Below are positions 1-64,000 of a DNA stretch of 64,000 nucleotides, one piece after another (position 1 is the first letter of the stretch; every line of letters starts with the position of its first letter). The translations under genes were made by a program, and so were the position numbers. Under the pieces are notes generated by a model. That model was not told the DNA's origin. It searched no databases and saw only the letters and a list, made by a program, of their open reading frames with translations. This DNA comes from Candidatus Vogelbacteria bacterium RIFOXYD1_FULL_44_32 (lineage in GTDB: Bacteria > Patescibacteriota > Minisyncoccia > Phycocordibacterales > XYD1-FULL-46-19). The stretch covers positions 106,869 to 170,868 of the forward strand of contig MHTJ01000003.1 of NCBI GenBank assembly GCA_001823065.1, in the 5' to 3' direction.

Positions 1-2
1 AT

Positions 3-587
3 ATCGGATCCGATAAGCGGATTACCGATGATGAGAAAAATTCACTTGAGAAATTACTCAATCACTTCAATCTCTCAAAGAGCGACATTGCGTTCAATCA
101 GGACAACTTTAATAAGTTCTACACGCTCGCGCTCGTGGACAAGGGCGTATTACCGACAATCGAGAACGGGCAGTCCGAGGTCAATATCGTATTCAAGGAG
201 GGCGAGGCACTACACTGGGCAGTTGCCGCAAGCCTTATGAAGCGAAAGAAAGTAACAACTCGTGTGAACTACGGAGGTCTGACTGGATCGGTAAAGATCA
301 TGAAAGGGGTGCGCTACCGTGTAGGTTCGATTGGTGTAAGCAGTGTATCCAAGGAAATCATGGATACCGAAGACTCCGGCGCATTCTACATCACCAACCA
401 GCGCATCGGCTATATCGGCTACCGCAAGCAATTCTCGTTTCCATTCAAGAAGATTGGGTCGCTCGAACTGCGTTCTGACGGCCTCCACATATTCAAGGAC
501 GGCAAGGAAGCGCCATATATCCTTGATTTACGAGACTATGAGGTTCCTCTCGCAATGATCTCTTCCATACTTAACAAAGCAACTTAG
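3..587 (+). CDS. hypothetical protein, 5'-truncated by window edge (phage-like GC-rich segment)
   Basis: The open frame runs from the window start (frame 3) to the stop at 587, so the listed 135..587 ORF extends upstream. No recognisable motif. Confidence 0.4.
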   Translation: MGSDKRITDDEKNSLEKLLNHFNLSKSDIAFNQDNFNKFYTLALVDKGVLPTIENGQSEVNIVFKEGEALHWAVAASLMKRKKVTTRVNYGGLTGSVKIMKGVRYRVGSIGVSSVSKEIMDTEDSGAFYITNQRIGYIGYRKQFSFPFKKIGSLELRSDGLHIFKDGKEAPYILDLRDYEVPLAMISSILNKAT

Positions 588-589
588 CC

Positions 590-2077
590 CTATCGCATCA
601 CCTTTTTAAACTCCTCTGTGTACTTTTCGATAATGTCGGCTTTTTCACCGTTCTCTTCAAGAATATAACGGAATCTCCCATCGGTGATATGGATGCCGTA
701 CCTGAAATCTTCGTCGCTATTCGTGTACACATGCTCGGTAGCCATGTCGGTGAGCTTGCCGAGTTCGTGATTGAGGATATTTATTTCGTCCTCGTATGAC
801 TCGACGAGCTTGTCGTACTCTTCGGTGAAGTTGGCATCAAACACATCCGATGCTTTTTTGCCGAGTGCTCTGAACTGGCAGAGGGTAGTGTAGTTTTCTA
901 CAGGTTTAGCGTACTTTTCTATGAAGAGCGCAAAATTCGAGAACGGCAGGATCATCTCTACCTGCTTTTTGTATTGCCGCACAAATTCAAGATTCTCCGT
1001 GCACATATACAAACTCTCGCCGGTGAGTATCTCTATGACCTTTGTCTCACCGAGGACAGTCATCTCCATATCCTGCCGCTTCAACTTACGCGCACTGAAG
1101 AGTCCTGCAAAATACTTTCGGGACTTTTCTAGTTCCGCATACCAAATGGCGAATAATTCCTTATGGCTTTTCTTGGTATCGCTGTTCCAGGTGTCGTGCC
1201 GATCGCTGTCAAAGATGGGAGCAAAGTCTCTTGTGAACAGTCCGTCGTCAAGCCATGAGCGCAGCGAATTGCGTGCAAGCGACACCATCGTTACGTCCTT
1301 TTCTTTTGCGTACGCTTCGATATCATCGAGTAGTTTTTCCTCATCCTTGTCCTTCCACACAATGCCCGCATCGTGAGCAACCCTGTGCATCACCTCCGCA
1401 AGTGGGAGTTCTGCATAGAAATCGCCGACCATGAAGCCGTCTCGTTCGGTGCCGCCGCGAATCTTCTTAATGCCTTCAAAGTAAAGGCGTGAGATGATGG
1501 TGTCTACGAGCGTATCCTTGTTCTTCGTACTGAACGTTCCGCTCCTAAGCATTTCGTAGAGGAGTACTTGCTCTTCAAGGTATCGCTTGCTGTGTCCAAC
1601 GGAGTCATCAAGGAGAGCAAGATCTTCTCGCACCTCGAGTGGCAGGTTCTCAAGGGTGAAGGTATGGAGGACGTAGTGGTATTCGAGATAGGTATGGGCG
1701 GTGGCGAAGCGGATACCTTCTTCCTCGGTAATACCCTGCATCATTTCATCGTTATGTATCCCTTTCATGCGCTTCATATCCGCAAGACAATATGCGAGCA
1801 CTCGCTGGTTGCGGACGGCTGACAGCTCCACGCGGTACGAGAACATTGTTGCATCCATCCGCATCGAACCCTCCAGACGAGCAATCTCAAGATAGCGGTT
1901 GTATTCGTTTGCTTCTCCCATCCGTGCCGCCCAGCCTTGAGTGAGAGTATGGAGTTCCGCATCCGAGAGCATGCTCTTGCCAGTTTTCTGTTTATGCTCG
2001 GTGTTGTGTACGAGTGCGGTCATCCGTTCAAGTGGGGTGAGGTTCGACCTCTTAATGATCTTGTTCAGATTTTTCAT
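590..2077 (-). CDS. hypothetical 495-aa protein in the phage-like segment (possibly a terminase-large or structural protein, unproven)
   Basis: Long ORF with GC higher than the rest of the window. It sits last in a co-directional small/small/large gene trio ahead of the methyltransferases. No canonical Walker A was seen. Confidence 0.5.
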   Translation of the reverse strand: MKNLNKIIKRSNLTPLERMTALVHNTEHKQKTGKSMLSDAELHTLTQGWAARMGEANEYNRYLEIARLEGSMRMDATMFSYRVELSAVRNQRVLAYCLADMKRMKGIHNDEMMQGITEEEGIRFATAHTYLEYHYVLHTFTLENLPLEVREDLALLDDSVGHSKRYLEEQVLLYEMLRSGTFSTKNKDTLVDTIISRLYFEGIKKIRGGTERDGFMVGDFYAELPLAEVMHRVAHDAGIVWKDKDEEKLLDDIEAYAKEKDVTMVSLARNSLRSWLDDGLFTRDFAPIFDSDRHDTWNSDTKKSHKELFAIWYAELEKSRKYFAGLFSARKLKRQDMEMTVLGETKVIEILTGESLYMCTENLEFVRQYKKQVEMILPFSNFALFIEKYAKPVENYTTLCQFRALGKKASDVFDANFTEEYDKLVESYEDEINILNHELGKLTDMATEHVYTNSDEDFRYGIHITDGRFRYILEENGEKADIIEKYTEEFKKVMR

Positions 2078-2078
2078 A

Positions 2079-2273
2079 TCATCGTGTTTTGCTCAGCATG
2101 CTCTCAAGGAACTCGACCCGTTCCTTAAGCTCCGTGTTGGCGATATTCCGCGACAACGTCGAAGCAAGCTTGGCGATCATAGATGCCTGCTTGTGCGATA
2201 TCTCTCTGTTCACCACCTTGCGGAGGGTGTCCGAGAGAATGTTGTTTATTTCTTCTAGATTGATGGGTTCCAT
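2079..2273 (-). CDS. small hypothetical protein (64 aa)
   Basis: ORF packed tightly between the flanking minus-strand genes (1-bp gaps). Confidence 0.3.
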   Translation of the reverse strand: MEPINLEEINNILSDTLRKVVNREISHKQASMIAKLASTLSRNIANTELKERVEFLESMLSKTR

Positions 2274-2274
2274 A

Positions 2275-2649
2275 TTAGTTATGCTCTACGATCTCAAACC
2301 ATGCTCTGACCTCATGCGCTCGACCGCTCTTGATGATGTTCTTGTAGAGGGCGAAGATGACGTTCGGTGTGAGCTTCCGCGCCCATGCGTTCAGATCATT
2401 GGTTAGTCCGTCTTTCTCAAGTCGTTTGTTCCAATCGGTAAGCGTGCCGGTATCGACATCGTACTTATTTGAGAAATCTAATTGCGTCTTTATGGAGAGC
2501 AACTCAAACATCGTTTCCTCCTCGATGCCGAATTTTTCAAGCGCAACTCTCGGCTGTCCCTTGAGGAACGAAGGAAGAGACTTCCAAAGAGCATAGGTTC
2601 CGTAGACCTGCTTTTTGTATGGATCCTTGGAAAAATCTTCTCCCTGCAT
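2275..2649 (-). CDS. hypothetical protein (124 aa), possibly a small terminase or DNA-binding protein
   Basis: Position upstream of the 495-aa ORF and its size. No firm motif. Confidence 0.35.
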   Translation of the reverse strand: MQGEDFSKDPYKKQVYGTYALWKSLPSFLKGQPRVALEKFGIEEETMFELLSIKTQLDFSNKYDVDTGTLTDWNKRLEKDGLTNDLNAWARKLTPNVIFALYKNIIKSGRAHEVRAWFEIVEHN

Positions 2650-2653
2650 ATGC

Positions 2654-3403
2654 TTATATTTTCACCGCTGTTGTGCCAGTGAGTTTTTCAAGTCGCTTGA
2701 TTGAGATTTCCACATACGTCTCATCAAGTTCAATACCGATACACTTTCGACCCAAGTGTTCACAGGCGACAGCCGTCGAACCGCTTCCGAGGAAGGGATC
2801 ATACACAACGTCACCGACCTTCGTTGAGTTCGGAATAATCTTTCGCAGAAGACCGACTGGCTTCTGTGTCGGGTGCAATTTCGACTTCGTAGGACGCGGA
2901 TGGCAGATGACGTTCCGCGCCTTCGACCGTTCCATCTTGTGCTTGCCGAACCAGCCGTAGGCGATCAGCTCATAAAGCGAGAGATAATCCTTCCTACTCA
3001 TAACAGGCTGATTCTTGAACCATATGATCATTTGGCTGTAGTAGAAGCCTGCGGACTTCATGCCCGCGCGAAGACTCGGGAACATCGGGTCGGCATTGAA
3101 GATGTAGACCGCATTGTATTCGGCGAGATACGGAATGACCGCCCCGAGGTAGCCACGGGTGAAGTCCTCGTATTTCTCCTCGCTCTGGAGGTGGTCATTG
3201 GTGATTGCCTTATCTTCGTCTGCACTCAGTTTCAGGAAGCCTTTCTTGTTTTCGACATACGCAACTCCATAGGGCGGGTCAGTGACGACCGCGCGAATCT
3301 TGTGCTTGCCGATAACCTTCCCGACATACGCCCTGTCGAGCGAGTCGCCGCAGGCGATGATATGGTCGCCAACCTTAAAAATATCTCCTTTATTTACTTT
3401 CAT
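2654..3403 (-). CDS. DNA methyltransferase (N6-adenine/N4-cytosine, beta-class)
   Basis: DPPYG motif near the N-terminus and FLGSGST (FxGxG AdoMet motif) near the C-terminus, which is the beta-class order. The start is trimmed to the internal Met (MKVNKGD) at 3403 to avoid overlapping the upstream gene. Confidence 0.8.
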   Translation of the reverse strand: MKVNKGDIFKVGDHIIACGDSLDRAYVGKVIGKHKIRAVVTDPPYGVAYVENKKGFLKLSADEDKAITNDHLQSEEKYEDFTRGYLGAVIPYLAEYNAVYIFNADPMFPSLRAGMKSAGFYYSQMIIWFKNQPVMSRKDYLSLYELIAYGWFGKHKMERSKARNVICHPRPTKSKLHPTQKPVGLLRKIIPNSTKVGDVVYDPFLGSGSTAVACEHLGRKCIGIELDETYVEISIKRLEKLTGTTAVKI

Positions 3404-4685
3404 ATATTCTCTTCGCCTTAAGGTTGGTAAATTTCTCCCATCGGTCGATAACGATGGTCGCGAAGATGAGGTCCCTCTCGACACCTCGCCATGCACGATT
3501 AAGTTCCTCGCACGCAATCAGGTCGCTCCCGCTTCCTGCGAATCCACTGAACACAATGTGGAGAGGTGCACTGCATCTCTTGAACGGTTTCTCGTTTAAG
3601 GTCACAGGCTTTTGAGTGGGATGCTGGTATGACTGCGCGTTGTCCCTTTTCTCGATCCAAATATCTATCATGTCGAGTATCTCGTCATGCACTTGATTGC
3701 CGGTGGTCACCTCCTGATTAAGGATTTCGTTGATGTTGTTCATCCCCGTATTGAGGTACGGCTTTCCGATCGTTCCGTACACGCACGGCTCGTACACCTT
3801 GTTGAAGGCGATCTTGTGCGTGGGGTTCTGGTTGTTCTTAAGCCACAGACAGACACGCTTCGCGTTCACTTTGTGCTTTGCGTACAATGCCTGCACCATT
3901 CCGATGTATGAGGAATCACACCAGTAGAAGAGGTGAGCGTCTTTTTTAGCGGCACCTTTCGCCACCTCCATGCTCTTGTCCAAGAAGTCCATGTAGTCGC
4001 TGTCCTTCTTGGAGTCGTCCTTGCCAGAATATGAGCCTTGGTACTTTTCCTTGTTGCCAACACCTTTGGAATAGTCGAGTCCGATGTTGTATGGAGGGTC
4101 GCAGTACACGATGTCCGCAAGGTCGCCAGCCATGAGCTTCTGTACCAGCTCGGTATCGGTCGAGTCGCCAACAAGGAGACGGTGCTTACCGAGTTCCCAG
4201 ATCTCTCCCGACTTTACTTTCGGAGTGATTGTCTCCTTGAGTGCCTTCTCGACATTGAAGTCGTCATCAACTACATCGACATCATCGAATAGGCTCTGAA
4301 GTTCCTCGTCACCGAAGCCGACATCAAGAAGCACGCTCATATCGAACTCCTTGAGAAGCTCCTCGTTCCAAGAGCCGGTGTTCTTGTTGAGGCGAAGATT
4401 GAGTTCTCGCTCTTCTTCGAGTGAAAGCTCACGCGAAGGTACCATGCATTCGACATCCTCGATGCTTAAATCTGCGTATACCTTGATACGCTGTTCGCCG
4501 CCGATAATGATGTTGGCTCTGGAGCCAATGTTGAGGACAATAGGAACGACCGTCCCAAATTCCGTCACAGATTTCTCCAAGTCCCTGCGTTCGTTCTCGC
4601 TTAGCTTGCGCGGATTGTATCCGTTCTTGATCAAGTCGCCGAGCTTGCGAGTGGTGGGCGACCATGTGATCTTTTCTTTTGCCAT
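3390..4685 (-). CDS. ParB-like nuclease domain fused to a DNA methyltransferase (phage/plasmid-type)
   Basis: The N-terminus has ParB/Sulfiredoxin-like features. The central part has DPPYN and the C-terminal part has FSGFAGSGS (FxGxG). This architecture is typical of phage ParB-MTases. Confidence 0.8.
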   Translation of the reverse strand: MAKEKITWSPTTRKLGDLIKNGYNPRKLSENERRDLEKSVTEFGTVVPIVLNIGSRANIIIGGEQRIKVYADLSIEDVECMVPSRELSLEEERELNLRLNKNTGSWNEELLKEFDMSVLLDVGFGDEELQSLFDDVDVVDDDFNVEKALKETITPKVKSGEIWELGKHRLLVGDSTDTELVQKLMAGDLADIVYCDPPYNIGLDYSKGVGNKEKYQGSYSGKDDSKKDSDYMDFLDKSMEVAKGAAKKDAHLFYWCDSSYIGMVQALYAKHKVNAKRVCLWLKNNQNPTHKIAFNKVYEPCVYGTIGKPYLNTGMNNINEILNQEVTTGNQVHDEILDMIDIWIEKRDNAQSYQHPTQKPVTLNEKPFKRCSAPLHIVFSGFAGSGSDLIACEELNRAWRGVERDLIFATIVIDRWEKFTNLKAKRIYESK

Positions 4686-4801
4686 GGGTTAATTTCAGAA
4701 GAGGGTCTTATTAATGCTCTCCTAACCCTAATCGTCATTTAGGGATCAAATGACAATTTCGTGCCGACACAGGAAGATAAATGACAAAAATTTCCATCAA
4801 A

Positions 4802-4836
4802 CAAAAGACCTTTTGCCAAAGTGGCAAAAGGTCTTT
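4802..4836 (-). terminator. rho-independent terminator (perfect 14-bp stem) downstream of the 4861..5613 gene
   Basis: aaagaccttttgcc-aaagt-ggcaaaaggtcttt, followed by a T-run on the minus strand. Confidence 0.6.
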
Positions 4837-4860
4837 ACATCGTCATCCCAGACAGAATGA

Positions 4861-5613
4861 CTATCGATCTCCTCGAATGACAAAGAGTGTCATGTACCCA
4901 TCGCGACGAGTGTATCGAGGAATAGGGCTGGTCGTCATGCCGAAGAACCGCTTGAGTCTCCCATTGAGTTCGTATTTGATGTTGCGGTGCATGCGACCAT
5001 CCCAGTGTTCTTTGGTTAGATATCCTCGGTGATCCGCAATTGACTTAAGTAATTGCCATTTCCTGTCCGGCTGAACATTTCTAGTATCCATAAAGCCCAT
5101 GTCCTTGAAATCAAACTTCTTTGACTCCATGTCCGGGTACGAGACGCGGACGAAATGCCCATCAATGAACTGTATTTCGAGCGACTCCCATTTTGCGTTG
5201 CCAGGAAGAATATATGAGGCGGTTATATATTCACGCTCCTGTTCCTGTTTTGCTGGTGCGATAGCAAGAACTTCTGGGTTCACGATCCGTACTTCCTGAA
5301 CCGGTCGAGTGAACTCAGGCAAAGTGAATTCACCATCCTCGTCGTACATATATGATGGTATAAACGATCTCGAGGGAAGTTGTATTTTGCTGAGAGCTTC
5401 CATCTGCGGCCGTACAGATTCGGCTACTGAGTAGATACGCTTGATCGGTGCCTGCATAGATTCAGCCATCTCGGACACTCTCTTCATTGGCTCTCGCATA
5501 GTATCGAAGACTCTTTGATATACCTCAGCAATCTTTTTCAACTCAGGCGGAATCTCCTCAGGGTTGTACCCATCCTTGATTGCTGTTTGATATACCAATT
5601 CGCCGACTGTCAT
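4861..5613 (-). CDS. hypothetical protein (250 aa)
   Basis: ORF only. Tandem TTGGCATTTG repeats lie just upstream. Confidence 0.45.
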   Translation of the reverse strand: MTVGELVYQTAIKDGYNPEEIPPELKKIAEVYQRVFDTMREPMKRVSEMAESMQAPIKRIYSVAESVRPQMEALSKIQLPSRSFIPSYMYDEDGEFTLPEFTRPVQEVRIVNPEVLAIAPAKQEQEREYITASYILPGNAKWESLEIQFIDGHFVRVSYPDMESKKFDFKDMGFMDTRNVQPDRKWQLLKSIADHRGYLTKEHWDGRMHRNIKYELNGRLKRFFGMTTSPIPRYTRRDGYMTLFVIRGDR

Positions 5614-5635
5614 GCTTTATATTATATCTCAAAAA

Positions 5636-5655
5636 TTGGCATTTGTTGGCATTTG
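5636..5655. promoter_or_regulatory. tandem direct repeat TTGGCATTTG x2 (candidate operator) upstream of the 4861..5613 gene
   Basis: Exact 10-bp tandem duplication about 20 bp upstream of the start codon on the minus strand. Confidence 0.4.
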
Positions 5656-5892
5656 GTTTCCACAACAGAGAACGAAAGTGGCAGGAAGTCCAGACCAGCG
5701 ATAGGTAGACAGATGTTTTATGTCCAATTCGTCTCATTCTCAAAAAAGAGACCCCGACCCACAAACCCTAAAGTCTCAATGGAAAAGTTGCTCAAAAACC
5801 CTTACACTGCCTTATGTCACGGGTACCATACCCGAGTACACCGCAAAATAAGAAAACCAAAGCAGAGCTTTGGTCGACTATATTTTGCGATG

Positions 5893-6016
5893 AGGCGGAG
5901 GGATTTGAAAGCCGCAGGCGCGAAGCCGACCGCAGTAGCGGTCGTTGCCGAGGCAGGGTCGTGAAAATTTTGTTTTGACGAAAACAAAATTATTCCTGAT
6001 CAAATCCCTCCGCCTC
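5893..6016. repeat. nested inverted repeats: 17-bp IR (gaggcggagggatttga / tcaaatccctccgcctc) enclosing an 11-bp IR (aattttgtttt / aaaacaaaatt)
   Basis: Read directly from the sequence. The structure sits at the boundary between the GC-rich phage-like segment and the host-like genes. Confidence 0.6.
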
Positions 6017-6058
6017 AATGATTTCTACCGTACTTAAACTAGTTATAAATTAAAAAAA

Positions 6059-6811
6059 ATGACCACCCAAAAATTTTCCTCTACTGGCAACTTTGGTAAA
6101 TTGGCTGATCAATATAAAGTCGGTCGTAAAGGGGTCCCCGAAGAAGTACTGGATTATCTATGGTCCCATATTAAAAAATCAAAGCCGATGATTCTGGATG
6201 TTGGTTGTGGGACTGGCTTACCCAGTCGACAGCTCGCTGGGCGTGGTGCACTGGTGACGGGAACAGATATTTCTCCGGAAATGATTAGAGCGGCGAAAGA
6301 GAACAGCCAGGAAAATATCTCTTATCTTGTAGCTTCCACTCAAGCTCTACCTTTTCCCGATGAATCATTTGATATTGTTACTTCTTTTAGTGCTTTTCAT
6401 TGGTTTACTGATACCAAGTCTACAAAGGAGATGAAGTGGGTACTAAAACCTGGTGGCCCGATTTTTATTGTAAATAAAAATGATATCGGAGATTTTAGTC
6501 AGGGCTATCGATCTATTTTCCGCCAATATATGACCGAGGATCTCCCTCGTATTAAAAATGGATATAGCCCTGATCAAATCCTCCAAGAAGCGGGTTTTGG
6601 TGATATAAAAAGGACAGTATTTCCGGTGTCTGAATTTTTTACCATAGAGCAAGTTATGGATTACTTTCAGTCGGTAAGTGGTTGGAACTTAGTTCCGCCA
6701 GAGTCTAAGAAAGAAGCCCTCGAGTTACTAAAGGAATATGCGCATGGAAGAGCGGAAAATGGAGTAGTAGAAAGAAAATTGGAGATTATAACTCAACTTG
6801 GATTCAGATAG
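6059..6811 (+). CDS. class I SAM-dependent methyltransferase
   Basis: ILDVGCGTG motif I plus downstream acidic and aromatic motifs. Confidence 0.75.
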   Translation: MTTQKFSSTGNFGKLADQYKVGRKGVPEEVLDYLWSHIKKSKPMILDVGCGTGLPSRQLAGRGALVTGTDISPEMIRAAKENSQENISYLVASTQALPFPDESFDIVTSFSAFHWFTDTKSTKEMKWVLKPGGPIFIVNKNDIGDFSQGYRSIFRQYMTEDLPRIKNGYSPDQILQEAGFGDIKRTVFPVSEFFTIEQVMDYFQSVSGWNLVPPESKKEALELLKEYAHGRAENGVVERKLEIITQLGFR

Positions 6812-6889
6812 CTGGTCGAACCACCTCGCCCTATGGTGTATAATCTTTGAATGACTACTGATAATATTTGGGCAATTTTTTAATATATT

Positions 6890-9800
6890 ATGAGCTCCGA
6901 AAAGGTGAAGGTTGATTCAAATGCCGATGAGCATGAGCCCACCAAAGAGGGTGAACTTTTTCTTGAGACTGAAAACCAAGACAGGGACAAAATTGTCTTC
7001 AATCAAAAAAAGGACAGAGAGCAAGAAGAGCAAGAGGAGCGCTTGCAATATTTGGCCGATCAAGCCGAAGAAGATTTTCATCAGCTAAAACTCCAAGATA
7101 TAAAAGACAAGCTGTTAAAAAAAGAAGAACCACTACCTGATATTGTAAAAGTCCCCAATCTACAGTCAGTAAGGCAAGAACAAAAAACGGCCAAGAAAAG
7201 TTTTCAACAAAAAATCAAGGACAAAATGGTTGATACTGTGCTTGGCAAAGACTATCGCAAAGAGTCAGCCTGGATTTATTATCTGGAAAAGAATATTCCG
7301 GTTAAAAAGTATATTAGGGAATCTATTGCTGTCAGCGACGGTGGCGCGGAGGCGGTTATTGCTAAACATCAGGCAGAGGAATACGAAGTCACCGATGATT
7401 ACGTTATCCATATGGGTGAGGAGCCGACCCGCGAGATTTCCTTTGCCAAAGAGATGCCATATGTTATGGCTAAACCACAAAATGAGTTTGACCGGGGCGA
7501 CCAAGATAAATTGAGATCGTACTTACATCTGCGCCACGATCCAGTAGAAGTGACCGAATTGTTGAAGCTAGCGGGGCGAGAGGTTTTTGCAAACAATTTT
7601 GTAGAACATAATTACTATTTTGGCAAAACAATGCGGGAACTTATTGATACCCCACATATTGTGGAGGTACTCCAATGGCTTATTCAGGTGGGGGTTACGT
7701 TTGACTATATTTATGACAGCTATTTAGAAAAACTTTGTTCTTCACCGTATGTAGAAAAGCTGACACCACAGCTCGCGTCAGCCGTCAGGGCTACCGTAGG
7801 TGGGGAGACCAAACATCTTATGTATATGCTCCCGGACTGTCTTGACCGGAACATTTTTGAGGGTGAACATGCGGGCGAGGATTTTCAAATTATCCGTAAA
7901 TTTGGGTTTGAACTTTTTGACAAGTTAGACGAAGTCGGTTTGTTGGGGGAAGCCAGAAAATTGGTGGGACAAGGGATATTTAAGATTGAGAAATTATTTG
8001 ATGAATTTAAGAGTAAAAATTTTTCTGGTAATAATGACTCACAAGCTCGACTGGAAACCTTTGCGAACATTATTAATTCATCTGCGCTACAGTCTCTGGA
8101 AAAAGATGAAGGTGCGATGGCTATAGCTAAAAAACTTCACCGCTTGGTAGGGATACAAATTGAACCAACGGATCCCGATTTGGAAAAACTAAAAATATTG
8201 GAGACAGACCCTACGGCCATGGCGGTGGCCGGTGTTTTAAATAGACTATCTGGGGCAGACCACTTTTTTGGTGATCTTGATGATTTTGTCAAAATTATGG
8301 GTGATAAAAGAGCGGTTGAGTCTTTGTGCGACGAAAAGGCTATTGATTTTGTAAGCAGGTTTATTAAGCAGTACCACTATCGCTTGGGACTGTCCGACTT
8401 TACCCCTCCTTATAGTATTTTCGATATTCCAAATCAGTTAGACCAAGAAAAATTACTGGCGGCCGACACAGTGGCTTTATATGAGAAACTTCATACTTTG
8501 GGCTACAACCTAAATTTGTGCAAGTTGGATGTTTTTATGGGTATGGTAGAAAACAAAGATCAGTGGCAAGAAATTCTGGCCGATGATATTTATACTGAGC
8601 TATTGCGCTCGATTCTAAAAAAATCCAGTCTTGAGGACATCAAGGACGTTCTTCTGATAGAGCAGGTGGAGGCCAAGCTCTTGAACCAATTATCTACCGC
8701 CTTTGATTATTCAATAAACGAAGATTATGCCAAGTCGGACCGCTCCTATGTGACCGCTCTTCTTTCTCACCCAGAACAGATAGAGGCTTTGTTTGAGCCA
8801 CAGCGAATCGCCCTGATCAAGCACTTAAACAGACGGACGAGGGGTTTTGGTTATTATGTGGGCGGTTTCCACTTGAGGGAGCTTAATAGCTATATGAAAA
8901 TTCCGCTTGAAACTTTACGGATTTTTGAGCTTTTCGATAAGACAGACGGAAATACGGTTGGTTCTAGTGAAATTGACCTAATAAAACAGCTAGTTGGTTA
9001 TAAAAACGAAGAAATATTAAAGGCGGTTTCAATATTGGAAAATTTATTACTAGTAGAAAAAAGTAACGGACCGTCATCTGGGTCAGAAAAATTTAAATTT
9101 CGACTTGAATCAGATAGTCTGCGAACCGTGCTTGAAGTATTGCAAAATGGTTTTACCGTTACTGATTTGCAAAAATTACAAGATTTCTGGCTCAAGAAAT
9201 ATGGCGACAGTTACGGGCGGCATTATACGCTGGAAGACAAGCAAGTAAAAGCCAGTAGGGATATTTTGCAATATTTACCACAATTGGTGGCCTTTGAAAA
9301 AGATGAAGCTAATCTGGAGGCTATTTATCAAGAAATTTCCGAGTATCTTGGCTCATTTCGAGGGGATCTTGACCTTTTTACGGTAGATAAGATAGTCAAA
9401 ATCCGTGACATCGGACTACTGGAGGTGTTTCGAAAAATAAAAGATGACCAACGGGTTGTTCAATTTGTTTACGCTAATGTAGATAAGTACTCAGAGATCC
9501 CCCCAGAAAAGATTGAAGACTATATTTCGGTTATCATCAAAATTAACCAGTCACCGTCTCAAGAAATTCAACGATTGAAAAATAGTTTGATGGGAGAAAT
9601 TATGGCGACCAGTGACCCAGTGGCGGCCTATGACAAAATTGAACAAGTTTTTGTCAAAAATAATCTTCCACTGGTCGGTAAGGTATATAAAATATTTGAG
9701 ATTATCCACCCGGCGGCGGTACTGGCTCAGCAAGTTAAAAAATGCCCCAGCCCAGAACTAAAAAAGAAGAGAGGCCGGGCGGTGCAGGCGACATTTCTTA

Positions 9801-11677
9801 GTGATTTACTGCAGGTCCATATTGACTCGGCCAATCGGTCTTTGCGAGACTATTTGGAAGTTTTAGCTTTAGGAGAAGATGTTTTAAACCAAGCCGAAGA
9901 CGAAGGGTTTGACTCACTCCAAACAGAAGATGAGCAATTACTGAAGGCCGTATTTGCCAAACTGCGAACCTTGTTTGAGGTTTCCCAGTTGGGTTCTTCG
10001 GCCGAGGTTGGTCCCCTTGCCGACCCAGATCTTCAAAATCAATATGAAAAGTTAAAGCAAAGTTTGAAAGTTGGACCAGGACAAAAGATTACCGACCGAA
10101 TCACCGATATGTTTTTGCGCCCGATTGGCGCCCGGACAATGGGCGAAGTTTTGGAGCGGATGAAGTCGGCTAAAGAGCTAGCCCACCAGCGCAATGTTGA
10201 AGCAGTCCAGCAAGCTGACCACGGTTATGTAGAAGTGGCACCGGGGGACCTCTTGAAAGGGGTAAGAGCCGAGTTTATTGAAGATATTTTACAAAATGGT
10301 TCGGTGGCCAAAGAATTTTTAGGGGGCAAAGCCGAATCTGACGCCACCCCTTTTGATACAGACGTAAGCCAAGTGTTGGTCGAAGATTTTACGGAGACGG
10401 ACAATGTGCGCACTAGATTTGCCGGAGCAATCGGAAAGTCTTTGGCCACTGGTTATGGCCCTCTTCTCTTCTTAGTCAAAAATCATGGGCAGTTTTCCGC
10501 TGGGCCTAACAAAAAAGCGCAGTACGAGCTTTTTGGGGCTGGGGGTGGCGATTTGGCCACTGCTCGTCATTGTGGAATTAGGACTGGTTTTGCCACTACC
10601 GAAGTCGATGCCATTATTGCCAATGATCTGGAGGGCAAAGTACCAGATAATTTGTATTTTGAAATCAGCCAAAATGGCTATTATATACCGGTGGCCGATC
10701 GGACAGGGAAAATTATTTTTACACCTGAAATGTATGACGAGAAAAGAAAAACCTTTGCTGGGTTAGATAGGTTTGACGGACCACCGCTTGCGGTAGCAGA
10801 GACAAAGCCAGAAGAGGCTCATTATAATGAGATCCAAAAAACTAAGAAAAAATCTTACGAATCTCAGACTTTATCACAAGAGGCGATGAGGGTGATAAGC
10901 GACTCGGTCCGCGAGACCTTAAGCGAGGCGGGAGTTAACCTGAAAAATCGCTTTGACACGGGAATTTTGGGTGCTCGTCTCGAAGACATTGGTTCAACTG
11001 GTCGTGGTACCAATCTTGATACCCATTTTGACTTTGATTTAATGCTTAGTCTCGACGCTAATGATTTTCCTAAGGCCGAAACGATTGCCCAGCAGCTGAT
11101 ATTAGCTTGTCGTTATGAAGGCAATGACTCCCATGTGGATCAAGGGGGTTACTATCAATTAAGACTAAAAGGGGTTAGGGAAATAGCCGGCCGAACTTTT
11201 GCTGAGCCAATTGATCTGGATATCGGTTTCAATCGCAGTGCCGATGTTAAGATTTTTGGTACCCATGAAGCTATTAAAGAAAGATTGGATTGGATCGAAG
11301 AGACCGTGGGTGCAGATACTAAAAATGAAGTGGTGGCTAATATTGTTTTAGCCAAGGAAGTTCTAAAAGCTGGTCATTGTTATAAAAAATTAGAAGATGG
11401 TGGTATGGGTGGTGCGGGTGTAGAGAATTGGATTTTAAAGCATGAAGGAAATTTGATTAAAGCTTTTGAAGCGTTCCTGACCGCGGCCACCGATGACAAA
11501 GGGCAGGTGGTTTCCCTGGAAAAATTTAGAAAGAATTATGACATTACTGATCCGGGAATAAATACTAAATATCTAAAGCATGATAATTTTATCTTAAATC
11601 TAAAGCCAGAGGGCTATCAAAAAATGGTGACAACCATAACTGATTATTTATATATTGGCGGGTTTTACACTGCCTAA
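6890..11677 (+). CDS. giant 1595-aa protein with a C-terminal Pol-beta-superfamily (CD-NTase/OAS/MNT-like) nucleotidyltransferase domain
   Basis: Uninterrupted 4.8 kb ORF. Near residue 1367 it has IGSTGRGTNLDTHFDFDLML (GS-x-RGT...D-h-D) and, about 60 aa later, IDLDIGF as a third acidic strand. The N-terminal 1300 aa have no motif I recognise. Confidence 0.7.
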   Translation: MSSEKVKVDSNADEHEPTKEGELFLETENQDRDKIVFNQKKDREQEEQEERLQYLADQAEEDFHQLKLQDIKDKLLKKEEPLPDIVKVPNLQSVRQEQKTAKKSFQQKIKDKMVDTVLGKDYRKESAWIYYLEKNIPVKKYIRESIAVSDGGAEAVIAKHQAEEYEVTDDYVIHMGEEPTREISFAKEMPYVMAKPQNEFDRGDQDKLRSYLHLRHDPVEVTELLKLAGREVFANNFVEHNYYFGKTMRELIDTPHIVEVLQWLIQVGVTFDYIYDSYLEKLCSSPYVEKLTPQLASAVRATVGGETKHLMYMLPDCLDRNIFEGEHAGEDFQIIRKFGFELFDKLDEVGLLGEARKLVGQGIFKIEKLFDEFKSKNFSGNNDSQARLETFANIINSSALQSLEKDEGAMAIAKKLHRLVGIQIEPTDPDLEKLKILETDPTAMAVAGVLNRLSGADHFFGDLDDFVKIMGDKRAVESLCDEKAIDFVSRFIKQYHYRLGLSDFTPPYSIFDIPNQLDQEKLLAADTVALYEKLHTLGYNLNLCKLDVFMGMVENKDQWQEILADDIYTELLRSILKKSSLEDIKDVLLIEQVEAKLLNQLSTAFDYSINEDYAKSDRSYVTALLSHPEQIEALFEPQRIALIKHLNRRTRGFGYYVGGFHLRELNSYMKIPLETLRIFELFDKTDGNTVGSSEIDLIKQLVGYKNEEILKAVSILENLLLVEKSNGPSSGSEKFKFRLESDSLRTVLEVLQNGFTVTDLQKLQDFWLKKYGDSYGRHYTLEDKQVKASRDILQYLPQLVAFEKDEANLEAIYQEISEYLGSFRGDLDLFTVDKIVKIRDIGLLEVFRKIKDDQRVVQFVYANVDKYSEIPPEKIEDYISVIIKINQSPSQEIQRLKNSLMGEIMATSDPVAAYDKIEQVFVKNNLPLVGKVYKIFEIIHPAAVLAQQVKKCPSPELKKKRGRAVQATFLSDLLQVHIDSANRSLRDYLEVLALGEDVLNQAEDEGFDSLQTEDEQLLKAVFAKLRTLFEVSQLGSSAEVGPLADPDLQNQYEKLKQSLKVGPGQKITDRITDMFLRPIGARTMGEVLERMKSAKELAHQRNVEAVQQADHGYVEVAPGDLLKGVRAEFIEDILQNGSVAKEFLGGKAESDATPFDTDVSQVLVEDFTETDNVRTRFAGAIGKSLATGYGPLLFLVKNHGQFSAGPNKKAQYELFGAGGGDLATARHCGIRTGFATTEVDAIIANDLEGKVPDNLYFEISQNGYYIPVADRTGKIIFTPEMYDEKRKTFAGLDRFDGPPLAVAETKPEEAHYNEIQKTKKKSYESQTLSQEAMRVISDSVRETLSEAGVNLKNRFDTGILGARLEDIGSTGRGTNLDTHFDFDLMLSLDANDFPKAETIAQQLILACRYEGNDSHVDQGGYYQLRLKGVREIAGRTFAEPIDLDIGFNRSADVKIFGTHEAIKERLDWIEETVGADTKNEVVANIVLAKEVLKAGHCYKKLEDGGMGGAGVENWILKHEGNLIKAFEAFLTAATDDKGQVVSLEKFRKNYDITDPGINTKYLKHDNFILNLKPEGYQKMVTTITDYLYIGGFYTA

Positions 11678-11885
11678 TTAAAATTTTTAAATATACCCAT
11701 AATAATCGAATTTGATAGAAAAGAGATACAGGTGCCCAAATACCACCACCAGAAAACCGATGTTAAGAAAAAATTGGCCAAATATTTTTCTAAAATAATT
11801 GTGACTAGTGGGGGCAAAGAAAACAGTAAGGTCAACTATTCCGGCCAGATAAAAAGCTATGATATTTGGGCGGGGAAGTAGGCAG

Positions 11886-11913
11886 TTGACAAAGGTCTGA
11901 TTTTTGGTATAAT
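11886..11913 (+). promoter_or_regulatory. near-consensus sigma70-type promoter (TTGACA, 16-bp spacer, TATAAT)
   Basis: ttgacaaaggtctgatttttggtataat sits about 50 bp upstream of the ATG at 11962 and is followed by an aaggagg Shine-Dalgarno. Confidence 0.6.
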
Positions 11914-11961
11914 TAGAGATGTACGTGGTCATTAACTTTTGTAAAGAAAGGAGGTGAGACT

Positions 11962-12222
11962 ATGTTAACACAGGAAAGACGGGGCGAGATTGCCCTGGCG
12001 TTGCTGAAAAGGCACGTCCGGAAAGATCGCCGGATACCGCAAGATTTCCGGCGCGAAATTGGGGAATTTTTGAAAGATAATCCCCAATTGGTGGAGGCCG
12101 AGGTTCTGTATCTTATGCAGGAGGTTCTGCAAGAGGTGTTGAACGAAGCTTTCTCTATGGGGGAATTGGCCCCCGAGATGCCCAGCCGGTCGGGGAAAGG
12201 CGCGTTTGAATTCCGCGCCTAA
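11962..12222 (+). CDS. small GC-rich hypothetical protein (86 aa)
   Basis: ORF with a strong promoter, a strong SD and a downstream terminator. Its composition differs from the flanking DNA. Confidence 0.5.
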   Translation: MLTQERRGEIALALLKRHVRKDRRIPQDFRREIGEFLKDNPQLVEAEVLYLMQEVLQEVLNEAFSMGELAPEMPSRSGKGAFEFRA

Positions 12223-12342
12223 ATCTCTCTGCCCATCACTCCAGCGCAAGGTGGGCCACAGTGGCCCCTAAAAGGGTAATTGTTTCTCCTCGCCCAAGAG
12301 GCGAGCTGGAAACAGAATAAGAACCTCTCCTCCGCTGGACGA

Positions 12343-12381
12343 CCCCACGAGCGCTTCGCGCTCGTGGGGTTTCATTGTTTT
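12343..12381 (+). terminator. rho-independent terminator
   Basis: ccccacgagcg-cttcg-cgctcgtgggg followed by tttcattgtttt. Confidence 0.7.
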
Positions 12382-12422
12382 AGCTACTTAAATTTTTTAA
12401 TCTAATATGTTAAACTGACCCT

Positions 12423-13148
12423 ATGACTGACACTAAAGAATCTAAACAAGAGCGTGATGCCCGCAAAGAGGCGGCGCGGGCGACCCGCCAAATGGGCTGG
12501 GCTGTATTTCTCGTGACGGGGGCAATTCTCCTAGTTTTTGCGGGGGTTTGGCTGACCAATCGACCAGAAAATACTGAGGACATAGGAGACGTGGCGACGA
12601 TTTCGGCCACTGACCACACCAAAGGGGCGACTACAACCCCAAAGGCGGTACTGATCGAATACAGTGACTTTCAGTGCCCAGCTTGCGCGGCTTATGAACC
12701 TTTGGTCAATGAACTGGCATCAACCTATGGCCCCCAAGGTTTAACTGTGGTTTATCGCCACTATCCACTGCCTCAGCACAATAAAGCGCTGTTAATGGCT
12801 AAAGCCAGTGAAGCGGCCAGTGGTCAAGGTAAGTTTTGGGAGATGCACGACCTTATTTTTGCCGAGCAAGCTGATTGGTCTAAAATTAGTGTAGCGGAAG
12901 TTGAAAAAACAATTACTGCTTATGCTAAAAAACTTGATTTAGATTTAACTAAATTTAATACGGCACTAAACAGTAAAGTCGTAGCTAACAAAATTCAAGC
13001 GGATGTGGCGAGCGCTAAAACTGCCAAGGTGGTGGGCACCCCAACCTTTTTCCTCAATGGTCAAGAAGTGGTTGCACGCACCAGCGAGGATTTTGCCCGT
13101 TTGATTGAACAATCTTTGGCGACAACCACGGCCAATGCCAAACTCTAA
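12423..13148 (+). CDS. membrane-anchored DsbA-family thiol:disulfide oxidoreductase
   Basis: N-terminal TM segment and a CPAC active site in a thioredoxin-fold context (FQCPACAAY). Confidence 0.8.
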   Translation: MTDTKESKQERDARKEAARATRQMGWAVFLVTGAILLVFAGVWLTNRPENTEDIGDVATISATDHTKGATTTPKAVLIEYSDFQCPACAAYEPLVNELASTYGPQGLTVVYRHYPLPQHNKALLMAKASEAASGQGKFWEMHDLIFAEQADWSKISVAEVEKTITAYAKKLDLDLTKFNTALNSKVVANKIQADVASAKTAKVVGTPTFFLNGQEVVARTSEDFARLIEQSLATTTANAKL

Positions 13149-13596
13149 CCTAAAACAAAAATTTAGTGGTATCAGTCGGGTCCAGTTATTCATCACAACC
13201 CTAGTTTTTTCTTTGGTGGGGATTTTGGATACTTCCTATCTTTTAGCGGAAAAGATTTTGGGTGGGACGGTAAAATGTATTGCCGTTAAAGGTTGTGACA
13301 CGGTTTTGCAAAGCTCTTATTCCACTTTGTTTGGTTTTGTACCGGCCTCCCTCGCGGGATTTATTTTTTATATAGCGGTCTTTATCCTCGCTTTTTATCT
13401 ATGGAGTAAAGGGGGTAAGGTTCAAAGGGGAGAAAATATACTTTTGGTTTTAGCGGTATTAGGGCTACTTTTTTCTGGTTGGTTTTTCTATGTCCAAGCC
13501 GTTATTTTGCAGGCTTTTTGTACTTATTGTCTTATTTCCGCTTTTAATACTGTGCTGATCTTTGGCTCAATATTTTGGTTGAGATTTAAAAGTTAA
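13135..13596 (+). CDS. vitamin K epoxide reductase (VKOR) family protein, the DsbB-like partner of DsbA
   Basis: Polytopic membrane protein with a conserved Cys pair and a CTYC motif. It overlaps the dsbA-like stop, as in an operon. The start is taken at the internal Met (MPNSN). Confidence 0.75.
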   Translation: MPNSNLKQKFSGISRVQLFITTLVFSLVGILDTSYLLAEKILGGTVKCIAVKGCDTVLQSSYSTLFGFVPASLAGFIFYIAVFILAFYLWSKGGKVQRGENILLVLAVLGLLFSGWFFYVQAVILQAFCTYCLISAFNTVLIFGSIFWLRFKS

Positions 13597-13805
13597 AAGT
13601 GCTAAAAAATTAAAGCGACCACAGGCTGGTTTTTTTATTTGGTGGTGTTTTTAGCTTGCCGTTTAAGGCCCGTACCAGGTCTAGCTTGCCTTTTTGCTGG
13701 TCGTGTTTTTTGACTGGGTATTTATCCCCCAAAAATTTGGTTGGACCGCGGTTGAGTAATATAATATTTGTTACCAATTATAAATTTTTACTCTAATTTT
13801 ATATT

Positions 13806-16112
13806 ATGTCACCAGAGTCATTGCACCTCGTTGGGATTATGAAAAGAAATGGTACTATCTTGCCTTTTGATGCGGTGAAGATTCAAAATGCTATCTGGAA
13901 GGCCATGAAGGCAACCGGTGAGGGTGATGAACAAGCGGCCGAAAAGGTAACAGCAACAGTTTTGGCCGAACTAGCCAAAAATCAAGCCAAAGTTAGTGGC
14001 AAAGACTATCTTCCCGGAGTGGAAGAGATCCAGGATTTAGTGGAAAAAGCGCTGATTTTGGAACAATTTCCAGTGGTGGCTAAAGCTTATATTTTATACC
14101 GCGAACGGCGGTCGGAAGCGAGGCGGGAGCATGGTGATATTCCAGATAAGGTCAAAGATTTTGTGGACCGCAGTAAGCAATATTTTAAAAATCCCTTGGG
14201 CGAATTTGTTTATTACCGGACCTATGCCAACTGGATTGAGGACGAGGGTCGGCGCGAGACGTGGATTGAAACCGTCGAACGGTATATTAGTTTTATGCAG
14301 GAAAATATGGGCGCGCTTTTGACTGAGGCCGAATATGATGAAATTCGTCAAACTATTTTAAAACAAGAAGCGATGCCCTCGATGCGCCTGATGCAGTTTG
14401 CCGGCAAAGCGGCTCGGGCGACCAATGTTTGTGCCTACAACTGTTCTTATATCGCCCCGACCAAGCTGGAAGATTTTGCGGAAATTATGTATGTGTCAAT
14501 GTGTGGGACGGGCGCTGGTTATGCGGCAGAAAGTCAAAATATTCAACAGTTGCCCATTATCAAAAGACAAACTGGGGAAAAAATTGCCACTCATACAGTG
14601 GAAGATTCCAAAGAGGGTTGGTGTAATGCTTTAACTTTAGGCTTTAAAACTTGGTATGACGGTAAGGATGTTGATTTTGATTTTTCTCAGCTTCGGCCGG
14701 CGGGAGCGCGCCTAAAAACGATGGGGGGCAAGTCATCTGGCCCGGAACCCTTGCGTCAACTTTTAACTTTTACCCGTGACCATATTTTACGTAAACAAGG
14801 TAAGCGCCTATCCAATCTTGATGCCCACGATATTATTTGTAAGATTGGGGAAATTGTAGTGGCGGGGGGTGTCCGGCGCAGTGCCCTCATTTCCTTGTCA
14901 GATTTTGATGATACAGACATTCGTGACGCCAAGAAAGGTTTGTTTTGGATTACTGACCCCCAGCGGAGTCTGGCCAACAACTCGGCCGTGTACAATGAAA
15001 AGCCCACCGCCTCTGATTTTCTGGCTGAGTGGACCGCTTTAGTAAAGTCGGGCACAGGCGAGCGAGGTATTTTCAATCGGGGTGGTTTGAAGACCTCGAT
15101 GCCCGAACGTCGGCGCAAGATTTCGGCTAACCATTTTGATAAATTTGGCACCAATCCGTGCGGGGAGATTATTTTGCGCTCAAAACAATTTTGTAACTTG
15201 TCGGAGGTGGTGGCCCGAGCGGAAGATACCGAAGAGACTTTGCTCAAGAAAATACGCATCGCGACCATTCTTGGCACTTACCAATCGACGCTCACTAAGT
15301 TTCGTTATTTGTCGGATGAGTGGCGCCAAAACTGTGAGGAAGAACGGCTATTAGGGGTGTCGATTACTGGTCAGTGGGACTGTCCCGCAGTGCGCAATGC
15401 TGAAACTTTGCGCAAAATGCGTGATTATGCCATCGAGGTGAATAAAGAATATGCCAAACGTTTTGGGGTCAATGAATCCACTTCTATTACCTGTGTTAAA
15501 CCATCGGGCACGGTGTCCCAGACGGTAGACGCCGCTTCGGGGATGCATCCTCGGCATGCCGCCTACTATATTCGCCGGATTCGGATTTCCGCGACTGATT
15601 CTTTATTTAAGATGTTAAAGGACCAAGGAGTGCCTTATAACCCGGAAGTGGGACAATCATTAGAAGGAGCGACCACTTATGTGCTAGATTTTCCCGTCAA
15701 AGCGCCGGACAATAGCACTTTTAAAGATGATTTGTCAGCTCTAGAACAATTAAAGTATTGGCAAATGCTCAAAGAAAATTATACCGAGCACAATCCCTCG
15801 GTGACGATTTCGGTGGGAGAAAATGAGTGGATTGTCGTGGCCAACTGGCTGTATGAAAATTGGGAGATGATTGGCGGTCTATCTTTCTTGCCCCGCAGTG
15901 AGCATGTTTACCAGCTTGCTCCTTACGAGGAAATAGACGAAGCCCGCTACCAGGAGTTGGTTAAGGGTTTTGCGGATATGGATTTTTCTAAAATTATGAG
16001 CTACGAATTAAAAGATGAGACCGAGGTGAAAAAAGAGTTAGCTTGCGCCGGGGGGACTTGTGAGATTGAAATACCAGTGGATATGTCAGCCACTAGTAGC
16101 CAATCGGCCTAA
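13806..16112 (+). CDS. nrdJ: class II (adenosylcobalamin-dependent) ribonucleotide reductase with an N-terminal ATP-cone
   Basis: The N-terminus has an ATP-cone (VIKRNGTILPFDAVKIQNAI). The NPCGEI active-site motif and the overall length fit class II RNR. Confidence 0.85.
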   Translation: MSPESLHLVGIMKRNGTILPFDAVKIQNAIWKAMKATGEGDEQAAEKVTATVLAELAKNQAKVSGKDYLPGVEEIQDLVEKALILEQFPVVAKAYILYRERRSEARREHGDIPDKVKDFVDRSKQYFKNPLGEFVYYRTYANWIEDEGRRETWIETVERYISFMQENMGALLTEAEYDEIRQTILKQEAMPSMRLMQFAGKAARATNVCAYNCSYIAPTKLEDFAEIMYVSMCGTGAGYAAESQNIQQLPIIKRQTGEKIATHTVEDSKEGWCNALTLGFKTWYDGKDVDFDFSQLRPAGARLKTMGGKSSGPEPLRQLLTFTRDHILRKQGKRLSNLDAHDIICKIGEIVVAGGVRRSALISLSDFDDTDIRDAKKGLFWITDPQRSLANNSAVYNEKPTASDFLAEWTALVKSGTGERGIFNRGGLKTSMPERRRKISANHFDKFGTNPCGEIILRSKQFCNLSEVVARAEDTEETLLKKIRIATILGTYQSTLTKFRYLSDEWRQNCEEERLLGVSITGQWDCPAVRNAETLRKMRDYAIEVNKEYAKRFGVNESTSITCVKPSGTVSQTVDAASGMHPRHAAYYIRRIRISATDSLFKMLKDQGVPYNPEVGQSLEGATTYVLDFPVKAPDNSTFKDDLSALEQLKYWQMLKENYTEHNPSVTISVGENEWIVVANWLYENWEMIGGLSFLPRSEHVYQLAPYEEIDEARYQELVKGFADMDFSKIMSYELKDETEVKKELACAGGTCEIEIPVDMSATSSQSA

Positions 16113-16137
16113 AACCTATATTATTTTCAAGCCAAAA

Positions 16138-16167
16138 AACAACCACCAGAACCAGGGGTTGTTTTTT
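16138..16167 (+). terminator. rho-independent terminator after nrdJ
   Basis: aacaacc stem pairs with ggttgtt, followed by tttttt. Confidence 0.55.
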
Positions 16168-16192
16168 GGCTAAAATATGTTACAATTAACCT

Positions 16193-16637
16193 AGTTTGTT
16201 GTTGGATGATCGCTCGATGAGGTTTTAATTATCTCATAGGGAGGAAAGTCCGAACACGTACTTTAATTTTTTAAAGTAACCGGGTAGCAGGTAATACCTG
16301 TCGCGCGCAAGCGCCGAGGTGCGAACAGAGACGCCTAGAGGTGAAAACTAAAAGGCACCCCACCCGCCTGACGGCGGGTGGGGTGAGCTCTATCGAAAGG
16401 TAGAAGTTGAAACGGCCAAATCCTTACTCACGTGCAAGATCGTATTCTCAATGCTTGGCATTGAGTCTGTATCGCTCGAGGTGATTGGTGACAATCATCC
16501 CAGATAAATGGTCATCCCCTGTGGAATAAAGAGTTTAAAGTTTAGAGGTATAACAGATTCAGGACAACTGTCAGTGTCTGTGAATATTTTGAACTTTTTA
16601 TTCCACAGGGACAGAATTCGGCTTATAGACAACAAAC
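16193..16637 (+). ncRNA. rnpB: RNase P RNA (bacterial type A)
   Basis: GGAGGAAAGTCCG (P4 5' strand) near the 5' end and ACAGAAtTCGGCTTAta (P4 3' strand) near the 3' end. The P1 helix pairs agtttgttgt with acaacaaact. The roughly 445-nt region has no ORF. Confidence 0.8.
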
Positions 16638-16647
16638 TAAAAATATG

Positions 16648-16680
16648 AAAAAACCCAGCCTCACGGCAGGGTTTTTTCTT
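16648..16680. terminator. bidirectional terminator (hairpin flanked by an A-run and a T-run) between rnpB and the convergent minus-strand gene
   Basis: aaaaaacccagcc-tcac-ggcagggtttttt. Confidence 0.65.
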
Positions 16681-16919
16681 TAGGGTAACAATTCGCGTTT
16701 ACTTTTTTTGGTTTGGCCGAGGGTTGCGGCGAGTTGAGCCACAGCGCTGGCCTCATAGAGGCGGTAGTTGGTGTTGGGTTGGCGCCTGGCTTTGAGCACC
16801 CCGTTTTTATCCCAAGCGCGAATAGTACTAGAACATTTGTTAAGCAATTCGGCGACTTCTTTGACTGACAAATATTGGGGGTGCCTAGTGTTTTGGCTTT
16901 TATTCGCGCTTGTTTTCAT
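16680..16919 (-). CDS. small HTH DNA-binding protein (MerR/excisionase-like)
   Basis: LSVKEVAELLNKCSSTIRAWDKNGVL resembles a MerR/Xis-type helix-turn-helix. 79 aa. Confidence 0.5.
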   Translation of the reverse strand: MKTSANKSQNTRHPQYLSVKEVAELLNKCSSTIRAWDKNGVLKARRQPNTNYRLYEASAVAQLAATLGQTKKSKRELLP

Positions 16920-16962
16920 AATTTAGTATAATAGAGAAAATCAATAATTAACCAAAATCACT

Positions 16963-19416
16963 ATGCCCATCGTTAAAATTGAATCGGCCCGAGAAGCTAT
17001 TTTGGCCCCCGTTAGACGGTCAATGATTTCGGCCAATACCGCCGCCTTCTTTACTTTATTTGTGGGTATTATTATTTTACCCTTAATTTCTTTGTCCCAA
17101 TTTGGAATCGGGCCCGATGTCGCCAAAAAGTTCTTCCTCTTGGGGGTATTGGTAGTTACGATTGCCCTGTGGCTGGTGGGTCGTCTACAAGACGGGGAAG
17201 TAAAATTACCTTGGTCCCTACCAATGATATTTTTACCACTTATCTCGGTGTCCTTTATTATCAGCGCTATATTTTCCACTGGGGTTCGCCACTCTTTACT
17301 CGGCTCACTCTATCAGTCTGGCACGGCTTTGTCGATTTTGGCTTTGTCCGCGCTCACTTTCTTTATTGTTTTGTTTGTGGATAGTCGGAAACATTTGTTT
17401 AATTTATATTTAGGAATTTCCTTGGCGGCCTTAGTGGTGGCGGTCTATTATCTCTTGGTTGTTCCCCTTGGTTCCTGGTTGTGGCCGAGCTTATTCAATT
17501 ATTTACCCCAAGTGTTGATTGGTAAATGGTATGAGACGGCAGTGTTTTTTGGCTTTACCGCTTTAGTGGCTTTATTTATGTTGGAGTTGCCCGCCTTGGG
17601 GACTAGTCTAGTTTTAAAACGTTTGTCCATCGCGTCTTTTGTGGCTTCATTGTTGATGTTGATGTTTACCAACTTTACGATTGTTTGGATAATTACGGGA
17701 GTGATTGCTTTGTCTGTTTTTGTTTATGCCTTAGCGGCTAGTGCAGGTCAACAAACTGAAGTGCGGCGCGGTTTTCTCGATGGTCGTCAAGTTTTTAGAC
17801 CATCATTCTTTTTTCTTTTACTCGCTCTCCTTTTTATTATTCTCGGTCGACCTGGTGGGCCTCTAAATGATGGCTTAAATACTATTTATGCTAAGGCCAA
17901 TGTGTCATTTGTGGAGGTTCGGCCGGGCTGGGCTAGTACGTTGATGGTAGCGACCGAGGTATTAAAACGTGACCCCTTGACGGGGATTGGTCCGAATAAT
18001 TTTTCCAATGCCTGGGCTTCGTACCGCCCCCGCGTAGTCAATGAATTGCAGTATTGGAATGTTGATTTTGCTGATTCGGTTGGCATTATCCCTACTTTTG
18101 TGGTTACCACTGGCTTGGCTGGTACGCTGGCCCTGGTTTTATTCTTCTTGTCTTTGGTTTATGTCGCCGTCAAATCTATTAGTAAATTGCCCAATGACCC
18201 TTTGACCCAGTTTTTGGTGGTTTTGTCAGGGGTGGGAGCACTTTATTTCTGGCTTACCTCTTTTCTTTATACACCGGATGCAATCGGCTTGCCTATGCTC
18301 TTTGTTATGACGGGACTGTTTTTAGCATCTTTAACTGTGGCTAAAATATTACCAGTCAAGACTATTCAGATAAATTCCAATCCGCGCACTTATTTTGCTT
18401 ATCTCCTTGTGTTGGTTTTGTTGTTAGTTATGGCTATTACTGGCGGTTATATTTTATTGCAACGTTTTTGGTCAGTTGTTCGCTATCAGCAAGCGACGGT
18501 GGCGCTCGCTAAGAGTGAGGTGGACAAAGCTGATAGTTTGGTTATTTCGGCGATCAAACTAAATTCTAAAGACCCACTATATTATCGGTTGTTATCACGA
18601 ATTAAGCTTGAGGAATTAAATCGTTTGATTAGTACGGCCGAGGGAAAAAGTGAGTCGGCCAAACCAATTTTACAAAATATGATTGGGACGGCGATTGCAG
18701 CGGCTCAAGAAGCAGTGAAGCTCGATCCAGGTAGCTATGGCAGTACCGTGGCTCTCGGTAATGTTTATGAGTATTTGGCTGGTTTGGGTGTGGCCGGAGC
18801 CTATGATCAAGCCAAGGTGGCCTATGAAGATGCAGCCAAGAAAAATCAAAATAACCCCGAGATTTTATTGAGTCTAGCTCGATTAGAAATTACTCAGGGG
18901 AAATTTGCTTCGGCCCGCACTTATCTGGAAAAAGCTCTAGCCATAAAGTCTAATTATAGTTCATCCATTTTGTTGTTGTCTCAACTTGACCTCGAAGATA
19001 TTGGTACTAGTGCGGCGATTAAACGACTAGAAACAGCTTTGGCGGCGGTACCCAATGACACTAGTTTGCTGTTCCAGCTAGGGTTTTTACGCTACCGAGC
19101 GGGCGATTATGAGGGGACAGCTAATGCGATGCGCTCGGTTATTAGTTTTAGTCCGGGTGGTTTAAATGCCAATGCTTCATATTTTCTTGGTCTAGCCTAT
19201 GATAAGCTTGGCCAGACCGCGAAGGCGATTGAACAATTTGCTTTAATTGCTCGCTATAATCCAGACAATGTCGAGGTGAAGGAAATATTGCGCAATTTAC
19301 GCGCCGGTCGACCAGCTCTAGCTGGTTTGGGTGAGCAAGCACCAGCGGAGGCAGAGCCAGCTGAGGAAGATGACCAAGCCACCGAGGCTGAGGCCACTAA
19401 GGAGCAGAAAAAATAA
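16963..19416 (+). CDS. polytopic membrane protein, O-antigen-ligase (Wzy_C)-like, with C-terminal TPR repeats and an acidic tail
   Basis: More than 10 predicted TM helices, then repeated TPR-like A/Y/L patterns, then an EAEPAEEDDQ tail. Confidence 0.6.
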   Translation: MPIVKIESAREAILAPVRRSMISANTAAFFTLFVGIIILPLISLSQFGIGPDVAKKFFLLGVLVVTIALWLVGRLQDGEVKLPWSLPMIFLPLISVSFIISAIFSTGVRHSLLGSLYQSGTALSILALSALTFFIVLFVDSRKHLFNLYLGISLAALVVAVYYLLVVPLGSWLWPSLFNYLPQVLIGKWYETAVFFGFTALVALFMLELPALGTSLVLKRLSIASFVASLLMLMFTNFTIVWIITGVIALSVFVYALAASAGQQTEVRRGFLDGRQVFRPSFFFLLLALLFIILGRPGGPLNDGLNTIYAKANVSFVEVRPGWASTLMVATEVLKRDPLTGIGPNNFSNAWASYRPRVVNELQYWNVDFADSVGIIPTFVVTTGLAGTLALVLFFLSLVYVAVKSISKLPNDPLTQFLVVLSGVGALYFWLTSFLYTPDAIGLPMLFVMTGLFLASLTVAKILPVKTIQINSNPRTYFAYLLVLVLLLVMAITGGYILLQRFWSVVRYQQATVALAKSEVDKADSLVISAIKLNSKDPLYYRLLSRIKLEELNRLISTAEGKSESAKPILQNMIGTAIAAAQEAVKLDPGSYGSTVALGNVYEYLAGLGVAGAYDQAKVAYEDAAKKNQNNPEILLSLARLEITQGKFASARTYLEKALAIKSNYSSSILLLSQLDLEDIGTSAAIKRLETALAAVPNDTSLLFQLGFLRYRAGDYEGTANAMRSVISFSPGGLNANASYFLGLAYDKLGQTAKAIEQFALIARYNPDNVEVKEILRNLRAGRPALAGLGEQAPAEAEPAEEDDQATEAEATKEQKK

Positions 19417-19427
19417 TTTAAACTAGA

Positions 19428-21104
19428 GTGGTAGCCCGTTTGTTATCGCTATTGTCTAAGGAGTGGGGAGGTCTCCATCAGGCCGCTTTTTTGCTGGCTA
19501 TTTCGGCGCTGTCAGCCCAGATTTTGGCTTTGTTGCGTGACCGCCTCCTAGCAGCGACTTTTGGGGCAGGAGCAGAACTTGATATTTATTATAGTGCTTT
19601 TCGTTTGCCTGATCTGATTTATGTTTCGTTTGCATCGTTTGTGTCGGTGACCGTCCTCATCCCTTTTATTATTCGGGCTGGTAAAGCTGGTGGTGAAGCT
19701 GAGGTGGAGAGATTTTTAAGTAATTTATTTACGGTTTTTTTTGGAGTCACGGTGCTGGTCGGCTTGGTGGCATTTGCCGGTATGCCCTATGTGGCAACCT
19801 ACATTGCTCCCGGTTTTGGACCGGAGGCCTTGGCCCAATTGGTGCTTTTGTCTCGGCTTCTTCTTTTATCACCATTACTTTTAGGGATTTCCAATTTACT
19901 TGGCAGTGTTACTCAAAGCTATCGTAAATTTTTTGCTTACACCTTAAGTCCAGTTGTCTATAATGTGGGTATAATTTTTGGTCTCATCTTTTTTTATCCC
20001 CAGTTTGGTTTGGTGGGTTTGGTGGGGGGAGTGATTATCGGGGCCTTATTTCATCTCTTGGTGCAAGTACCAAGTATTATTCAAATCGGGGTGCGACTTC
20101 ATTTTGTCCGGCAAATAAATTGGGCCGAAATTTGGACCGTGATTAAAGTGTCTTTACCTAGAACTATTGCCCTGTCTGGTAACCAATTGGCCTTGGCGGT
20201 TTTGGTGGCACTCGGGTCTCTTATGGTAGCGGGCTCGATCACGGTGTTTAATCTGGCTTTTAATCTCCAGTCGGTGCCGCTGATTGTAGTGGGGGTGAGT
20301 TATTCGGTGGCCGCCTTTCCGACTCTCGCCGCTTTATTTTCCAGTGGTGAGAAAAGCCAATTTGTGGCCAAAATTGAGCTGGCTATTCGGCATATTATGT
20401 TTTGGTCACTACCGGCGATGACTTTGTTTATTGTGTTGCGGGCTCATTTGGTGCGCATTGTCTTTGGGACCGGTAATTTTAGTTGGTCAGACACTAGACT
20501 GGTGGCGGCGGCGCTGGCTCTCTTTATTATTTCGGTCGCAGCGCAAGGGCTGGTGCAACTTTTTGTGCGGGCTTATTACGCGAGCAATAATACTAAAATA
20601 CCACTATTGATAAATTTATCGTCATCGGCTGCCATAGTCTTTTTGGCCATTTTATTTACCCATCTTTTTAATCAGGTTTTAGTCTTTCGGTTTTTTATCG
20701 AAAACTTATTGCGTATCGAAGACTTAAGCGGGGGTTCAATTCTCATGCTTCCGCTGGCCTATTCAGGGGGTATTTTACTAAATGCTTGTTTATATTGGAT
20801 ATTTTTTAGGCGTCATTTTGGGGTTTTTGCTCCCGAAGTAACGGAAAGCATTTGGCGGTCTTTTGCGGGGGCAATCGTTGGGGGTTTTGTGGCTTATCAT
20901 ACCTTGGCGCTCTTTGTCCCTTTGGTAGACCAAGCCACTTATCTGGGGATTATCTCGCAAGGTGTTGCGGCTGGGTTGGCGGGACTTATCTTTGCGATTG
21001 GCACTTTGTGGGTTTTGGGGAGTGTTGAGCTTAAAGAATTTTATTCGGCCTTGTCGGCCAAAGTTTGGCGTAATCCGATTAGTCCGGGGGCCGAGGAAAT
21101 TTAG
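19428..21104 (+). CDS. murJ: lipid II flippase MurJ/MviN family
   Basis: 558 aa with about 14 TM helices and a MurJ-like N-terminal region. GTG start. Confidence 0.75.
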   Translation: MVARLLSLLSKEWGGLHQAAFLLAISALSAQILALLRDRLLAATFGAGAELDIYYSAFRLPDLIYVSFASFVSVTVLIPFIIRAGKAGGEAEVERFLSNLFTVFFGVTVLVGLVAFAGMPYVATYIAPGFGPEALAQLVLLSRLLLLSPLLLGISNLLGSVTQSYRKFFAYTLSPVVYNVGIIFGLIFFYPQFGLVGLVGGVIIGALFHLLVQVPSIIQIGVRLHFVRQINWAEIWTVIKVSLPRTIALSGNQLALAVLVALGSLMVAGSITVFNLAFNLQSVPLIVVGVSYSVAAFPTLAALFSSGEKSQFVAKIELAIRHIMFWSLPAMTLFIVLRAHLVRIVFGTGNFSWSDTRLVAAALALFIISVAAQGLVQLFVRAYYASNNTKIPLLINLSSSAAIVFLAILFTHLFNQVLVFRFFIENLLRIEDLSGGSILMLPLAYSGGILLNACLYWIFFRRHFGVFAPEVTESIWRSFAGAIVGGFVAYHTLALFVPLVDQATYLGIISQGVAAGLAGLIFAIGTLWVLGSVELKEFYSALSAKVWRNPISPGAEEI

Positions 21105-21140
21105 CTTGCTCTACCAGTTTTTTCCGCTAGTATTAGGTCT

Positions 21141-22943
21141 ATGACTGCCAAGTCTATCCGTAATTTTTCCATTATCGCCCATATTGACCATGGTAAATCC
21201 ACCCTCGCGGACCGGATGCTAGAACTGACGGGCACAATTGAAAAGCGCAAGATGAAAGAGCAAGTTTTAGATTCTATGGAGCTAGAACGAGAGCGGGGGA
21301 TTACCATAAAAATGCAACCAGTGCGTATGGAGTATGAGCACGAAGGTCAGCCCTATATTTTAAATCTAATTGATACGCCCGGGCATATTGATTTTTCCTA
21401 TGAAGTGTCGCGGGCCCTCAAGGCGGTGGAAGGGGTTTTGTTGTTAGTAGATGCAACGCAGGGAGTGCAAGCGCAGACTTTATCAGTTCTAGATATGGCG
21501 CGAGCGGAAAATTTGGTAATTATTCCCGTCATCAACAAAATTGATTTACCGAGTGCAAAAGTGGAAGAAACCAGGTTGGAAGTTGCCAAGCTTTTGGGGG
21601 TGGCGCCGGAATTGATTATGGCGGTATCAGGGAAAACGGGTGCTGGTGTAAATGACTTGTTGCAAGCGATCATTAGGCGTGTCCCCGCGCCGGTGGCCGA
21701 ATACGGTGACCAAAATAACCCGCGGGCTTTAGTTTTTGATTTTGAATATTCTAAACATCGGGGAGTGGTGGTTTATGTGCGGGTGATTGATGGTGCGCTC
21801 ACCAAAGGTGACATTCTCATTTTTGCGGGGTCGGGCGAGAAATTTGGTATTTTAGAAGTGGGTGTTTTTATGCCCACTAAAATTTCAGCGCCTGAAATAC
21901 GGGCCGGCGAGATTGGCTATATTGTCACTGGGATCAAGGAAGCCGGTGGCGCCAAAGTGGGTGATACTTTGGTTTTACCCCAAAATGGTTTACCGGTGGT
22001 GCCTGGCTATAAGCTGGCCTCGCCTGTAGTCTGGGCCAGTATTTATCCCGAGAGCCAAGATGATTTTACTCAACTCCGACAGTCTCTAGAGCGGTTGCGC
22101 CTTGAGGATGCCTCCTTGTCCTTTGAAGAGGAATCGTCGGGGGCTTTGGGCCGAGGTTTTCGTTCGGGTTTTTTAGGGATGCTTCATATGGAAATTATTA
22201 CCGAACGACTAAAACGGGAATTTAATTTAAATCTCGTAATAGCGACGCCGACGATTAGTTATGAGATCAAAAATACAACCACTGGTGGGCTAGAAGCCAT
22301 CTATTCGCCTCATCTTTTTCCCGAAGATTTAAAAAACAAGGAAGTGCTGGAAACCTGGGTCAAGGTTCAACTTATTTTACCGGTCAATTATTTAAATAGT
22401 CTAATGGCTATTTTATATGACCACGAAGCCGAGATTACTGATATGGATAATTTTGGCGACAATCGGACCAATTTGTCATTAGCTATGCCTTTGCGCGAGC
22501 TGATGCGCAACTTTTTTGATGAGGTCAAAAGTGTTACCTCTGGTTACGCCAGCTTTTCTTATAATATTGTGGGGGTAAAACCCGCTGATGTGGTCCGTCT
22601 CGATGTGCTTATCAATGAAGAAGTGATGCCCGCTTTTTCACGGGTGGTGGCCCGGCGCCGAGTCGAGCTGGAAGCAGAGGATGTGGCTGATAAACTTAAG
22701 AAATTATTACCCCGTCAGCTAATTATTATAAAAATTCAGACCAAAGCCATGGGGCGGATTATTGCTTCCCGGACCATCTCGGCCATTCGTAAGGATGTGA
22801 CTGATTATTTATATGGTGGTGATATTACGCGCAAAATGAAGTTGCGGGAAAAGCAAAAAAAGGGTAAAAAGAAAATGCAAAAAATAGGCAAGGTCAATAT
22901 CCCGCAAGAAGTTTTCCTCAAGATGATGAAATCAACGGAATAA
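21141..22943 (+). CDS. lepA: elongation factor 4 (LepA)
   Basis: IIAHIDHGKSTLADR G-domain, DTPGHIDF and the LepA C-terminal domain. 600 aa. Confidence 0.95.
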   Translation: MTAKSIRNFSIIAHIDHGKSTLADRMLELTGTIEKRKMKEQVLDSMELERERGITIKMQPVRMEYEHEGQPYILNLIDTPGHIDFSYEVSRALKAVEGVLLLVDATQGVQAQTLSVLDMARAENLVIIPVINKIDLPSAKVEETRLEVAKLLGVAPELIMAVSGKTGAGVNDLLQAIIRRVPAPVAEYGDQNNPRALVFDFEYSKHRGVVVYVRVIDGALTKGDILIFAGSGEKFGILEVGVFMPTKISAPEIRAGEIGYIVTGIKEAGGAKVGDTLVLPQNGLPVVPGYKLASPVVWASIYPESQDDFTQLRQSLERLRLEDASLSFEEESSGALGRGFRSGFLGMLHMEIITERLKREFNLNLVIATPTISYEIKNTTTGGLEAIYSPHLFPEDLKNKEVLETWVKVQLILPVNYLNSLMAILYDHEAEITDMDNFGDNRTNLSLAMPLRELMRNFFDEVKSVTSGYASFSYNIVGVKPADVVRLDVLINEEVMPAFSRVVARRRVELEAEDVADKLKKLLPRQLIIIKIQTKAMGRIIASRTISAIRKDVTDYLYGGDITRKMKLREKQKKGKKKMQKIGKVNIPQEVFLKMMKSTE

Positions 22944-23067
22944 GAAAGGCAGAGAGTAGAGAGCAATCATGCTAATGATGGTGAGAACACCAATAATCAT
23001 CGCGATAATTCTCATATATTTCTGTTGTTTGCGCCCGTATAACATATTGTAGTAGTATAGGCATATA

Positions 23068-23457
23068 ATGAAAGATTTTCAAGGTCAGCGTCGAGTTCGC
23101 AAAATGATTTACTCTAAAATTTCTTTGGTGGTTTTGGGTTTACTCATTCTCTTTATGGTCAAAGCGCTCTGGGGGGTGCAGACTAAAAATAGTTTGGCGG
23201 TGGCTGGTCGGACCCAAGCTGAGGCCGAATTAGCAGAGCTAGAAGCGCAAAAGGCCGAGCTCTCGGCCCAGGTTGGCTGGCTAGGTAAGGACCGTGGTCA
23301 AGAAGAAGCGTTGCGGCAAAATTTCTCCGTCACTTTGCCGGGCGAAAAGATGGTTATTGTCGTCGAGGATGCCAGCCGGCCAACCACTACTACCCCGAAA
23401 AAAAGTGGTGGCTGGTGGCAGGCCGGCTGGCAAGCCTTGGCGGACATTTTTTCGTAA
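23068..23457 (+). CDS. septum formation initiator (FtsB/DivIC-like) protein
   Basis: N-terminal TM segment followed by a coiled-coil (AELAELEAQKAELSAQV). Confidence 0.55.
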   Translation: MKDFQGQRRVRKMIYSKISLVVLGLLILFMVKALWGVQTKNSLAVAGRTQAEAELAELEAQKAELSAQVGWLGKDRGQEEALRQNFSVTLPGEKMVIVVEDASRPTTTTPKKSGGWWQAGWQALADIFS

Positions 23458-23467
23458 AATAAAATTT

Positions 23468-23538
23468 GCGGGCATAGTTTAGTGGCATGACACGACCTTC
23501 CCAAGGTTGAGACGGGGGTTCGATTCCCCCTGCCCGCA
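23468..23538 (+). tRNA. tRNA-Gly (anticodon CCC)
   Basis: Cloverleaf folds: acceptor GCGGGCA/TGCCCGC, anticodon loop TTCCCAA, T-loop TTCGATT. Confidence 0.85.
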
Positions 23539-23548
23539 CCCTTAATTT

Positions 23549-23845
23549 ATGGCTGAAAATTTTAAGCGGTTGATTGAAGATTTTATATGTGGCTTTTGTG
23601 ATAAAGCAGTAAAAGGCGATGGCTACACTAACCACTGTCCGTTTTGTTTGTGGAGTAAACATGTGGATATAAACCCGGGGGATCGGGCGGCTGAGTGCAG
23701 GGGATTGATGGAGCCAGAACAGCTAGAAAAAAACGGGGATGAGTTTATTATTACCCACAAATGTGTGGATTGTGGCTATCAAAAGCGCAATAAGACCGCT
23801 CCTACTGACGACATTTCCGCCTATTTGGGCAATATGCTACAATAG
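23549..23845 (+). CDS. RNHCP-domain zinc-ribbon protein
   Basis: CGFC...NHCPFC...CVDCG cysteine pairs that match the RNHCP signature. Confidence 0.6.
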   Translation: MAENFKRLIEDFICGFCDKAVKGDGYTNHCPFCLWSKHVDINPGDRAAECRGLMEPEQLEKNGDEFIITHKCVDCGYQKRNKTAPTDDISAYLGNMLQ

Positions 23846-23872
23846 ACAAATTAAAATCTAATAACTATTTTT

Positions 23873-24109
23873 ATGGATAAAAAAGTTGTAATTTATAGCA
23901 CCCCGACTTGCCATTTTTGTCATATGGCCAAGGATTTTTTTAAGGAGAACAATGTTCCATTTGAAGATATTGATGTGGTAGCCGATCGGGCTAAGGCCAA
24001 AGAGATGATTGATAAAAGTGGCCAAATGGGCGTGCCAGTTATCTTTATTGGTGACGAGATGACTATTGGTTTTGATGAGGATAGAATAAAATCTCAGCTT
24101 GGCTTATAG
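23873..24109 (+). CDS. glutaredoxin / NrdH-like redoxin
   Basis: 78 aa with a CHFC active site near the N-terminus in a thioredoxin fold. Confidence 0.8.
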   Translation: MDKKVVIYSTPTCHFCHMAKDFFKENNVPFEDIDVVADRAKAKEMIDKSGQMGVPVIFIGDEMTIGFDEDRIKSQLGL

Positions 24110-24133
24110 CTTAAGCAAAAAAATTATGTAAAA

Positions 24134-24153
24134 ATGGGCGTAAGCCCATTTTT
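24134..24153 (+). terminator. rho-independent terminator
   Basis: atgggc-gtaa-gcccat followed by ttttt. Confidence 0.65.
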
Positions 24154-24157
24154 AATT

Positions 24158-24229
24158 TGCCCCCGTAGTTCAATGGATAGAACGGCTCACTCCTAACGAG
24201 CTGATGTAAGTTCGATTCTTGCCGGGGGC
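24158..24229 (+). tRNA. tRNA-Arg (anticodon CCT)
   Basis: Acceptor GCCCCCG/CGGGGGC, D-arm GTTC/GAAC, anticodon loop CTCCTAA, T-arm GTAAG-TTCGATT-CTTGC. Confidence 0.8.
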
Positions 24230-24526
24230 ACAATTCGTACCAGACTCGAAAAAATTCTTAATTTAAGCCAAAAAGTCGGTTCGAGCACAAGAACAATATA
24301 GACCAGCCTCACGAAAAAGCCCTAAAAATAATAACTTTTTCAGTTTTAAGAGTATTGATATACGGCATACCAAATGACTTGACAAAGTATAAATCTGTGC
24401 TAGTAATAGTACCAGCTCAAAGTACATTAATATCTTGCGATTTTGGCCATATCTTTTAGAGTCTATCTGGGTTTTAAAAGATGTGGCCAATAGTATGACC
24501 ACTTAACAAAAAAAGAGGAAACAGCC

Positions 24527-24871
24527 ATGAAAGAGTTCGTCGTTGGTGTTGCGGTTTTTGTAGGTGTGATTGTTCTGCTTCTTGGTGTCGGTTGGCTCGC
24601 CCAGGGCAACGACTTCTTTATGTACAGGGTGTTCGCACCCAAGTACGAGCAAGTCCGGCGCGAGACATTCGAGCAGTCAAAGGCGTACAACCAGGGTATG
24701 ATTCAGGAATTGCAGAACATGCAGTTCCAGTACGTCAAGGCCGAACCGGCACATCAGAAAGCGCTGGCGTCGATCATCCTACATCGCGCCGCTGACTATC
24801 CCGAAGAGAGTATGCCACCCGATCTCCGCGATTTCATCAAGGGGTTGAAGAGTGCCAAAACCAACTACTAG
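24527..24871 (+). CDS. hypothetical membrane-anchored protein (114 aa), GC-rich islet
   Basis: ORF with an N-terminal TM helix. GC is higher than the flanks. Confidence 0.5.
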   Translation: MKEFVVGVAVFVGVIVLLLGVGWLAQGNDFFMYRVFAPKYEQVRRETFEQSKAYNQGMIQELQNMQFQYVKAEPAHQKALASIILHRAADYPEESMPPDLRDFIKGLKSAKTNY

Positions 24872-24901
24872 TCCACGAAGTGGACGAAAGGAGAATGTCG
24901 A

Positions 24902-25450
24902 ATGAAGAAAAGTATTGCCGTACTATCCCTCTGCCTATGCTCGTTTGTGTTGCTTGGAGCCGAGTCGGATTGTGAACAACGACCCACAAGCGATACCATC
25001 CAGCGCCAACAGCAAGAGGTGCTGTTGCAGGAGGCCACGTCGTCGGTCGGTATGCCCGCGATCAAGAACTTTCGCGAGCGGAAGATCTTGAAGGACATTC
25101 TCGAGCTTCGAGATCAGGAAGGCTTGGTCACCTACACCTACCTTCAGTCGGAGCAAACCGGCAAGCTCATTTACTTAGGAGAGACGATTGGGTATGGTAT
25201 TCCTTACGCTACCCAATTCACTAACCCCCAGAAAATCGCGGGGTCCTACTCCCAAGGAGGGTTTGCTATTCTGCCCCAGGCAGATCCGAATGGTCTGTTC
25301 TCGCCAGCATCGGCCGAAGGGACGTGGGTTCTGTTGAAGGACCCCAATGGCGATGACGTCCGGCCCATTTACTGCGAACCACGCATTGTCGTCTCGCCGT
25401 TTCGGCTGGAGTCGACTGGCCAAGTCGAGGCTGGCCCAGCCGTTAATTAG
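24902..25450 (+). CDS. hypothetical secreted/lipoprotein-like protein (182 aa), GC-rich islet
   Basis: Signal peptide MKKSIAVLSLCLCSFVLLGA. Confidence 0.5.
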   Translation: MKKSIAVLSLCLCSFVLLGAESDCEQRPTSDTIQRQQQEVLLQEATSSVGMPAIKNFRERKILKDILELRDQEGLVTYTYLQSEQTGKLIYLGETIGYGIPYATQFTNPQKIAGSYSQGGFAILPQADPNGLFSPASAEGTWVLLKDPNGDDVRPIYCEPRIVVSPFRLESTGQVEAGPAVN

Positions 25451-25479
25451 TAACGGCGGCTACTATTTGTAAGTCCATC

Positions 25480-25519
25480 GCGTCTCCCCGTAGACTTTTA
25501 TCGGGGAGGCGCTTTTTTG
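25480..25519 (+). terminator. rho-independent terminator
   Basis: gcgtctccccg ... cggggaggcgc stem followed by ttttttg. Confidence 0.65.
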
Positions 25520-25799
25520 TTTGATTAAAGGTATCTTACCAGTGTCATGTCATATTTAGTTACACTCACTCATCTATCACTTCTACCCCACCTCATATAT
25601 CCTGCCCTTAATCATGCAACCAACCTTGGCTCACTATCTTCGAAGAATAATCGTGCCACTTCCGCCAACCATGCCCGCCAGGTTCGACTCGTGATCCGAT
25701 AAGGGGCACACAGTTTAATTAGAAAATTGATCATTTGCCCGCCGTCTCTGGTGGGGGTATAATCCAACTATTAGTAGATTTTTAGCTATTTTTAACATA

Positions 25800-26423
25800 A
25801 TGAATAAAAGCTATATTATTGGGGCAGTGGTGGTGCTAGCGGTGGCCCTGTTGGCCTGGGTTGGGCTGTCTGGCCGTTCGGTTGATCAAACTGATGACAA
25901 TGATAATAATACTGCTTCCACTAGCTTGCGGGAGCTAATAACTGGGGGTAAGGCGGTGCAATGTCAGTTTTCTAGCACGGAAGCTGGCAGTGAATCAACT
26001 GGTGAAGTTTTTGTCGCTTCGGCTGCCAAAATGCGGGCTGATTTTACCGCTAAAATTGAGGGCAAAGACCAAGTTGGTCATATGATAATGAAAGACCAAA
26101 AAGTTTTTGTTTGGCTTGATGGGGAGGCTCAAGGGGTGACCATGGCTGTTCCTGAAGACGGGACACAAACTGGAGATAATAAAACGCCACTAAATTTTGA
26201 CGATAAAAATGTGTCTTATGATTGTGATAGCTGGCGGGTGGATGATTCTAAATTTGTAGAACCAACCACAGTTAAATTTATGGATTTGGCCGGTCTAGTG
26301 GGAGCGGGGGCCTCGGCTTCTGTTTCGGCTGGCGCCACTGCCAATCCGCCTCAGTGTGCCGCCTGCGACCAGCTCGCGGGGGCCCAAAAAGCTCAGTGCC
26401 GAACAGCGCTCAAGTGTCAGTAA
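25800..26423 (+). CDS. hypothetical secreted/membrane-anchored protein (207 aa) with a Cys-rich C-terminus
   Basis: N-terminal TM/signal segment. A TATAAT-like element (ggtataat) lies upstream. The C-terminus has a CAACDQ...CRTALKCQ motif. Confidence 0.5.
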   Translation: MNKSYIIGAVVVLAVALLAWVGLSGRSVDQTDDNDNNTASTSLRELITGGKAVQCQFSSTEAGSESTGEVFVASAAKMRADFTAKIEGKDQVGHMIMKDQKVFVWLDGEAQGVTMAVPEDGTQTGDNKTPLNFDDKNVSYDCDSWRVDDSKFVEPTTVKFMDLAGLVGAGASASVSAGATANPPQCAACDQLAGAQKAQCRTALKCQ

Positions 26424-26441
26424 AATATAGGAAATGAGAAA

Positions 26442-26471
26442 AGGCCCCTGCTCGGGGCCTTTTTGATTTTT
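26442..26471 (+). terminator. rho-independent terminator
   Basis: aggcccc-tgct-cggggcct followed by ttttgattttt. Confidence 0.7.
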
Positions 26472-26479
26472 AGGACCAT

Positions 26480-26743
26480 TTGAGTTATAGTGACGGGATG
26501 GATGAGGAAACAAAAAGCTTGTTAGAAGAAAATTTGGCGATCGGGAAGGATAATCGCCGGATGTTGAAAAAACTTTTGTCCTATCGCCGTTTAGAGGCGA
26601 TTTATTCGGTTTTGAAGTGGGTGGTGGTGCTGGGTATCGGCCTTTGGACTTACTATTATCTTCAGCCCTATTTAGACCAAGTTTTAGCCGCGTATAATCA
26701 GCTAAACGGGGTTTTCCAAAATTTGCCCATTCCAGGGCGGTAA
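26480..26743 (+). CDS. small membrane protein (87 aa)
   Basis: ORF with one hydrophobic helix. Confidence 0.4.
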   Translation: MSYSDGMDEETKSLLEENLAIGKDNRRMLKKLLSYRRLEAIYSVLKWVVVLGIGLWTYYYLQPYLDQVLAAYNQLNGVFQNLPIPGR

Positions 26744-26811
26744 ATTTTCATTTTTTCGGGCTTTATTTCTGGTCTTAAACATGCTATAAAATAAGGGTCA
26801 TATTTTGACAT

Positions 26812-27149
26812 GCTTGGGTAGCTCAGTTGGTAGAGCATTCGCCTGACCCTAAAAACTTCGGGCCCTTCCACTGGAAAGTGGATTGAAAAAGTGGGTGAAT
26901 TCGGGGAAAACCGTTTGCTGTATAGTAAGCGACAATCCCGAGCCAAGCCGAGCACCACTTTTGAATTTTATAAACTTCTAAAATTCAAAAGTAGTGCTCG
27001 GAAGGTGTAGAGACTATCCCGAAAGGGAGTACTTCTACTACTGTAGAGGGAAGCGCCCACCTCCAAAATCTATTTATAGAAAGGATGATGATATAGTCCA
27101 AACGCTCTGGAAGAGCGAAGGGTCGGCGGTTCGAACCCGCCCCCAAGCA
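26812..27149 (+). tRNA. tRNA-Phe (anticodon GAA) interrupted by a group I intron after U33 of the anticodon loop
   Basis: The 5' exon (26812..26844) gives the acceptor, D-arm and 5' anticodon stem. The 3' exon (27110..27149) gives GAAGA, GCGAA, the variable loop, T-arm GGCGG-TTCGAAC-CCGCC and acceptor CCCAAGC, which pairs perfectly with the 5' GCTTGGG. The spliced anticodon loop is CUGAAGA. Confidence 0.75.
26845..27109 (+). ncRNA. group I intron (about 265 nt) within tRNA-Phe
   Basis: The 5' exon ends in U and the intron ends in G. The P7 strands are gAGACUAu and AUAGUC (compare Tetrahymena cAGACUA / AUAGUC). The intron has no ORF. Confidence 0.65.
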
Positions 27150-27590
27150 CAAAAGAAGCCCCGAAAGGGGTTTTTCTTTTGTGCTTGGGGAGCAAGCCGT
27201 CTGCTCGGCTTGCGTGCGGGTTCGAAAGACGGAGACATGTCGAGCTTGCGAGACAGTCGAGTCCGGGTAGGAGCCACACAATATTTTAGGAGTGGAGCGA
27301 ACTAAAATATTGATGTGAGCTGACGCCGAACCCGCCCCCAAGCACACACGAAGGCCCCGCAAGGGGTCTTTTTCGTGTGTGCTTGGGGGCGGGTGGGGAA
27401 AGGTCGAAAACCGGGAGGTTTTTGTGGAGGAAGGCAACGAGCGAAGCGAGTGTTGGAAAACCGTGCCCGCCCGCAACGCCTGAGCTTGCGATGGCGGGCG
27501 GGGGTTTCCAAGTTCCCGTCCCCAAGATTAATAAATTAGCGAACTAAAATATTGATGTGAGCTGACACCGAACCCGCCCCCACAAATTTC
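27131..27590 (+). repeat. degenerate tandem repeats (units of about 195 and 245 bp plus a partial third), each starting with a copy of the tRNA-Phe 3' end (cgaacccgcccccaagca) followed by a long hairpin/terminator and ending agcgaactaaaatattgatgtgagctgac
   Basis: Direct comparison of 27131.., 27326.. and 27571... Each unit has a 13-15-bp perfect stem (ccccaagcacaaaag / cttttgtgcttgggg, and the variant with cacacg) around a mini-hairpin and a T-run. Confidence 0.6.
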
Positions 27591-27665
27591 TAATTTGACT
27601 TTTCCACTCCATCAGTTAGATTTTATCCAGGATTTAGAAAAACTTCTAAGAAGGAGGATCTCGTC

Positions 27666-27896
27666 ATGTCTGAGTATTTGAAAGAGGGTCAGTGGATTGC
27701 ACGTGTGGCACTCATTGACCCGAAAAAAGAGAGACAGAAATGTCCCAACTGTGGTTCTGTTGGTCAACTTCGGACGGAATTGAACTATGAGGAAAAAGAA
27801 GTGATCGCTTGCCGTGATTGTTCCTGTGAATTCCTTCCCAAACGCAGATGGTTTTTTTGGAAGGGATTTTTGGTTACCCACGGTATACCATTTTGA
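27666..27896 (+). CDS. small zinc-ribbon protein (76 aa)
   Basis: CPNCG...CRDCSC cysteine pairs. A strong aaggagg SD lies upstream. Confidence 0.5.
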   Translation: MSEYLKEGQWIARVALIDPKKERQKCPNCGSVGQLRTELNYEEKEVIACRDCSCEFLPKRRWFFWKGFLVTHGIPF

Positions 27897-27914
27897 ATCT
27901 TGCTGTTTCAGCAA

Positions 27915-27954
27915 ATCCCCCGCGAGCCTAGGCTCGCGGGGGATTAAATTTTTT
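27915..27954. terminator. rho-independent (bidirectional) terminator
   Basis: atcccccgcgagc-ctag-gctcgcgggggat followed by taaatttttt. Confidence 0.7.
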
Positions 27955-27983
27955 ACTGCTTTGTTTTCACTTTCAATTTTACA

Positions 27984-28898
27984 TCAACAAGGCCCCCGAT
28001 AATTTTCTGGGTCTGGGACTTGTGATTCAGGAATATACCAAATATCACCACAGTGGCCACTTAAATACCAAGAAACTCCCTCACTAGAAACAATGGCTTT
28101 TTCGTTGAGGGTCATAGTAGAGGGGTTTATACCAATCAGTTTCTGATTTTCAAAGTAGACATTAGTTTTGTCTAAACCAAACAGGAGTGAAGAGCCGGGG
28201 AATTTCTTCTCATAAAACTCGTTTGGATTAGCATTTTCTACCTTTTTACCCTCGAAATATATCCCAGTTTTGTCTCTAAAATAACTGTAATTAGACACTG
28301 GTTGGAAAGTATTGGGGTCAGCGCCAACTACCACTTCGGCCTGATAGAAAACTTTGTTTTTATCTTTGGCATAGGGCCATTTTATTAGTTCAAATGTCTT
28401 AGTGTCGGCTTCGGGTAAAGGATGCTTAAAGGTTTCGTAAAAATTTATAATGACACTAATCTTATCGTTTTCCCTTATATAATAACTACCGCCTTTGGGT
28501 GGTATTTCTTTTGGTGAGTAATAAATAGTAAATGTTTCTGGATCCATGTCGGGCACGATTCCTTTGATTCTTGTTGGGCTGTTTTTACTATCTTTTTGGT
28601 AGTAATAGGCAGTGGTAGAATACACGCTGTTTTTATCCTTAAAATATCCGTCACCTATATAGGTAAGAGTTTTCGGGTCCCTAATCTTAATTGTGGTTGT
28701 TGCCCCTCCGTCCCAATCTCTATAAGATAGTATGTTGCCATTAAGTTGGTATTCATCTTCAAAAACTATAGTTTTTTGGGGCCAAAACACATATCCAGTA
28801 CAGAAGATTGCAATTAGAAGTAAACAGACAGCGACCACAATAAACTCTCTTCGATTTAAAAGAGATTTTATTTTTTCTAACAGATTACGAAAATCCAT
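27984..28898 (-). CDS. DKNYY-family membrane-anchored protein
   Basis: Repeated DKN.VY / DKTGIYF / DKTNVYF motifs and an N-terminal TM segment. Confidence 0.65.
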   Translation of the reverse strand: MDFRNLLEKIKSLLNRREFIVVAVCLLLIAIFCTGYVFWPQKTIVFEDEYQLNGNILSYRDWDGGATTTIKIRDPKTLTYIGDGYFKDKNSVYSTTAYYYQKDSKNSPTRIKGIVPDMDPETFTIYYSPKEIPPKGGSYYIRENDKISVIINFYETFKHPLPEADTKTFELIKWPYAKDKNKVFYQAEVVVGADPNTFQPVSNYSYFRDKTGIYFEGKKVENANPNEFYEKKFPGSSLLFGLDKTNVYFENQKLIGINPSTMTLNEKAIVSSEGVSWYLSGHCGDIWYIPESQVPDPENYRGPC

Positions 28899-28915
28899 AT
28901 AAATATCTTACCTAC

Positions 28916-29377
28916 CTACTGTCCCGTCTTCACTTTCAACTTGGTCGATTTGTCTTTATCTATTTTAGGTAGTCTGATTGTCAGCAACCCATTTCTTTCC
29001 GTTGCTTCGGCTTCTTCGGTTTCGACTTCAGCGGGCAGGAGGATAGTGCGTGCAAATGAACCCCAATACAGCTCGCGTTGGAAGTAATCTTCGTCAGCAA
29101 TCGTGCGGACCGCTTCGCGCGTGCCTTTAATCGTCACCATTTCGCGGGTAATATTGATATTTAAATCTTCCGCTTTGACGCCCGCAGCCATAGTTTGAAT
29201 AATAATTTCGCTCGGGGTCTGATAAACATCAACAGCCAGCTCACCTACCTCCTCTTCGGTCCAATCAGCTTGGGTACGAGTTGGCTCGGGGATAATTTCA
29301 GCAAAATCGTCATGATCGTCAGCCACGGAAATCGTGCCAGTTATTCTTTCAAAAAATGAGCGTCGGTCTTTTGCCAT
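28916..29377 (-). CDS. Hsp20/alpha-crystallin small heat-shock protein
   Basis: Alpha-crystallin domain with GLLTIRLPK near the C-terminus. Confidence 0.85.
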   Translation of the reverse strand: MAKDRRSFFERITGTISVADDHDDFAEIIPEPTRTQADWTEEEVGELAVDVYQTPSEIIIQTMAAGVKAEDLNINITREMVTIKGTREAVRTIADEDYFQRELYWGSFARTILLPAEVETEEAEATERNGLLTIRLPKIDKDKSTKLKVKTGQ

Positions 29378-29397
29378 ATGATTAATTTAGATTATTT

Positions 29398-30186
29398 TTA
29401 AATTGATTCTTTTAAAATTTTTGGTCGACAGATAACGGTTTTTATTTTCTCAAAGAAATAAATTATAAAGATAGCCAGAAGCCAGAGGGTAACAAAAATC
29501 TTAAGCATTCCACTTCCGCTAGAGGTTATTATAAGAAAATTAAAGGCGCCATGCAATAAAGTAGCGGTGCATAAGCCAATAATAATCGCAGTGGTTTTAG
29601 TGAGCCGGGCCGAACAAAAAGATAAGGAGATCATCCCGCCGACAATAGCCGACGAGACTATGTGGACCACCGTGGCTCCCAGAAAGCGTAGATTACCAGT
29701 CAAAATAAAAAAGATGCTGGTCTCGCCCGACAGTAGGGTGCTAAGTAAAAACAGAGTATTTTCAACCGCGGCAAAACCGATAGCGGCAGTGATGATATAA
29801 ATCATCGCGTCAATTGGTTCGTCAAAGTTGCGACTGCGAAAACCCGTAAAATAAGCGGCCGACAATTTGACTATTTCTTCGACGGCCGCCCAAATAAAGA
29901 TAAAGCCCGCCGACGATATTAAAAATGATAGCGAAAAACTGGGGTTGCTATAATCAAAGCCGGTCCACTGAGCTCGGGTGGCCCAGTCGGCGAGAAATCT
30001 TTGGATTAAAAAAGCCAAGACAACCGAAAGTCCACCGGCCACAAAGGCCTCGGCAATTATCGCTTTTGGTTCGGGTTTTTGGTCATCTTCGCGGAGCCAA
30101 AACCACAACCAAATTAAAGCCGGCGCAAAACCGCCGACCAAGGAAAAGACCGCCATACTTAAATTTAAATCAATTGTCGGTAGCAT
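29398..30186 (-). CDS. PrsW-family intramembrane protease
   Basis: Polytopic membrane protein with AAVEEIVKL (EExxK), FAAVEN and HGAFN motifs. Confidence 0.65.
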   Translation of the reverse strand: MLPTIDLNLSMAVFSLVGGFAPALIWLWFWLREDDQKPEPKAIIAEAFVAGGLSVVLAFLIQRFLADWATRAQWTGFDYSNPSFSLSFLISSAGFIFIWAAVEEIVKLSAAYFTGFRSRNFDEPIDAMIYIITAAIGFAAVENTLFLLSTLLSGETSIFFILTGNLRFLGATVVHIVSSAIVGGMISLSFCSARLTKTTAIIIGLCTATLLHGAFNFLIITSSGSGMLKIFVTLWLLAIFIIYFFEKIKTVICRPKILKESI

Positions 30187-30214
30187 CCCGTTAGAGGTGG
30201 AGTTTATTTAGTGG

Positions 30215-32395
30215 TTATAAATGAGGCCACGGCTCGATGATAAGGAGTGAACCGCCTGGATTTATTATACCCCAAAGTTCTTCGGTCAAAAATGGCATAA
30301 AGGGGTGCAATGATTTTAAAACTTGGCGTAAAGCAAAATGGAGAAACTGCGCACGCGAATTTTTGGCGACCACATCTTCACCTTTTAGAATATTTTTACT
30401 ATCCTCAATTATTTCATCGGCCAAGCGGTGCCAAGTGTAGTGATAAAGTTTTTCGGCGGCCAAGTGAAAGCGATAATTATCCATATCCGAAGTTATATCT
30501 ACCAAAAGGTCGGCCAGTTCTTGTTTTAGACTTTGGTCGGCTGGAGTAAATGCGGAAAAATTGCCGTCAAAATTTATCCCTTCGGTACTTTCCAAAATAA
30601 ACCGGCTAATATTCCACACCTTGTTGGCAAAGTTTTTGTAGCCTTTGATTTTATTTTCAGCCAGCGCCGAGTCAGACCCCGGCGGGTTACCAATCACTAG
30701 TCCCATCCGCAAGGCGTCCATACCATATTTGCTGGCAATCTCAATCGGGTTTACAACATTGCCTTTAGACTTGGACATTTTTTTGCCTTGAGCATCGTTG
30801 ACCAAGCCGTGCATATAAACCGTGTGAAAGGGGATCTGGCCTGTTAGATACAGACCAAAAATAACCATCCGCGGGACCCATTTGAAAATAAGGTCGTGGC
30901 CGGTTTCCATCACGTCGGTCGGGTGATAAGTTTCAAAATCTTTACCCTCTGGGTAGCCGAGTACCAACTGTGGCCATTGGCCGGAAGAAAACCATGTATC
31001 AAAAGTATCGGTGTCCGCGCGCATTTCACCCCCACAAGTTTTGCAGGTGGTAATTGTATTGTCTAAATCTGGTGTGCCATCACTACAAGCATCACAAATT
31101 TTGGCCGGTATCGATATACCCCATACTATTTGGCGGGAGATATTCCAGTCCAAGGTGTTTTCCATCCAATACAAAAATATTTTGCGATAGTTGTCGGGGA
31201 TAAATTTAATTTTATTCTCATTCACTGCCTCAATCGCTTTAGCGGCCAGCGGTTTCATTTTTACAAACCACTGCTCTTTGATTTGCGGTTCAATCGTGGT
31301 CTCGCATTTGTAGCAAACTTTAACATTGTGCAAATAATTTTCATCAATTTTTTCCAGTAGCCCTTTGGCTTGCAATTTTTCCACAATTTTTGGTCGGGCC
31401 TCAGCAATTTTCAGACCGGCAAATTCGCCGGCAATCGGTAGTAGTCTGCCCTTAAAATCAATAATCGGTTCTTTATCCAAATTGTGGCGCTGGGCAATAT
31501 CAAAATCCACCGCATCATGCCATGGGGTAATAGTCATCACGCCCGTGCCAAATTCCATATCAATCGCCTCATCTTTTATGACAGTGGCGGTAATGGGGCC
31601 GTTGATCCATTCCAAATCTATTTGTTGGCCATGAGTATATTCTTGGTAGCGAGTGTCAGCGGGGTGCATTACCACATATTTGTCGCCAAATTTGGTTTCG
31701 GGGCGAGAAGTACCAATAGTAAAGGGGCCATATTTGAAATAATAAAACGGTTCTTTTTTTTCTTTAAATTCGGTTTCGACATCAGATAGGGAAGTTTGGT
31801 GTTTGGTACACCAGTTAATAATCCGTTTACCGCGGTAGACCAAACCATCGTCATACATTTTTTTGAAAGTGGTTTGAGTTTTTTCGATCACATCTTTATC
31901 AAGCGTAAATTTTTCGCGCGACCAATCGCAAGAAGCACCGACCGCTCGCACTTCCGCTTCCATATATTTTTTGTGTTCCATTGTGAAGGCGTAGATTTCG
32001 TCATACAGGTCTTTAGCTTCCATGCCAAAACGGGAACGACCTTCTTTTTCCAATTTTTTCTCGTAAACAATTTGGGTTTCAAAGCCGGCATGGTCGGCAC
32101 CCGGTACCCACAGCGCTTTGTAACCCTGCATTCGCTTGTAGCGGGTCATAATGTCTTCCATCGTAATAAAAAGAGCGTGACCAGCGTGCAGGTGACCGTT
32201 GGCGTTTGGCGGCGGCATGATGATGGTGAAAGTTTTGCCGAAGTTGGGGTTGGTCTTTGGGTTGTCGGCCCAAGGCCGATCAGCCTCGGGCTGAAAATAG
32301 CCCGACTTTTCCCAAGTTTCGTAGATTCGACCCTCGGTTGTTGTTGGGTCGTATGGTTTGGTTAGCTTCTGATCCATTAGTGAATATCGTACCAC
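30215..32395 (-). CDS. valS: valyl-tRNA synthetase (compact form without the C-terminal coiled coil)
   Basis: MPPPNANGHLHAGHA (HIGH), WVPGADHAGFETQ and KMSKSKGN motifs. 726 aa. Confidence 0.85.
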   Translation of the reverse strand: MVRYSLMDQKLTKPYDPTTTEGRIYETWEKSGYFQPEADRPWADNPKTNPNFGKTFTIIMPPPNANGHLHAGHALFITMEDIMTRYKRMQGYKALWVPGADHAGFETQIVYEKKLEKEGRSRFGMEAKDLYDEIYAFTMEHKKYMEAEVRAVGASCDWSREKFTLDKDVIEKTQTTFKKMYDDGLVYRGKRIINWCTKHQTSLSDVETEFKEKKEPFYYFKYGPFTIGTSRPETKFGDKYVVMHPADTRYQEYTHGQQIDLEWINGPITATVIKDEAIDMEFGTGVMTITPWHDAVDFDIAQRHNLDKEPIIDFKGRLLPIAGEFAGLKIAEARPKIVEKLQAKGLLEKIDENYLHNVKVCYKCETTIEPQIKEQWFVKMKPLAAKAIEAVNENKIKFIPDNYRKIFLYWMENTLDWNISRQIVWGISIPAKICDACSDGTPDLDNTITTCKTCGGEMRADTDTFDTWFSSGQWPQLVLGYPEGKDFETYHPTDVMETGHDLIFKWVPRMVIFGLYLTGQIPFHTVYMHGLVNDAQGKKMSKSKGNVVNPIEIASKYGMDALRMGLVIGNPPGSDSALAENKIKGYKNFANKVWNISRFILESTEGINFDGNFSAFTPADQSLKQELADLLVDITSDMDNYRFHLAAEKLYHYTWHRLADEIIEDSKNILKGEDVVAKNSRAQFLHFALRQVLKSLHPFMPFLTEELWGIINPGGSLLIIEPWPHL

Positions 32396-32415
32396 GCTAT
32401 AAGGGTTTTTTGAAG

Positions 32416-33588
32416 TTAGAGCTTGAGGTTGCCTTGGGCACGGATACTATCTGGCCCAGACGATTCTCCTTGGTGGAAAAAGGCAGCCAGTGCGATCATG
32501 GTGGCGTTGTCGGTGGAGGTTTCTAGAGTTGGTAGCAGTAGGGCGAGGCCTTTGTCGGCACAAACTTTGGCTAGTTGGGTGCGCAGGTATTGGTTGGCAA
32601 TCACGCCACCACCCACAATCAGGGTGGGGGCATTGTATTCTTCACAAGCCGACATTGCTTTGGCGATCAAGACTTCCACGACAGCATCTTCAAATTCGCG
32701 GGCCAAAGTGAGTTTGTCGGTTTCGTTTAGCTCGCCCCTTTTTTCTATCGCATAGCGGACGGCGGTTTTAATACCCGAAAAAGAAAAGTCGTAGTCGCCT
32801 GAGTTTTTCATGGGGCGGGGGAGCTGCCAGTCGCCGGTTAGGTTTTGGGCGCGGGCCTCGGCCGCAAGGCGCGAAATTTGGGGACCACCGGGGTAGGGTA
32901 GGCCGAGGAGGCGAGCGACTTTGTCAAAGGCCTCACCCACCGCATCGTCGCGGGTCTCGCCTAGGCGCTCGTACTCGCCCCAGTTTTTCACCAAGACAAG
33001 CTCGGTGTGGCCACCAGACACGAGTAGGGCCACGGCTGGAAATTGTACCTGTTTCGGATTTCGTGCTTCGTATTTTGTGCTTTCTCCGTCTGCAAGCACG
33101 GAGACAATATGCCCCTCCATATGGTTTACCGGCACCAAGGGTTTCATCCAAGCGGTGGCTAGAGCGCGGGCAAAGTTAATACCCGCCCACAGCGCTGGCT
33201 CAAGGCCGGGGCCGGCGGTGACAGCGATAGTGTCTATCTCGGGTATTTGAATAGATGACAAAAAAGATATTAAATTTTCCGCCAGCCCTTCTTCGCGGTC
33301 TAAAATTTCGCGGATAAGGATAGCTTCCGAGCTAGACATATCGGGGTGCTCCCATTCGCGTAAAAGATCGGCTTTAACTAGAGCTTCTTCTAAAACCGGG
33401 ATAAGATTGGCGATGTGTTCCCGCCGAGCGAGGTTAGGTACGACGCCACCCCAAACCGCGTGCAGTTCAACTTGCGACGAAACAATATGTGACAGCACCT
33501 TAAACGAGGGCGACTGTTGGTCACCCTCGGCTTCCACAATACTAATCGCGGTTTCATCACAACTGGTTTCAATCGCGAGGATTTTCAT
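32416..33588 (-). CDS. tsaD: tRNA N6-adenosine threonylcarbamoyltransferase TsaD (Kae1/Gcp)
   Basis: MKILAIETSCDETAISI N-terminus, GPGLEPALWAGINFARALA and VNHMEGHI motifs. Confidence 0.9.
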   Translation of the reverse strand: MKILAIETSCDETAISIVEAEGDQQSPSFKVLSHIVSSQVELHAVWGGVVPNLARREHIANLIPVLEEALVKADLLREWEHPDMSSSEAILIREILDREEGLAENLISFLSSIQIPEIDTIAVTAGPGLEPALWAGINFARALATAWMKPLVPVNHMEGHIVSVLADGESTKYEARNPKQVQFPAVALLVSGGHTELVLVKNWGEYERLGETRDDAVGEAFDKVARLLGLPYPGGPQISRLAAEARAQNLTGDWQLPRPMKNSGDYDFSFSGIKTAVRYAIEKRGELNETDKLTLAREFEDAVVEVLIAKAMSACEEYNAPTLIVGGGVIANQYLRTQLAKVCADKGLALLLPTLETSTDNATMIALAAFFHQGESSGPDSIRAQGNLKL

Positions 33589-34124
33589 TTTTGTTTATAG
33601 AAACTATGGTCAGGCGCGATAATTTGAATTAAGGTGTTGCGAAGGGCTTCCTCTAAACTCACCTCGCGGGCGATCATTCCTCCTGAATATGTTCCCCATG
33701 TATCGTTGGGGAGGTTGCCGTATTTTTCTTCTAATATAGCCATAACATCGCAGTGTTCCTTATTTAGTTTTTTCATCTCACCAAGAATAAAATCGGGAAC
33801 CTTTAAGCCACTAGAATAACCGTAAAATGTCTCATCTTTTGTAAAAATCGTGCACCAAGCTTCTTCGTAAATATGTCCATATCTTTCGACTAGACCACTT
33901 TCTAAACCAACCCACATATCGGCTGACGGGATATTATTTTTGGCGTCTTCGGCGCGATTTTTTGAGCCATCAAAAGTTTGTTTGTCGTAGGGCGTATCTG
34001 GTACGCCAGAATTGCTTTTGTACCCTTCAATATGTAAATCGGTAGACAGAGATAGCTGTTCGGTCAAAATTTTTCGCGCAATATCTATTTTACGCTCACT
34101 AGTGGAGCCAATAATTATTTTCAT
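33585..34124 (-). CDS. non-canonical purine NTP phosphatase (YjjX/DUF84 family)
   Basis: SGVPDTPY...SKNRAEDA and ADMWVGLESGL match the YjjX pattern. The start is reset to MKIIIGSTS at 34124 because the longer ORF would overlap tRNA-Ser. Confidence 0.7.
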   Translation of the reverse strand: MKIIIGSTSERKIDIARKILTEQLSLSTDLHIEGYKSNSGVPDTPYDKQTFDGSKNRAEDAKNNIPSADMWVGLESGLVERYGHIYEEAWCTIFTKDETFYGYSSGLKVPDFILGEMKKLNKEHCDVMAILEEKYGNLPNDTWGTYSGGMIAREVSLEEALRNTLIQIIAPDHSFYKQK

Positions 34125-34214
34125 GGCGGAGAGAGGGAGATTCGAACTCCCGATACAGTTGCCCGTATGCCGGTTTTCGAAACCGGTGCCTTCAACCACT
34201 CAGCCATCTCTCCA
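34125..34214 (-). tRNA. tRNA-Ser (anticodon CGA), type II with a long variable arm and CCA encoded
   Basis: Reverse complement GGAGAGATGGCTGAGTGGTTGAAGGCACCGGTTTCGAAAACCGG...GGGAGTTCGAATCTCCCTCTCTCCGCCA. Confidence 0.85.
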
Positions 34215-34329
34215 GATGGGCAGGCAACTCCAAGGGGGCTACCTAGTGCCTACATCCTACCCTAACTCTTGGCTTTTTTCAAAAAAATGTTATATTAGTT
34301 TTGTTCGTTTTTTGGTGTTTTTTGGCTAA

Positions 34330-34349
34330 AACAGTTTGTTAAAACTGTT
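34330..34349. promoter_or_regulatory. perfect 8-bp-arm palindrome (aacagttt gtta aaactgtt) between divergent tRNA genes
   Basis: Read directly. Function unknown. Confidence 0.3.
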
Positions 34350-34376
34350 CGCCCGATCCGCCAAAGGAGGATTTAG

Positions 34377-34448
34377 GGCCCTATCGTCTAACGGTTAGGA
34401 CATCGCCTTTTCAAGGCGGTAATCAGAGTTCGATTCTCTGTAGGGTCA
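34377..34448 (+). tRNA. tRNA-Glu (anticodon TTC)
   Basis: Closely resembles E. coli tRNA-Glu (TCGTCTA..GGTTAGGACA.CGCC.TTTCA.GGCGGTAA.AG.GTTCGA.TC). Acceptor GGCCCTA/TAGGGTC. Confidence 0.85.
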
Positions 34449-34457
34449 CAAAACGAC

Positions 34458-34497
34458 AAAATGGACTGAACTGCTTCAGTCCGTTTTGCGTTTTGTG
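34458..34497 (+). terminator. rho-independent terminator after tRNA-Glu
   Basis: 13-bp stem aaaatggactgaa / ttcagtccgtttt with loop ctgc, then a T-rich tail. Confidence 0.65.
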
Positions 34498-34671
34498 AAG
34501 TCGGAGCTATGTTTTCTTAGTAAAGAAAACGAGCGAGACCGGGTCTGGAAAATTCACGAATGGCGATGAGTGAATTATTGTGGACCACAACAACCTTGCA
34601 CGCGAAGCGTTCCATATCTTCATATTCCCAATAAGTGGCAACCAAACGGGGGAGATGTTACGATATTTGGC

Positions 34672-34947
34672 ATGGAGGAGCTCGAAAAAATCAAGCAAGA
34701 ATTGGGGGAAATACAGGAGCGAAATAGGCGGGTGGAGGCGGATAAGGCGTGGGAGACCAGCTGGACCCGGAAAATCCTCATCGCCGGTCTTACTTATGTC
34801 GTTATCGTTCTCTTTTTCCTGTCGGCCGATATCCCTCGGCCATTTGTAAATGCCATCGTCCCGACCCTCGGCTTCATCCTCTCGACCCTCTCGGTGCCGG
34901 TGGTAAAAAGGTGGTGGGTGAAATATATCCCTAATTCGCGCGAATAG
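34672..34947 (+). CDS. small membrane protein (about 91 aa from MEELEKIK)
   Basis: ORF with a coiled-coil N-terminus and two TM helices. Its 3' end is duplicated downstream at 35572..35634. Confidence 0.45.
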   Translation: MEELEKIKQELGEIQERNRRVEADKAWETSWTRKILIAGLTYVVIVLFFLSADIPRPFVNAIVPTLGFILSTLSVPVVKRWWVKYIPNSRE

Positions 34948-34972
34948 GAGAATATATTAAATTTATATAATC

Positions 34973-35521
34973 ATGTCTGTTAAAATTACCTATTTTGTCC
35001 ATGGGACGACGGTCGACAATGAGGCAAATATTTCTTCTGGCTGGCAAGATGCGGAGCTGTCGGCGCTGGGGGTGAAGCAGTCGGAGGAATTGGCCGAGCA
35101 AACTAAAGACTTGGTATTTGATGCGATTTTTTGTTCGGACTTAAAGCGAGCGGTAGATTCGGCCCATCTCACCTGGGGTGAGGCAGGTATACCGATCATC
35201 GCCGACCCGCGTTTGCGCGAGTGCAACTATGGCCAGTTGAATGGGCACCCTTCGTCCGATGTGGAGCCAAGGCAGGAGCAGTCGATCACCACCCCGATGC
35301 CTGGTGGTGAGAGCTATGAAGATGTGAAGGCGCGGGTGACAAGCTTCCTCTCCGACCTAAAGCGCGATTACGATGGTAAACATATTGCTATTGTCGCCCA
35401 CAAGGCCCCCCAGCTCGCGCTCGATGTACTACTAAAAGGCGAAACCTGGGAGCAGGCTTTTGCCAATGATTGGCGCAAGCGCGGCGCTTGGCGGGCCGGT
35501 TGGGAGTATGAGGTGAGATAG
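34973..35521 (+). CDS. histidine phosphatase superfamily (phosphoglycerate-mutase-like) protein
   Basis: N-terminal HG catalytic motif context (YFVHGTT) and a distal His (IVAHKA). GC-rich. Confidence 0.65.
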   Translation: MSVKITYFVHGTTVDNEANISSGWQDAELSALGVKQSEELAEQTKDLVFDAIFCSDLKRAVDSAHLTWGEAGIPIIADPRLRECNYGQLNGHPSSDVEPRQEQSITTPMPGGESYEDVKARVTSFLSDLKRDYDGKHIAIVAHKAPQLALDVLLKGETWEQAFANDWRKRGAWRAGWEYEVR

Positions 35522-35571
35522 GAAAAGTTGGAGGTCTTTGTTACGATAAGGTAAATTGGGGCGGAAGAGAG

Positions 35572-35649
35572 GGTCGGCTTTATTCTTTCGACCCCGTCCG
35601 TACCGGTGGTGAAAAAGTGGTGGGTTAAAATATACTATAAAATTGAAAC
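35572..35649 (+). pseudogene. duplicated 3'-end fragment of the 34672..34947 gene (no start codon) whose stop overlaps the start of the next gene
   Basis: About 63 bp at roughly 85% identity to 34866..34927. It translates to ...VGFILSTPSVPVVKKWWVKIYYKIET* versus the parental LGFILSTLSVPVVKRWWVKYIPNSRE. Confidence 0.55.
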
Positions 35650-38600
35650 ATGAACTCTGACTTAACTTTTATAACAAATGAGGGGGGAAACAATCTAAAG
35701 GATAGATTTAGTAAGTTAATTAAAGATACTAGATTTTTTGATGTTTTAGTTGGTTATTTTTATACAAGTGGTTTTTACGCTATTTATCCTCAACTCGAAA
35801 AGACTGAAAAAATTAGAATCTTGATTGGTATCAGTACAAACAAGCAAACCTATAATCTTTTACAACAAGTTCAATCTCATAAAGTAGTTAGTGATACTGT
35901 CGGCGACAGTGTTAAAGCAGAAATGGAAGAGAGTGATAACAGTTATGAAGTTGAAAGTGGCGTGTACAAATTCCTAGAATGGATCAAAAGCGATAAGCTC
36001 GAGATTCGAGCTTATCCAGAGGAAAAAATACACTCAAAAATTTACATAATGACTTTCGAAGAAGATGATCGAGATATTGGGCGAGTTATTACTGGCTCGA
36101 GTAACTTTACTCAAAGTGGTCTTGTAGACAACCTCGAGTTTAACGTCGAGTTAAAGAATCCGTCTGATTATGACTACGCAAAGAATAAATTTGAAGAATT
36201 ATGGAATAAAGGTGTAGATGTAAGTGAAAGATACACAGAAACAATTGAAAAAGATACTTGGTTGCGTGAGGACATCACACCTTATGAGTTGTATTTAAAA
36301 TTCTTATACGAATATTTCAAAGAAGAAATTAATGAGGACAATGAAATTGAACATAGATACAGACCAGAAAATTTCAAAGAACTAAAGTATCAAGATCATG
36401 CTGTAATTAATGCCAAAAAAATTGTTGAGGAACACGGAGGAGTATTTTTGTCAGATGTGGTTGGTCTCGGAAAAACATACATGGGAACCATGTTGTGCCA
36501 GGAGCTCGGAGGGAGGACTTTGGTTTTGGCTCCTCCTCATCTTATTGATGAAAACAACGAAGGTAGTTGGGAAAATGCCTTTAAAAATTTTGGGTTTCGA
36601 TCCCGAGACTATAAGTGTATGTCTATTGGTGCACTGGATAAAATTATTGAAAAAGGGCTTCACTCTGAATTCGATACAGTGCTAATAGACGAGGCGCACA
36701 GGTTTCGGACTGAAGAAACTGAGACGTATGCTAAACTTGCTCAAATATGTCGAGGACGGAAAGTTATACTTGTAACCGCCACTCCATATAACAATTCACC
36801 TAGTGACTTACTCTCACAAATTAAACTGTTTCAGCGTGTAAAGAAAAGTACTATCCCAAATCTTGTTGATATAGAGAGTTTATTCAAAGTATTAGAAAAG
36901 AATCTTAAAGGTTTAGATCGTAAAAAAGACAAAGAACAGTATTTAGCTGTTACTCAATCAAATTCAAAAATAATTAGAGAAAGATTGTTGAAGTATCTGA
37001 TGGTCCGACGAACTAGAACAGAAATTGTCAAATATTACGGTGAGGATTTGAAAGAACAGAAGATGAAATTTCCTGAGGTTGCGGATCCAGCACCTGTTTT
37101 TTATGAGTTCAATGAAAAGGAAAATGAAATTTTCTTTCAGACAATAAAAATAGTTACAACTGAATTTAAGTATTCTCGATATACTCCGTTGCTTTACCAT
37201 AAGGGTTTGTCTAGTGTGGAGGAGCAACAACAGACAAACATGATGAAGTTTATGAAGATGCTGCTTGTGAAGAGACTAGAAAGCAGTTTTTATGCGTTTA
37301 ACATGTCAATTCACCGCTTTATCAGGTCATATGAAAAGTTTATCTCCGAATTTGAGTCTGGTAGTGTGTATATAAGTAAGAAACATACACAAAAAATATT
37401 TGACCATCTTGAAGCTGGTAATATCATGGCTGTCGATGAATTGGTCGAATCCGGGAAAGCAGAAAAGTTTTCAAAAGAAGAATTCAACGAAAGGTTTATC
37501 ATTGATTTGAAAAAAGATTTAGAAATACTTAAAAATATAAAACAACTATGGAGCGAGATTGATAGGGACCCGAAGATTTTGGCATTTAAGGAAAAGCTTG
37601 TATTAGAGAAGCCTGTAGTGGAAGGAAAATCAATTATTTTCACAGAGTCTAAAGAAACTGCGCAGTATTTATTAGAGAATCTGCAAGATGTCTTTCCAAA
37701 TAAAATTTTGTATTTTTCTGGCGCAAGTTCACGGGCTGAGCGTGAGATTGTGATGCAAAACTTTGATGCAAACACAAAGAATAAAAAGGATAACTACTCT
37801 ATTCTTATTACAACAGATGTGTTGTCTGAAGGTGCCAACTTACATCAAGCAAATGTTGTTATCAACTATGACATACCATGGAACCCGACCCGTATTATGC
37901 AAAGAGTCGGGCGTATTAATCGCGTTGACGCTAAGCACGAAAAAATATTTACCTATACTTTCTTTCCGACCGATCAATCTAATGAGCAAATTAAACTAAG
38001 AGAATTGGCGGAAGCAAAAATACAAGCATTTATAACTCTACTTGGTGCAGATGCAAAACTTCTTACAGAAAATGAAGTTCCAGAAGGACATAGCCTCTTT
38101 AGTCGCATCCTCTCAAAAGAATTAATCTCGGGCGAAGACGACGAAGTCGAGAGTGAACTTGGATATCTACAGGAAATTAGAAAAGTAAGAGATGAAGACC
38201 CAAGTTTATTTGAAAAAGTAAAAAGGCTACCTAAAAAAGCAAGAACCGCAAGGATAAATGTGGACAAAAACCCACGGCTCCTAACTTACTTTAGAAAAGG
38301 CAAGTTGCAGAAGTTCTTTATAGTCGAATCCGGCCAAGCTGCAGTTTCTACAGAATTAGATTTTACTGATGCTGCTAAAATGCTCTCTGCTAAACCAATT
38401 GAACGACGTGCATCTCTAAATGAAATATACTTCACCCTTCTTAAGTTAAATCTTGAAATGCTGAAGTCTGTGAATGAACTAGAGGAGGATGAATTTTCTG
38501 CAAGACGAGGGAGTAGAGATAACTCCGCTCGTCTATCCAAAATCCTTAAGGCAAAAGAAATAAAAAATTACAAAGGGTTTACAGAGGATGATGAGTTGTA

Positions 38601-38835
38601 TATCGGTCGAGTAATTGAAGAATTGGATTTTGGAGGTGTGCCCAAGAAAATTGCACAGAAAATTTATAAAAAAGTCGAAGACACACCAGAAATTATTGCA
38701 AACCCAATAAAGCTACTTGGGGTATTAAAAACTTTGCTTCCCAATGATTTCTTAAATCCAACCCTGCAAGAACAAGAATCAGGTACACTGATTAGAAGTG
38801 AAATAATTCTCTCAGAGTATTTTACTGGTAAATAA
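35650..38835 (+). CDS. PLD-family (HKD) nuclease domain fused to an SNF2/SWI2-family helicase (DrmC+DrmD-like)
   Basis: The N-terminus has IHSKIYIM...GSSNFT (HxK...GSxN). The central part has VVGLGKTY (Walker A), LIDEAHRFR (DEAH) and TATPYNNSPSDL. The C-terminal helicase lobe has QRVGRINR. Confidence 0.85.
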   Translation: MNSDLTFITNEGGNNLKDRFSKLIKDTRFFDVLVGYFYTSGFYAIYPQLEKTEKIRILIGISTNKQTYNLLQQVQSHKVVSDTVGDSVKAEMEESDNSYEVESGVYKFLEWIKSDKLEIRAYPEEKIHSKIYIMTFEEDDRDIGRVITGSSNFTQSGLVDNLEFNVELKNPSDYDYAKNKFEELWNKGVDVSERYTETIEKDTWLREDITPYELYLKFLYEYFKEEINEDNEIEHRYRPENFKELKYQDHAVINAKKIVEEHGGVFLSDVVGLGKTYMGTMLCQELGGRTLVLAPPHLIDENNEGSWENAFKNFGFRSRDYKCMSIGALDKIIEKGLHSEFDTVLIDEAHRFRTEETETYAKLAQICRGRKVILVTATPYNNSPSDLLSQIKLFQRVKKSTIPNLVDIESLFKVLEKNLKGLDRKKDKEQYLAVTQSNSKIIRERLLKYLMVRRTRTEIVKYYGEDLKEQKMKFPEVADPAPVFYEFNEKENEIFFQTIKIVTTEFKYSRYTPLLYHKGLSSVEEQQQTNMMKFMKMLLVKRLESSFYAFNMSIHRFIRSYEKFISEFESGSVYISKKHTQKIFDHLEAGNIMAVDELVESGKAEKFSKEEFNERFIIDLKKDLEILKNIKQLWSEIDRDPKILAFKEKLVLEKPVVEGKSIIFTESKETAQYLLENLQDVFPNKILYFSGASSRAEREIVMQNFDANTKNKKDNYSILITTDVLSEGANLHQANVVINYDIPWNPTRIMQRVGRINRVDAKHEKIFTYTFFPTDQSNEQIKLRELAEAKIQAFITLLGADAKLLTENEVPEGHSLFSRILSKELISGEDDEVESELGYLQEIRKVRDEDPSLFEKVKRLPKKARTARINVDKNPRLLTYFRKGKLQKFFIVESGQAAVSTELDFTDAAKMLSAKPIERRASLNEIYFTLLKLNLEMLKSVNELEEDEFSARRGSRDNSARLSKILKAKEIKNYKGFTEDDELYIGRVIEELDFGGVPKKIAQKIYKKVEDTPEIIANPIKLLGVLKTLLPNDFLNPTLQEQESGTLIRSEIILSEYFTGK

Positions 38836-38837
38836 TC

Positions 38838-41800
38838 ATGAATAAGACAGAAGCAACAACAATAATCAATAAAACATTTAGCTCAAGTTTTGATGAGGAT
38901 AGTTTTAATCTTTTTGTATCAAATCTTTTTAAGGAATATGAGCCAGTAGAAAAAAGACCTTTTATTAAAAATGCCTTCACTGCATATGTTTCTGAGTATA
39001 AGATAATTGGACACTATAAAGATAGTGAAGAAAAAGAAATCGATATATTAAAAGTTCATCTTAATCATGTTCTATCAATTGAACGAGCCAGAACTGCTCA
39101 GAGAAACTTTGTAGCGGACTATTTAAAAACGAATGGTAAAAACGCAGCTCTAGTAGCTTTTGTATCACCAAAATACGATGACTGGAGACTTTCGCTTGTG
39201 AGGCTAGAACATTCCCTGGAAGTCGTAGATGAGAAACTAAAAACTAAAGAAGAAATAACACCTGCTAAAAGATGGTCATTCTTGGTTGGAAAAAACGAAG
39301 GAAGCCATACTGCTCAAAGTAGATTTACAGATCTTTTGGTTCACAATGAAAGGCCCACATTGACTGAACTAGAGTTAGCTTTTGACATAGAGAAAGTCAC
39401 TAAAGAATTTTTTGATAAGTATACTGAGTTGTACTTTAAATTGAAGGAACATCTAGATGAAATATTGAAAAAGGATGAGAAGATAAAAAGTGATTTTGAA
39501 TCAAAGGAAATTTCAACGGTAGACTTTGCTAAAAAAACATTAGGTCAAATTGTTTTTCTTTATTTTCTTCAAAAAAAAGGGTGGTTTGGGGTAGCGGCAG
39601 ATAAAGAATGGGGGGAAGGACCTAAAAAGTTTATTAGATTATTGTTTGGCCGACGAGGCCTATATGGTAAAAACTTTTTTAATGATGTTCTTGAGCCCTT
39701 ATTTTATGAAGCTTTGGCTCAAGACAGAGGCAAGGAATCAATTTATCCACGACTGAATAATTGTCGGATGCCATTCCTCAACGGTGGATTATTTGAGCCT
39801 ATGAATGGTTATCAGTGGGAGACAACGGATGTTATTATTCCTGATGAGTTATTTTCAAATACACACAAAACAAAAGAGGGAGATATCGGAGACGGTATCT
39901 TAGATGTTTTTGATAGATACAATTTTACAGTAAACGAAAACGAACCATTAGAAAAAGAAGTGGCAGTTGATCCGGAAATGCTAGGAAAAGTTTTTGAAAA
40001 TCTTCTTGATATTAAAGATAGGAAAAGCAAAGGGGCTTTCTACACACCTCGAGAGATTGTACATTATATGTGTCAACAAAGCCTAATCAACTATCTTGAA
40101 ACAGAAACTAATGGAGAAGTTTTAAAAGAAGATATTGAAACTTTTATCAACAAAGGAGATTTTATTATTGAGAATGATAAAATTGCCCTAGAAAGAGAAA
40201 AAAACAGAAAAGCAAAGGGTGCAAAGTATGAAGATAAGACATATGCGTTACTCCTTCCTGAGTCAATAAGAGCGCAAGCAGATACGTTCGACAAATTGCT
40301 TAAAGAGGTAAAGGTAGCTGATCCCGCAGTTGGGTCTGGGGCTTTTCCACTGGGAATGATCAATGAGATTGTACGTGCAAGAAAAGTTTTAAATATCTAC
40401 AATTCATCTGAGATTTCTGATTATGATCTAAAACTACATACAATTTCAAATTCAATACATGGAGTTGATATTGATCCTGGAGCTGTTGAGATAGCTAAAC
40501 TTCGGCTGTGGCTTGCATTGGTTGTGGAAGAAAAAGAACCCCATCCACTCCCTAACCTTGAACATAAGATTATGCAGGGAAATAGTCTTATTTCTGAGTA
40601 CGAAGGAATTAAACTGTTTGATGAAAATATTATTGAAAAAAGAGATTCAGATGAGGTTATGCAAAACACTCTTGGCTTAGGAAAATCTGGTTCTGAGTTA
40701 AAAATGGAAGACCTGCAAAATAAAATAGAGCTGTATGTAAACGAGTCTCAGAGAAGTAAAAAACAAAAGCTAAAACAAGATATAGATAACCTGAAATGGG
40801 AGCTCATTGAAGTTACTCTTGAAGAACAAAAAAAAGTAGATAAGCTGGTTGAGATTAAAAAGTTCCGACGTAAAAACATTCGCCCATTTTTTATTTGGAG
40901 ATTAGAGTTTAGTGATGTCTTCAAAAAGAAGGGTGGTTTTGATGTGGTAATCGGTAATCCTCCTTATGGATTCAGAGATGTACTCACAAAAAAAGAGAAA
41001 GAGTATTTTAGAAAAGTTGAGAAAATTGAATTTCAAAGCGGAGACTCTGCAGAATTGTTTTGTAAAAAATCATTTGATACGCTGCTTAAGGATAATGGTA
41101 TTCTGTCCTTTATAATCCCTAAAAAATGTACCTATGGTGACTCTTGGGGTGGATGGAGAACCAATTACTTCAAAAAGTATGATCTACATTTTGTATTGGA
41201 TTCAGGGAAAGCGTTTGACAGAGTTCTGCTTGAGCAAACTGCATTTGGTTTGGCTAAAAAAATACAAAACGCGGAAGTCCAATTGTCTTTTTTAGATAGT
41301 AAAAAAGATAAGATTCATCATTTTTCCAAATCAACCAAAGACAGTATTTTCAAAGAAAATAATACTCTTCAGATATACTTGGAATATTTCCCGAGAAGTA
41401 TTTTTGAGAAAATACAGAGAAAATCAGAACCGAACCTTTTTGTTAGTGGTGATTTAGGACTTGGAATTGGTATTGATTTTTTTTCTGACGAAGAAACTCC
41501 TAATAAATTACTAAAAGGAATTGATATTGACCGTTGGAATATTAGAGGACATAGGTATCTAAAAAATAGAGAAAAATTGAATTGGAAAAAAGCTCAGGGG
41601 TTTTTGAGACCAAAAGTAATATGTCAGAGACTTGTTGCACACATTGAAAATCCTTCCCCGCATATAAGAATTAATGCATGTTTTGACTCCGAAGGAATTA
41701 TTATTACCAATACAATAACCGCATTTAAGTTAAATGAAATGATAGAGGAAAAATTTTGGTTAGCGTATTTAAATTCTTCCTTAGTTAATTGGTATACGTA

Positions 41801-42065
41801 TAACTTTATTTATGGGCGCGCTATTAGAGGTATGGATTTTTATAGTTTCTATATTGAGCAAATACCAATTCCCAATATTTCTCATGATCACCAAAGTAGG
41901 TTTGTAGAATTAGTGAATCAAATATTAGATATTACTAAAGATAATAATTATGATTCTAAAAATGTAACAGCGCAACAGAAATTTCTAGAAAAACAGATTG
42001 ACGAGATGGTTATGGATCTATATGAGTTAACTCAAGAAGAGAAAGAGATTGTCCATAAAACTTAA
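38838..42065 (+). CDS. large N6-adenine DNA methyltransferase, Eco57I/PglX/DrmMI-like (gamma-class)
   Basis: DPAVGSGAFPLG (motif I) and VVIGNPPYG (motif IV, NPPY). 1075 aa with a long N-terminal region and a C-terminal target-recognition region. It starts 3 bp after the helicase stop. Confidence 0.85.
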   Translation: MNKTEATTIINKTFSSSFDEDSFNLFVSNLFKEYEPVEKRPFIKNAFTAYVSEYKIIGHYKDSEEKEIDILKVHLNHVLSIERARTAQRNFVADYLKTNGKNAALVAFVSPKYDDWRLSLVRLEHSLEVVDEKLKTKEEITPAKRWSFLVGKNEGSHTAQSRFTDLLVHNERPTLTELELAFDIEKVTKEFFDKYTELYFKLKEHLDEILKKDEKIKSDFESKEISTVDFAKKTLGQIVFLYFLQKKGWFGVAADKEWGEGPKKFIRLLFGRRGLYGKNFFNDVLEPLFYEALAQDRGKESIYPRLNNCRMPFLNGGLFEPMNGYQWETTDVIIPDELFSNTHKTKEGDIGDGILDVFDRYNFTVNENEPLEKEVAVDPEMLGKVFENLLDIKDRKSKGAFYTPREIVHYMCQQSLINYLETETNGEVLKEDIETFINKGDFIIENDKIALEREKNRKAKGAKYEDKTYALLLPESIRAQADTFDKLLKEVKVADPAVGSGAFPLGMINEIVRARKVLNIYNSSEISDYDLKLHTISNSIHGVDIDPGAVEIAKLRLWLALVVEEKEPHPLPNLEHKIMQGNSLISEYEGIKLFDENIIEKRDSDEVMQNTLGLGKSGSELKMEDLQNKIELYVNESQRSKKQKLKQDIDNLKWELIEVTLEEQKKVDKLVEIKKFRRKNIRPFFIWRLEFSDVFKKKGGFDVVIGNPPYGFRDVLTKKEKEYFRKVEKIEFQSGDSAELFCKKSFDTLLKDNGILSFIIPKKCTYGDSWGGWRTNYFKKYDLHFVLDSGKAFDRVLLEQTAFGLAKKIQNAEVQLSFLDSKKDKIHHFSKSTKDSIFKENNTLQIYLEYFPRSIFEKIQRKSEPNLFVSGDLGLGIGIDFFSDEETPNKLLKGIDIDRWNIRGHRYLKNREKLNWKKAQGFLRPKVICQRLVAHIENPSPHIRINACFDSEGIIITNTITAFKLNEMIEEKFWLAYLNSSLVNWYTYNFIYGRAIRGMDFYSFYIEQIPIPNISHDHQSRFVELVNQILDITKDNNYDSKNVTAQQKFLEKQIDEMVMDLYELTQEEKEIVHKT

Positions 42066-42089
42066 TCCTGTTGATTGGTTATAATTCTC

Positions 42090-42998
42090 CTAGGCTTCTG
42101 AAAGTGGCAACTGGTAGTTTTGAAGTGCACTATGATGATCCAGAACTTTTTTGATGTAAAATTCGGTTTTTAGGCCCTCGAGGGTTTCAAATTGTTTTCG
42201 TATAATTTTTACGCGCAAAATGTCGTCTTTTGCAAAAGCCTCATTATTTGACTGTACCCGTCGTAAGAAATCACCATCTTGTACTTCAGCCCAAAAATTC
42301 GTATTTCCGTCAGAAAAGCGCCATTTATTGTTTTCTTGAAACACAGCACTAATGATTTGCAGACTGATTTCGTACTCTTGCTCGTCGATCAACTTTTCTT
42401 GCAGTTCTGGAGATATAAAATATCTAGATTCGTCTTTTGAAATAGTCTCAATCATTTCAGAATCAGAATTAAAACTAATTTCTTCGATCCCATCTCTTGC
42501 GAGTGGCTTATAAATAACAGCTTCAAGTGATCTGCGAATTTTTACGACAGGCAGTAATTTTGCGGTTTTATTATCTATCTCAAGGGTGTCATCGTCTTCA
42601 AGTTCGATTCGAATATTACCAGATGTGAGTTTTATAACATTGGTAATTTTCCTGTTTTTTAACCATTTAATCAACTTTACCAGTCCTGTGATGCCAGTGC
42701 CACCATAAACTAATACTTCTAATAAGTTTAATGCGCCGGCAACATCCTTGTTATTAAAAAGATCAAGAGCTTGTGTTGCAAAATCTTGAACCAGATTGAG
42801 GTCAACACCTAATGATCCGTCTTTAAATGCTCGTACGTTCAAGACAACCTTGGTCCGGCTTCCATTAAGGACGCGGTTTGCTTCTTCTACTGCTTCGCCA
42901 AGGGCGAACAGTGCAGGAGATAACTCTTTTACATCCATCTCGTGGTTTTGCAGTGCGAAGCCATCATATTTAAGTGTGAAGAATGTGCTTTTTTCCAT
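42090..42998 (-). CDS. hypothetical protein (302 aa), convergent with the MTase in the same AT-rich island
   Basis: ORF only. Low GC like the helicase and MTase. Confidence 0.5.
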   Translation of the reverse strand: MEKSTFFTLKYDGFALQNHEMDVKELSPALFALGEAVEEANRVLNGSRTKVVLNVRAFKDGSLGVDLNLVQDFATQALDLFNNKDVAGALNLLEVLVYGGTGITGLVKLIKWLKNRKITNVIKLTSGNIRIELEDDDTLEIDNKTAKLLPVVKIRRSLEAVIYKPLARDGIEEISFNSDSEMIETISKDESRYFISPELQEKLIDEQEYEISLQIISAVFQENNKWRFSDGNTNFWAEVQDGDFLRRVQSNNEAFAKDDILRVKIIRKQFETLEGLKTEFYIKKVLDHHSALQNYQLPLSEA

Positions 42999-43099
42999 AT
43001 CGTTAATTTAATTATAGTCAATAAATGCAATATGCGCACGAAGATTGTCCACTCGAACTTTTACAGGGCTACATAGGTCTGAGCTTGGTTTGAAATATG

Positions 43100-43230
43100 T
43101 TGATCGGTGGTCAATCTTCTATACTCAAAAAATGAAAAATATAGTCTTGTTTGGAGATAGTTTTCTGGGACAATTCCCATCTTTGTTTATACTAGCATTT
43201 TGCAAAACACTAGTATAAGAAAATTGGGGG
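43100..43230. repeat. direct repeat copy A (about 115 bp), paired with 44953..45185
   Basis: tatactcaaaaaatgaaaaatatagtcttgtttgg ... gggacaattcccatctttgtttatactagcattttgcaaaacactagtataagaaaat. Confidence 0.7.
43188..43217. promoter_or_regulatory. 30-bp palindrome tatactagcattttgcaaaacactagtata (candidate ArsR-family operator)
   Basis: 9-bp perfect inverted arms. A near-identical copy lies 28 bp upstream of the arsR-like start. Confidence 0.45.
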
Positions 43231-43422
43231 TTTTGATACCAAGGGGCGGGAAATGGGGAAATAGAGAATAGGGTCAGTAATGTTTTTTCACTTTTATGTT
43301 GGTAAAAAACAGCTAGTCGTTGGTTATTGTTATATTTTCTCAAATATGTTATAATTGTAGTTGGTTAAAAGCCCGATTCACGGGCTTTGTTTGGTCTATA
43401 CAAGGTAAAAGGAGTGAGAACT

Positions 43423-44823
43423 ATGAAGTTGGGATTGATGTTTATCGCAGTCGCTGGTGGTATTTCACTAGCGGCGTCGGCCGAAGGGCCGAGCTTACCA
43501 CACGCCCAGCCGGTAGAGGATTTGGGGGCCGTCTCTTGGGCGGTGTCTGACGCTATGAAAGCTCAAACGTCTGTCTCTGACACGAAAGCGGCCCCGGTCA
43601 CTTACACAGTGCCGGGCGACTTTCCGACGATTCAGACAGCGGTCGACGCGGCCGCCCCTGGCGATGTGATCGAGGTTACCGGTTCGCACTCGGGGCAGGT
43701 GCTCGTCACCAAGTCTATCAGCCTGATTGGTGTCGGGAGTGGGGCCACAATTGCCGCCACCGATGCCATGCCGGTGGCTTTGGTCCAAGGAACGACCAGT
43801 TTCCGACCAGTGGTTTTTGTCGGTAGCACGGGTGCGGTTGTAATCGAGAATATCGACATCGACGGCCTCGGGAAGGGTAACACCAACAACAGCTTCGTGG
43901 GTCTCTTGGTTCACGACTCGGAAGTGAGTGTGGCATCCTCAACGGTTACTGGTATTGTAAGTACGCCACTGGATGGCAGCCAGCACGGCGTTGGTATTCG
44001 TTCATCTGGAGCATCGGTTTTGCAGCTCCAAGACGTGAATATTAACAACTTCCAGAAAAACGGCACCGCCTTTACTCCGACGACACATGTCGTTTGGAAC
44101 GGTGGCACTGTTGCGGGCGCCGGTCCGACGGCGGTTACCGCTCAAAATGGGGTGCAGTTTGGCTCGGGGTCTGGTGGGGTGACCGGTAGTATCACCGGTG
44201 TGACGATCCGAAATATCGATTACACTGGTGCCGGTTGGACCGCTTCGGCCCTTCTGATCTACTACTCCGACGGGTTACAGGTTACCAATTGCGTCGTTGA
44301 AGACAGCCAGGCCGGGTTGTACACCTATGAGGCGGAGAACCTTGTCTTTACCGACAATATTTTCGACCAAAACCAGTTCAACCTGGTCTACGGCGGGAGT
44401 GCTACCTTTATCGGCAACACCTTCTCCAACAGCGATGACGCTGGTGGGTATGGCATAGGGCTCTGGCTCTATGATGTACTGGGTGCGACGGGCACCGGCA
44501 ACACTTTCGAAAACAACCCGTATGGGTTGTACGTCGCCGGCACGAGCACTGGTGTTAATTTCCCGGATTCGCGTTTTGTCTACAACGTCGAAAGTTGTGT
44601 GAACGAGACCACGGAGACGGTGAATATTACTCACTCCTGGTGGGGCGACCCAGCCGGACCGGGGACATGCCCGGTTGGCTTCGACTGTTCGGACTGGCAG
44701 ACCCATGATGGGCCACTGCCGGTACCGGCCACCAGTACTTTTGGCCTTCTAGGTCTGGTGCTAGCCCTAGTCGCCGGTGGGCTATTTTACATTAGCCGGA
44801 CCGTCGGCAAGTCCTACCTCTGA
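43423..44823 (+). CDS. secreted right-handed beta-helix (pectate-lyase-fold) repeat protein with a C-terminal hydrophobic anchor, GC-rich
   Basis: Signal peptide MKLGLMFIAVAGGISLAASA, Gly/Thr/Asn-rich beta-helix-like repeats (NxxGxxxxxS) and a C-terminal LLGLVLALVAGGLFY. The start is taken at MKLGL, preceded by aaaggag. Confidence 0.65.
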   Translation: MKLGLMFIAVAGGISLAASAEGPSLPHAQPVEDLGAVSWAVSDAMKAQTSVSDTKAAPVTYTVPGDFPTIQTAVDAAAPGDVIEVTGSHSGQVLVTKSISLIGVGSGATIAATDAMPVALVQGTTSFRPVVFVGSTGAVVIENIDIDGLGKGNTNNSFVGLLVHDSEVSVASSTVTGIVSTPLDGSQHGVGIRSSGASVLQLQDVNINNFQKNGTAFTPTTHVVWNGGTVAGAGPTAVTAQNGVQFGSGSGGVTGSITGVTIRNIDYTGAGWTASALLIYYSDGLQVTNCVVEDSQAGLYTYEAENLVFTDNIFDQNQFNLVYGGSATFIGNTFSNSDDAGGYGIGLWLYDVLGATGTGNTFENNPYGLYVAGTSTGVNFPDSRFVYNVESCVNETTETVNITHSWWGDPAGPGTCPVGFDCSDWQTHDGPLPVPATSTFGLLGLVLALVAGGLFYISRTVGKSYL

Positions 44824-44850
44824 CCTGAAATTGAAATGTGTGAATCCTGG

Positions 44851-44882
44851 CCTGGGAGCGCTTTCGCTCCCAGGCTATTTTT
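44851..44882 (+). terminator. rho-independent terminator
   Basis: cctgggagcg-ctttc-gctcccagg followed by ctattttt. Confidence 0.65.
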
Positions 44883-44952
44883 ATAAAATAATTATTTTGA
44901 TAAGCCTAGAAACAGTGTCAGGCACCTTTATTTAACCCCGCGGGGAATTTAT

Positions 44953-45185
44953 TTTGCTATACTCAAAAAATGAAAAATATAGTTTTGTTTGGGCTAAAAC
45001 ATTCGTAGCCGAATGTTCGCCCCTTAGTTTGCTTTTGCAAACCGGGCGAGCGTATGAAAACGCGCTATAGCCGAACACCCCCTAAAAGAAGGGGTGTTGT
45101 AGGGACCTATAATTTCCTGGGACAATTTCCATCTTTGTTTATACTAGTGTTTTGCAAAAGACTAGTATAAGAAAATCAGGAGTGA
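44953..45185. repeat. direct repeat copy B, interrupted by a 118-bp hairpin-rich insert (45000..45118)
   Basis: Both arms match copy A. The insert contains aacattcg/cgaatgtt and aacacccc/ggggtgtt inverted repeats. Confidence 0.65.
45140..45169. promoter_or_regulatory. 30-bp palindrome tatactagtgttttgcaaaagactagtata immediately upstream of the arsR-like gene (candidate autoregulatory operator)
   Basis: Read directly from the sequence. Confidence 0.5.
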
Positions 45186-45197
45186 TATAATTTATTT

Positions 45198-45470
45198 ATG
45201 GCACTAGACTACCGAAAGATTGAGAGACTAATAAAAGGAGTTGCTAATCATAACCGGTTGAAGATTTTGGAATTGCTCCAAAAAGAGCCAGAACTCTCAG
45301 TTGCAGACATAAGTGAGCGGCTCAAAATAGGGTATGAGAATGCTTCCGACCATATTCGTAAGATGGCTATAGCCGGACTTCTGATGAAACGTAATGACGG
45401 TCCAAACGTCCGCCACAAACTGACACCCCGTGCCCTCTCTATACTAGTGTTTTGCAAAAGACTGCAATAA
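45198..45470 (+). CDS. ArsR/SmtB-family HTH transcriptional regulator
   Basis: ANHNRLKILELL...LSVADISERL winged HTH. 90 aa. The last 11 codons are a partial copy of the palindromic repeat. Confidence 0.8.
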   Translation: MALDYRKIERLIKGVANHNRLKILELLQKEPELSVADISERLKIGYENASDHIRKMAIAGLLMKRNDGPNVRHKLTPRALSILVFCKRLQ

Positions 45471-45557
45471 GAGAATAATTTAGAAATGAGAAATGGGGTC
45501 GGGCACTATTAATCTATGCATAATCCCACTGGGAAGTAATTTGCTATAATTAAACAT

Positions 45558-45842
45558 ATGATTAAAGAATATATTTCTTACCTAAAAGACAATCCACAGG
45601 GGCTGTGGTTTAAGCGAAAGCTCTATGGCTGGGGTTGGGTGCCAGTGCGCTGGCAGGGTTGGCTGGTGGTGGCTATTGCCATTACTCTGGTTACTTTCTG
45701 TATTTATATTGGCGACACCGATGATGCTCCCGGGGCGGCGGGCTTGGGGGTTTTGCTCGCCGTGGTGCTAATATTTACCTTTGGCTATTGGAAGGGTGAA
45801 AAACCCCGCTGGCAGTGGGGACCACCGAAAGAGAAGGAATAG
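45558..45842 (+). CDS. small membrane protein (94 aa)
   Basis: Two TM helices and Trp-rich ends. Confidence 0.4.
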   Translation: MIKEYISYLKDNPQGLWFKRKLYGWGWVPVRWQGWLVVAIAITLVTFCIYIGDTDDAPGAAGLGVLLAVVLIFTFGYWKGEKPRWQWGPPKEKE

Positions 45843-45846
45843 TTTT

Positions 45847-46098
45847 ATGACTAAGAAAGAGATTAGTACTAAAGTGGTACATAAATTGCCTACGGATTTA
45901 CGACAGGCTTTAATGAAAACACCGACAGCGCAAGCCGTCTGGGCAGATATTACACCACTGGCCCGTAATGAGTGGATTTGCTGGGTGACCTCCGGCCAGA
46001 AAGCCGAGACCAGAAATATTCGGATTGAAAAGGCAATTTCGAAACTTAAAGGCGGAATGCGCCGGCCTTGTTGTTGGGCTGGTTGCCCGCATCGGTGA
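45847..46098 (+). CDS. YdeI/OmdA-like small protein with a C-terminal CCWxGC motif
   Basis: The start is reset to MTKKE. The C-terminus is RRPCCWAGCPHR. The family assignment is tentative. Confidence 0.4.
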   Translation: MTKKEISTKVVHKLPTDLRQALMKTPTAQAVWADITPLARNEWICWVTSGQKAETRNIRIEKAISKLKGGMRRPCCWAGCPHR

Positions 46099-46185
46099 AA
46101 TAAATGGTTTTCCTGTTAAAATTCCCATCGGCCGGGCCTATGGAATTCAAGTTTGATTTATTATTGATTCTGTATAAAGATATGA

Positions 46186-46343
46186 CCATGTTAGAAGACA
46201 AAGATCCAGACGAAATTAAAGAAATTATTGAAATAGCCCAAAATCACGGCTTAGATATGGATGAGGCCGAGCAGATTAAAGAGATTATGGATGAACAGGG
46301 CCTCGATGAAGATGATGCTGTTACCCTGAAGGATTATTTTTGA
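46186..46343 (+). CDS. small highly acidic protein (about 52 aa)
   Basis: MTMLEDKDPDEIKEIIEIAQNHGLDMDEAEQIKEIMDEQGLDEDDAVTLKDYF. The longer ORF listed from 46104 is probably over-extended. Confidence 0.35.
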
Positions 46344-46365
46344 TTAGAGAAAAAGTGATAAAATT

Positions 46366-47100
46366 ATGAAAATAAATATAAAGGAGACTCTAAAATTTTT
46401 TGATCAAAGACAAAATAGTCGTGGTCATGCGTCTGCTATAGCCGGAGTCGTCGGTGAAGATCTCAATGCTTTTGTGTTCAAACATTATATGGAATTTGAA
46501 TTAAAAGCTAAGACAGTAAAAATTTTTGCTGGTCCAGTCAAACAAGGTACTAAGAAAGGTAAGTGGCTTGATAGATGGATATATGTTGAGGAAAGAGACG
46601 GCACTAAAATATTATATCAATGTGAAATAAAGAGTTGGTCGGCGGCTGCTTTTGGGGGACAAGATTTACTAGAGAAAGAAGGACTAGAAAGCGATGATAC
46701 TAAAAAAGTTGCTCTAAACCATTGGGAAAAACAGAAAAAGTTATTTTCAAAAGATAAAGAACCCAATCTTGTGACAAAAACGCTTGTACGAATGGATCCT
46801 AATCGCAATAAAGAGGTGAAGGAATTTCTAAAAGAGAGAAGGATAAATAAGAAAGATTATAAACAGAAACCACTTTTACTATATTGGATGCCTATTTCTA
46901 ATGAAGAAGACCGCACCCCTTTTTTCTCAGAGAAAGTGTTGAAGTTAAAAATAAATTTTAAATCAAATTTTAAGGAGAAATTGTATATATTTTCTGTTTC
47001 TTTATATCTCCGTAAATTAGGTAAAAAGAAATTTCTACCCTTAAATATGCCTAATGTTAAAAAACGCATAGACATACTAAATAAGATTGTAGTTTCATAA
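46366..47100 (+). CDS. hypothetical protein (244 aa), AT-rich, with a possible PD-(D/E)xK-like motif
   Basis: YVEERDG...YQCEIKSW gives a D...ExK spacing. Very AT-rich and Lys-rich. Confidence 0.4.
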   Translation: MKINIKETLKFFDQRQNSRGHASAIAGVVGEDLNAFVFKHYMEFELKAKTVKIFAGPVKQGTKKGKWLDRWIYVEERDGTKILYQCEIKSWSAAAFGGQDLLEKEGLESDDTKKVALNHWEKQKKLFSKDKEPNLVTKTLVRMDPNRNKEVKEFLKERRINKKDYKQKPLLLYWMPISNEEDRTPFFSEKVLKLKINFKSNFKEKLYIFSVSLYLRKLGKKKFLPLNMPNVKKRIDILNKIVVS

Positions 47101-47108
47101 TCTACTTC

Positions 47109-48221
47109 ATGCCCACCCTAATTCACCTTCGCAATCAGATTTTACATTTTGGGTATGTGCTTTTAATTAAACCCATTTTGTTTAGGTTTAACCCAGAGTT
47201 TGTGCATGACCGGACAGTAGGGCTGGGACACTGGTTGGGCAAATTTGGCGTGACGCGTTTTTTAGGGCGGCTGTTGTTTTCCTACGCTGACCCCACCCTC
47301 AGGCAACAAATTGGTAATTTGTATTTTAAAAACCCAGTGGGCTTGGCGGCTGGCTTTGATAAAAATAGCCAGATGCTAAATTGGTTGCCAGCGCTTGGTT
47401 TTGGTTTTATTGAAGTGGGTTCGCTGACCGCTAAACCTGGGTCGGGGAACCCGGGCCAGCATTTGTGGCGATTGCCTAAGTCCAAGGGACTGGCCGTAAA
47501 TTTTGGTCTGAAAAATGATGGCGTGGAGGCCATCAAACCGCGCATCAAAAAAAATATTATCCCCGTCGGGACCAATTTGGCTTTTACCAATGATGCCTCT
47601 ACTTCGACCGTGCCTTTGGCCATTGCTGATTTTGCTTATTCTTTCTCAGCTCTAGCTGACACGGGGGACTATTTTACGCTAAATATTAGTTGCCCCAACC
47701 AAACCAATGACCGCCTGTTTTGGGACCCAGTTGCCCTCGACCAGCTCCTAGCGCGGTTGTTTGCTATTACCACCACTAAACCAGTGTTTATCAAAATCAG
47801 CCCCGACATGACGCCGGATATTATTGACGAAGTGGTGGCGGTGGCGACCCGCTACCCCATTGCTGGTTTTATAATTTCTAATTTAACCAAAGACCGAAAT
47901 AACCCGCGCGTGCTAGACCAAAGTGTGCCTCCTGTCGGGGGGATGAGTGGTAAAGTGGTGGCGGAACTGGCTGATCGAGCTATCGCGCAAGTGTATAAAA
48001 AAACCGGTGGCCAATATACCATCATCGGTTGTGGGGGGATTTTTTCCGCTACCGATGCCTATCATAAAATTGGTTTGGGGGCGTCGCTCTTGCAACTTGT
48101 TACTGGGCTAGTATTTGAGGGCCCCCAGCTTGTTAGTGAGATTAATTTGGGTTTGGCTAAACTTTTACGGCAAAATGGTTATAAAAATATTCAAGAAGCT
48201 GTGGGTTGGAAGGGGAGGTAA
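47109..48221 (+). CDS. pyrD: dihydroorotate dehydrogenase (quinone-dependent, class 2)
   Basis: NPVGLAAGFDKN and IEVGS motifs plus an N-terminal membrane-association helix. Confidence 0.85.
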   Translation: MPTLIHLRNQILHFGYVLLIKPILFRFNPEFVHDRTVGLGHWLGKFGVTRFLGRLLFSYADPTLRQQIGNLYFKNPVGLAAGFDKNSQMLNWLPALGFGFIEVGSLTAKPGSGNPGQHLWRLPKSKGLAVNFGLKNDGVEAIKPRIKKNIIPVGTNLAFTNDASTSTVPLAIADFAYSFSALADTGDYFTLNISCPNQTNDRLFWDPVALDQLLARLFAITTTKPVFIKISPDMTPDIIDEVVAVATRYPIAGFIISNLTKDRNNPRVLDQSVPPVGGMSGKVVAELADRAIAQVYKKTGGQYTIIGCGGIFSATDAYHKIGLGASLLQLVTGLVFEGPQLVSEINLGLAKLLRQNGYKNIQEAVGWKGR

Positions 48222-48231
48222 TTGGGGTATA

Positions 48232-50076
48232 ATGACTAAAATTATGAAAAAATTATTTTTGTTGGCTTTTACTACAATTATTGGCGTTGGGGGTATTTTA
48301 GGAGTTGCTTATGCCCAAGACCAAACCAATTCCGCTGAATCGATAATCTCTTTTGTTTCTAATATTATTGTAAATCAAGATAATTCGGTTGATGTCACAG
48401 AAGTGATTACCTATAACACCGGGCCGGTCGAGCGTCATGGTATTTATAGAGATATTTACCTCTACTCCTCCCAAGACAGAAAAATGTCTTTTGAAAATAT
48501 AAGTGTGACCGATGAAACTGGTGTTCCATATATTTTCCAAACCTCGGCCTATGGCAAAAATACTAGAATAAAAATTGGCAGTCCAGCGGAAACATTTACT
48601 GGTCAGAAAAATTATATTATTAAATACCGTGCAACTAGGGCGGTTGGCCAGTTGGCTGATTTTGATGAAATATATTGGAATGTGACCGGCAACGAGTGGA
48701 ATATACCTATTTATAAAACGGAAGCTTCGGTTGTTTTGCCGGCTAGGGCCCCGCTGACCCAATCGGCTTGTTATTATGGCAATAAAGGCAGTACTAATAA
48801 ATGTGAGCTGGTCAATAGGGATAACAATATTTATACCTTTAATAGCCCGTCTCTACTTAGGGCAAATGAAGGCCTGACTGTTGCTGTGGGGTTTGCCAAG
48901 GGGGTAACCACTCCTTATTCTGCGGAAGACGAGGCCGCTAATTTTTTTAGTAAATACTGGAGTTGGATGGTGGCGGGAATTTTACCAATTTTGTCTCTGC
49001 TTTTTTCACTTTTGTATTGGTATAAGAAAGGTCGGGATGCCCGAGGAGCAGGTGTGATTGTGCCTCAATATGATGTGCCTGATAATTTATCTCCAATGGA
49101 AGTGGCGGCCATTGCCAATGAAAATTTATCTGACGATAATGTTTCGGCGGAAATTATTTATTTGGCTACTAAAGGTTATTTGAAGATTAACCAATTGGAG
49201 GAGCGATTTATTAAATTTATAAAATCGGTTGATTATGAATTAGTAAAATTAAAAGATTCAGCTGATTTGCCAAATGAGTTTGACCGGAAATTGCTCGATG
49301 GTCTATTTACCGCCAAACCTAAATTTAAATCACTTGATTTGTTGAAGGGCGGCTTTTCTAGACAAAAACTTATGGCTATGGCCTTAGAGCCAGAGGTTTC
49401 GGTTCAGACAATTAAATTATCGGAACTTGCCAACAGTTTTTTTGGTAAAGCTCATTTGGTAGTGGTCGCGGTTTTAGATAGTCTATTAAATAAGGGCTAT
49501 TACAAAAATTTAGGTCGCATGAAAAACGGTCTCGGCAGTAGAATCTTCATACTGGCGTTTATGTCTGTTTGGGCGTCTGGATTTTTTGGGGCAATTTTGG
49601 GCATGCTAATTTTTAGAGCAGACAATCCCTTTCCTTTTATGGTTGGGATATTTTTCTCAATTATTATTTATGGGATAATTTCTCATTTCAGCCCAGCTAA
49701 AACAGAAAAGGGAACTCTAGCTAAAGAGTATATTCTGGGACTAAAAGATTATTTGCAAATTGCGGAAAAAGATCGCTTGCAATTTCACAATGCGCCGGAA
49801 AAAAGCCCCGAGGTTTTTGAAAAGCTTTTACCTTATGCGCTGGCTTTAGGGGTGGTAGACATTTGGGCCAAAGAATTTGAGGGGATATATAAGGCACCGC
49901 CGGAGTGGTATTCGGGACCAACTGGTAACAATTTTAGTGCGATTGCTTTTGGTCACTCAATGTCTAGTTTTAGTTCGGCAACTTCTTCCTTATCCTCGTC
50001 TTCAGGAGGGGGCGGTAGTGGTGGTGGAGGGTCTTCTGGTGGCGGTGGGGGCGGGGGAGGAGGTGGTGGTTGGTAA
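48232..50076 (+). CDS. DUF2207-family membrane protein with a poly-Gly/Ser C-terminal tail
   Basis: Signal/TM N-terminus, a large extracytoplasmic domain, TM helices and a SSSGGGGSGGGGSSGGGGGGGGGGGW tail. The start is reset to MTKIMKK after the aggggagg SD. Confidence 0.65.
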   Translation: MTKIMKKLFLLAFTTIIGVGGILGVAYAQDQTNSAESIISFVSNIIVNQDNSVDVTEVITYNTGPVERHGIYRDIYLYSSQDRKMSFENISVTDETGVPYIFQTSAYGKNTRIKIGSPAETFTGQKNYIIKYRATRAVGQLADFDEIYWNVTGNEWNIPIYKTEASVVLPARAPLTQSACYYGNKGSTNKCELVNRDNNIYTFNSPSLLRANEGLTVAVGFAKGVTTPYSAEDEAANFFSKYWSWMVAGILPILSLLFSLLYWYKKGRDARGAGVIVPQYDVPDNLSPMEVAAIANENLSDDNVSAEIIYLATKGYLKINQLEERFIKFIKSVDYELVKLKDSADLPNEFDRKLLDGLFTAKPKFKSLDLLKGGFSRQKLMAMALEPEVSVQTIKLSELANSFFGKAHLVVVAVLDSLLNKGYYKNLGRMKNGLGSRIFILAFMSVWASGFFGAILGMLIFRADNPFPFMVGIFFSIIIYGIISHFSPAKTEKGTLAKEYILGLKDYLQIAEKDRLQFHNAPEKSPEVFEKLLPYALALGVVDIWAKEFEGIYKAPPEWYSGPTGNNFSAIAFGHSMSSFSSATSSLSSSSGGGGSGGGGSSGGGGGGGGGGGW

Positions 50077-50091
50077 AACTTTACAGCCAAT

Positions 50092-50448
50092 ATGAACCCT
50101 CTTACCCCTGCCGAAAAACAAGTGATAATAGACAAAGGCACCGAGCCGGCTTTTACGGGTGAATATGTAAACACTAAAGCGACGGGGGTGTATGTGTGTC
50201 GGCAGTGTGAGACGCCACTCTATAACTCGCAAGATAAATTTGAGTCAGACTGCGGCTGGCCCAGTTTTGATGATGAAATACCGGGGGCGGTGCTAAAAAG
50301 TGTTGACCAAGACGGCCGGCGGACAGAAATAACTTGTGCCAACTGTGGTGGCCACCTGGGCCACCTGTTTACCGGCGAAAATATGACGCCGAAAAATGTT
50401 CGACATTGCGTGAATTCGATTTCGCTTCGGTTTGTGGCCGGAAACTGA
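50092..50448 (+). CDS. msrB: peptide-methionine (R)-S-oxide reductase MsrB
   Basis: Two CxxC pairs (CRQCETPL and [10 protein letters not shown]) and RHCVNS. Confidence 0.9.
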
Positions 50449-50454
50449 AAATTT

Positions 50455-50530
50455 TGGTGGGCGGTACAAGATTCGAACTTGTGACATCAACAACGTCAAT
50501 GTTGCGCTCTACCAACTGAGCTAACCGCCC
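50455..50530 (-). tRNA. tRNA-Val (anticodon GAC), CCA encoded
   Basis: Reverse complement GGGCGGTTAGCTCAGTTGGTAGAGCGCAACATTGACGTTGTTG...TTCGAATCTTGTACCGCCCACCA. Confidence 0.85.
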
Positions 50531-50774
50531 TAAAACATCCCTGATTTCATCGGGATGTTCGGGCGTCCACTTATGGCGGATTAGTCCCAAAATCCCTAAG
50601 CTCCGCCACGGCCGAGCCGGGCGAACAATTCAAAAAATTGTTTTAGCCTAAAACTAACCCTTAAAATCTAGCAAATTTTTAATTGTTAGTCGAGAAAATA
50701 TCTTATTGATTTAAGCTAATAAAAGTGGTAGTAATTTTTTAGGAAACAGGTCTGCAACAGCAAAGGAGAACTAA

Positions 50775-51623
50775 ATGTTAATTTCAGCCTATGTGCCAAA
50801 CGGCACAAAACGAGGAGAGGTGGTTGTCAATTGGTCTCTGACACAAGAAGAGATTACCACCTTGCAATCGCAAGAAAAGGCAGGTGGAATGTGGGTGTTG
50901 TTTATTCTCGCCACTAGGTGGTTCAACCGAAGTGCCACGAGGCAGAGGTGGTTTGAAATTGAAAGGCGGGTAGAAAGGATAAGCTCAAGTGGTCCCCGAC
51001 CGATTTTGTTCCAAACCACCCTACTGGGAGAGTATGCGGTGATTGGTTTGGTGATTTATGCCACAGACCAAACCATGGGTTCGCCCAAAAAGTGGCTGAT
51101 GGCCAAGCCGTCGTATACTGATGGAGAATACCGCGACCTTTTGGTTGAGGATGATTGGTCGGGCAAGCCCGATGACAATCCTCTCCGGTCAGGATATCGA
51201 GAGGGGATTTTTGACTCATTTGGTGGATTTTGCAGTGAAAAGTGGTGGCGGTATCCGGCAAAGCCGGCGGTGAAGTTGGTTGAAGTGACCGCCAACGATT
51301 TCGTCACTCCGACATGGGATTGGAAATTATTACACTTGGTTCAGGACTCGCGCACAGTCCGGACCCCTGCTGATTTGTGGAGGAGGAGGCTCTTCTGTTG
51401 GCTGGGGCTACCGATTGCTGGGCTTTTGGCCCTGGTTTGCTTGTTTGCCTTTTTGTTTCTTGTTTGTTATATCCTCATTTACTACTGGGTAGTAGTGGTT
51501 GGGGCTATCCTGGGGGGCATACTTGTGTTGTTTTTCGAATGGGTTTGGGGGTATGCACGGACTAAGGCGGCGGAAATACAAAACAGGAGAACAAAAAAAC
51601 ACCTTTTGCGCTACAAAAAATAG
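50775..51623 (+). CDS. hypothetical membrane protein (282 aa), GC-rich
   Basis: ORF with C-terminal TM helices and Trp-rich segments. Confidence 0.45.
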   Translation: MLISAYVPNGTKRGEVVVNWSLTQEEITTLQSQEKAGGMWVLFILATRWFNRSATRQRWFEIERRVERISSSGPRPILFQTTLLGEYAVIGLVIYATDQTMGSPKKWLMAKPSYTDGEYRDLLVEDDWSGKPDDNPLRSGYREGIFDSFGGFCSEKWWRYPAKPAVKLVEVTANDFVTPTWDWKLLHLVQDSRTVRTPADLWRRRLFCWLGLPIAGLLALVCLFAFLFLVCYILIYYWVVVVGAILGGILVLFFEWVWGYARTKAAEIQNRRTKKHLLRYKK

Positions 51624-51642
51624 TGCAAACTATGACGCGTTT

Positions 51643-51676
51643 CCCTCGGTACCACCAGTACCGAGGGTTTTATTTT
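51643..51676. terminator. bidirectional rho-independent terminator
   Basis: ccctcggtac-cacca-gtaccgaggg flanked by an A-run and a T-run, between convergent genes. Confidence 0.7.
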
Positions 51677-52608
51677 AAATGCAACCAGCGGTAAATATCT
51701 TCAACGGCTTTCACAGCATCACCGGCGGCAATATTGTTTTGATGGTACAGGGCATCAGTACAATCACCGGCGGCCCAGATACCGTCGGTAGTTGTTTTTT
51801 GATTGAGGGCGTCGATTTTGATGGCACCAAAATCGTTGGTGGCTAAAATATTTTTAGCCCAAGCGGTATTAGGTAGAAAACCAATCTCCACAAAAATACC
51901 AGTCACTGGTAGTTCTTTAATTTCGCCACTAATTTTATCTTTGTAAACTAAACCAGTGACAAATTTATCACCTTTCACCTCGACAATTTCAGTATTTAAA
52001 ATGCCAGTCATTTTGGGATTGGCCAAAACTTTGTCCACGGTAATTTTGTCCGCTTTAAAGTCGGCATTTTTATGGAGCAGGGTAACTGATTTACAGTAGG
52101 CCAAGAGTTGAGCGGCGGACTCAAAACCAGCATTACCACCACCAATCACCACCACATCTTGGTCGGCAAACATCGGGCCATCGCAGGTGGCGCAGTAGGT
52201 GAGACCTTTTTGGTCAAATTCAGTGGCTCCTGGCACGGCTAGTTTGCGCCTGACCGAGCCAGCGGTGATTAGCACCGTTTTACCCTCGGCGCTTTGGCCG
52301 TCGGCGGTGGTGACGACAAATAGGTCGCCAGATTTAGCTAGACCAACCACTCGGCCGGCCTGACCGGTCTGGATGACGCAATTGGCCCCCTCGTAGGCCC
52401 GCAAATGACTCTCGAGGGCCTTGGCTAGGTCGGAACCAGAAATAGACTGGGTGCCGATCCAGTTGTGAATATCGGGCGAAACAGCTGATTGGCCCCCAAA
52501 GTCGGGGGTCAGGACCAAGGTTTTTAGTTTTTTGCGAGCCGAGTAAACACCAGCGGCGGTGCCAGCTGGACCACCACCGATAATAATAAGGTCGTAGAGC
52601 ATAGACAT
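51670..52608 (-). CDS. trxB: thioredoxin reductase
   Basis: GGGPAG FAD motif, CATC redox centre and a GGGNAG NADPH motif. Confidence 0.9.
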   Translation of the reverse strand: MSMLYDLIIIGGGPAGTAAGVYSARKKLKTLVLTPDFGGQSAVSPDIHNWIGTQSISGSDLAKALESHLRAYEGANCVIQTGQAGRVVGLAKSGDLFVVTTADGQSAEGKTVLITAGSVRRKLAVPGATEFDQKGLTYCATCDGPMFADQDVVVIGGGNAGFESAAQLLAYCKSVTLLHKNADFKADKITVDKVLANPKMTGILNTEIVEVKGDKFVTGLVYKDKISGEIKELPVTGIFVEIGFLPNTAWAKNILATNDFGAIKIDALNQKTTTDGIWAAGDCTDALYHQNNIAAGDAVKAVEDIYRWLHLK

Positions 52609-52652
52609 AAGTTAAAATTAAAAATGTCTGTATATTGTAGCAGAGGGATGAA

Positions 52653-52706
52653 AAAACGAAAACTCCCCCGCCGGGCTAGCTCGGCGGGGGAGTTTTCGTT
52701 TTTTAA
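52653..52706 (-). terminator. rho-independent terminator downstream of ftsZ
   Basis: aaaacgaaaactcccccgccg-ggctagc-tcggcgggggagttttcgtttt, a long stem followed by T-runs. Confidence 0.7.
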
Positions 52707-52709
52707 AAT

Positions 52710-53882
52710 TTACTTTTTTCCCCGTCTTAGGAAAGCGGGAATTGAGGACCAGTCGTCATCTTCTTCCTCAGTCTCGGGTTTTTCGGGGTCAATCACTTGG
52801 GTGCGGGGCGGGGCGGGGCGGGTTGGTCCTGGATTGGGGGTTGAAGCTGGTGTACCTCTGTTATCTTTAGTCTCACCTTCTTTACTGGTGGTATCAAAAC
52901 CAAAGAGACCACTTTTTTTCTTTTGTGATTCTGGAAAACCGCAAGCAATCACAGTCACCTTGATTTCGCTTTTCTTGAGTTTGTCATCGTGGATGGCGCC
53001 AAAAATAACCTTGGCGTCTTGGTCAATCGATTCGGTAATCACTTTGGCCGCTTCTTGAATCTCAAACATTGTCATATCGGAACCGCCAGCAATAGTAAAG
53101 AGCACACCCTTGGCCCCATCGACAGATAGGTCGAGTAGAGGCGAGTTGATGGCATTGCGGGCGGCCTCGACGGCGCGATTTTCACCTGAGGCGTGACCAA
53201 TACCCATCAGGGCGGAGCCAGCATTTTGCATAATCGCTCGGATGTCGGCAAAATCAACATTGATAATACCGGGGATAGTAATAATATTAGAAATACCCTC
53301 GACCGCTTGACGGAGAATCTCATCACACATGGCAAAAGCCGATTCCGCGGTCGTATCTTTAGAAATTATACCCAAGAGGCGATCGTTGGGGATAACTATG
53401 ACTGCATCAACTTCTTTTTGCAGTTCGGCGAGACCCCGATCAGCCAGCATCATCCGGTGCTTACCTTCAAAAATAAATGGTTTGGTGACAACAGCGACAG
53501 TGAGCGCCCCTTGTTCTTTGGCGGTGCGCGCAATAACGGGGGCGGCCCCAGTGCCAGTCCCTCCCCCTAAGCCACAAGAAACAAAAACCATATCGGCGCC
53601 TTTTATCACATTTTGAATATCCTCTAGACTTTCTTCGGCGGCCTTACGCCCGATTTCTGGGTCCATCCCAGTACCCAGACCGCGGGTTAGATTTTTACCC
53701 ACGTGAACCTTTTTTTGGGCGGTCGAAGCATGGAGGTGTTGGGCATCGGTATTCATAGCAACAAACTCCACACCTCGGACTTTGGCATTGACCATATGAT
53801 TGACCGCATTGGTACCGGAACCACCAACACCAATCACTTTAATGCGAGCAAAGGCTTCAATTTCTGGTTGGATTTTAGGCAT
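52710..53882 (-). CDS. ftsZ: cell division GTPase FtsZ
   Basis: GVGGSGTNAV and GGGTGTGAAPVIA tubulin signature. Confidence 0.95.
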   Translation of the reverse strand: MPKIQPEIEAFARIKVIGVGGSGTNAVNHMVNAKVRGVEFVAMNTDAQHLHASTAQKKVHVGKNLTRGLGTGMDPEIGRKAAEESLEDIQNVIKGADMVFVSCGLGGGTGTGAAPVIARTAKEQGALTVAVVTKPFIFEGKHRMMLADRGLAELQKEVDAVIVIPNDRLLGIISKDTTAESAFAMCDEILRQAVEGISNIITIPGIINVDFADIRAIMQNAGSALMGIGHASGENRAVEAARNAINSPLLDLSVDGAKGVLFTIAGGSDMTMFEIQEAAKVITESIDQDAKVIFGAIHDDKLKKSEIKVTVIACGFPESQKKKSGLFGFDTTSKEGETKDNRGTPASTPNPGPTRPAPPRTQVIDPEKPETEEEDDDWSSIPAFLRRGKK

Positions 53883-54030
53883 AAAGTAAGTCGATTATTC
53901 GGAAAATTATGAGTCTATGGTAACAAAAGGAGGGTAAAAAGCAAATCTCCAAATGCGATACCGATATTACCAATGAATCCAACAAACTATACCTGTCTAC
54001 AGATAGGCAGGCGAATAAAAAAGGAGCAAG

Positions 54031-55194
54031 TTAGGGTAATAGTTCCTTGATCCAGCGGATGATATTGTATTTGGTTTCGCGGGCAATCTTTAGCCCCATC
54101 GATTCCTCGACTTCGCTATCGGCGCCAAAAATACATAAACCATAGGCCACCGACCAGGCGGTATCTCGGATTTGATTGCGGGAAGAAGTGGAGACGGCGG
54201 GCAGGGCGACTTTGGCTGGCAATTTGAAATAATCTTTTGCTAAACTTTCAATCTCGGAAATACCCGAACCCCCGCCAGTAATAATAATGCCGGCGGGCAA
54301 CAAACCATTACGGCCCAGCCGTTTTAAATGATTTTCGATAAATTCAAAAATATCGGAGAGGCGGGCCTCGATAATTTCATTAAGTTTTTTTAGGGGGGTA
54401 TTGGCATCCACCTCGCCGGTTTTTATCTTCTCGGCTTCTTCTAGGGGGATTTGGAAACCTAGTGCGATGTCATTGGTAATATCGGTGGAACCAATGGGGA
54501 AGACACGAATAGAAATAGGCAGACCTTCTTCAAAAATAATAATCGAAGTGGTTTGGGAACCAATATTAGCGAGGACACAGCCAGCGGTTTTTTGTAGCTT
54601 GGTGGTGAGACACAAACTAGCGGCCAGGGGGGAAGCCGCCACGTCTTCCACTTTTACCCCGGCACTTTCTGTGGCCGAGAGTAAATCTTTTAAGTGATTG
54701 GAGGCATAGGTGACAAATAAAACTTGAGCATCAAGACGAGCCCCTTTTAGTCCCTCAGGTCGCCCGGTCACTTTTTTACCGTCTAATTTAAAAGCAATCG
54801 GGACGCGATGAATAATCGACTTATTGGCGGTATCAGGAAGGCCACCTTCCGTGGCTTCAATCGCCCGATTGATATCATTGGCATTTATTTCTGAATCGGC
54901 CCGTGATACAACCACACCCCCTTCAATAATGCGGGACTCAAGGGTGGCCCCACTAACGCCCAAAATAACTGATTTTATTTTAAAGCCAGCGATGCGCTCG
55001 GCCTCTTGGACCGCTTCTTTAATACTGGCCGTCGCTTCATCAAATTGTAAAATATAACCCCGTCGTAGTCCGCGTGAATTTTTTTTAACCAAAGCAATAA
55101 CTTGGGGAACTTGGCTACCATTTTTATACTCGCAGACGACAACGCGAATGCTAGCAGTACCAATATCAAGGCCGGTGACGATGTTTCTGGTCAT
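54031..55194 (-). CDS. ftsA: cell division protein FtsA
   Basis: Actin-like ATPase with an N-terminal GLDIGT motif. It sits upstream of ftsZ. Confidence 0.9.
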   Translation of the reverse strand: MTRNIVTGLDIGTASIRVVVCEYKNGSQVPQVIALVKKNSRGLRRGYILQFDEATASIKEAVQEAERIAGFKIKSVILGVSGATLESRIIEGGVVVSRADSEINANDINRAIEATEGGLPDTANKSIIHRVPIAFKLDGKKVTGRPEGLKGARLDAQVLFVTYASNHLKDLLSATESAGVKVEDVAASPLAASLCLTTKLQKTAGCVLANIGSQTTSIIIFEEGLPISIRVFPIGSTDITNDIALGFQIPLEEAEKIKTGEVDANTPLKKLNEIIEARLSDIFEFIENHLKRLGRNGLLPAGIIITGGGSGISEIESLAKDYFKLPAKVALPAVSTSSRNQIRDTAWSVAYGLCIFGADSEVEESMGLKIARETKYNIIRWIKELLP

Positions 55195-55567
55195 TAAAAA
55201 TGAAATGACGCATATACGCGCGTTCTTTCTCTTCCATTCTACTACTATGAGCGTATCCTTTCAAATGTAAGAGGCCGTGGATAAAGATAAAAGCGCAATG
55301 GGCCCGGGGAGAATGACCAAAATTTTTACATTCGCGTCGCACTTGAATTAAATTTATAAAAATTTCACCAGTTGATTTGGCAATCGGAAAAGATAAAACA
55401 TTGGGGATATAAGTTTTACCGCGGTGAGTGTGGTTTAGCTTGCGGGCGCGCTGGTCACCAATAAAAACTAAAGATAAGTCATATTTGGGACCTAAAATTT
55501 CATCGGCTAAAGCCAAAAAAGGCAGACGCGGTGACGACTGCCTAGTGAGATTAACGCTGGAAAGCAT
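55166..55567 (-). CDS. ybeY: endoribonuclease YbeY (rRNA maturation factor)
   Basis: HGLLHLKGYAH zinc-binding motif. The start is reset to MLSSVN. Confidence 0.8.
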   Translation of the reverse strand: MLSSVNLTRQSSPRLPFLALADEILGPKYDLSLVFIGDQRARKLNHTHRGKTYIPNVLSFPIAKSTGEIFINLIQVRRECKNFGHSPRAHCAFIFIHGLLHLKGYAHSSRMEEKERAYMRHFIFNDQKHRHRP

Positions 55568-55787
55568 CTTTGATTTTACCTTCCTTGCGGAGGGTTTGGA
55601 GGGTATGGAATTTGGCAATCCGCTTAAGCTTGTCTTGCTTTTTTTTAAGCGCCGATTTAGTGCGAGTGGAGTAGCGAATAGTGCGTGCTAGTTGCAAGTG
55701 GCCAACGCCTTTGACACGTTTAGAAAACCTCCGGAGGAGGCTGGCATTGGATTCACTGCCGGTCTTGTCGACAACAACGACTATCAT
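55551..55787 (-). CDS. rpsU: 30S ribosomal protein S21 (probable)
   Basis: From the internal Met: MIVVVVDKTGSESNASLLRRFSKRV... is basic and 78 aa, resembling the S21 N-terminus (ALRRFKR). Confidence 0.55.
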   Translation of the reverse strand: MIVVVVDKTGSESNASLLRRFSKRVKGVGHLQLARTIRYSTRTKSALKKKQDKLKRIAKFHTLQTLRKEGKIKDAFQR

Positions 55788-55840
55788 AATAGGAAAGAGC
55801 TTAACATATTGGCCCAAAACATACAAGAGTACTGTGTGAT

Positions 55841-57154
55841 TTACTTAATTTTTTTCAAGTAGTCGGCCAATTTGTCCAGCTTGATGGTATCTTGGGAGCG
55901 GGTATCCATATCACGGACAATTACCGTCCCTTCTAGGGCCTCTTTTTGCCCCAAAATAATTGCATAAGGAACACCAAGTTTTTCGGCATTACCGAGCTGG
56001 GCCGAGAGGGAATCCTTGGTCAATGATTGGGCGACCGGAATCTTGGCCTTACGGAGAATCTCAATAATTTCAAAGCTCCGTAGTTTGGCATCAAAGGAAA
56101 GCTGGATAAAAAATACTTTTGGTTTTTTTACAATTCGGGGGACTGGTTTATTGTAGTCGGCCAATTCAATGACGCGGTCGACACCAATAGCGGCGCCCAT
56201 GCCCGGTATATCTCTCTTGCCCGAAAGAATTTTACCCAGATAATCATAGCGTCCACCACCAGCCACTGATAGGGGTTCTGGGTCGGTGGCGGTGGCCTCT
56301 GGTACTATTTCAAATACCGTGTGTGAGTAATAGTCTAAGCCACGCACTAAGGTACTAGAAATCGTATAATTGATATTCATGGAACTTAAATACTCCAATA
56401 CTTCTTTGAAGTGGGTCTTACTGTCGGGCGACAGTGAGGCAATAGTTTCTGGGGCTTCGGCTTTAATAGGGGCACATTTTGGATTTTTACAATCTAAAAC
56501 TCGGAGAGGATTTATTTTTAGCCGTTCGCGACATTCGGGGCAAATCGTTTTGGCATGTTTTTTATAATAGGCCAACAGCTCACGTTTGTAGGCCGTCTGA
56601 GATTCCTTGTCACCAATACTATTAATAATAACGGTCTGATTTTTGATTCCCACTTCGGTTAAAATCAAAGAAATAATTTTAATCACCGTGGCATCCACAA
56701 TACTTTTTTTGGAGCCAAGAATTTCTAAATTAAATTGGTAGAGCTGGCGGTAGCGACCACGCTGGGGGTTGTCGTGGCGGAACAAGGGGCCATGGCTATA
56801 AAGCATCACGGGTTGGGGCCGTGATTGCATGCCGTGTTCAAAATAAGCGCGCATTACCGCGGCGGTAAACTCGGGGCGCAGAGCCAGCCGGTCACCCCCA
56901 CGGGTTTTTAGGGTGTACATTTCTTTATCTACAATATCGGTGCCATTGCCAACCCCCCGCGCAAAAAGAGATTCCTTTTCTAAAATAGGGGTTTCAATGG
57001 GCGTAAAACCATAATACATGGCAATTTCGGCGGCTTTTTCGAAAAATCCCTGATAGTAAAGTAGATCATTGCCAATCAGGTCTCGCATTCCCTTTGGACT
57101 TTGTAGCTCATCCTTAGACACAATCTTTTTTACGGCTGTTGGTTTGGGGGTCAT
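55841..57154 (-). CDS. hisS: histidyl-tRNA synthetase
   Basis: Class II motifs, an HisRS-like RLALRPEFTA and GGGRYD. 437 aa. Confidence 0.9.
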   Translation of the reverse strand: MTPKPTAVKKIVSKDELQSPKGMRDLIGNDLLYYQGFFEKAAEIAMYYGFTPIETPILEKESLFARGVGNGTDIVDKEMYTLKTRGGDRLALRPEFTAAVMRAYFEHGMQSRPQPVMLYSHGPLFRHDNPQRGRYRQLYQFNLEILGSKKSIVDATVIKIISLILTEVGIKNQTVIINSIGDKESQTAYKRELLAYYKKHAKTICPECRERLKINPLRVLDCKNPKCAPIKAEAPETIASLSPDSKTHFKEVLEYLSSMNINYTISSTLVRGLDYYSHTVFEIVPEATATDPEPLSVAGGGRYDYLGKILSGKRDIPGMGAAIGVDRVIELADYNKPVPRIVKKPKVFFIQLSFDAKLRSFEIIEILRKAKIPVAQSLTKDSLSAQLGNAEKLGVPYAIILGQKEALEGTVIVRDMDTRSQDTIKLDKLADYLKKIK

Positions 57155-57160
57155 AAAGGG

Positions 57161-57721
57161 TTATTGGTTAGAGGAACTAAAATCGCCAGGTAAAATAGAC
57201 GCGGTTTTCAAGGGGAAGAGGCGTAGACCCACCCGGCCTTTAATAAATTTATCGGCGACTGGACCCCAAATCCGGGAATCGGAGCTGGCGTTACGATTGT
57301 CACCCAGCACAAAATATTCGTCAGCGCCTAGACTAATTGTTTCAGCGGTGTAGGAAATATCAGCGCCTAGATAGGGTTCGGTCAGGGTAATGTCTTGATT
57401 GGCGGTGGTTTTAATATTTATTGCTGTCGGGGAAATAGTAATAGTTTCGCCCGGTAAGCCAATCACTCTTTTAATATAAAATTTTGACGGGTCTTTGGGA
57501 TAACGAAAAACCACCACTTCACCACGCTCTGGCTCGCGAAAGTGATAAGACATTTCGTCGATAATAAGATATTCACCGTTCTCGAAAGTGGGAACCATCG
57601 AGACCCCGCTAACGATAAAAGGCTGGGCAACATAAGCGCGAACGGGAATCACTATCACCAGGGTGATCAAGGCAAAACGTAAAACATCAAAAATTGTCTG
57701 CTTGGGGTCATCGAGAGGCAT
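57161..57721 (-). CDS. lepB: signal peptidase I
   Basis: SGVSMVPT (SM.PT box), KRVIGLPGE and GDNRNASSDSR. Confidence 0.85.
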   Translation of the reverse strand: MPLDDPKQTIFDVLRFALITLVIVIPVRAYVAQPFIVSGVSMVPTFENGEYLIIDEMSYHFREPERGEVVVFRYPKDPSKFYIKRVIGLPGETITISPTAINIKTTANQDITLTEPYLGADISYTAETISLGADEYFVLGDNRNASSDSRIWGPVADKFIKGRVGLRLFPLKTASILPGDFSSSNQ

Positions 57722-57809
57722 AAAAATAGTTAGACGCTTATAATAGTCGTTAAATTATACAAGATTAGAGGGCTAGACGCAATGTGGCAATTTATCGTAT
57801 AATTGGCCG

Positions 57810-58412
57810 ATGGGATTATTTCAAAAATTATTTGGGCCGAAAGTGGAGGTAACTGATGTCTGGTTGGTGGTGGGCCTTGGTAATCCGGGGTCACGCTACG
57901 AAAAAACTAGGCATAATGCGGGGCGAGATGCCTTGTTGGCCGTCGCCAACCATTTTAATTTTCAACCTTGGGCGGTAGTAAAAAAACACGAGGCTCAGAT
58001 TGCAACTGGTCAAATAGCTGGTCAGTCAGTTTTTTTATTTTTACCTGATACCTATATGAATTTGTCAGGCCATAGTCTACGTTCTTATTTACGTTTTTTA
58101 GCGATTAGACCACAAATAATTATTGTTCATGATGATATCGATTTACCACTAGGTAAAGTTCGCCTCGGTCAGGGGCGGGGAGCCGGTGGGCACAATGGCG
58201 TTGCTTCGGTGATAAAAGAAATTGGTACGCCCAATTTTATGCGCCTAAGATTGGGTGTTGGTCGCGATGAAACTGGGGCCACGGAATCGGTTTTGAAAAC
58301 AGTTCCCGCTGATAGACGGCTAGAGTTTGAGGCGATGAAAGATAAAGTCGGGGCCATTTTAGCCACCATCATTGAGTCTGGGCTGGAACCAGCGATGAAT
58401 AAATATAATTAA
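57810..58412 (+). CDS. pth: peptidyl-tRNA hydrolase
   Basis: GLGNPG...Y..TRHNAG and GGHNG motifs. Confidence 0.85.
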   Translation: MGLFQKLFGPKVEVTDVWLVVGLGNPGSRYEKTRHNAGRDALLAVANHFNFQPWAVVKKHEAQIATGQIAGQSVFLFLPDTYMNLSGHSLRSYLRFLAIRPQIIIVHDDIDLPLGKVRLGQGRGAGGHNGVASVIKEIGTPNFMRLRLGVGRDETGATESVLKTVPADRRLEFEAMKDKVGAILATIIESGLEPAMNKYN

Positions 58413-58420
58413 ACATTTAA

Positions 58421-58457
58421 AAATCCCCCGCCGGCGTAGCCGGCGGGGGATTTTTTT
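58421..58457. terminator. bidirectional rho-independent terminator between pth and rpsA
   Basis: aaatcccccgccgg-cgtagc-cggcgggggattttttt. Confidence 0.75.
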
Positions 58458-58461
58458 AAAC

Positions 58462-59673
58462 CTACACCACTGTTTCTTCTTTTTTGACTCGGCCTCGCCC
58501 TTTGGGTTTTTCCGGGCTAGCAAGCACCTCGGCTTTTTTATCGCCAAAAACCAAGGTCATCCGTTGGTCCTTCGATTCAAACAAATTAATTGTGAAAGTA
58601 TATGATTTACCTAATTCAAGCTTAGACCGTAAATCATTTTCGTCGACAAACTCGGAAATATGAACCAAGCCGGCGACCCCTTCGTCGATAGAAATAAGGG
58701 CCCCGTGTTTATTGTATTTTATTACCACACCTGAAACCACATCACCACGATGCCATTTATTTTCGGCCTCATGCCATGGGTTTGGTTTTAGAGCTTTTAT
58801 TGACAGCGAAATTTTGTCGTCTTTCACTTCAATAATCTTGGCGCGGACTTTGTCACCGGGTTTATAGAGACTGCGTGGGTCTTCGACTAGGGACCAATCT
58901 AGCTCAGAAATATGCACCAACCCTTCCAACCCTTCTTCAATTTTAATAAAAATACCAAAATCAACCGCTCCGGTTACTTCACCCTCGATTACATCACCCA
59001 AGCCATAACGGTCGACAATTTCTTTGCGGGATTTATTGTCCGTAGTTTTTTCGGAGAAAATCAATTTGCCCTCTTTGGGGTCAATACCAATAATACTGAC
59101 CTCCAGTTGGGTGCCAATTAATTTTTCTAATTCATTAACAATTTTATCTTTGTCACCATCGGCGACGCGAGGGTAGTGCTCTGGCTTTAGTTGAGAGGCG
59201 GGGACGAAACCATCCATTCCTTGCCACTCCAAAATCAGGCCACCTTTATTGGCTTCTTTCACAGTAATTAAAAATACCTCTTTGTGCTTCATCGCCTTTT
59301 CGGCCGCATCCCACATAATCGCTTGCTTGGCCTCCTTGAGCGAAAGTTCAATATAACCGTTTTTTCCTTCTGTCTCTACGACTTTGGCGGTCACCGAATC
59401 CCCGAAATTTACCTTTTTGATAATATCACGGGCATTTAGATATTCACGACCAAAAATAATACCGGTGCCAAACGGGGAGATATCCACATATAAAGTCATC
59501 TTCTCTTTGCCAAGCACTGTCCCCTCGATCAACATATCAGGGGTTGGTTTAATTTGAGTTTGGCGCACAATCTCATCCATTACACCCTTGGGTTGGCTGT
59601 CTTTGTCGGCATCAACTGGGTCAGCCATATTAGTTTTACTCACCTCATCACTATTTTTTAAAGTATTTTCCAT
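58462..59673 (-). CDS. rpsA: 30S ribosomal protein S1 (short, four S1 domains)
   Basis: Repeated S1-domain patterns (G.V.G.V....GIFV....GLVHISE). Confidence 0.8.
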   Translation of the reverse strand: MENTLKNSDEVSKTNMADPVDADKDSQPKGVMDEIVRQTQIKPTPDMLIEGTVLGKEKMTLYVDISPFGTGIIFGREYLNARDIIKKVNFGDSVTAKVVETEGKNGYIELSLKEAKQAIMWDAAEKAMKHKEVFLITVKEANKGGLILEWQGMDGFVPASQLKPEHYPRVADGDKDKIVNELEKLIGTQLEVSIIGIDPKEGKLIFSEKTTDNKSRKEIVDRYGLGDVIEGEVTGAVDFGIFIKIEEGLEGLVHISELDWSLVEDPRSLYKPGDKVRAKIIEVKDDKISLSIKALKPNPWHEAENKWHRGDVVSGVVIKYNKHGALISIDEGVAGLVHISEFVDENDLRSKLELGKSYTFTINLFESKDQRMTLVFGDKKAEVLASPEKPKGRGRVKKEETVV

Positions 59674-59867
59674 CGTTTTTGCTTTAGCCTCAGTTTTCTG
59701 ATGACCGAGACCTTGCCTTGGTCAAAACCAAGCCAAGGGCTTTGTTATTTTGACTGTTAGCAAGACTTTTAATAGCCGGCAGTATTACATAAAATACTTA
59801 TTTTGACAAGGTAAAATAGGGCTCAACCGAGCTTTTAATTTATCATAGTTTTTGTTATAATAAATGA

Positions 59868-60491
59868 ATGGTTATTACATATTTAGGCACCGGCTTTATC
59901 AAGGTCACATTTGGTGAGACGGTTATTGCCTTAAATCCAACCAGTAAAGAGTTTAATGGTAAAAGCGCCCGCTTTGGGGCCGATGTGGTTTTGGTCAGTG
60001 CTCCTTTGCCGGCTTTTGCTGGCGTGGAGGGGCTGACGGGCGGCGGCAAAGAACCCTTTGTCATCGATGGCCCGGGTGAATATGAACACTCGGATATTTT
60101 TATTAAGGGTTATCCTTCGGCTGGTCCAGCTGGGACGGTCAATACTATTTATAGTTTTTTGTTGGAAGGGATGCGGGTGGTGTCACTGGGGGCCCTGGCC
60201 ACTGCTGATTTAGCTTCAGAAATAATTGAAGATATTAGTGGGGCAGATATTTTAATTGTGCCGACGGGGGCCGAAGATAGTCTCGCTGGTCGACTGGCGG
60301 GCAAATTGGCGTCGGCCCTTGACCCAAAAATTATTATTCCCGTTTTACACGAGGGACTAAAATCGGCTGGCCTAAAAGAGTTTATGGATGAAGCGGGTGA
60401 GCCAGCCGGTGGGGCGCAAGATAAACTTTCGCTAAAAAAGAAAGATTTAGAAGGTAAGGAGGCCGAGGTGGTAGTCCTGGAGGCAATTTAG
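59868..60491 (+). CDS. hypothetical protein, possibly a degenerate MBL-fold (UPF0173-like) protein
   Basis: The N-terminal ITYLGTGF...VIALNP pattern resembles MBL-fold hydrolases, but the HxHxDH motif is absent. Confidence 0.35.
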   Translation: MVITYLGTGFIKVTFGETVIALNPTSKEFNGKSARFGADVVLVSAPLPAFAGVEGLTGGGKEPFVIDGPGEYEHSDIFIKGYPSAGPAGTVNTIYSFLLEGMRVVSLGALATADLASEIIEDISGADILIVPTGAEDSLAGRLAGKLASALDPKIIIPVLHEGLKSAGLKEFMDEAGEPAGGAQDKLSLKKKDLEGKEAEVVVLEAI

Positions 60492-60493
60492 TT

Positions 60494-60754
60494 ATGTCTT
60501 TTATCTTCCGTAAACTGGACGAAATAAGAGCTTATCCGGAACCCAAACGGAAGCAGATTTTGCTGGTCTCGACATTCGCTATCACCTTGCTTATTATCTT
60601 ATTGTGGTTGTTAAATATTTGGTTACTCTCGGCCGGACCAAAGACCCAAACAGATTCGGCCAACTTTGATTTTGGCGCTAATATAGAGCGAGAGTGGCAC
60701 CGGATCGAGCTTGGCCTAGGGGCGTTAAAAAATACCATCAGCAATCAATTTTAA
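60494..60754 (+). CDS. small membrane protein (86 aa)
   Basis: One TM helix. Confidence 0.4.
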   Translation: MSFIFRKLDEIRAYPEPKRKQILLVSTFAITLLIILLWLLNIWLLSAGPKTQTDSANFDFGANIEREWHRIELGLGALKNTISNQF

Positions 60755-60760
60755 AAATAT

Positions 60761-63232
60761 ATGGCAAGCGATAAATATAAAAAAGATAAAGAAATAGTGA
60801 CTAGACCACTGGCGGACGGGGTGAAACCAGTCAGTATTGCGCGCGAAATGCAAGAGGCCTATCTGGACTATTCGATGTCAGTGATTGTGTCGCGCGCCCT
60901 GCCGGATGTGCGGGATGGTTTGAAGCCGGTTCACCGCCGGATTCTTTTTTCTATGCACGAGTTGGGTTTGACGGCGGCCTCACGGTTTAAGAAGTCGGCG
61001 ACGATTGTGGGCGATGTGCTGGGTAAATACCACCCGCACGGCGACTCCTCGGTCTATGAGGCGATGGTTAAATTGGCTCAAGATTTTGCTATCCGCTACC
61101 CGCTGGTCTGGGGTCAGGGTAACTTTGGTTCGATTGACGGTGACGGGGCGGCGGCTCATCGCTACACCGAGGCCAAGATGACCAAAATTGCCGGTGAGTT
61201 GTTGCGGGATATTGAAAAAGAGACTGTAGATTTTATGCCCAACTTCGATGGTGAGCGTAAAGAGCCGGTGGTTTTGCCGGCGGCCGTGCCCAATATTCTC
61301 CTCAATGGTACTTTTGGGATTGCGGTTGGTATGGCAACCAAAATTCCGCCCCATAACTTGGGTGAAGTGGTTGACGCTTTACTGCATTTTGCCGATAATC
61401 CTCAATCGACCAATGAAGATTTATTGCAGTTTGTAAAGGGCCCCGATTTTCCGACTGGGGGAATGATTTTTAATCAAAAAGATATTCACCACGCCTACTC
61501 GACCGGTCGAGGGGGAGTAACAGTGCGGGGTGAAGCCGAGATTGTAGAGACTAAGGCTGGTCAAAATCAAATCATCATCACTTCTATTCCGTATCAGGTC
61601 AATAAATCGGAGATGATTATTAAAATGGCTGATTTGGTGCGGGAGAAAAAAGTAGAAGGGATTAGAGATATTCGTGATGAATCGACCCGAGATATTCGGG
61701 TGGTGATTGACCTAAAAACTGGTAGTCAACCTCAGAAAATTCTCAATGCCTTGTATAAACATACTGATTTAGAAAACGCTTTTCACTATAATATGCTCGC
61801 CCTGGTGGGTGGTGTACCCAAGCTTTTATCACTTCGCTCTATTATTGAAGAATTTTTTGGTTATCGCCAAGAAGTGGTTGTTCGCCGGACCAAATTTGAT
61901 TTGGCCAAAGCCGAAGCCCGTGAGCATATTCTCTTGGGTTTAAAAATTGCCCTTGACCATATTGATGAGGTGATAAAAACTATTCGCAAATCTAAAGATA
62001 CGCCGACCGCTCAGGTGGCGTTGATGAAAGAATTTAAATTATCCGATTTACAGGCCACGGCTATTTTGGAAATGCGGTTGCAAAAATTGGCCGGCCTCGA
62101 AAGACAAAAAGTGGAAGATGAGCTAAAAGAAAAACAGAATTTTATTAAGGAGTGTCTAGCTATTTTGGCGGACCCCAAGAAAATTATTCAAATTGTTAAA
62201 ACTGAATTTCAACAGATTCGCGAAAAATACGCTGACCCACGTCGGACCAAGGTGGTGAAAGGGGGGGTCAAGGAAATAAACGTGGAAGATTTGATTGAGG
62301 AAAAAGAAAATGTGTTGGTGCTCACCTCGGGGGGCTATGTGAAGCGGACCGACCCAGCTGAATATCGAGCCCAAAGACGTGGGGGCTCGGGGGTGATGGA
62401 TTTAAATGTCAAAGAAGAGGATTTTGTGACGATTTTCCTAACTGCCAATACTCATGATGACCTCTTGTTTTTTACCGACAAAGGTAAGGTGTATCAACTG
62501 AAAATGTATGATATTCCCGAGGCCAAGCGGGCCACGCGGGGCAAGTCGGTGATGAATTTCTTGTCACTGTCAGCGGAAGAAAAAGTGACTTCGGTTTTGG
62601 CCTTCAACAAAGCGACCGACCACACTAAATTGGCCGTGTTGATGGTAACCAAAAATGGTGAGGCCAAAAAAGTCAAAGCGGAAAGCTTTAAAGACGTTCG
62701 GCGGACCGGTATTATTGCGATTAAATTGGAAGCTAGTGATGAACTATTGGCGGTTTTTGCGGTTGAAAAGGGCGACACGGCCATTGTGGCGACGCGTGAG
62801 GGCCAAAGCATTCGGTTTAAGGAATCTGATATTCGGGAAATGGGTCGGGCCGCCGGTGGCGTGCGAGCGATTAAGCTTGGTAAATCTGACCGAGTGGTCG
62901 GGGCCGATGTGGTTCAATCGGCCAAGACGGAAGTTGATTTTCTGGTGATGGGTGAAAATGGTTATGGTAAAAAAACTAAACTTAAAGAATATAAAATTCA
63001 GAAACGGGGTGGTTCGGGCATTAAAACTTTTAAAGTCACAGTAAAGACTGGTAAATTGATGTCCTCCCGCGTCCTCACCGAAGTGGAAAGTGAGATTGTG
63101 GCGATCTCTAAACATGGCCAAATCATTCGGACTAGTCTCGATGAGATCCCAACTTTGGGGCGTCAAACTCAGGGCGTGCGGATTATGAAGCTAAAAGGGG
63201 AAGACTCGATAGCGTCGCTGACTTGTTTGTAG
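60761..63232 (+). CDS. gyrA: DNA gyrase subunit A
   Basis: [29 protein letters not shown], the active-site Tyr region AAMRYTE (here AAHRYTE) and the C-terminal beta-pinwheel repeats. Confidence 0.95.
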
Positions 63233-63262
63233 TAAAATATTTGATAAGTAATTTCTTATCAA

Positions 63263-63805
63263 ATGTTTGCTCGTCCTGATCAAATTTTAAATTATCTAGC
63301 GCTTACCCCTGGGATGAAGGTGGCCGATTTTGGTGCGGGTAGTGGTGAATATGTTTTAGGTCTAGCCCGGCGGGTCGCCCCCGGGGGACGGGTGATAGCG
63401 GTGGATATCCAACCAGAATTATTGACCAAAATCGCGGGTCAGGCTAAAGCGTCTAATTTGGGTGATATTGTGGATACAATTTGGGGTGATGTTGAAACCC
63501 GGGGCGGGTCAAAGCTGGCCGACCAAGCTGTCGATGTGGTTATTTTGTCTAATATTATGTTTCAGGTTGATTCGGCTTACTCGCTGGCCCTTGAGGCCAA
63601 GCGCGTTTTAAATTTGGCGGGCAAAGTTTTAGTAGTCGATTGGAAGGATTCTTTTGGCAATCTGGGACCAACTAAAGATAAGGTAATAACTCCGGCTAAA
63701 TGCGAGCAGATTATGAATGAAGCGGGTTTGATTAAAGACAATGAGTTTGAAGCCGGTGACCATCACTATGGCCAGATTTATGTTTTAAACCAAAGCAAGT
63801 TATAA
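63263..63805 (+). CDS. class I SAM-dependent methyltransferase
   Basis: VADFGAGSGEYV motif I and VDVVI motif II. Confidence 0.65.
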   Translation: MFARPDQILNYLALTPGMKVADFGAGSGEYVLGLARRVAPGGRVIAVDIQPELLTKIAGQAKASNLGDIVDTIWGDVETRGGSKLADQAVDVVILSNIMFQVDSAYSLALEAKRVLNLAGKVLVVDWKDSFGNLGPTKDKVITPAKCEQIMNEAGLIKDNEFEAGDHHYGQIYVLNQSKL

Positions 63806-63812
63806 TTTAAGA

Positions 63813-64000
63813 AATGAAAACTGGTATTTTTCAAACAGCCCTGTTGGTAATTTGCGGAGTAGTTATTACGGTCGCAGTTTTAATGTTCTCCGGAGTTTTA
63901 CCTGGGCTAAATTTAGGTGGGGCTAAAGCGGTGCCGGCGGTTATTGTTTGGGGGTCTTTGCCTGAAGTACCGATGAGACAAATGATGGAAAATCTTAATA
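63813..64000 (+). CDS. hypothetical protein, 3'-truncated by window edge
   Basis: ATG at 63813 followed by a hydrophobic N-terminus. The frame is open to the window end. Confidence 0.3.

Follow-up and report, generated by a model that had tools for sequence, protein, structure and literature searches.

The locus studied here lies in a 64,000-nt stretch of DNA (hereafter the window) and comprises two halves of a tRNA separated by a spacer of exactly 265 nt (Table 1). As read from the sequence, the 5' exon holds the acceptor 5' strand, the D arm, the 5' strand of the anticodon stem, C32 and U33, a U at position -1 with respect to the 5' splice site. The 3' exon starts with G34, A35, A36, G37 and A38, continues with the 3' strand of the anticodon stem, the variable loop and the T arm, and ends with the acceptor 3' strand followed by discriminator A73; CCA is not encoded. 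Removal of the spacer joins AGCAUUCGCCU to GAAGAGCGAAGG and gives a clean 73-nt cloverleaf, identified by ARAGORN as tRNA-Phe(gaa), with a 7-bp acceptor stem (GCUUGGG/CCCAAGC), a standard D arm, an anticodon stem UUCGC/GCGAA, the loop CUGAAGA, a T arm GGCGG-UUCGAAC-CCGCC and discriminator A. The default mode of ARAGORN missed the gene at 26812..27149; with introns allowed, tRNA-Phe(GAA) was called at 26812..27150 with an intron of 265 nt.

An earlier note on this DNA had described the first 33 nt as acceptor, D-arm and 5' anticodon stem ending in CU, and the last 40 nt as GAAGA followed by the 3' anticodon stem, variable loop, T-arm and a complementary acceptor strand, with a spacer of about 265 nt between them. 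This description agrees with the sequence, the spliced loop CUGAAGA that it expected is given by the ligated exons in ARAGORN, and the intron-aware tRNA search that it proposed as a check returned tRNA-Phe(GAA). Its view that both halves come from one gene is borne out by an identical split gene in a syntenic contig, L017, and by an uninterrupted counterpart, L168, identical at 72 of 73 positions.

The phenylalanine identity set of Escherichia coli and Thermus thermophilus is formed by G34, A35, A36 and discriminator A73, with U20. U20, G34, A35, A36 and A73 can all be read in the sequence, and charging by PheRS is predicted. G37 beside A36 is atypical for bacterial tRNA-Phe. This base was identified in 20 of the 53 split tRNA-Phe genes among the matches listed, and in more than 100 uninterrupted genes, the latter retrieved by a junction pattern that itself specifies G37.

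Table 1. Features of the split tRNA-Phe locus and copies of the structured element in the window
Feature	Position	Strand	Sequence, evidence and remarks
5' exon of tRNA-Phe(GAA)	26812..26844	+	GCTTGGGTAGCTCAGTTGGTAGAGCATTCGCCT; sequence, ARAGORN intron mode, identical in L017
P1	26841..26863	+	GCCU/GA (26841..26846) with UCGGGC (26858..26863); direct complementarity, covariation
Group I intron, 265 nt	26845..27109	+	RF00028 55.2 bits, ARAGORN, fold z = -6.1, no Pfam match in ORFs
P2 hairpin CCACU-GGAA-AGUGG	26868..26881	+	Compensatory changes in 5/5 pairs, 98.3% of cells paired, in MFE fold
P3 5' strand GUGGGUG	26891..26897	+	Pairs with CGCCCAC 27054..27060; 99.7% paired
P4 and enclosed P5	26901..26941	+	P4 UCGGGG 26901..26906 with UCCCGA 26936..26941, invariant in family; P5 CGUUUGC 26912..26918 with GUAAGCG 26925..26931, variable, poorly aligned, 68% paired; both in MFE fold
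P6 and long P6a hairpin	26942..27006	+	P6 GCC 26942..26944 with GGU 27004..27006, enclosing P6a 26948..27001; covariation (P6a, compensatory changes in 8/8 pairs, 95.6% paired), inverted repeat (P6a = I1, 26 nt, 92% complementary), indel relative to L017 (distal part 26953..26996, 35 nt longer in window)
P7 5' strand GACUA	27012..27016	+	Pairs with UAGUC 27094..27098; invariant in 49/49; aligned by RF00028 to the P7 core
P7.1 and P7.2	27017..27049	+	Between P7 and P3'; UCCC-GAAA-GGGA 27017..27028 and CUUCUAC-UACU-GUAGAGG 27032..27049; MFE fold
P3 3' strand CGCCCAC	27054..27060	+	Covariation analysis of alignment
P8	27062..27085	+	UCC with GGA and inner hairpin UCUA-UUUA-UAGA; Rfam alignment, MFE fold; 79.6% paired, changes one-sided only
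Intron 3' tail	27094..27109	+	P7 3' strand UAGUC 27094..27098, omega-G 27109; sequence
3' exon of tRNA-Phe	27110..27149	+	GAAGAGCGAAGGGTCGGCGGTTCGAACCCGCCCCCAAGCA; sequence, ARAGORN, uninterrupted orthologues 72/73 identical
Terminator-like hairpin and T run	27154..27175	+	Just 3' of the tRNA; sequence
Structured element, copy after tRNA-Phe	27181..27344		In the 195-nt insert; RNAalifold and covariance model
Structured element, copy	5890..6017		Covariance model
Structured element, copy	34453..34602		Starts 4 nt past tRNA-Glu; covariance model

Intron core, guide sequence and splice sites

The spacer is matched by the Rfam group I intron model (RF00028) at 26840..27118 over the full length of the model (positions 1-253), with 55.2 bits against a gathering score of 50 and E = 2.8e-11 for the whole window; the intron of L017 scored 56.2 bits. 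The minimum free energy (MFE) of the intron is -92.7 kcal/mol, at z = -6.1 relative to shuffles, and the unconstrained MFE fold contains P2, P3, P4, P5, P6a, P7.1, P7.2 and the inner hairpin of P8. Since none of the 4 ORFs of at least 50 aa overlapping the spacer has a Pfam match, no homing endonuclease was identified in the intron.

The core is made up of the P4-P6 stack and the P3-P7-P8 pseudoknot. P7 is the helix holding the guanosine-binding site. The arrangement of P7.1 and P7.2 as two hairpins is also present in L017, L023, L093, L112, L034, L107 and L061. Helices P7.1/P7.2 between P7 and P3' are a hallmark of subgroup IA, to which the intron is best assigned on these hairpins and on its alignment to the seed Mba55.Phe.2Ug.

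The ligated junction GCCU/GAAG is matched by the complementary internal guide CUUCGGGC (26856..26863), a G·U pair falling at the splice site. In the core of P1 the exon GCCU (26841..26844) pairs with GGGC (26860..26863), U26844·G26860 being the splice-site wobble, and the helix is extended by G26845-C26859 and A26846-U26858. The remaining part of the guide, CUUC (26856..26859), pairs with GAAG of the 3' exon (27110..27113) as P10. Repeated G and A bases at the boundaries allow several cut positions with an identical mature sequence; a -1 U and a terminal G are both satisfied only by cuts at U26844/G26845 and G27109/G27110. In the ARAGORN call the intron is shifted by one base in the 3' direction, to 34/35. 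The register of the Rfam alignment for P1, with the splice-site U of the model on a C, was dropped in favour of U26844·G26860 because the latter fits omega-G, P10 and the family.

At the other end of the intron, CGCUCU (27103..27108) of the 3' tail is complementary to AGAGCG of the exon (27112..27117), so that a helix spanning the 3' splice site could form. This pairing stands in place of the P9 hairpin present in most relatives, and a similar one of 4-6 bp was identified in most but not all other G37-type introns. The Rfam alignment takes the tail as a terminal hairpin.

Relatives were collected by scanning one genome per species with a P3-P4 pattern taken from the window, which gave at least 119 loci. 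Among these matches listed, the intron-type loci are mostly from Patescibacteria MAGs, the host groups being Saccharibacteria, Paceibacterota/Parcubacteria, Magasanikbacteria, Berkelbacteria, Gracilibacteria and others. With introns allowed in ARAGORN, a tRNA-Phe(GAA) split at the identical position was identified in 53 of the 119 matches listed; the remaining ones carry the intron type in tRNA-Asn, Thr, Asp, Pro, Ser and others. From the matches listed, 49 distinct Phe introns were used for covariation.

P1 was misaligned by MAFFT (56% paired) owing to ragged 5' ends, and for that reason P1 and P10 were analysed directly in each sequence. All 49 introns end in G. The exon and guide combinations of the Phe introns included GGACU/GGUCC (n=23), GCCCU/GGGGC (n=10) and GGCCU/GGGCC (n=4), with CGGCU/GGCCC and GGAUU/GAUCC as rarer ones (n=1 each). 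The guide base opposite exon nucleotide 37 is U whenever this is A (29 introns) and C whenever it is G (20 introns). The guide thus covaries perfectly with the exons, and a junction at U33/G34 fits P1 and P10 in 49/49 sequences.

For the rest of the core, the structure tested was written down from the window sequence. In the MAFFT alignment it is 90.7% paired; shuffling the columns lowers this value to 75.8%, and sliding the partners by 1-3 columns lowers it to 35-47%. Its covariation score was 0.413 against 0.146, matched by 0 of 500 shuffles. Compensatory changes were identified in P2, in P6a and in the two outer pairs of P3, which alternate between U-A and C-G, with 18-22 of the 49 sequences showing the change. 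No variation was seen across the alignment in P4, P6 or P7; these helices are therefore uninformative, their invariance coming partly from the P4-derived search pattern.

On the intron too the earlier note fared well. Its suggestion of a group I intron is backed by the RF00028 score above gathering, the spacer that it held to be ORF-free has no Pfam match in any overlapping ORF, and its P7-like pairing is recovered as P7. The 5' splice site after a U and the terminal omega-G were found at U26844 and G27109, the proposed P1 between exon GCCU and GGGC near the intron 5' end is upheld by complementarity and covariation, and the P1/P10 covariation in 49 homologues speaks for the splice site as a whole (a cut following U33, an omega-G, and P1 formed with GGGC). 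Its interpretation therefore stands, although it overlooked P10 adjoining P1 and the fact that the intron class had already been described.

The orthologous locus and the downstream element

Metagenome contigs were scanned for the ligated junction AGCATTCGCCTGAAGAGCGAAGGG, which was present in at least 120 contigs. In at least 6 of these contigs the tRNA is identical to the ligated exons of the window at 72 of 73 positions, and many are syntenic, with LepA, tRNA-Gly(CCC), tRNA-Arg(CCU), Hsp20, a PrsW-family protease and a class I tRNA synthetase. Contig L168 has the order tRNA-Gly, tRNA-Arg, tRNA-Phe as in the window. Its tRNA-Phe is uninterrupted, 72/73 identical, scored 71 bits with RF00005 and was called tRNA-Phe(gaa); with RF00028, no group I intron was identified at this locus.

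Synteny extends to L017 and L038, which bear the label Candidatus Saccharibacteria and share ~65-76% of their nucleotides with the window; the window may come from a Saccharibacteria genome. Its exact LepA protein is also present in ENA ERZ27254749, SRR2090173 and JGI 3300003358. The closest relative found is L017, an uncultured Candidatus Saccharibacteria contig with the split gene and an intron lacking 35 nt of the distal P6a. Exons and intron are identical to those of L017 at 296 of 296 positions, whereas the flanking genes are 73-77% identical; this difference indicates that the locus is not decaying. Elsewhere the window and L017 do diverge, at 3 of the 73 aligned positions of tRNA-Arg, at many more of tRNA-Gly and by ~25% in the protein genes. 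Because the gene is split in L017 and uninterrupted in L168, the intron is, judged by these comparisons, present in some genomes and absent from others at a single orthologous locus.

The complete identity with L017 ends exactly at the tRNA 5' end, and on the 3' side it extends through a 74-nt palindromic hairpin (27327..27400). Either very strong constraint or a recent exchange between lineages could account for the identity of this cassette; exchange is more plausible. If it did take place, tRNA introns without endonucleases would spread laterally by allele replacement, and the intron would be polymorphic at an orthologous locus. Alleles with the intron (in the window and L017) and without it (in L168 and others) occupy the same chromosomal position and offer a natural comparison, which bears on how such introns persist or spread. 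A plasmid collection queried with 26700..27700 gave no match, and viral contigs contained no exact match to the intron or to the downstream repeat.

Several repeats were observed downstream of the tRNA. Its 3' end, CGAACCCGCCCCCAAGCACA, recurs at 27327..27346, and part of CGAACCCGCCCCCAAGCACA at 27569..27582. Two stretches of the window are extra relative to L017: 195 nt separating the tRNA 3' end from its first downstream copy, and 1.5 kb (27401..28915) that carries a small zinc-ribbon ORF as well as a DKNYY-family gene. A C-terminus shared by the DKNYY ORF and hsp20 was ruled out, the hsp20-like stretch lying just past the stop codon of the former. The own tRNA-Phe 3' end is repeated downstream in 11 of 108 related contigs. 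In L175 there are at least 5 tandem units of 88 nt, each a tRNA-Phe 3' half starting at G34, which is the exact insertion point of the intron.

The 195-nt insert contains a structured element, which starts with GCUUGGGG and ends with a copy of the tRNA 3' end. From 7 units a structure of 44 pairs was derived with RNAalifold and converted into a covariance model. The element has a size of ~130-175 nt, and 27 copies were identified at E < 1e-5 among the loci searched, window included; some of those in other contigs lie directly 3' of tRNA-Gly, tRNA-Asn and tRNA-Phe genes. In the model-fitted alignment, which is biased towards the structure by construction, 93.3% of cells are paired, compared with 63.5% after shuffling and 33-45% after sliding, and compensatory changes occur in 44/44 pairs. 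No family for the element was identified in Rfam 15 at E up to 1 for the tRNA-Phe copy and up to 10 for the other two.

Known RNA types were considered for the element and rejected: a tmRNA by its short length and the absence of G3·U70, an SRP RNA by its multiple copies and the lack of an Rfam match, a hammerhead ribozyme by junction strands that do not fit, and a riboswitch by its multiple copies and position after tRNAs. A scar of an integrase att site would leave the compensatory changes in 44/44 pairs unexplained. The copies linked to tRNA-Phe end in a duplicate of the acceptor and T-arm 3' strand of the tRNA-Phe of their own genome, and this duplicated strand may allow tRNA-like processing of the element. 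A twofold proposal follows the observations on this region, namely that a ~360-nt tRNA-intron-palindrome cassette was recently swapped between two presumed Saccharibacteria lineages with ~25% divergent neighbours and that the downstream element is an undescribed multi-copy covarying RNA, often sited after tRNAs; as a joint statement it is tentative, with the odds somewhat against it. The identity with L017, the downstream repeats and the structured element are the rarer features of this locus and may merit a separate look.

Proposed splicing and alternative readings

The region 26812..27149 is read as one tRNA-Phe(GAA) gene with an endonuclease-less, IA-type group I intron of 265 nt between U33 and G34, to which we assign a probability of about 0.93. 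In the proposed pathway a precursor transcript of ~340 nt would be made, and its intron would fold into the P3-P8 and P4-P6 core. The guide CUUCGGGC would pair first with the end of the 5' exon, forming P1 with the U·G wobble at the splice site, and an external guanosine bound at P7 would attack 3' of U26844. The guide would then also grip the 3' exon via P10 (CUUC with GAAG), omega-G27109 would occupy the G site and the exons would be ligated. The predicted product is a 73-nt tRNA with the loop CUGAAGA, to which CCA would be added afterwards because it is not encoded. Catalysis and cellular use of the product as tRNA-Phe are what we infer from the anatomy, the model membership, the covariation and the uninterrupted orthologues.

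A different outcome would be expected if the intron were catalytically dead or dependent on a protein, the gene then being a pseudogene or in need of a host factor and tRNA-Phe coming from another gene. The exon part of P1 (4 bp) and P10 (4 bp) are indeed short compared with the family means of 4.9 and 5.6, the P9 hairpin is missing and replaced by a short 3' tail, and only 64 kb of the genome is in view. However, every core element is in place, the RF00028 score exceeds the gathering threshold, equally short 3' tails are widespread among family members, and exons and intron are 100% conserved relative to L017 while the flanks are ~25% divergent. In addition, PMC13011429 describes self-splicing in vitro of split genes for Asn and Asp that are sole copies in Patescibacteria. 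Because the core is intact and the identity to L017 is 296/296, an inactive intron or a pseudogene is considered very improbable.

The recurrence of tRNA-Phe 3'-end fragments downstream (27328 and 27570) and the arrays of tRNA-Phe 3' halves in other contigs, e.g. L175, could suggest that the two halves are unrelated fragments, for example remnants of integrative elements, flanking a group I intron by chance. Such a coincidence is practically negligible, given that the acceptor and anticodon stems are perfectly complementary, that the guide pairs and covaries with both halves in 49 homologues, and that an identical split gene is present in L017 and the same split in 52 other genomes among the matches listed. 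The ligated sequence is moreover that of the uninterrupted gene in syntenic relatives, and with ARAGORN no complete tRNA was identified in the window in which the 3' half is joined to another 5' half. As for the mature product, G37 beside A36, unusual for bacteria, and the ARAGORN intron at 34/35 might point to a tRNA other than that for phenylalanine, with decoding or charging altered by G37 or by another splice position. Yet all compatible splice positions yield one mature sequence, only U33/G34 meets the -1 U and omega-G and fits P1/P10 in 49/49 introns, the anticodon is GAA and the discriminator A73, and the call is tRNA-Phe for uninterrupted genes that share this loop; a non-phenylalanine product is hence highly improbable.

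Comparison with known tRNA introns

The tRNA-Leu(UAA) intron of cyanobacteria and plastids is like that of the window in being of the self-splicing type, in interrupting the anticodon loop and in having a U·G wobble at the 5' splice site. To our knowledge, IC3 introns are without P7.1/P7.2. The IC3 group (tRNA-Leu, fMet, Arg, Ile2) was rejected for the window intron because P7.1/P7.2 are present, P9 is missing and there is nothing like the long two-stem 3' terminal region of the IC3-type seeds. By its core sequence the intron falls with Phe.2Ug, Lys.2Ug and Asn.4Ug, seeds of IA type, and not with Leu.3Ug or Arg.5Ug.

Phage-type IA introns, such as T4 td, likewise have P7.1/P7.2 placed between P7 and P3'. 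In IMG/VR, 56 viral contigs contain the core motif of P3-P4, GUGAAUUCGGGGAA...AUCCCGAGCC. Unlike the window intron, these are hardly ever in tRNA genes: 1 of the 56 motif contigs has it in a tRNA (tRNA-Tyr) and none in tRNA-Phe. The window intron itself was identified in none of the viral contigs.

The tRNA-Leu(UAA) intron is unlike that of the window in its position (34/35), its IC3 subgroup, its host tRNA and its lineage. The cyanobacterial tRNA-fMet(CAU) intron shares the position 33/34, after U33, according to PMC13011429. It is in a different tRNA, belongs to IC3 per the intron database cited by Williams 2020, and in some copies carries a PD-(D/E)XK endonuclease.

The host group is treated in a study in mSystems 2026 (PMC13011429), which lists a Phe(GAA) intron at 33/34 in a complete Patescibacteria genome, with agreement of ARAGORN, tFind and the authors' pipeline. 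According to this study, nearly all tRNA introns of Patescibacteria belong to subgroup IA, most are without endonuclease genes, and related introns in Asn and Asp self-splice in vitro. The window intron resembles the introns described there in being IA-type, of ~250 nt and without a homing endonuclease, and its host may belong to the same phylum, as suggested by the synteny with Saccharibacteria MAG contigs. In that study the focus is on 35/36 insertions in tRNA-Asn and tRNA-Asp, the sole ones with in vitro tests, whereas the Phe intron is just listed. The study argues for infrequent horizontal transfer, whereas the locus of the window is 100% identical to that of L017 with flanks at ~75%.

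The annotation of such genomes is affected as well. A default tRNA scan overlooks the gene, which in a small genome may be the sole one for tRNA-Phe, and intron-aware calling is therefore needed against a false "missing" tRNA.

The closest published class is that of Williams 2020 (bioRxiv 10.1101/2020.01.27.920355), where split bacterial tRNAs are extended from 4 classical classes to 21. There the seed Mba55.Phe.2Ug stands for Phe, a site after U33, -1 U and omega-G (10.1101/2020.01.27.920355). The Phe.2Ug class is like the window in all of this: tRNA-Phe, insertion after U33, -1 U and omega-G. Resting on the seed name and on Table 1 of PMC13011429, the window intron is a further member of a published class. 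The finding is thus correct yet unsurprising because a split tRNA-Phe class had already been published; it adds one more likely case to the documented pattern of Patescibacteria tRNA genes interrupted by IA-type group I introns and by itself leaves the picture unchanged. The intron of the window and Mba55.Phe.2Ug are identical at 180 of 210 aligned positions and have the same helix order, including the P7.1/P7.2 insert between P7 and P3'. The window intron departs from the seed in its longer P1 loop, its far longer P6a hairpin, the two-hairpin form of P7.1/P7.2 and the near absence of P9.

The tRNA-Phe cassette and its surroundings

The window and its syntenic contig L017, labelled Candidatus Saccharibacteria, are 100% identical over the tRNA-Phe exons, the intron with the exception of the distal part of hairpin P6a, and a 74-nt palindromic hairpin 3' of the tRNA. 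The identical block starts precisely at the 5' end of tRNA-Phe. The genes flanking this cassette show 73-77% identity; tRNA-Arg is identical at 70 of 73 positions, and tRNA-Gly is much more divergent than tRNA-Arg. By sequence comparison, this suggests that the cassette was exchanged recently or that it is under extreme constraint.

Around 1.5 kb of the window (27401..28915) is missing from L017. This segment holds a degenerate second unit, two open reading frames and a remnant of hsp20. Elsewhere in the window, the RNase P RNA contains large insertions, one of about 90 nt near its 3' end, and its P12 region matches the model poorly.

Features in the window and in related loci. Coordinates are window positions unless a contig is named; L001-L119 are genome loci matching the P3-P4 core pattern of the intron and L123-L242 metagenome contigs retrieved with the ligated tRNA-Phe junction pattern
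Feature	Location	Strand	Remark
tRNA-Phe 3' end, copies	27132..27151, 27327..27346, 27569..27582	+	
tRNA-Phe 3' end, inverted copies	27207..27223, 27380..27396		
tRNA-Phe 3'-end repeats, other contigs	L175, L173, L155, L208		
Cassette identical to L017	26812..27151 + 27327..27400; L017 5458..5816		
Structured element, window copies	27181..27344, 5890..6017, 34453..34602	+	covariance model
Structured element, other loci	L199, L154, L127, L171, L211, L131, L140, L237, L126, L094, L038, L191 (4-5 copies)		
Structured element, further copies	L168 (syntenic, tRNA-Phe uninterrupted) 4173..4301; L006 6735..6870		
Degenerate second unit	27420..27586		tRNA 3' fragment at its end
Zinc-ribbon ORF, 76 aa	27666..27896		weak Lar-like match
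hsp20 3' end and its terminator, remnant copy	27914..27985		just past the DKNYY stop codon
DKNYY-family ORF, 304 aa	27984..28898	minus	
RNase P RNA class A	16194..16641	+	100.1 bits (gathering threshold 100)

Repeats of the tRNA-Phe 3' end and the structured element

Downstream of the gene in the window, the 3' end of tRNA-Phe recurs, comprising the 3' half of the T-loop, the 3' strands of the T-stem and acceptor, and an A. Related genomes have each duplicated their own variant of this 3' end, as identified in 11 of 108 contigs. The array in metagenome contig L175 is formed by at least five tandem units of 88 nt, each equivalent to the tRNA-Phe 3' half from G34 onward, and G34 is also the insertion point of the tRNA-Phe intron. 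These repeats could derive from several rounds of integration into the tRNA and excision from it, or from duplication linked to the structured element described below.

The structured element, of about 130-175 nt, is present in multiple copies in the window and related loci, often with a tRNA gene (Phe, Glu, Gly or Asn) immediately upstream on the same strand. Its closing stems differ between copies; its conserved motifs are CGAA-AG-NCGGAG, GCGAG-NCCGGGU and UUAGUGA...GACNCCGA, and it contains an internal loop 5'-G(G/C)A-3'/5'-GA-3'. A covariance model trained on 7 units identified 27 copies at E<1e-5. In the model-fitted alignment, 93.3% of the cells are paired, vs 63.5% in shuffles, and compensatory changes are found in 44 of 44 pairs. 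No matching family was identified in Rfam 15.

Intron details and position 37

The distal P6a of the window (26953..26996) exceeds its L017 counterpart by 35 nt, forms a near-perfect 26-bp hairpin and occurs once within the window. One of its arms, GCACCACUUUUG, is similar to the hairpin GCACCACUUUG, which stands in for a helix of the structured element in the second copy of metagenome contig L199; this likeness may be chance.

Position 37 of the tRNA (27113) is G, following A36 in the loop CUGAAGA; A37 is usual in bacterial tRNA-Phe. G37 is present in 20 of the 53 intron-split tRNA-Phe genes among the matches listed (L011-L119), and in all uninterrupted genes from the junction-pattern search (L123-L242), where the pattern itself specifies G37. 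Nucleotide 37 covaries with the intron guide, which pairs with both exons. At 27103..27117, exon AGAGCG is complementary across the 3' splice site to the intron 3' tail CGCUCU, which mimics the 5' strand of the anticodon stem. Most, not all, other G37-type introns have a helix of this kind, 4-6 bp long, that tracks the exon sequence (GCUC/GAGC, GCCUU/GAGGC); none of the A37-type introns examined has one.

The intron core in other hosts

Among the matches listed (L001-L119), the same core splits tRNA-Asn(GUU), Thr(UGU), Asp(GUC), Pro, Ser, Leu, Ile, Val and Glu in Patescibacteria MAGs, the ARAGORN calls of anticodon and position being probably imprecise for some. The tRNA-Asn(GUU) inserts in this set are of about 550 nt and probably contain endonuclease genes. 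The IA core motif GTGAATTCGGGGAA...ATCCCGAGCC was also identified in two Zymomonas genome loci (L002 and L117), where no split tRNA was called, and in 56 IMG/VR viral contigs (L243-L298), lying within a tRNA gene in one (tRNA-Tyr, L246). Outside tRNA genes, the viral and Zymomonas motifs presumably belong to IA introns of other genes.

Follow-up and report, generated by a model that had tools for sequence, protein, structure and literature searches.

Small gene-less hairpin modules bracketed by copies of a tRNA 3' end behind tRNA-Phe in a Candidatus Vogelbacteria genome

The tRNA-Phe gene and its surroundings

The window (the whole 64,000-nt stretch analyzed here) comes from Candidatus Vogelbacteria bacterium RIFOXYD1_FULL_44_32 (GCA_001823065.1 MHTJ01000003.1:106869-170868) and carries a tRNA-Phe(GAA) gene that is interrupted by a group I intron. 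Exon 1 (tRNA nt 1-33) occupies 26812-26844 (+), the 265-nt intron between tRNA nt 33 and 34 occupies 26845-27109 (+; Rfam RF00028, 55.2 bits, E = 1.5e-12), and exon 2 lies at 27110-27149 (+). When the exons are joined, ARAGORN recognizes a 73-nt tRNA-Phe, identical in sequence to the uninterrupted tRNA-Phe of the relative L029. Because the intron splits the gene, ARAGORN overlooks it on the unspliced sequence and calls no tRNA near the array described below, an omission that matters for annotation of the region. The final 18 nt of exon 2 (27132-27149; copy F1), CGAACCCGCCCCCAAGCA, span the segment from the middle of the T-loop to the discriminator base.

The gene order lepA ... tRNA-Gly, tRNA-Arg, tRNA-Phe, hsp20, prsW, valS is conserved, so the loci can be compared between relatives. 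For several further Hsp20 relatives the contigs ended at hsp20 or directly behind a conserved 207-aa gene. Downstream of the array the window has a promoter-like site (27595-27622, +) and a 76-aa zinc-ribbon ORF (27666-27896, +), with a diverged 80-aa counterpart in L021; a homologue search with the 76-aa protein returned only itself. Between the zinc-ribbon gene and hsp20 lies a bidirectional terminator (27914-27945) that is 100% identical in L021 (2400-2431); L008 has a variant of it with another stem sequence (6766-6800). The 76/80-aa ORFs beside this conserved terminator are almost unalignable.

The intron is variably present in close relatives, being found in L008 (6428-6657), L011 and L016 and lacking in L019 and L029. 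The introns of the window and L008 are 99.6% identical despite saturated synonymous sites, and the former departs from the latter by a long hairpin extension that resembles a P6 element (26948-27001, +). Short Logan contigs from three samples stop at the intron boundaries, which suggests within-population polymorphism of the tRNA-Phe intron. Immediately upstream of tRNA-Phe, L008 encodes a cysteine-rich 124-aa ORF (5926-6300, minus strand) with a weak match to HNH endonucleases (E = 0.0014, below the cut-off), and a GIY-YIG ORF lies near tRNA-Gly in L011 (9560-9832); both might be free-standing homing endonucleases within the hotspot.

Anatomy of the array

Two and a half small non-coding hairpin modules follow tRNA-Phe directly, bracketed by copies of the tRNA 3' end. 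The original prediction held that the last 18 nt of the tRNA recur in a tandem array, and they do: CGAACCCGCCCCCAAGCA is repeated exactly at 27327-27344 and over 14 of its 18 nt at 27569-27582. Allowing up to three mismatches, there are five tRNA-end matches, two of them inverted, against 0.08 expected. A second repeat had been given as an identical 30-mer closing each unit; the repetition is real, at a length of 29 nt (AGCGAACTAAAATATTGATGTGAGCTGAC, exact at 27296 and 27538; 0 expected), and together with the tRNA-end core it makes up a 45-nt repeat with 98% identity. The units are spaced at 195 nt, as had been estimated, and at 242 nt rather than about 245.

Units A and B have about 65 nt in common at the left and 45 nt at the right. 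Their interiors are unrelated, so they are not the homologous but divergent repeats first described; they are different module types. Unit size is uniform at 173-224 nt, and no unit contains a conserved ORF. The long minus-strand ORFs that cover the array are spurious, as had been supposed: they are not conserved, and the alignment with L029 places indels of 10, 10, 8 and 10 nt inside them. The array sequence is 100% identical in three independent assemblies, which excludes the assembly error that had been considered.

GC content in the array is 55%, compared with about 44% in its surroundings. The array folds far more stably than shuffled sequences (z = -14.6 as RNA), and the two tRNA-end hairpins, H_A and H_B, each fold as DNA with z = -10.4. 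Folding is equally stable on the plus and minus strands and for this reason does not discriminate between RNA and DNA as the selected structure.

After F1, and again after F2, come a GC mini-hairpin resembling a terminator, a T-run and the tRNA end in reverse complement. Every unit has such an inverted copy of the local tRNA end, a feature that had previously escaped attention. The perfect arms are longer than the 13-15 bp first given, at 17 bp for F1 (27141-27157/27174-27190; 28 bp when extended around an embedded hairpin) and 23 bp for F2 (27330-27352/27372-27394). The expectation that a hairpin follows each copy holds for the first two; the third strong copy, F5, has no tRNA-end hairpin partner, merely a 6-bp AT stem.

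Unit A (27150-27326) comprises three hairpins and ends at the right in AGCGAA...GTGAGCTGAC. Hairpin H_A (27130-27226; -47.5 kcal/mol) pairs the T-loop-to-3'-end strand of the tRNA with the inverted copy, so that, as predicted, the tRNA's own 3' strand serves as one arm; its outer arms are 27130-27140/27216-27226 and the 17-bp stem lies within them. It encloses a terminator-like GC mini-hairpin and T-run (27154-27180, of which a terminator scan caught 27154-27175), and its 3' arm contains hairpin a (GCAAGCCG/CGGCTTGC, 27192-27213). The architecture of H_A recurs in L029. Hairpin b (27230-27265) is followed by hairpin c and the right end of the unit (27266-27326), which includes the first 29-mer (27296-27324) and has AGCGAA and GTGAGCTGAC as conserved motifs. 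Hairpin c has an AT-rich loop peculiar to the window genome, and L029 retains GAGTCCGGGTAGGAGCCAC ... AGCGAA ... GTGAGCTGACAC directly before its F2. F2 of the window (27327-27344, +) repeats the last 18 nt of the tRNA exactly and belongs to no tRNA; an identical copy occupies this place in L029.

Unit B (27345-27527) begins within hairpin H_B (27330-27394), in which F2 pairs with its inverted copy to give the 23-bp arms on either side of the mini-hairpin GGCCCCGCAAGGGGTC and a T-run. Module B (27395-27511) consists of hairpin 1 (27405-27424), the purine tract GTGGAGGAAGGCA (27424-27436), hairpin 2 with GCGAAGC (27437-27451) and hairpin 3 (27453-27511), which has an inner palindrome at 27466-27502. 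Two more degenerate tRNA-end copies occur in unit B, at 27466 and 27515; the unit closes at F4 (TTCCCGTCCCCAAGA, 27513-27527, +), whose counterpart in L029 is AACCCTCCCCAAGCA, there followed by the native terminator.

Beyond F4 lies the remnant of a third, A-like unit (27528-27568, +), a right end only, which contains the second 29-mer (27538-27566) and has a shorter version in L021. The last tRNA-end copy, F5 (27569-27583, +; 14/18 nt), passes into flank without an inverted copy. The form of an intrinsic terminator (GC-rich stem-loop and T-run) was detected by scan in the inner hairpin of H_A and by reading in H_B and in the L029 equivalents; termination itself is a prediction.

Related modules at tRNA-Phe and tRNA-Arg

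The homologous loci of relatives, which had been proposed as an informative comparison, differ in content. In L029, with an Hsp20 of 78% identity, tRNA-Phe lacks an intron and precedes the same array, A then B, with an exact F2 and a final tRNA-end copy that adjoins the native terminator; the A-then-B stacking order is thus common to the window and L029. L021 has unit B, a third-unit remnant and the zinc-ribbon gene, and L008 has tRNA-Phe, the intron and hairpin B alone. At tRNA-Phe of L011, L016 and L019 there are ordinary terminators and no module, so that modules are scattered unevenly among close relatives. At tRNA-Phe both L008 and L011 have a tRNA-end hairpin unaccompanied by a module. 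H_B is 100% identical in L008 and L021.

Homologues of module B were recovered by nhmmer in L021, L009 and L011, along with the window's own copy (E = 1e-26 to 1e-34); the homologue in L029 was recognized by reading and alignment, outside the nhmmer hits. Within the 64-kb window nhmmer found no further copy, and one locus per genome was seen.

Module B is also located 3' of tRNA-Arg(CCT) in L009 and L011, where a hairpin of the tRNA-Arg 3' end with its inverted copy comes before it and a direct copy of the tRNA-Arg end after it, so that each module copy carries direct and inverted copies of the end of its own tRNA, Phe or Arg. An empty tRNA-Arg site is seen in L008, where the tRNA is followed by CCAGATTGTCTTTTTGTTAATCGGG; in the filled site of L009 the tRNA-Arg is followed by a 173-nt insert, TCCGGCCAGGGGCA and then the same native flank as in L008. 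Over a 60-nt stretch of hairpin 3 a Phe copy and an Arg copy are 98% identical (window 27452-27511 and L009 5810-5869).

Across the compared loci, inverted 3'-end copies with z of at least 6 occur at 5/20 tRNA genes, four with modules and the fifth being tRNA-Phe of L008 with hairpin B alone. Direct repeats with z of at least 8 occur at three of these five genes only. The remaining tRNA genes lie within about +/-2, apart from one gene whose direct repeat reaches z 3.4. How far the inverted copies extend varies (to nt 53, 54, 59 and about 61). The inverted copy fits the upstream tRNA-end copy, and the displaced downstream copy decays (L011; F4/F5 of the window; F3 of L029).

L029 lacks the inner palindrome of hairpin 3. 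Elsewhere this palindrome is of two types that are unrelated and do not sort by tRNA target, a pattern that points to exchange or nested insertion. The palindromes, of about 35 nt, sit in a GTG loop (window 27466-27502 and the equivalents in L021/L011). The type found in the window and L009 is similar to a decayed end of tRNA-Phe together with the complement of that end (p about 0.01-0.05).

Contig breaks fall in or near tRNA-end hairpins in several independent assemblies (the start of L021; the end of L003, at window 27186; the ends of L009 and L010). Breaks at these palindromes are consistent with strain-level variation or with assembly difficulty.

Conservation and compensatory change

At four-fold synonymous sites of hsp20 the window is 32-41% identical to every relative, that is, saturated. 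Unit A is 86% identical to that of L029, and overall module identity is 86-100% across these saturated genomes, a level that, on sequence comparison, is far above neutral. In the stems of unit A five base pairs are changed on both sides (two in hairpin a, three in hairpin b, relative to L029) and none is broken; slid controls gave 0. Stem sequences in hairpins 1 and 2 of module B differ between genomes and the pairing is kept, and the purine tract GTGGAGGAAGGCA is conserved. The mini-hairpin and T-run are likewise kept in H_A and H_B, in the window and in L029, despite differing sequences. The 45-nt right-end repeat, 98% identical within the genome and diverged in L021, suggests gene conversion.

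Uniform size, lack of genes and conservation together indicate that the units are complete entities rather than deletion remnants. The modules give the appearance of a conserved family of insertion elements, devoid of genes and directed at tRNA ends, rather than of a decaying scar.

Origin of the modules

All modules follow one layout. A terminator-like mini-hairpin comes right after the discriminator base and is followed by the reverse complement of the local tRNA 3' end, so that the tRNA end and the module start form a hairpin of 16-28 bp; two or three conserved hairpins come next, and the module terminates in a direct copy of the T-loop-to-A73 segment of the tRNA. This anatomy, the membership of a family, the empty and filled sites and the conservation with compensation can be read directly from the compared loci.

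We tentatively interpret the stretch as a stack of gene-less insertion modules on the tRNA-Phe 3' end, namely A, B and the right end of a third, that would have entered by serial site-specific recombination. This interpretation draws on how the repeats are arranged, on the empty and filled sites and on the way the units stack. A recombination mechanism, a role for the hairpin and mobility in trans are what we infer for it. Each module would enter by site-specific recombination in the T-loop-to-3'-end segment, like integrase-borne islands, and would bring a replacement tRNA 3' end and terminator, displacing the earlier 3' end downstream. Since each insertion pushes the earlier 3' end downstream, newer units would be nearer the tRNA. 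The modules encode nothing, so any recombinase would act in trans. The hairpin of tRNA end and complement would most likely be the module's attachment site, and its use in a folded single-stranded form is a speculative extension of the model.

The original prediction had suggested a relic of serial integration and excision. The serial integration part agrees with repeats that bracket inserted DNA and extend from T-loop to discriminator, with the empty/filled pair of L008 and L009 and with the serial stacking. The relic part does not fit: the units are not decaying leftovers of large elements but discrete and gene-less, 86-100% conserved, with compensatory stems and a presence in several species.

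A recombinase or partner element was sought in several ways. Pfam searches found no integrase, transposase or Rep gene in the array neighbours or among the 38 window ORFs screened, and the integrase or element sharing the att core that had been envisaged was found neither nearby nor in the scanned collections; no integrase turned up near the array or in any of them. Eight viral-contig scans, one metagenome scan and blastn against phages and plasmids gave no autonomous element with the junction, the exact-match scans being insensitive, nor did they yield a helper element with the same att for att-flanked modules without recombination genes. With neither recombinase nor autonomous partner found, the insertion step is inferred. 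Matches to the right-end/core junction in the metagenome scan were two chance hits in unrelated high-GC DNA, and matches to the purine-tract motif in the viral scan were four chance hits in coding DNA.

Further points speak against serial insertion. A duplex circle of 180-220 bp would be awkward as an intermediate for a classical integrase, a fixed attP poorly explains Phe-specific and Arg-specific ends on the same module, and compensatory evolution with presence in highly diverged species would also suit an RNA useful to the host. The last point leads to a serious rival, which gains weight from the lack of a recombinase in the window and of a partner in the scans and from the single locus seen per genome: the units could be structured RNAs or terminator-insulators of use to the host, located in the 3' trailer of the tRNA, transcribed together with it or behind it and maintained by selection, with the tRNA-end copies serving folding or processing. 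Conservation far beyond the saturated neutral level, compensatory substitutions in stems, the conserved single-stranded purine tract, the mini-hairpin and T-run maintained despite sequence differences and the raised GC content would all be expected of such a trailer RNA. We nevertheless consider it rather unlikely. The modules are patchy among close relatives, with clean empty sites, and the same module stands behind two tRNAs, each time with that tRNA's own end repeats. On the plus strand a T-run lies upstream of each module body, and transcription of the body would require read-through; hairpin 3 can lose or exchange its inner palindrome, and folding has no strand preference. A search of Rfam 15 over 27150-27590 also yielded only sub-threshold matches at E <= 1 (miRNA-family, ctRNA and tmRNA models), far below gathering scores.

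A more radical variant of insertion, which we hold to be doubtful, would make the modules a previously undescribed class: recombinase-less, hairpin-structured CPR cassettes that would home to tRNA 3' ends through an internal target-complementary segment (a fold-back or guide-like attachment site) and move as single-stranded DNA or RNA, the target segment being re-written on a move from Phe to Arg.

The stretch could also have arisen without mobile DNA, by local growth at the tRNA terminator, where replication would slip or switch templates (quasi-palindrome extension and unequal crossing-over). Palindromes nested in hairpin loops (hairpin a in H_A, the inner palindrome of hairpin 3, the P6 extension of the intron), the tRNA-Phe genes of L008 and L011 with a tRNA-end hairpin but no module, and the right-end repeat that is homogeneous within the genome and diverged in L021 are what such growth might leave behind. 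It cannot, however, place homologous 120-nt modules with matching ends behind two tRNA genes in different genomes, and it leaves unexplained both the coincidence of repeat boundaries with T-loop and discriminator base and the conservation across saturated divergence; we regard it as one of the less likely explanations and an improbable one. Less likely too, and very improbable in our judgement, is that the units are neutral attL- or attR-proximal leftovers of large prophages or islands once at tRNA-Phe and later deleted, for although att-like repeats and stacking fit the partial tRNAs of tycheposons (bioRxiv 10.1101/2020.12.28.424599), independent deletions would not give a uniform 173-224 nt at five loci, neutral DNA should be randomized rather than 86-100% identical with compensatory changes, and no integrase fragment is present.

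Four further readings were rejected. A tRNA-like minihelix, made of the inverted copy, the module in place of a T-loop and the downstream copy, conflicts with the inverted copy always matching the upstream copy and with the decay of the downstream one. Reverse transcription primed by a tRNA, with the inverted copy as primer-binding site, is contradicted by uncopied CCA, variable extents, the lack of a stop at position 58 and the lack of a reverse transcriptase. For a decayed tandem duplicate of the tRNA gene, similarity to the tRNA body upstream of the repeats is marginal (p = 0.008-0.4). An omegaRNA/TnpB scaffold with guide, or an IS200/IS605 PATE, does not apply, as such elements make no target duplication and TnpA/TnpB are absent here.

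Relation to known elements

The serial-insertion model was compared with known systems. In the tycheposons of Prochlorococcus, serial integration pushes older elements outward and leaves partial tRNAs (bioRxiv 10.1101/2020.12.28.424599). As in islands and prophages integrated by tyrosine integrases, the direct repeat in our modules is the 3' part of a tRNA from the T-loop onward, the gene is restored, the displaced copy decays and newer insertions would adjoin the tRNA. Unlike such islands, the modules are 175-225 nt long, gene-less and integrase-less, possess an inverted tRNA-end copy and have a hairpin interior instead of cargo; the systematic inverted copy of the local tRNA end is the unusual feature. 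With regard to att sites, the repeat is the 3' part of an intact tRNA gene at tRNA-Phe and at tRNA-Arg of L009, and the native flank follows the distal repeat in the comparison of empty L008 and filled L009 at tRNA-Arg. No tyrosine or serine recombinase lies in or beside the element, as judged from units without a conserved ORF and from the Pfam screen of the 38 window ORFs.

CIMEs of streptococcal ICEs and satellite-type elements are similar in being bounded by att repeats without recombination genes, and are presumed to be mobilized in trans and accreted in tandem. Here, by contrast, no cognate autonomous element is known, and the modules are an order of magnitude smaller, with structure kept by compensatory change. 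The modules are best filed as att-flanked recombinase-less insertion elements, so far specific to Vogelbacteria-like CPR genomes.

The attP of CTXphi and other IMEX, as well as integron attC sites, act as folded single-strand attachment sites, and repeated integrations can stack. Our modules are comparable in that one junction is a site-spacer-inverted site hairpin that mimics a duplex site and the other junction a single site. They differ in that the target is a tRNA end rather than dif or attI, with no link to XerCD or IntI, and a single-stranded intermediate is conjectural. Assignment to integron attC or CALIN was rejected: the hairpin ends GCCGAAC / GTTCGAA violate R''(RYYYAAC)/R'(GTTRRRY), and the Pfam scans detected no IntI.

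REP/BIME sequences are also GC-rich nested palindromes downstream of genes, mosaic and variable between strains; REPs, however, are dispersed in many copies and are not bracketed by the 3' end of the upstream gene, as opposed to the one locus seen here. Casposons (Cas1 transposons) insert at tRNA gene 3' ends with 14-15-bp target duplications and can form tandem arrays. Their terminal inverted repeats and their genes for Cas1 and a polymerase have no counterpart in the modules. A MITE was rejected since the sole inverted repeats are the tRNA-end copies and the duplication is 14-18 nt long, bounded by tRNA landmarks. As to dispersed copies, the 64-kb window, roughly a tenth of the genome, has no other one.

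A hotspot for small cassettes

CPR/Patescibacteria genomes are tiny and are regarded as poor in classical mobile elements. The lepA-valS region is a hotspot in this clade, where tRNA genes and even hsp20 gain small cassettes with copies of the target 3' end. The gene-less family of about 200 nt would represent a minimal mobile element directed at tRNAs, with an unusual hairpin as its attachment site, or else a new kind of structured RNA linked to tRNAs. Whichever of the two applies, it would offer a concrete way into gene flow and genome plasticity in CPR organisms.

Between hsp20 and its terminator the window has a DKNYY-family gene (27984-28898, minus strand) that L008 and L021 do not have. 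It is flanked by a degenerate duplicate of the final ~26 nt of hsp20 (27954-27979 and 28917-28942; p about 0.02). As a coding cassette placed at the 3' end of a gene in the manner of the tRNA modules, it was counted in favour of serial insertion.

Two small ORFs (114 and 182 aa) lie at 24232-25799, between tRNA-Arg(CCT) and a conserved 207-aa gene, and are lacking in L008 and L009. A putative relic of the tRNA-Arg end behind this two-gene cassette (25682-25710) was rejected as not significant alone (p = 0.18). Adjoining tRNA-Ser and tRNA-Glu, the segment 35650-42065 encodes a 1061-aa helicase of PLD-nuclease/SNF2 type and, after it, a 1075-aa methylase resembling Eco57I/MmeI, and is probably a restriction-modification or defence island.

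Follow-up and report, generated by a model that had tools for sequence, protein, structure and literature searches.

Prediction of a conserved ArsR-type regulator and its 30-bp palindromic operator in Patescibacteria

In the HrcA-CIRCE system, a single conserved repressor, which also controls its own operon, has as its partner a long perfect inverted repeat that is nearly unchanged even between very distant bacteria. CIRCE serves a coherent chaperone regulon, and the site is not encoded within hrcA. Protein-binding sites inside coding regions are known from auxiliary operators, such as lacO2 in lacZ and galOI in galE, and from parS, which can lie inside spo0J/parB, the gene of the very protein that binds it, and which is conserved across phyla. 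To our knowledge, transcriptional control is almost undescribed in the Patescibacteria, which make up a large, mostly uncultivated share of bacterial diversity and whose genomes are tiny and encode few regulators.

The locus described here lies in a 64-kb stretch of DNA (the window) and combines features of these systems. We think it probable, at about 70%, that the palindrome TATACTAGnnTTTTGCAAAAnnCTAGTATA serves the adjacent 90-aa ArsR protein as operator, that the pair occurs Patescibacteria-wide, that a second operator is embedded in the regulator gene, that the 5′ region of this gene has been duplicated, and that a neighboring beta-helix cassette was acquired separately. What carries this account is that the sequences are conserved, that site and gene keep their relative position, and that synonymous sites are constrained. 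A 90-aa regulator and a 30-bp site with an invariant 10-bp centre form a concrete, testable pair. Such a pair offers an entry for DAP-seq or ChIP-seq, and a basis for engineering controllable promoters in the handful of Saccharibacteria that can be cultivated.

A small ArsR-fold protein and its upstream palindrome

The regulator gene, arsR, occupies 45198-45470 on the forward strand and encodes a 90-aa winged-helix protein of the ArsR/SmtB fold, as assigned by Pfam, AF2 and Foldseek. The protein exceeds the Pfam gathering scores of HTH_5 (ArsR; 29.9 vs 22), HTH_20 (31 vs 27) and also HTH_24, and falls just under the cut-off of the NCBIfam ArsR/SmtB model NF033788 (51.4 bits, cut-off 55). Its AF2 model (pLDDT 81.6) has the topology a1-a2-a3-a4-b1-b2-a5, which is exactly the ArsR/SmtB order. 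The top Foldseek matches are CadC, HlyU, SmtB, CzrA and SqrR at TM 0.79-0.87, with CadC 1u2w at 0.87, and the sequence matches in the PDB include CadC, HlyU, CzrA, SqrR and PagR. Neither of the metal motifs is present. The a3 motif (CxC/ELCVCD) is replaced by ELSVADI, which aligns to ELCVCDI of CadC, and the a5 motif (DxHx10Hx2E) is missing from an a5 helix that reads PRALSILVFCKRLQ, without His, Asp or Glu ligands.

The palindrome in front of this gene, TATACTAGTGTTTTGCAAAAGACTAGTATA, spans 45140-45169 and is the predicted primary operator (no strand assigned). The spacing given in the initial annotation is exact, as 28 nt separate the palindrome from the arsR ATG at 45198. Between the two, a putative extended -10 element, TGATATAAT, can be read from the sequence at 45183-45191 (forward strand), ending 6 nt before the ATG. 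Family-wide, a -10-like hexamer ends 4-11 nt 5′ of the start in 39 of 69 loci, as compared with a mean of 16 and a maximum of 25 in shuffles, and a Shine-Dalgarno-like sequence is seen in 3 of the 69. The arsR transcript is apparently leaderless. If so, the primary operator would span about -58 to -29.

The association of site and protein extends well beyond the window. When the palindrome core ACTAGnnTTTTGCAAAAnnCTAGT was scanned in 185,579 species genomes, it was found at 26 loci, all of them in Patescibacteria, and an ArsR homologue adjoins the core in 12 of these. Homologues of the regulator fall into 1137 clusters; their identity is 70-88% across classes and 69-88% among those adjoining core loci. 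We also chose 80 metagenomic ArsR homologues blind to the palindrome, and counted an upstream site where a stretch with at most 6 mismatches in 26 positions lay within 200 nt of the start. Such a site is present in 72 of the 80, mostly with at most 4 mismatches, and most sites end 14-45 nt before the start. The 10-bp centre, TTTTGCAAAA, is invariant in all 65 unique upstream sites. Arm position 4/27 shows symmetric changes, and the outer flanks often lengthen the palindrome to 40-46 bp.

The proposal that the palindrome is the operator of an ArsR-family protein gains support from both the 72 upstream sites among the 80 homologues and the restriction of the core to Patescibacteria. Most likely, the 30-bp palindrome is the binding site of this small, CPR-conserved ArsR-type regulator. 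Literature searches for a CPR ArsR palindrome returned no relevant description. As predicted from sequence, the protein belongs to a known family and forms, with its site, a new regulator-operator pair that is unusually well conserved and in which the regulator gene itself encodes an operator.

The palindrome within the last codons of arsR

The predicted operator inside the gene is the third palindrome copy of the window, at 45440-45469 (no strand assigned). It makes up the 3′ end of the ORF 45198-45470, corresponding to codons 81-90 (the last 10) and the stop codon (SILVFCKRLQ*). Its first 24 nt are identical to the copy at 45140-45169, and its right arm has the variant form CTGCAATA. The part of the protein encoded by the palindrome is helix a5, residues 77-89 in the AF2 model.

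A stop-codon site is present in 78 of the 80 blind-chosen loci, and its codons hardly vary. Third-position identity is 0.891 in tail codons 81-87 vs 0.405 in the gene body. Among 66 genes, Leu83 is CTA in all 65 that have a Leu codon, against a CTA background of 6%, and the codons TTT, TGC and AAA are each found in 66 of 66. The major-codon fraction thus reaches 1.00 at L83, F85, C86 and K87; its median elsewhere is 0.50. Since synonymous change is almost absent from tail codons 81-87, the site is under selection as DNA within the coding sequence. Selection on an operator at the DNA level would explain why the a5 and stop codons have not drifted and why the codon at the palindrome centre, that of the single invariant cysteine (Cys86), has stayed the same. 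The initial annotation had noticed a partial third copy at the end of the regulator gene; the copy is there, but as a family-wide feature under DNA-level selection and not as a remnant.

The tail site also has a regular position relative to what follows it. In 55 of 71 loci, the next gene 3′ of the site runs in the same direction as arsR; the gap after the site has a median of 35 nt. In the window, the promoter scan flagged a promoter-like TTGCAA-16-AATAAT at 45452-45479.

The repeats, the insert and the beta-helix cassette

Two direct repeats of ~113 bp, 43119-43231 and 44957-45183 on the forward strand, bracket a beta-helix gene and carry one palindrome each, as first described, with coordinates slightly corrected here. 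Copy 1 consists of blocks 43119-43154 and 43157-43231 (113 bp in total), and copy 2, the resident arsR 5′ region, of blocks 44957-44992 and 45109-45183. Identity between the copies is 97% in the left block and 88% in the right. Dinucleotide-preserving shuffles of the window (n=100) gave 0 matches to either block, and no further repeat copies were found in the 64 kb. The palindrome is a full 30 bp in both, at 43188-43217 in copy 1 and 45140-45169 in copy 2. The perfect 9-bp arms claimed for it hold in copy 2, and those of copy 1 are 8 bp. Homology between the copies stops within the -10 element, after GATA, and the -10 element of copy 1 is lost. The copy 1 palindrome is a predicted orphan operator without a promoter.

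Copy 2 is split by a structured insertion of 116 nt (44993-45108, forward strand), which is absent from copy 1 and from the relative L004. The insert had been recorded as 118 bp made of two hairpins; its place in the second repeat stands, with four predicted hairpins, two of which have perfect 8-bp stems, and a fold z-score of -4.4. It has no Rfam match. The hairpins are all internal, with no terminal inverted repeats, and a second copy was found neither in the 64-kb window nor in 586 kb of related loci, so the MITE-like label does not apply. Just ahead of copy 2, at 44883-44956 on the forward strand, lies a promoter module (GTGTCAGGCACC...CCCCGCGGGG...TTTTGCTATACT, aligned by eye). Homologous modules are found at 45480-45557, ahead of a 94-aa gene, and ahead of DUF3850 in L004.

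Several other readings of the repeat region were dropped. A small ORF within the repeat (MKNIVLFGDSF...) was considered as an SGNH-hydrolase fragment; L004 has EASF there, and substitutions are mostly non-synonymous. The ~85 nt ahead of the palindrome were considered as a former arsR 3′ end; similarity outside the palindrome is marginal (p ~0.03), and no arsR coding remnant was found upstream of solo sites with the CTGCAATA arm. Rfam gave no relevant match over the region at gathering or permissive thresholds. A replication origin close to the locus was suggested by a GC skew sign change (~6 kb), yet no dnaA or dnaN is present there.

The beta-helix gene belongs to a discrete unit, 43306-44882 on the forward strand, with 86.5% nucleotide identity to the sister genome L115 over exactly this span. 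The unit contains a predicted promoter (TTGTTA-17-TATAAT, 43327-43355), a 5′-UTR hairpin (43368-43388), an ORF of 466 aa (43423-44823) and a hairpin called by the terminator scan (44848-44877), all on the same strand. Two further contigs, L005 and L006, end at ~44878, the right boundary of the cassette. The initial description of a 1.4-kb GC-rich gene for a secreted-type beta-helix protein stands, with GC at 56.7% in place of ~58%; GC3 is 64%, and the GC of the window is 44%.

The protein scores 47.3 bits with Pfam Beta_helix and 40.3 bits with NosD. With the NCBIfam model NosD_copper_fam it reaches 42.6 vs a cut-off of 300 and, judged by these profiles, is not NosD itself. A signal-like segment at the N-terminus and a hydrophobic helix at residues 439-458 of the AF2 model agree with the signal peptide and C-terminal anchor proposed earlier. 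The structural prediction that had been recommended yields an overall pLDDT of 58.6, with an all-beta core at residues 190-400 (pLDDT 70-90). Profile and fold place the protein among the right-handed parallel beta-helices (CASH). Foldseek matches are polysaccharide lyases, epimerases, tailspikes and NosD, at low TM (0.3-0.46). The model is too weak to suggest more than a polysaccharide-active or NosD-like beta-helix.

Competing explanations and comparison with described systems

According to the initial annotation, the beta-helix cassette is mobile by recombination between the repeats at its ends, and a shared operator co-regulates its gene with arsR. The gene is indeed flanked by direct repeats that both carry an intact palindrome, its base composition is foreign (GC 0.567, GC3 0.64), and it is missing from L004, which has an identical ArsR protein and an uninterrupted arsR 5′ region. 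However, the homologous unit in L115 is limited to 43306-44882, has different neighbors and is free of the palindrome, as is a 53%-identical beta-helix paralogue in another Vogelbacteria genome. The unit shared with L115 lies inside the repeats and occurs there without the palindrome, so the repeats do not mark the cassette ends. Co-regulation is conjectural: palindrome 1 lies ~135-165 bp 5′ of the beta-helix gene's own predicted promoter and copy 1 lacks its -10 element. We consider this explanation quite unlikely. Judged from the sequence, the repeats are a duplicated arsR 5′ region and not mobile-element ends, which corrects the cassette reading: what looked like cassette ends is duplicated target sequence. 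A role for the palindrome as an RNA hairpin (in termination, processing or stability) in place of protein-binding DNA is very improbable. Perfect forms would make a 13-15-bp stem, sites are found both between genes and where genes end (3′), and arm position 4/27 changes symmetrically, but neither side has a U-tract and positions 10/21 are complementary in just 42% of sites. In tail sites and ~20 upstream sites, a left arm CTAG faces a right CTGC, breaking the pairing without compensation, and conservation is highest in the centre, which would form the loop. Unlike an intrinsic terminator, with its G+C-rich stem and U-tract, the palindrome has an A+T-rich stem and is followed by AGAAAAT, and the terminator scan made no call. 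A hairpin would also leave the tight linkage to one DNA-binding protein unexplained.

The palindrome could also be mainly a small dispersing or recombinogenic element, similar to REP, Rickettsia RPE or a lox/dif-type 12-6-12 site, with the ArsR-like protein as its dedicated partner and with copies that bracket genes and can recombine. Sites without an adjacent arsR neighbor ComEC, SufU, TrpRS, a DDE transposase, PhnA, MazF, a flavodoxin-like gene, DoxX and DUF1761, and no coherent regulon emerged among the site-neighbor genes. In L028, L014 and L021, sites are found where two genes converge. Two sites enclose the TrpRS gene of L028, and the same holds for the beta-helix gene and for arsR in the window. 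A Sua5/YrdC gene (L011) contains a site as 12 inserted in-frame codons, and one Zambryskibacteria contig has the palindrome inside a ~130-nt module in 3-4 copies. The heterogeneous neighbors, the sites between convergent genes, the Sua5/YrdC insertion and the Zambryskibacteria modules are easier to reconcile with a dispersing element than with a classical operator, and the lengthened outer flanks and the lack of conserved arsR synteny also favor it. Set against this are the consistent geometry to the arsR start in most of the 80 loci, the lack of a recombinase or transposase consistently linked across loci, and the 0 matches to the palindrome in viral contigs. Synonymous sites of arsR outside the tail are saturated, which therefore argues against recent spread. 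The generic REP-like element that the initial annotation had allowed for would occur in many copies per genome with a lineage-specific sequence, whereas the palindrome has three copies in 64 kb, every one at the arsR locus, and is shared across Patescibacteria classes; only the one in-frame insertion is RPE-like. A mainly dispersing element is unlikely in our view. It is likewise fairly unlikely that protein and site form a self-contained unit in which the gene holds its own binding site in its last codons and copies of the site, together with short flanks, insert elsewhere, also into coding sequence, bracket genes, and either bring them under the one conserved regulator or label the chromosome in the manner of parS. 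Such a unit would serve site dispersal or chromosome organisation, would be specific to Patescibacteria, and would not be a simple autorepressor.

The reading we prefer, an operator and its ArsR regulator, would work as follows. Four parts of it are our inference: that the protein binds, which sign the regulation has, that the transcript is leaderless, and in which order the events occurred. The operator at 45140-45169 would adjoin the -35 region of the apparently leaderless arsR promoter, and the ArsR protein would control its own gene from this site. It would presumably bind as one dimer or two, and its most likely action is repression. The second operator, 45440-45469, would be maintained within a5 and the stop codons by selection on the DNA. 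As it directly precedes the next co-directional gene in most relatives, its position would suit control of the promoter of that gene; it may instead act as an auxiliary operator. The GC-rich 1.58-kb beta-helix cassette, with its own promoter and terminator, would have been acquired separately and settled beside arsR. The ~113-bp repeats probably arose when, in this lineage only, the arsR 5′ region was duplicated as the cassette came to lie there, and the 116-nt element was probably inserted later, into the arsR-proximal copy.

How does this locus relate to what has been described? RPE, REP/BIME and MITE elements are likewise short palindromic DNA, intergenic and, as in L011, at times in frame within a gene. 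They differ from the palindrome here, which is of very low copy, cross-class rather than species-specific, and tied to one regulator, and the 116-nt insert differs from a MITE in its lack of terminal inverted repeats and of other copies. With lacO2, galOI and parS, the locus shares a predicted protein-binding palindrome that is retained within an ORF, and it differs in that the site is the regulator's own last ten codons plus stop, encoding a5. A predicted operator that doubles as a5 and stop codons would be a clear natural case of overlapping protein and DNA codes. We found no evidence of looping, spreading or segregation as a role for the palindrome. The likeness to HrcA-CIRCE lies in a widely conserved inverted repeat paired with one conserved regulator; the protein family is different, and the neighbors here are heterogeneous.

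The closest relatives are the ArsR/SmtB autorepressors (SmtB, CzrA, CadC, HlyU, BigR/SqrR), which have the same fold, a similar small size and 12-2-12 inverted-repeat operators. A ~26-30-bp palindromic site over the regulator's own promoter is common to both, and the arrangement here implies autoregulation. Unlike these autorepressors, the regulator here has neither the a3N motif nor the a5 metal-ligand motif, and its operator sequence is conserved superphylum-wide. It also differs from them in carrying a second predicted operator in its own coding sequence and in having an apparently leaderless transcript.

The palindrome and its probable regulator

A 30-bp palindrome occurs three times in this stretch of the Rifle aquifer genome of Candidatus Vogelbacteria bacterium RIFOXYD1_FULL_44_32. 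Two occurrences lie in direct repeats, copy 1 (43119-43231) and copy 2 (44957-45183). Each repeat is made of a 36-nt block (43119-43154, repeated at 44957-44992 with one mismatch) and a 75-nt block (43157-43231, repeated at 45109-45183 with 88% identity). The blocks are 116 nt apart in copy 2 (44993-45108), and copy 1 has just "AG" at that point. The palindrome, TATACTAG(CA/TG)TTTTGCAAAA(CA/GA)CTAGTATA, lies in each 75-nt block, at 43188-43217 (palindrome 1) and 45140-45169 (palindrome 2). The third occurrence (45440-45469) matches that of copy 2 exactly over its first 24 nt and then continues with CTGCAATA. Neither block found a match in shuffled sequence, and no additional repeat copies occur in the 64-kb window. 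The repeats bracket the gene for a 466-aa Beta_helix/NosD protein (43423-44823), and copy 2 precedes arsR (45198-45470), whose 90-aa winged-helix product passes Pfam HTH_5 (ArsR), HTH_20 and HTH_24. When blocks and palindromes were re-read in the window, the repeat-flanked arrangement of the initial annotation was present as described, with small corrections. Since independent assemblies have the same arrangement, it is not an assembly artefact.

Scanning one genome per species (185,579 species) with the query ACTAGnnTTTTGCAAAAnnCTAGT returned 26 loci, all from Patescibacteria (Kaiser-, Wolfe- and Zambryskibacteria, Paceibacterota, Saccharibacteria) and nearly all with full TAT...ATA arms; viral contigs gave no match. 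A homologue of the regulator (69-88% identical) adjoins the site in 12 of the 26, where the site is either 11-37 nt ahead of the homologue start or the 3' end of its gene. To guard against circularity, 80 metagenomic loci were fetched by protein alone and the site was sought afterwards, allowing at most six mismatches (most had four or fewer) over 26 specified bases in the 200 nt that precede the start. An upstream site was found in 72 of the 80, in most ending 14-45 nt before the start, and a stop-codon site in 78. The centre TTTTGCAAAA never varies among 65 unique upstream sites, in which arm position 4/27 covaries on both sides (T:A 24, G:C 15, A:T 6) and positions 10/21 are unconstrained. 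The earlier proposal of an ArsR-type operator gains from these counts, which show a candidate operator that occurs across the Patescibacteria and is linked to the regulator. The operator-regulator pairing is well supported at the level of sequence.

The AF2 model of the regulator (pLDDT 81.6) has ArsR/SmtB topology, and its best Foldseek match is CadC (TM 0.87, rmsd 1.4 Å), followed by HlyU, SmtB, CzrA and SqrR. With 51.4 against a cut-off of 55, the protein falls just under the NCBI ArsR/SmtB model, and in sequence alignment both canonical ArsR/SmtB metal sites are absent. We infer a putative ArsR-type autoregulator.

The site within arsR and promoter geometry

In frame, the full site reads TCT ATA CTA GTG TTT TGC AAA ACA CTA GTA TAA, giving S I L V F C K T L V stop, and every homologue ends in ...SIL(V/A)FCKxLx*. 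In the AF2 model, the stretch that the palindrome encodes is helix a5 (residues 77-89). Codon usage across 66 distinct genes separates this tail from the rest of the gene. All 65 genes with Leu at position 83 use CTA, which makes up 6% of the Leu codons in the remainder of the gene. Of 51 Ser codons at position 81, 50 are TCT (background 14%), and Phe85 TTT, Cys86 TGC and Lys87 AAA each occur in 66/66 genes. Outside the tail, the share of the commonest codon is 0.50 in the median and 0.76 at most. Third-position agreement between synonymous codon pairs is 0.891 in codons 81-87 versus 0.405 in codons 2-78. The latter value means that the arsR body is saturated with synonymous change, which counts against recent horizontal spread. 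Constraint on the tail at the DNA level is well supported by these codon data. The initial annotation was right that a third copy exists, but rather than a partial remnant it appears to be a conserved, self-encoded candidate operator with codons 81-87 frozen. Decay as the origin of the right arm CTGCAATA was rejected; the same arm occurs in non-coding upstream sites and in sites without an adjacent arsR, and on both sides in one locus (L043).

Palindrome 2 is followed by TGATATAAT (45183-45191) and then by the arsR ATG at 45198; in close relatives TGATATAAT also lies 7-9 nt before the ATG. Of 69 loci across the family, 39 have a -10-like hexamer whose end lies 4-11 nt before the start (shuffled sequences averaged 16 and never exceeded 25), and 3 have a Shine-Dalgarno-like sequence. 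Together these point to leaderless arsR transcripts. The candidate operator would then cover the -35 region and the sequence just upstream, a placement typical of autorepression, and repression is the sign of regulation we infer. The site centre would be near -43.5 if transcripts are leaderless, which would suit a class II activator too.

Crude gene calls put a co-directional gene after arsR in 55 of 71 loci (median gap 35 nt), so the tail site stands in front of that gene in a similar way to the upstream site in front of arsR. A promoter scan of the window found a promoter-like TTGCAA-16-AATAAT at 45452-45479, reading towards a gene for a 94-aa protein. This membrane protein and an OmdA/YdeI-domain protein are encoded downstream of arsR (45558-46098), and other Patescibacteria (L067, L084, L105, L071, L088) also have homologues of them no more than about 2.5 kb from arsR; L071 and L088 have a degenerate palindrome directly 3' of the OmdA gene.

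Repeats, cassette and surrounding sequence

The repeats had been taken for the ends of a mobile beta-helix cassette, a view that comparison with relatives contradicts. One relative (L004) has an identical ArsR protein (92% DNA identity) between DUF3850 and DUF2207 neighbours, with a single uninterrupted 5' region and neither the 116-nt insert nor the beta-helix gene. The closest beta-helix homologue (89% aa), in a sister genome (L115), shares with the window only 43306-44882 (86.5% nucleotide identity), comprising promoter, 5'-UTR hairpin, ORF and terminator. Here that unit lies inside the repeats; in L115 its neighbours are an ABC gene and a His_Phos_1 gene, and it has no palindrome. Nor is there one at a paralogue (53% identical) from a different Vogelbacteria genome. 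The repeats are thus part of the arsR locus and not of the cassette. Homology between the copies begins within a -10-like element, CTATACT, and stops within the arsR -10 (GATA|TAAT), so copy 1 is a candidate operator without its promoter. Its duplication may have come about by Campbell-type integration via homologous recombination, or possibly by tandem duplication after which one of the arsR copies was lost. In other samples, two short contigs begin where the cassette ends on the right (about 44878), which hints at population variants at this junction.

With palindrome 1 some 135-165 bp ahead of the predicted cassette promoter (43327-43355), co-regulation of the beta-helix gene could act only via distant or looping effects and is unlikely. 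Between this promoter and the ribosome-binding site, a terminator-like hairpin, AAAGCCCG-ATTCA-CGGGCTTT followed by GTTTGG (43368-43388), could be a 5'-UTR attenuator; L115 keeps its stem with a different loop.

The 116-nt sequence is an insertion relative to both copy 1 and L004. The 136-nt stretch holding it (44985-45120) folds at -52.6 kcal/mol (z-score -4.4), and Rfam gave no match. The label "MITE-like" does not hold, as the insert lacks terminal inverted repeats and neither the window nor 586 kb of related DNA contains another copy. A promoter module of about 60 nt (AAATGGGGTCRGGCAC..TTAAT, a short CCC..GGG hairpin, then TTTGCTATAMT) stands on both sides of the arsR unit, at 44905-44965 and 45480-45557. 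In L004 it is found at 45-125 and 880-950, driving DUF3850 and DUF2207, and a degenerate module start follows palindrome 1 (43245-43275).

Directly upstream of copy 1 is a low-GC island (about 35650-42998; 0.31-0.38 vs 0.44) with a PLD-nuclease/helicase, an Eco57I/MmeI-type methyltransferase (38838-42065) and, on the minus strand at 42090-42998, a 302-aa ORF matching NCBIfam "LAPAL motif-containing putative phage structural protein" (260 bits). Elsewhere, tRNA-Phe(GAA) (26812-27150, plus strand) has its anticodon loop split by a group I intron of 265 nt (Rfam Intron_gpI, 55 bits at 26840-27118), and ARAGORN detects it only with introns allowed. A class A RNase P RNA (16194-16641, plus strand) scores 100.1 against an Rfam gathering score of 100; it exceeds the Rfam model in length by about 80 nt, which suggests lineage-specific insertions. 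Within 1-6900, GC skew changes sign and gene orientation switches at about 6 kb; two N6/N4 DNA methylase genes lie there on the minus strand (2654-3517 and 3390-4685), and neither dnaA nor dnaN was seen near the switch. Two plus-strand ORFs lack a Pfam match, one of 1595 aa (6890-11677) and one of 244 aa (46366-47100, GC 0.318), the latter also lacking an NCBIfam match.

Alternative readings and known systems

Several observations are at odds with a simple operator and keep alive the reading that the palindrome also disperses as a small DNA element. Sites without an adjacent arsR have neighbours with no common theme (ComEC, SufU, TrpRS, DDE transposase, PhnA/YjdM, MazF, flavodoxin-like, DoxX_2, DUF1761, RuvC), and some sites lie between convergent genes. 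The arsR neighbourhood is itself not conserved, with occasional TspO, DUF1905, OmdA and 94-aa membrane protein homologues. In L011 (1085-1114), a Sua5/YrdC (TsaC) gene carries an in-frame insertion of 12 codons, PYTSLLQKTSIRN, made up of the palindrome and 6 further nt, and its domain has 190 residues versus 178 profile positions; this resembles the Rickettsia RPE insertions. A Zambryskibacteria contig (MHVD01000015.1) has four palindromes (L015 5273, L028 2547 and 3726, L033 3118), two of which bracket a TrpRS gene. Three of the four are embedded in a module of about 130 nt present in 3-4 copies, and two of these three sites hold a second, perfect 38-nt palindrome, TTGGTATAATAAATAACGATCGTTATTTATTATACCAA. 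Action as an RNA hairpin is a weak alternative: a U-tract is missing, positions 10/21 interrupt the pairing, nothing compensates for the CTAG/CTGC asymmetry, and the most conserved part is the would-be loop.

A self-encoded, DNA-constrained candidate operator is well supported by the sequence comparisons. Full-text literature searches turned up no description of this palindrome-regulator pair. In HrcA-CIRCE, a long palindrome conserved across phyla is paired with one repressor; lacO2 and galOI are operators within coding regions, and parS is located inside spo0J. These systems are the nearest analogies to the palindrome and its putative regulator.
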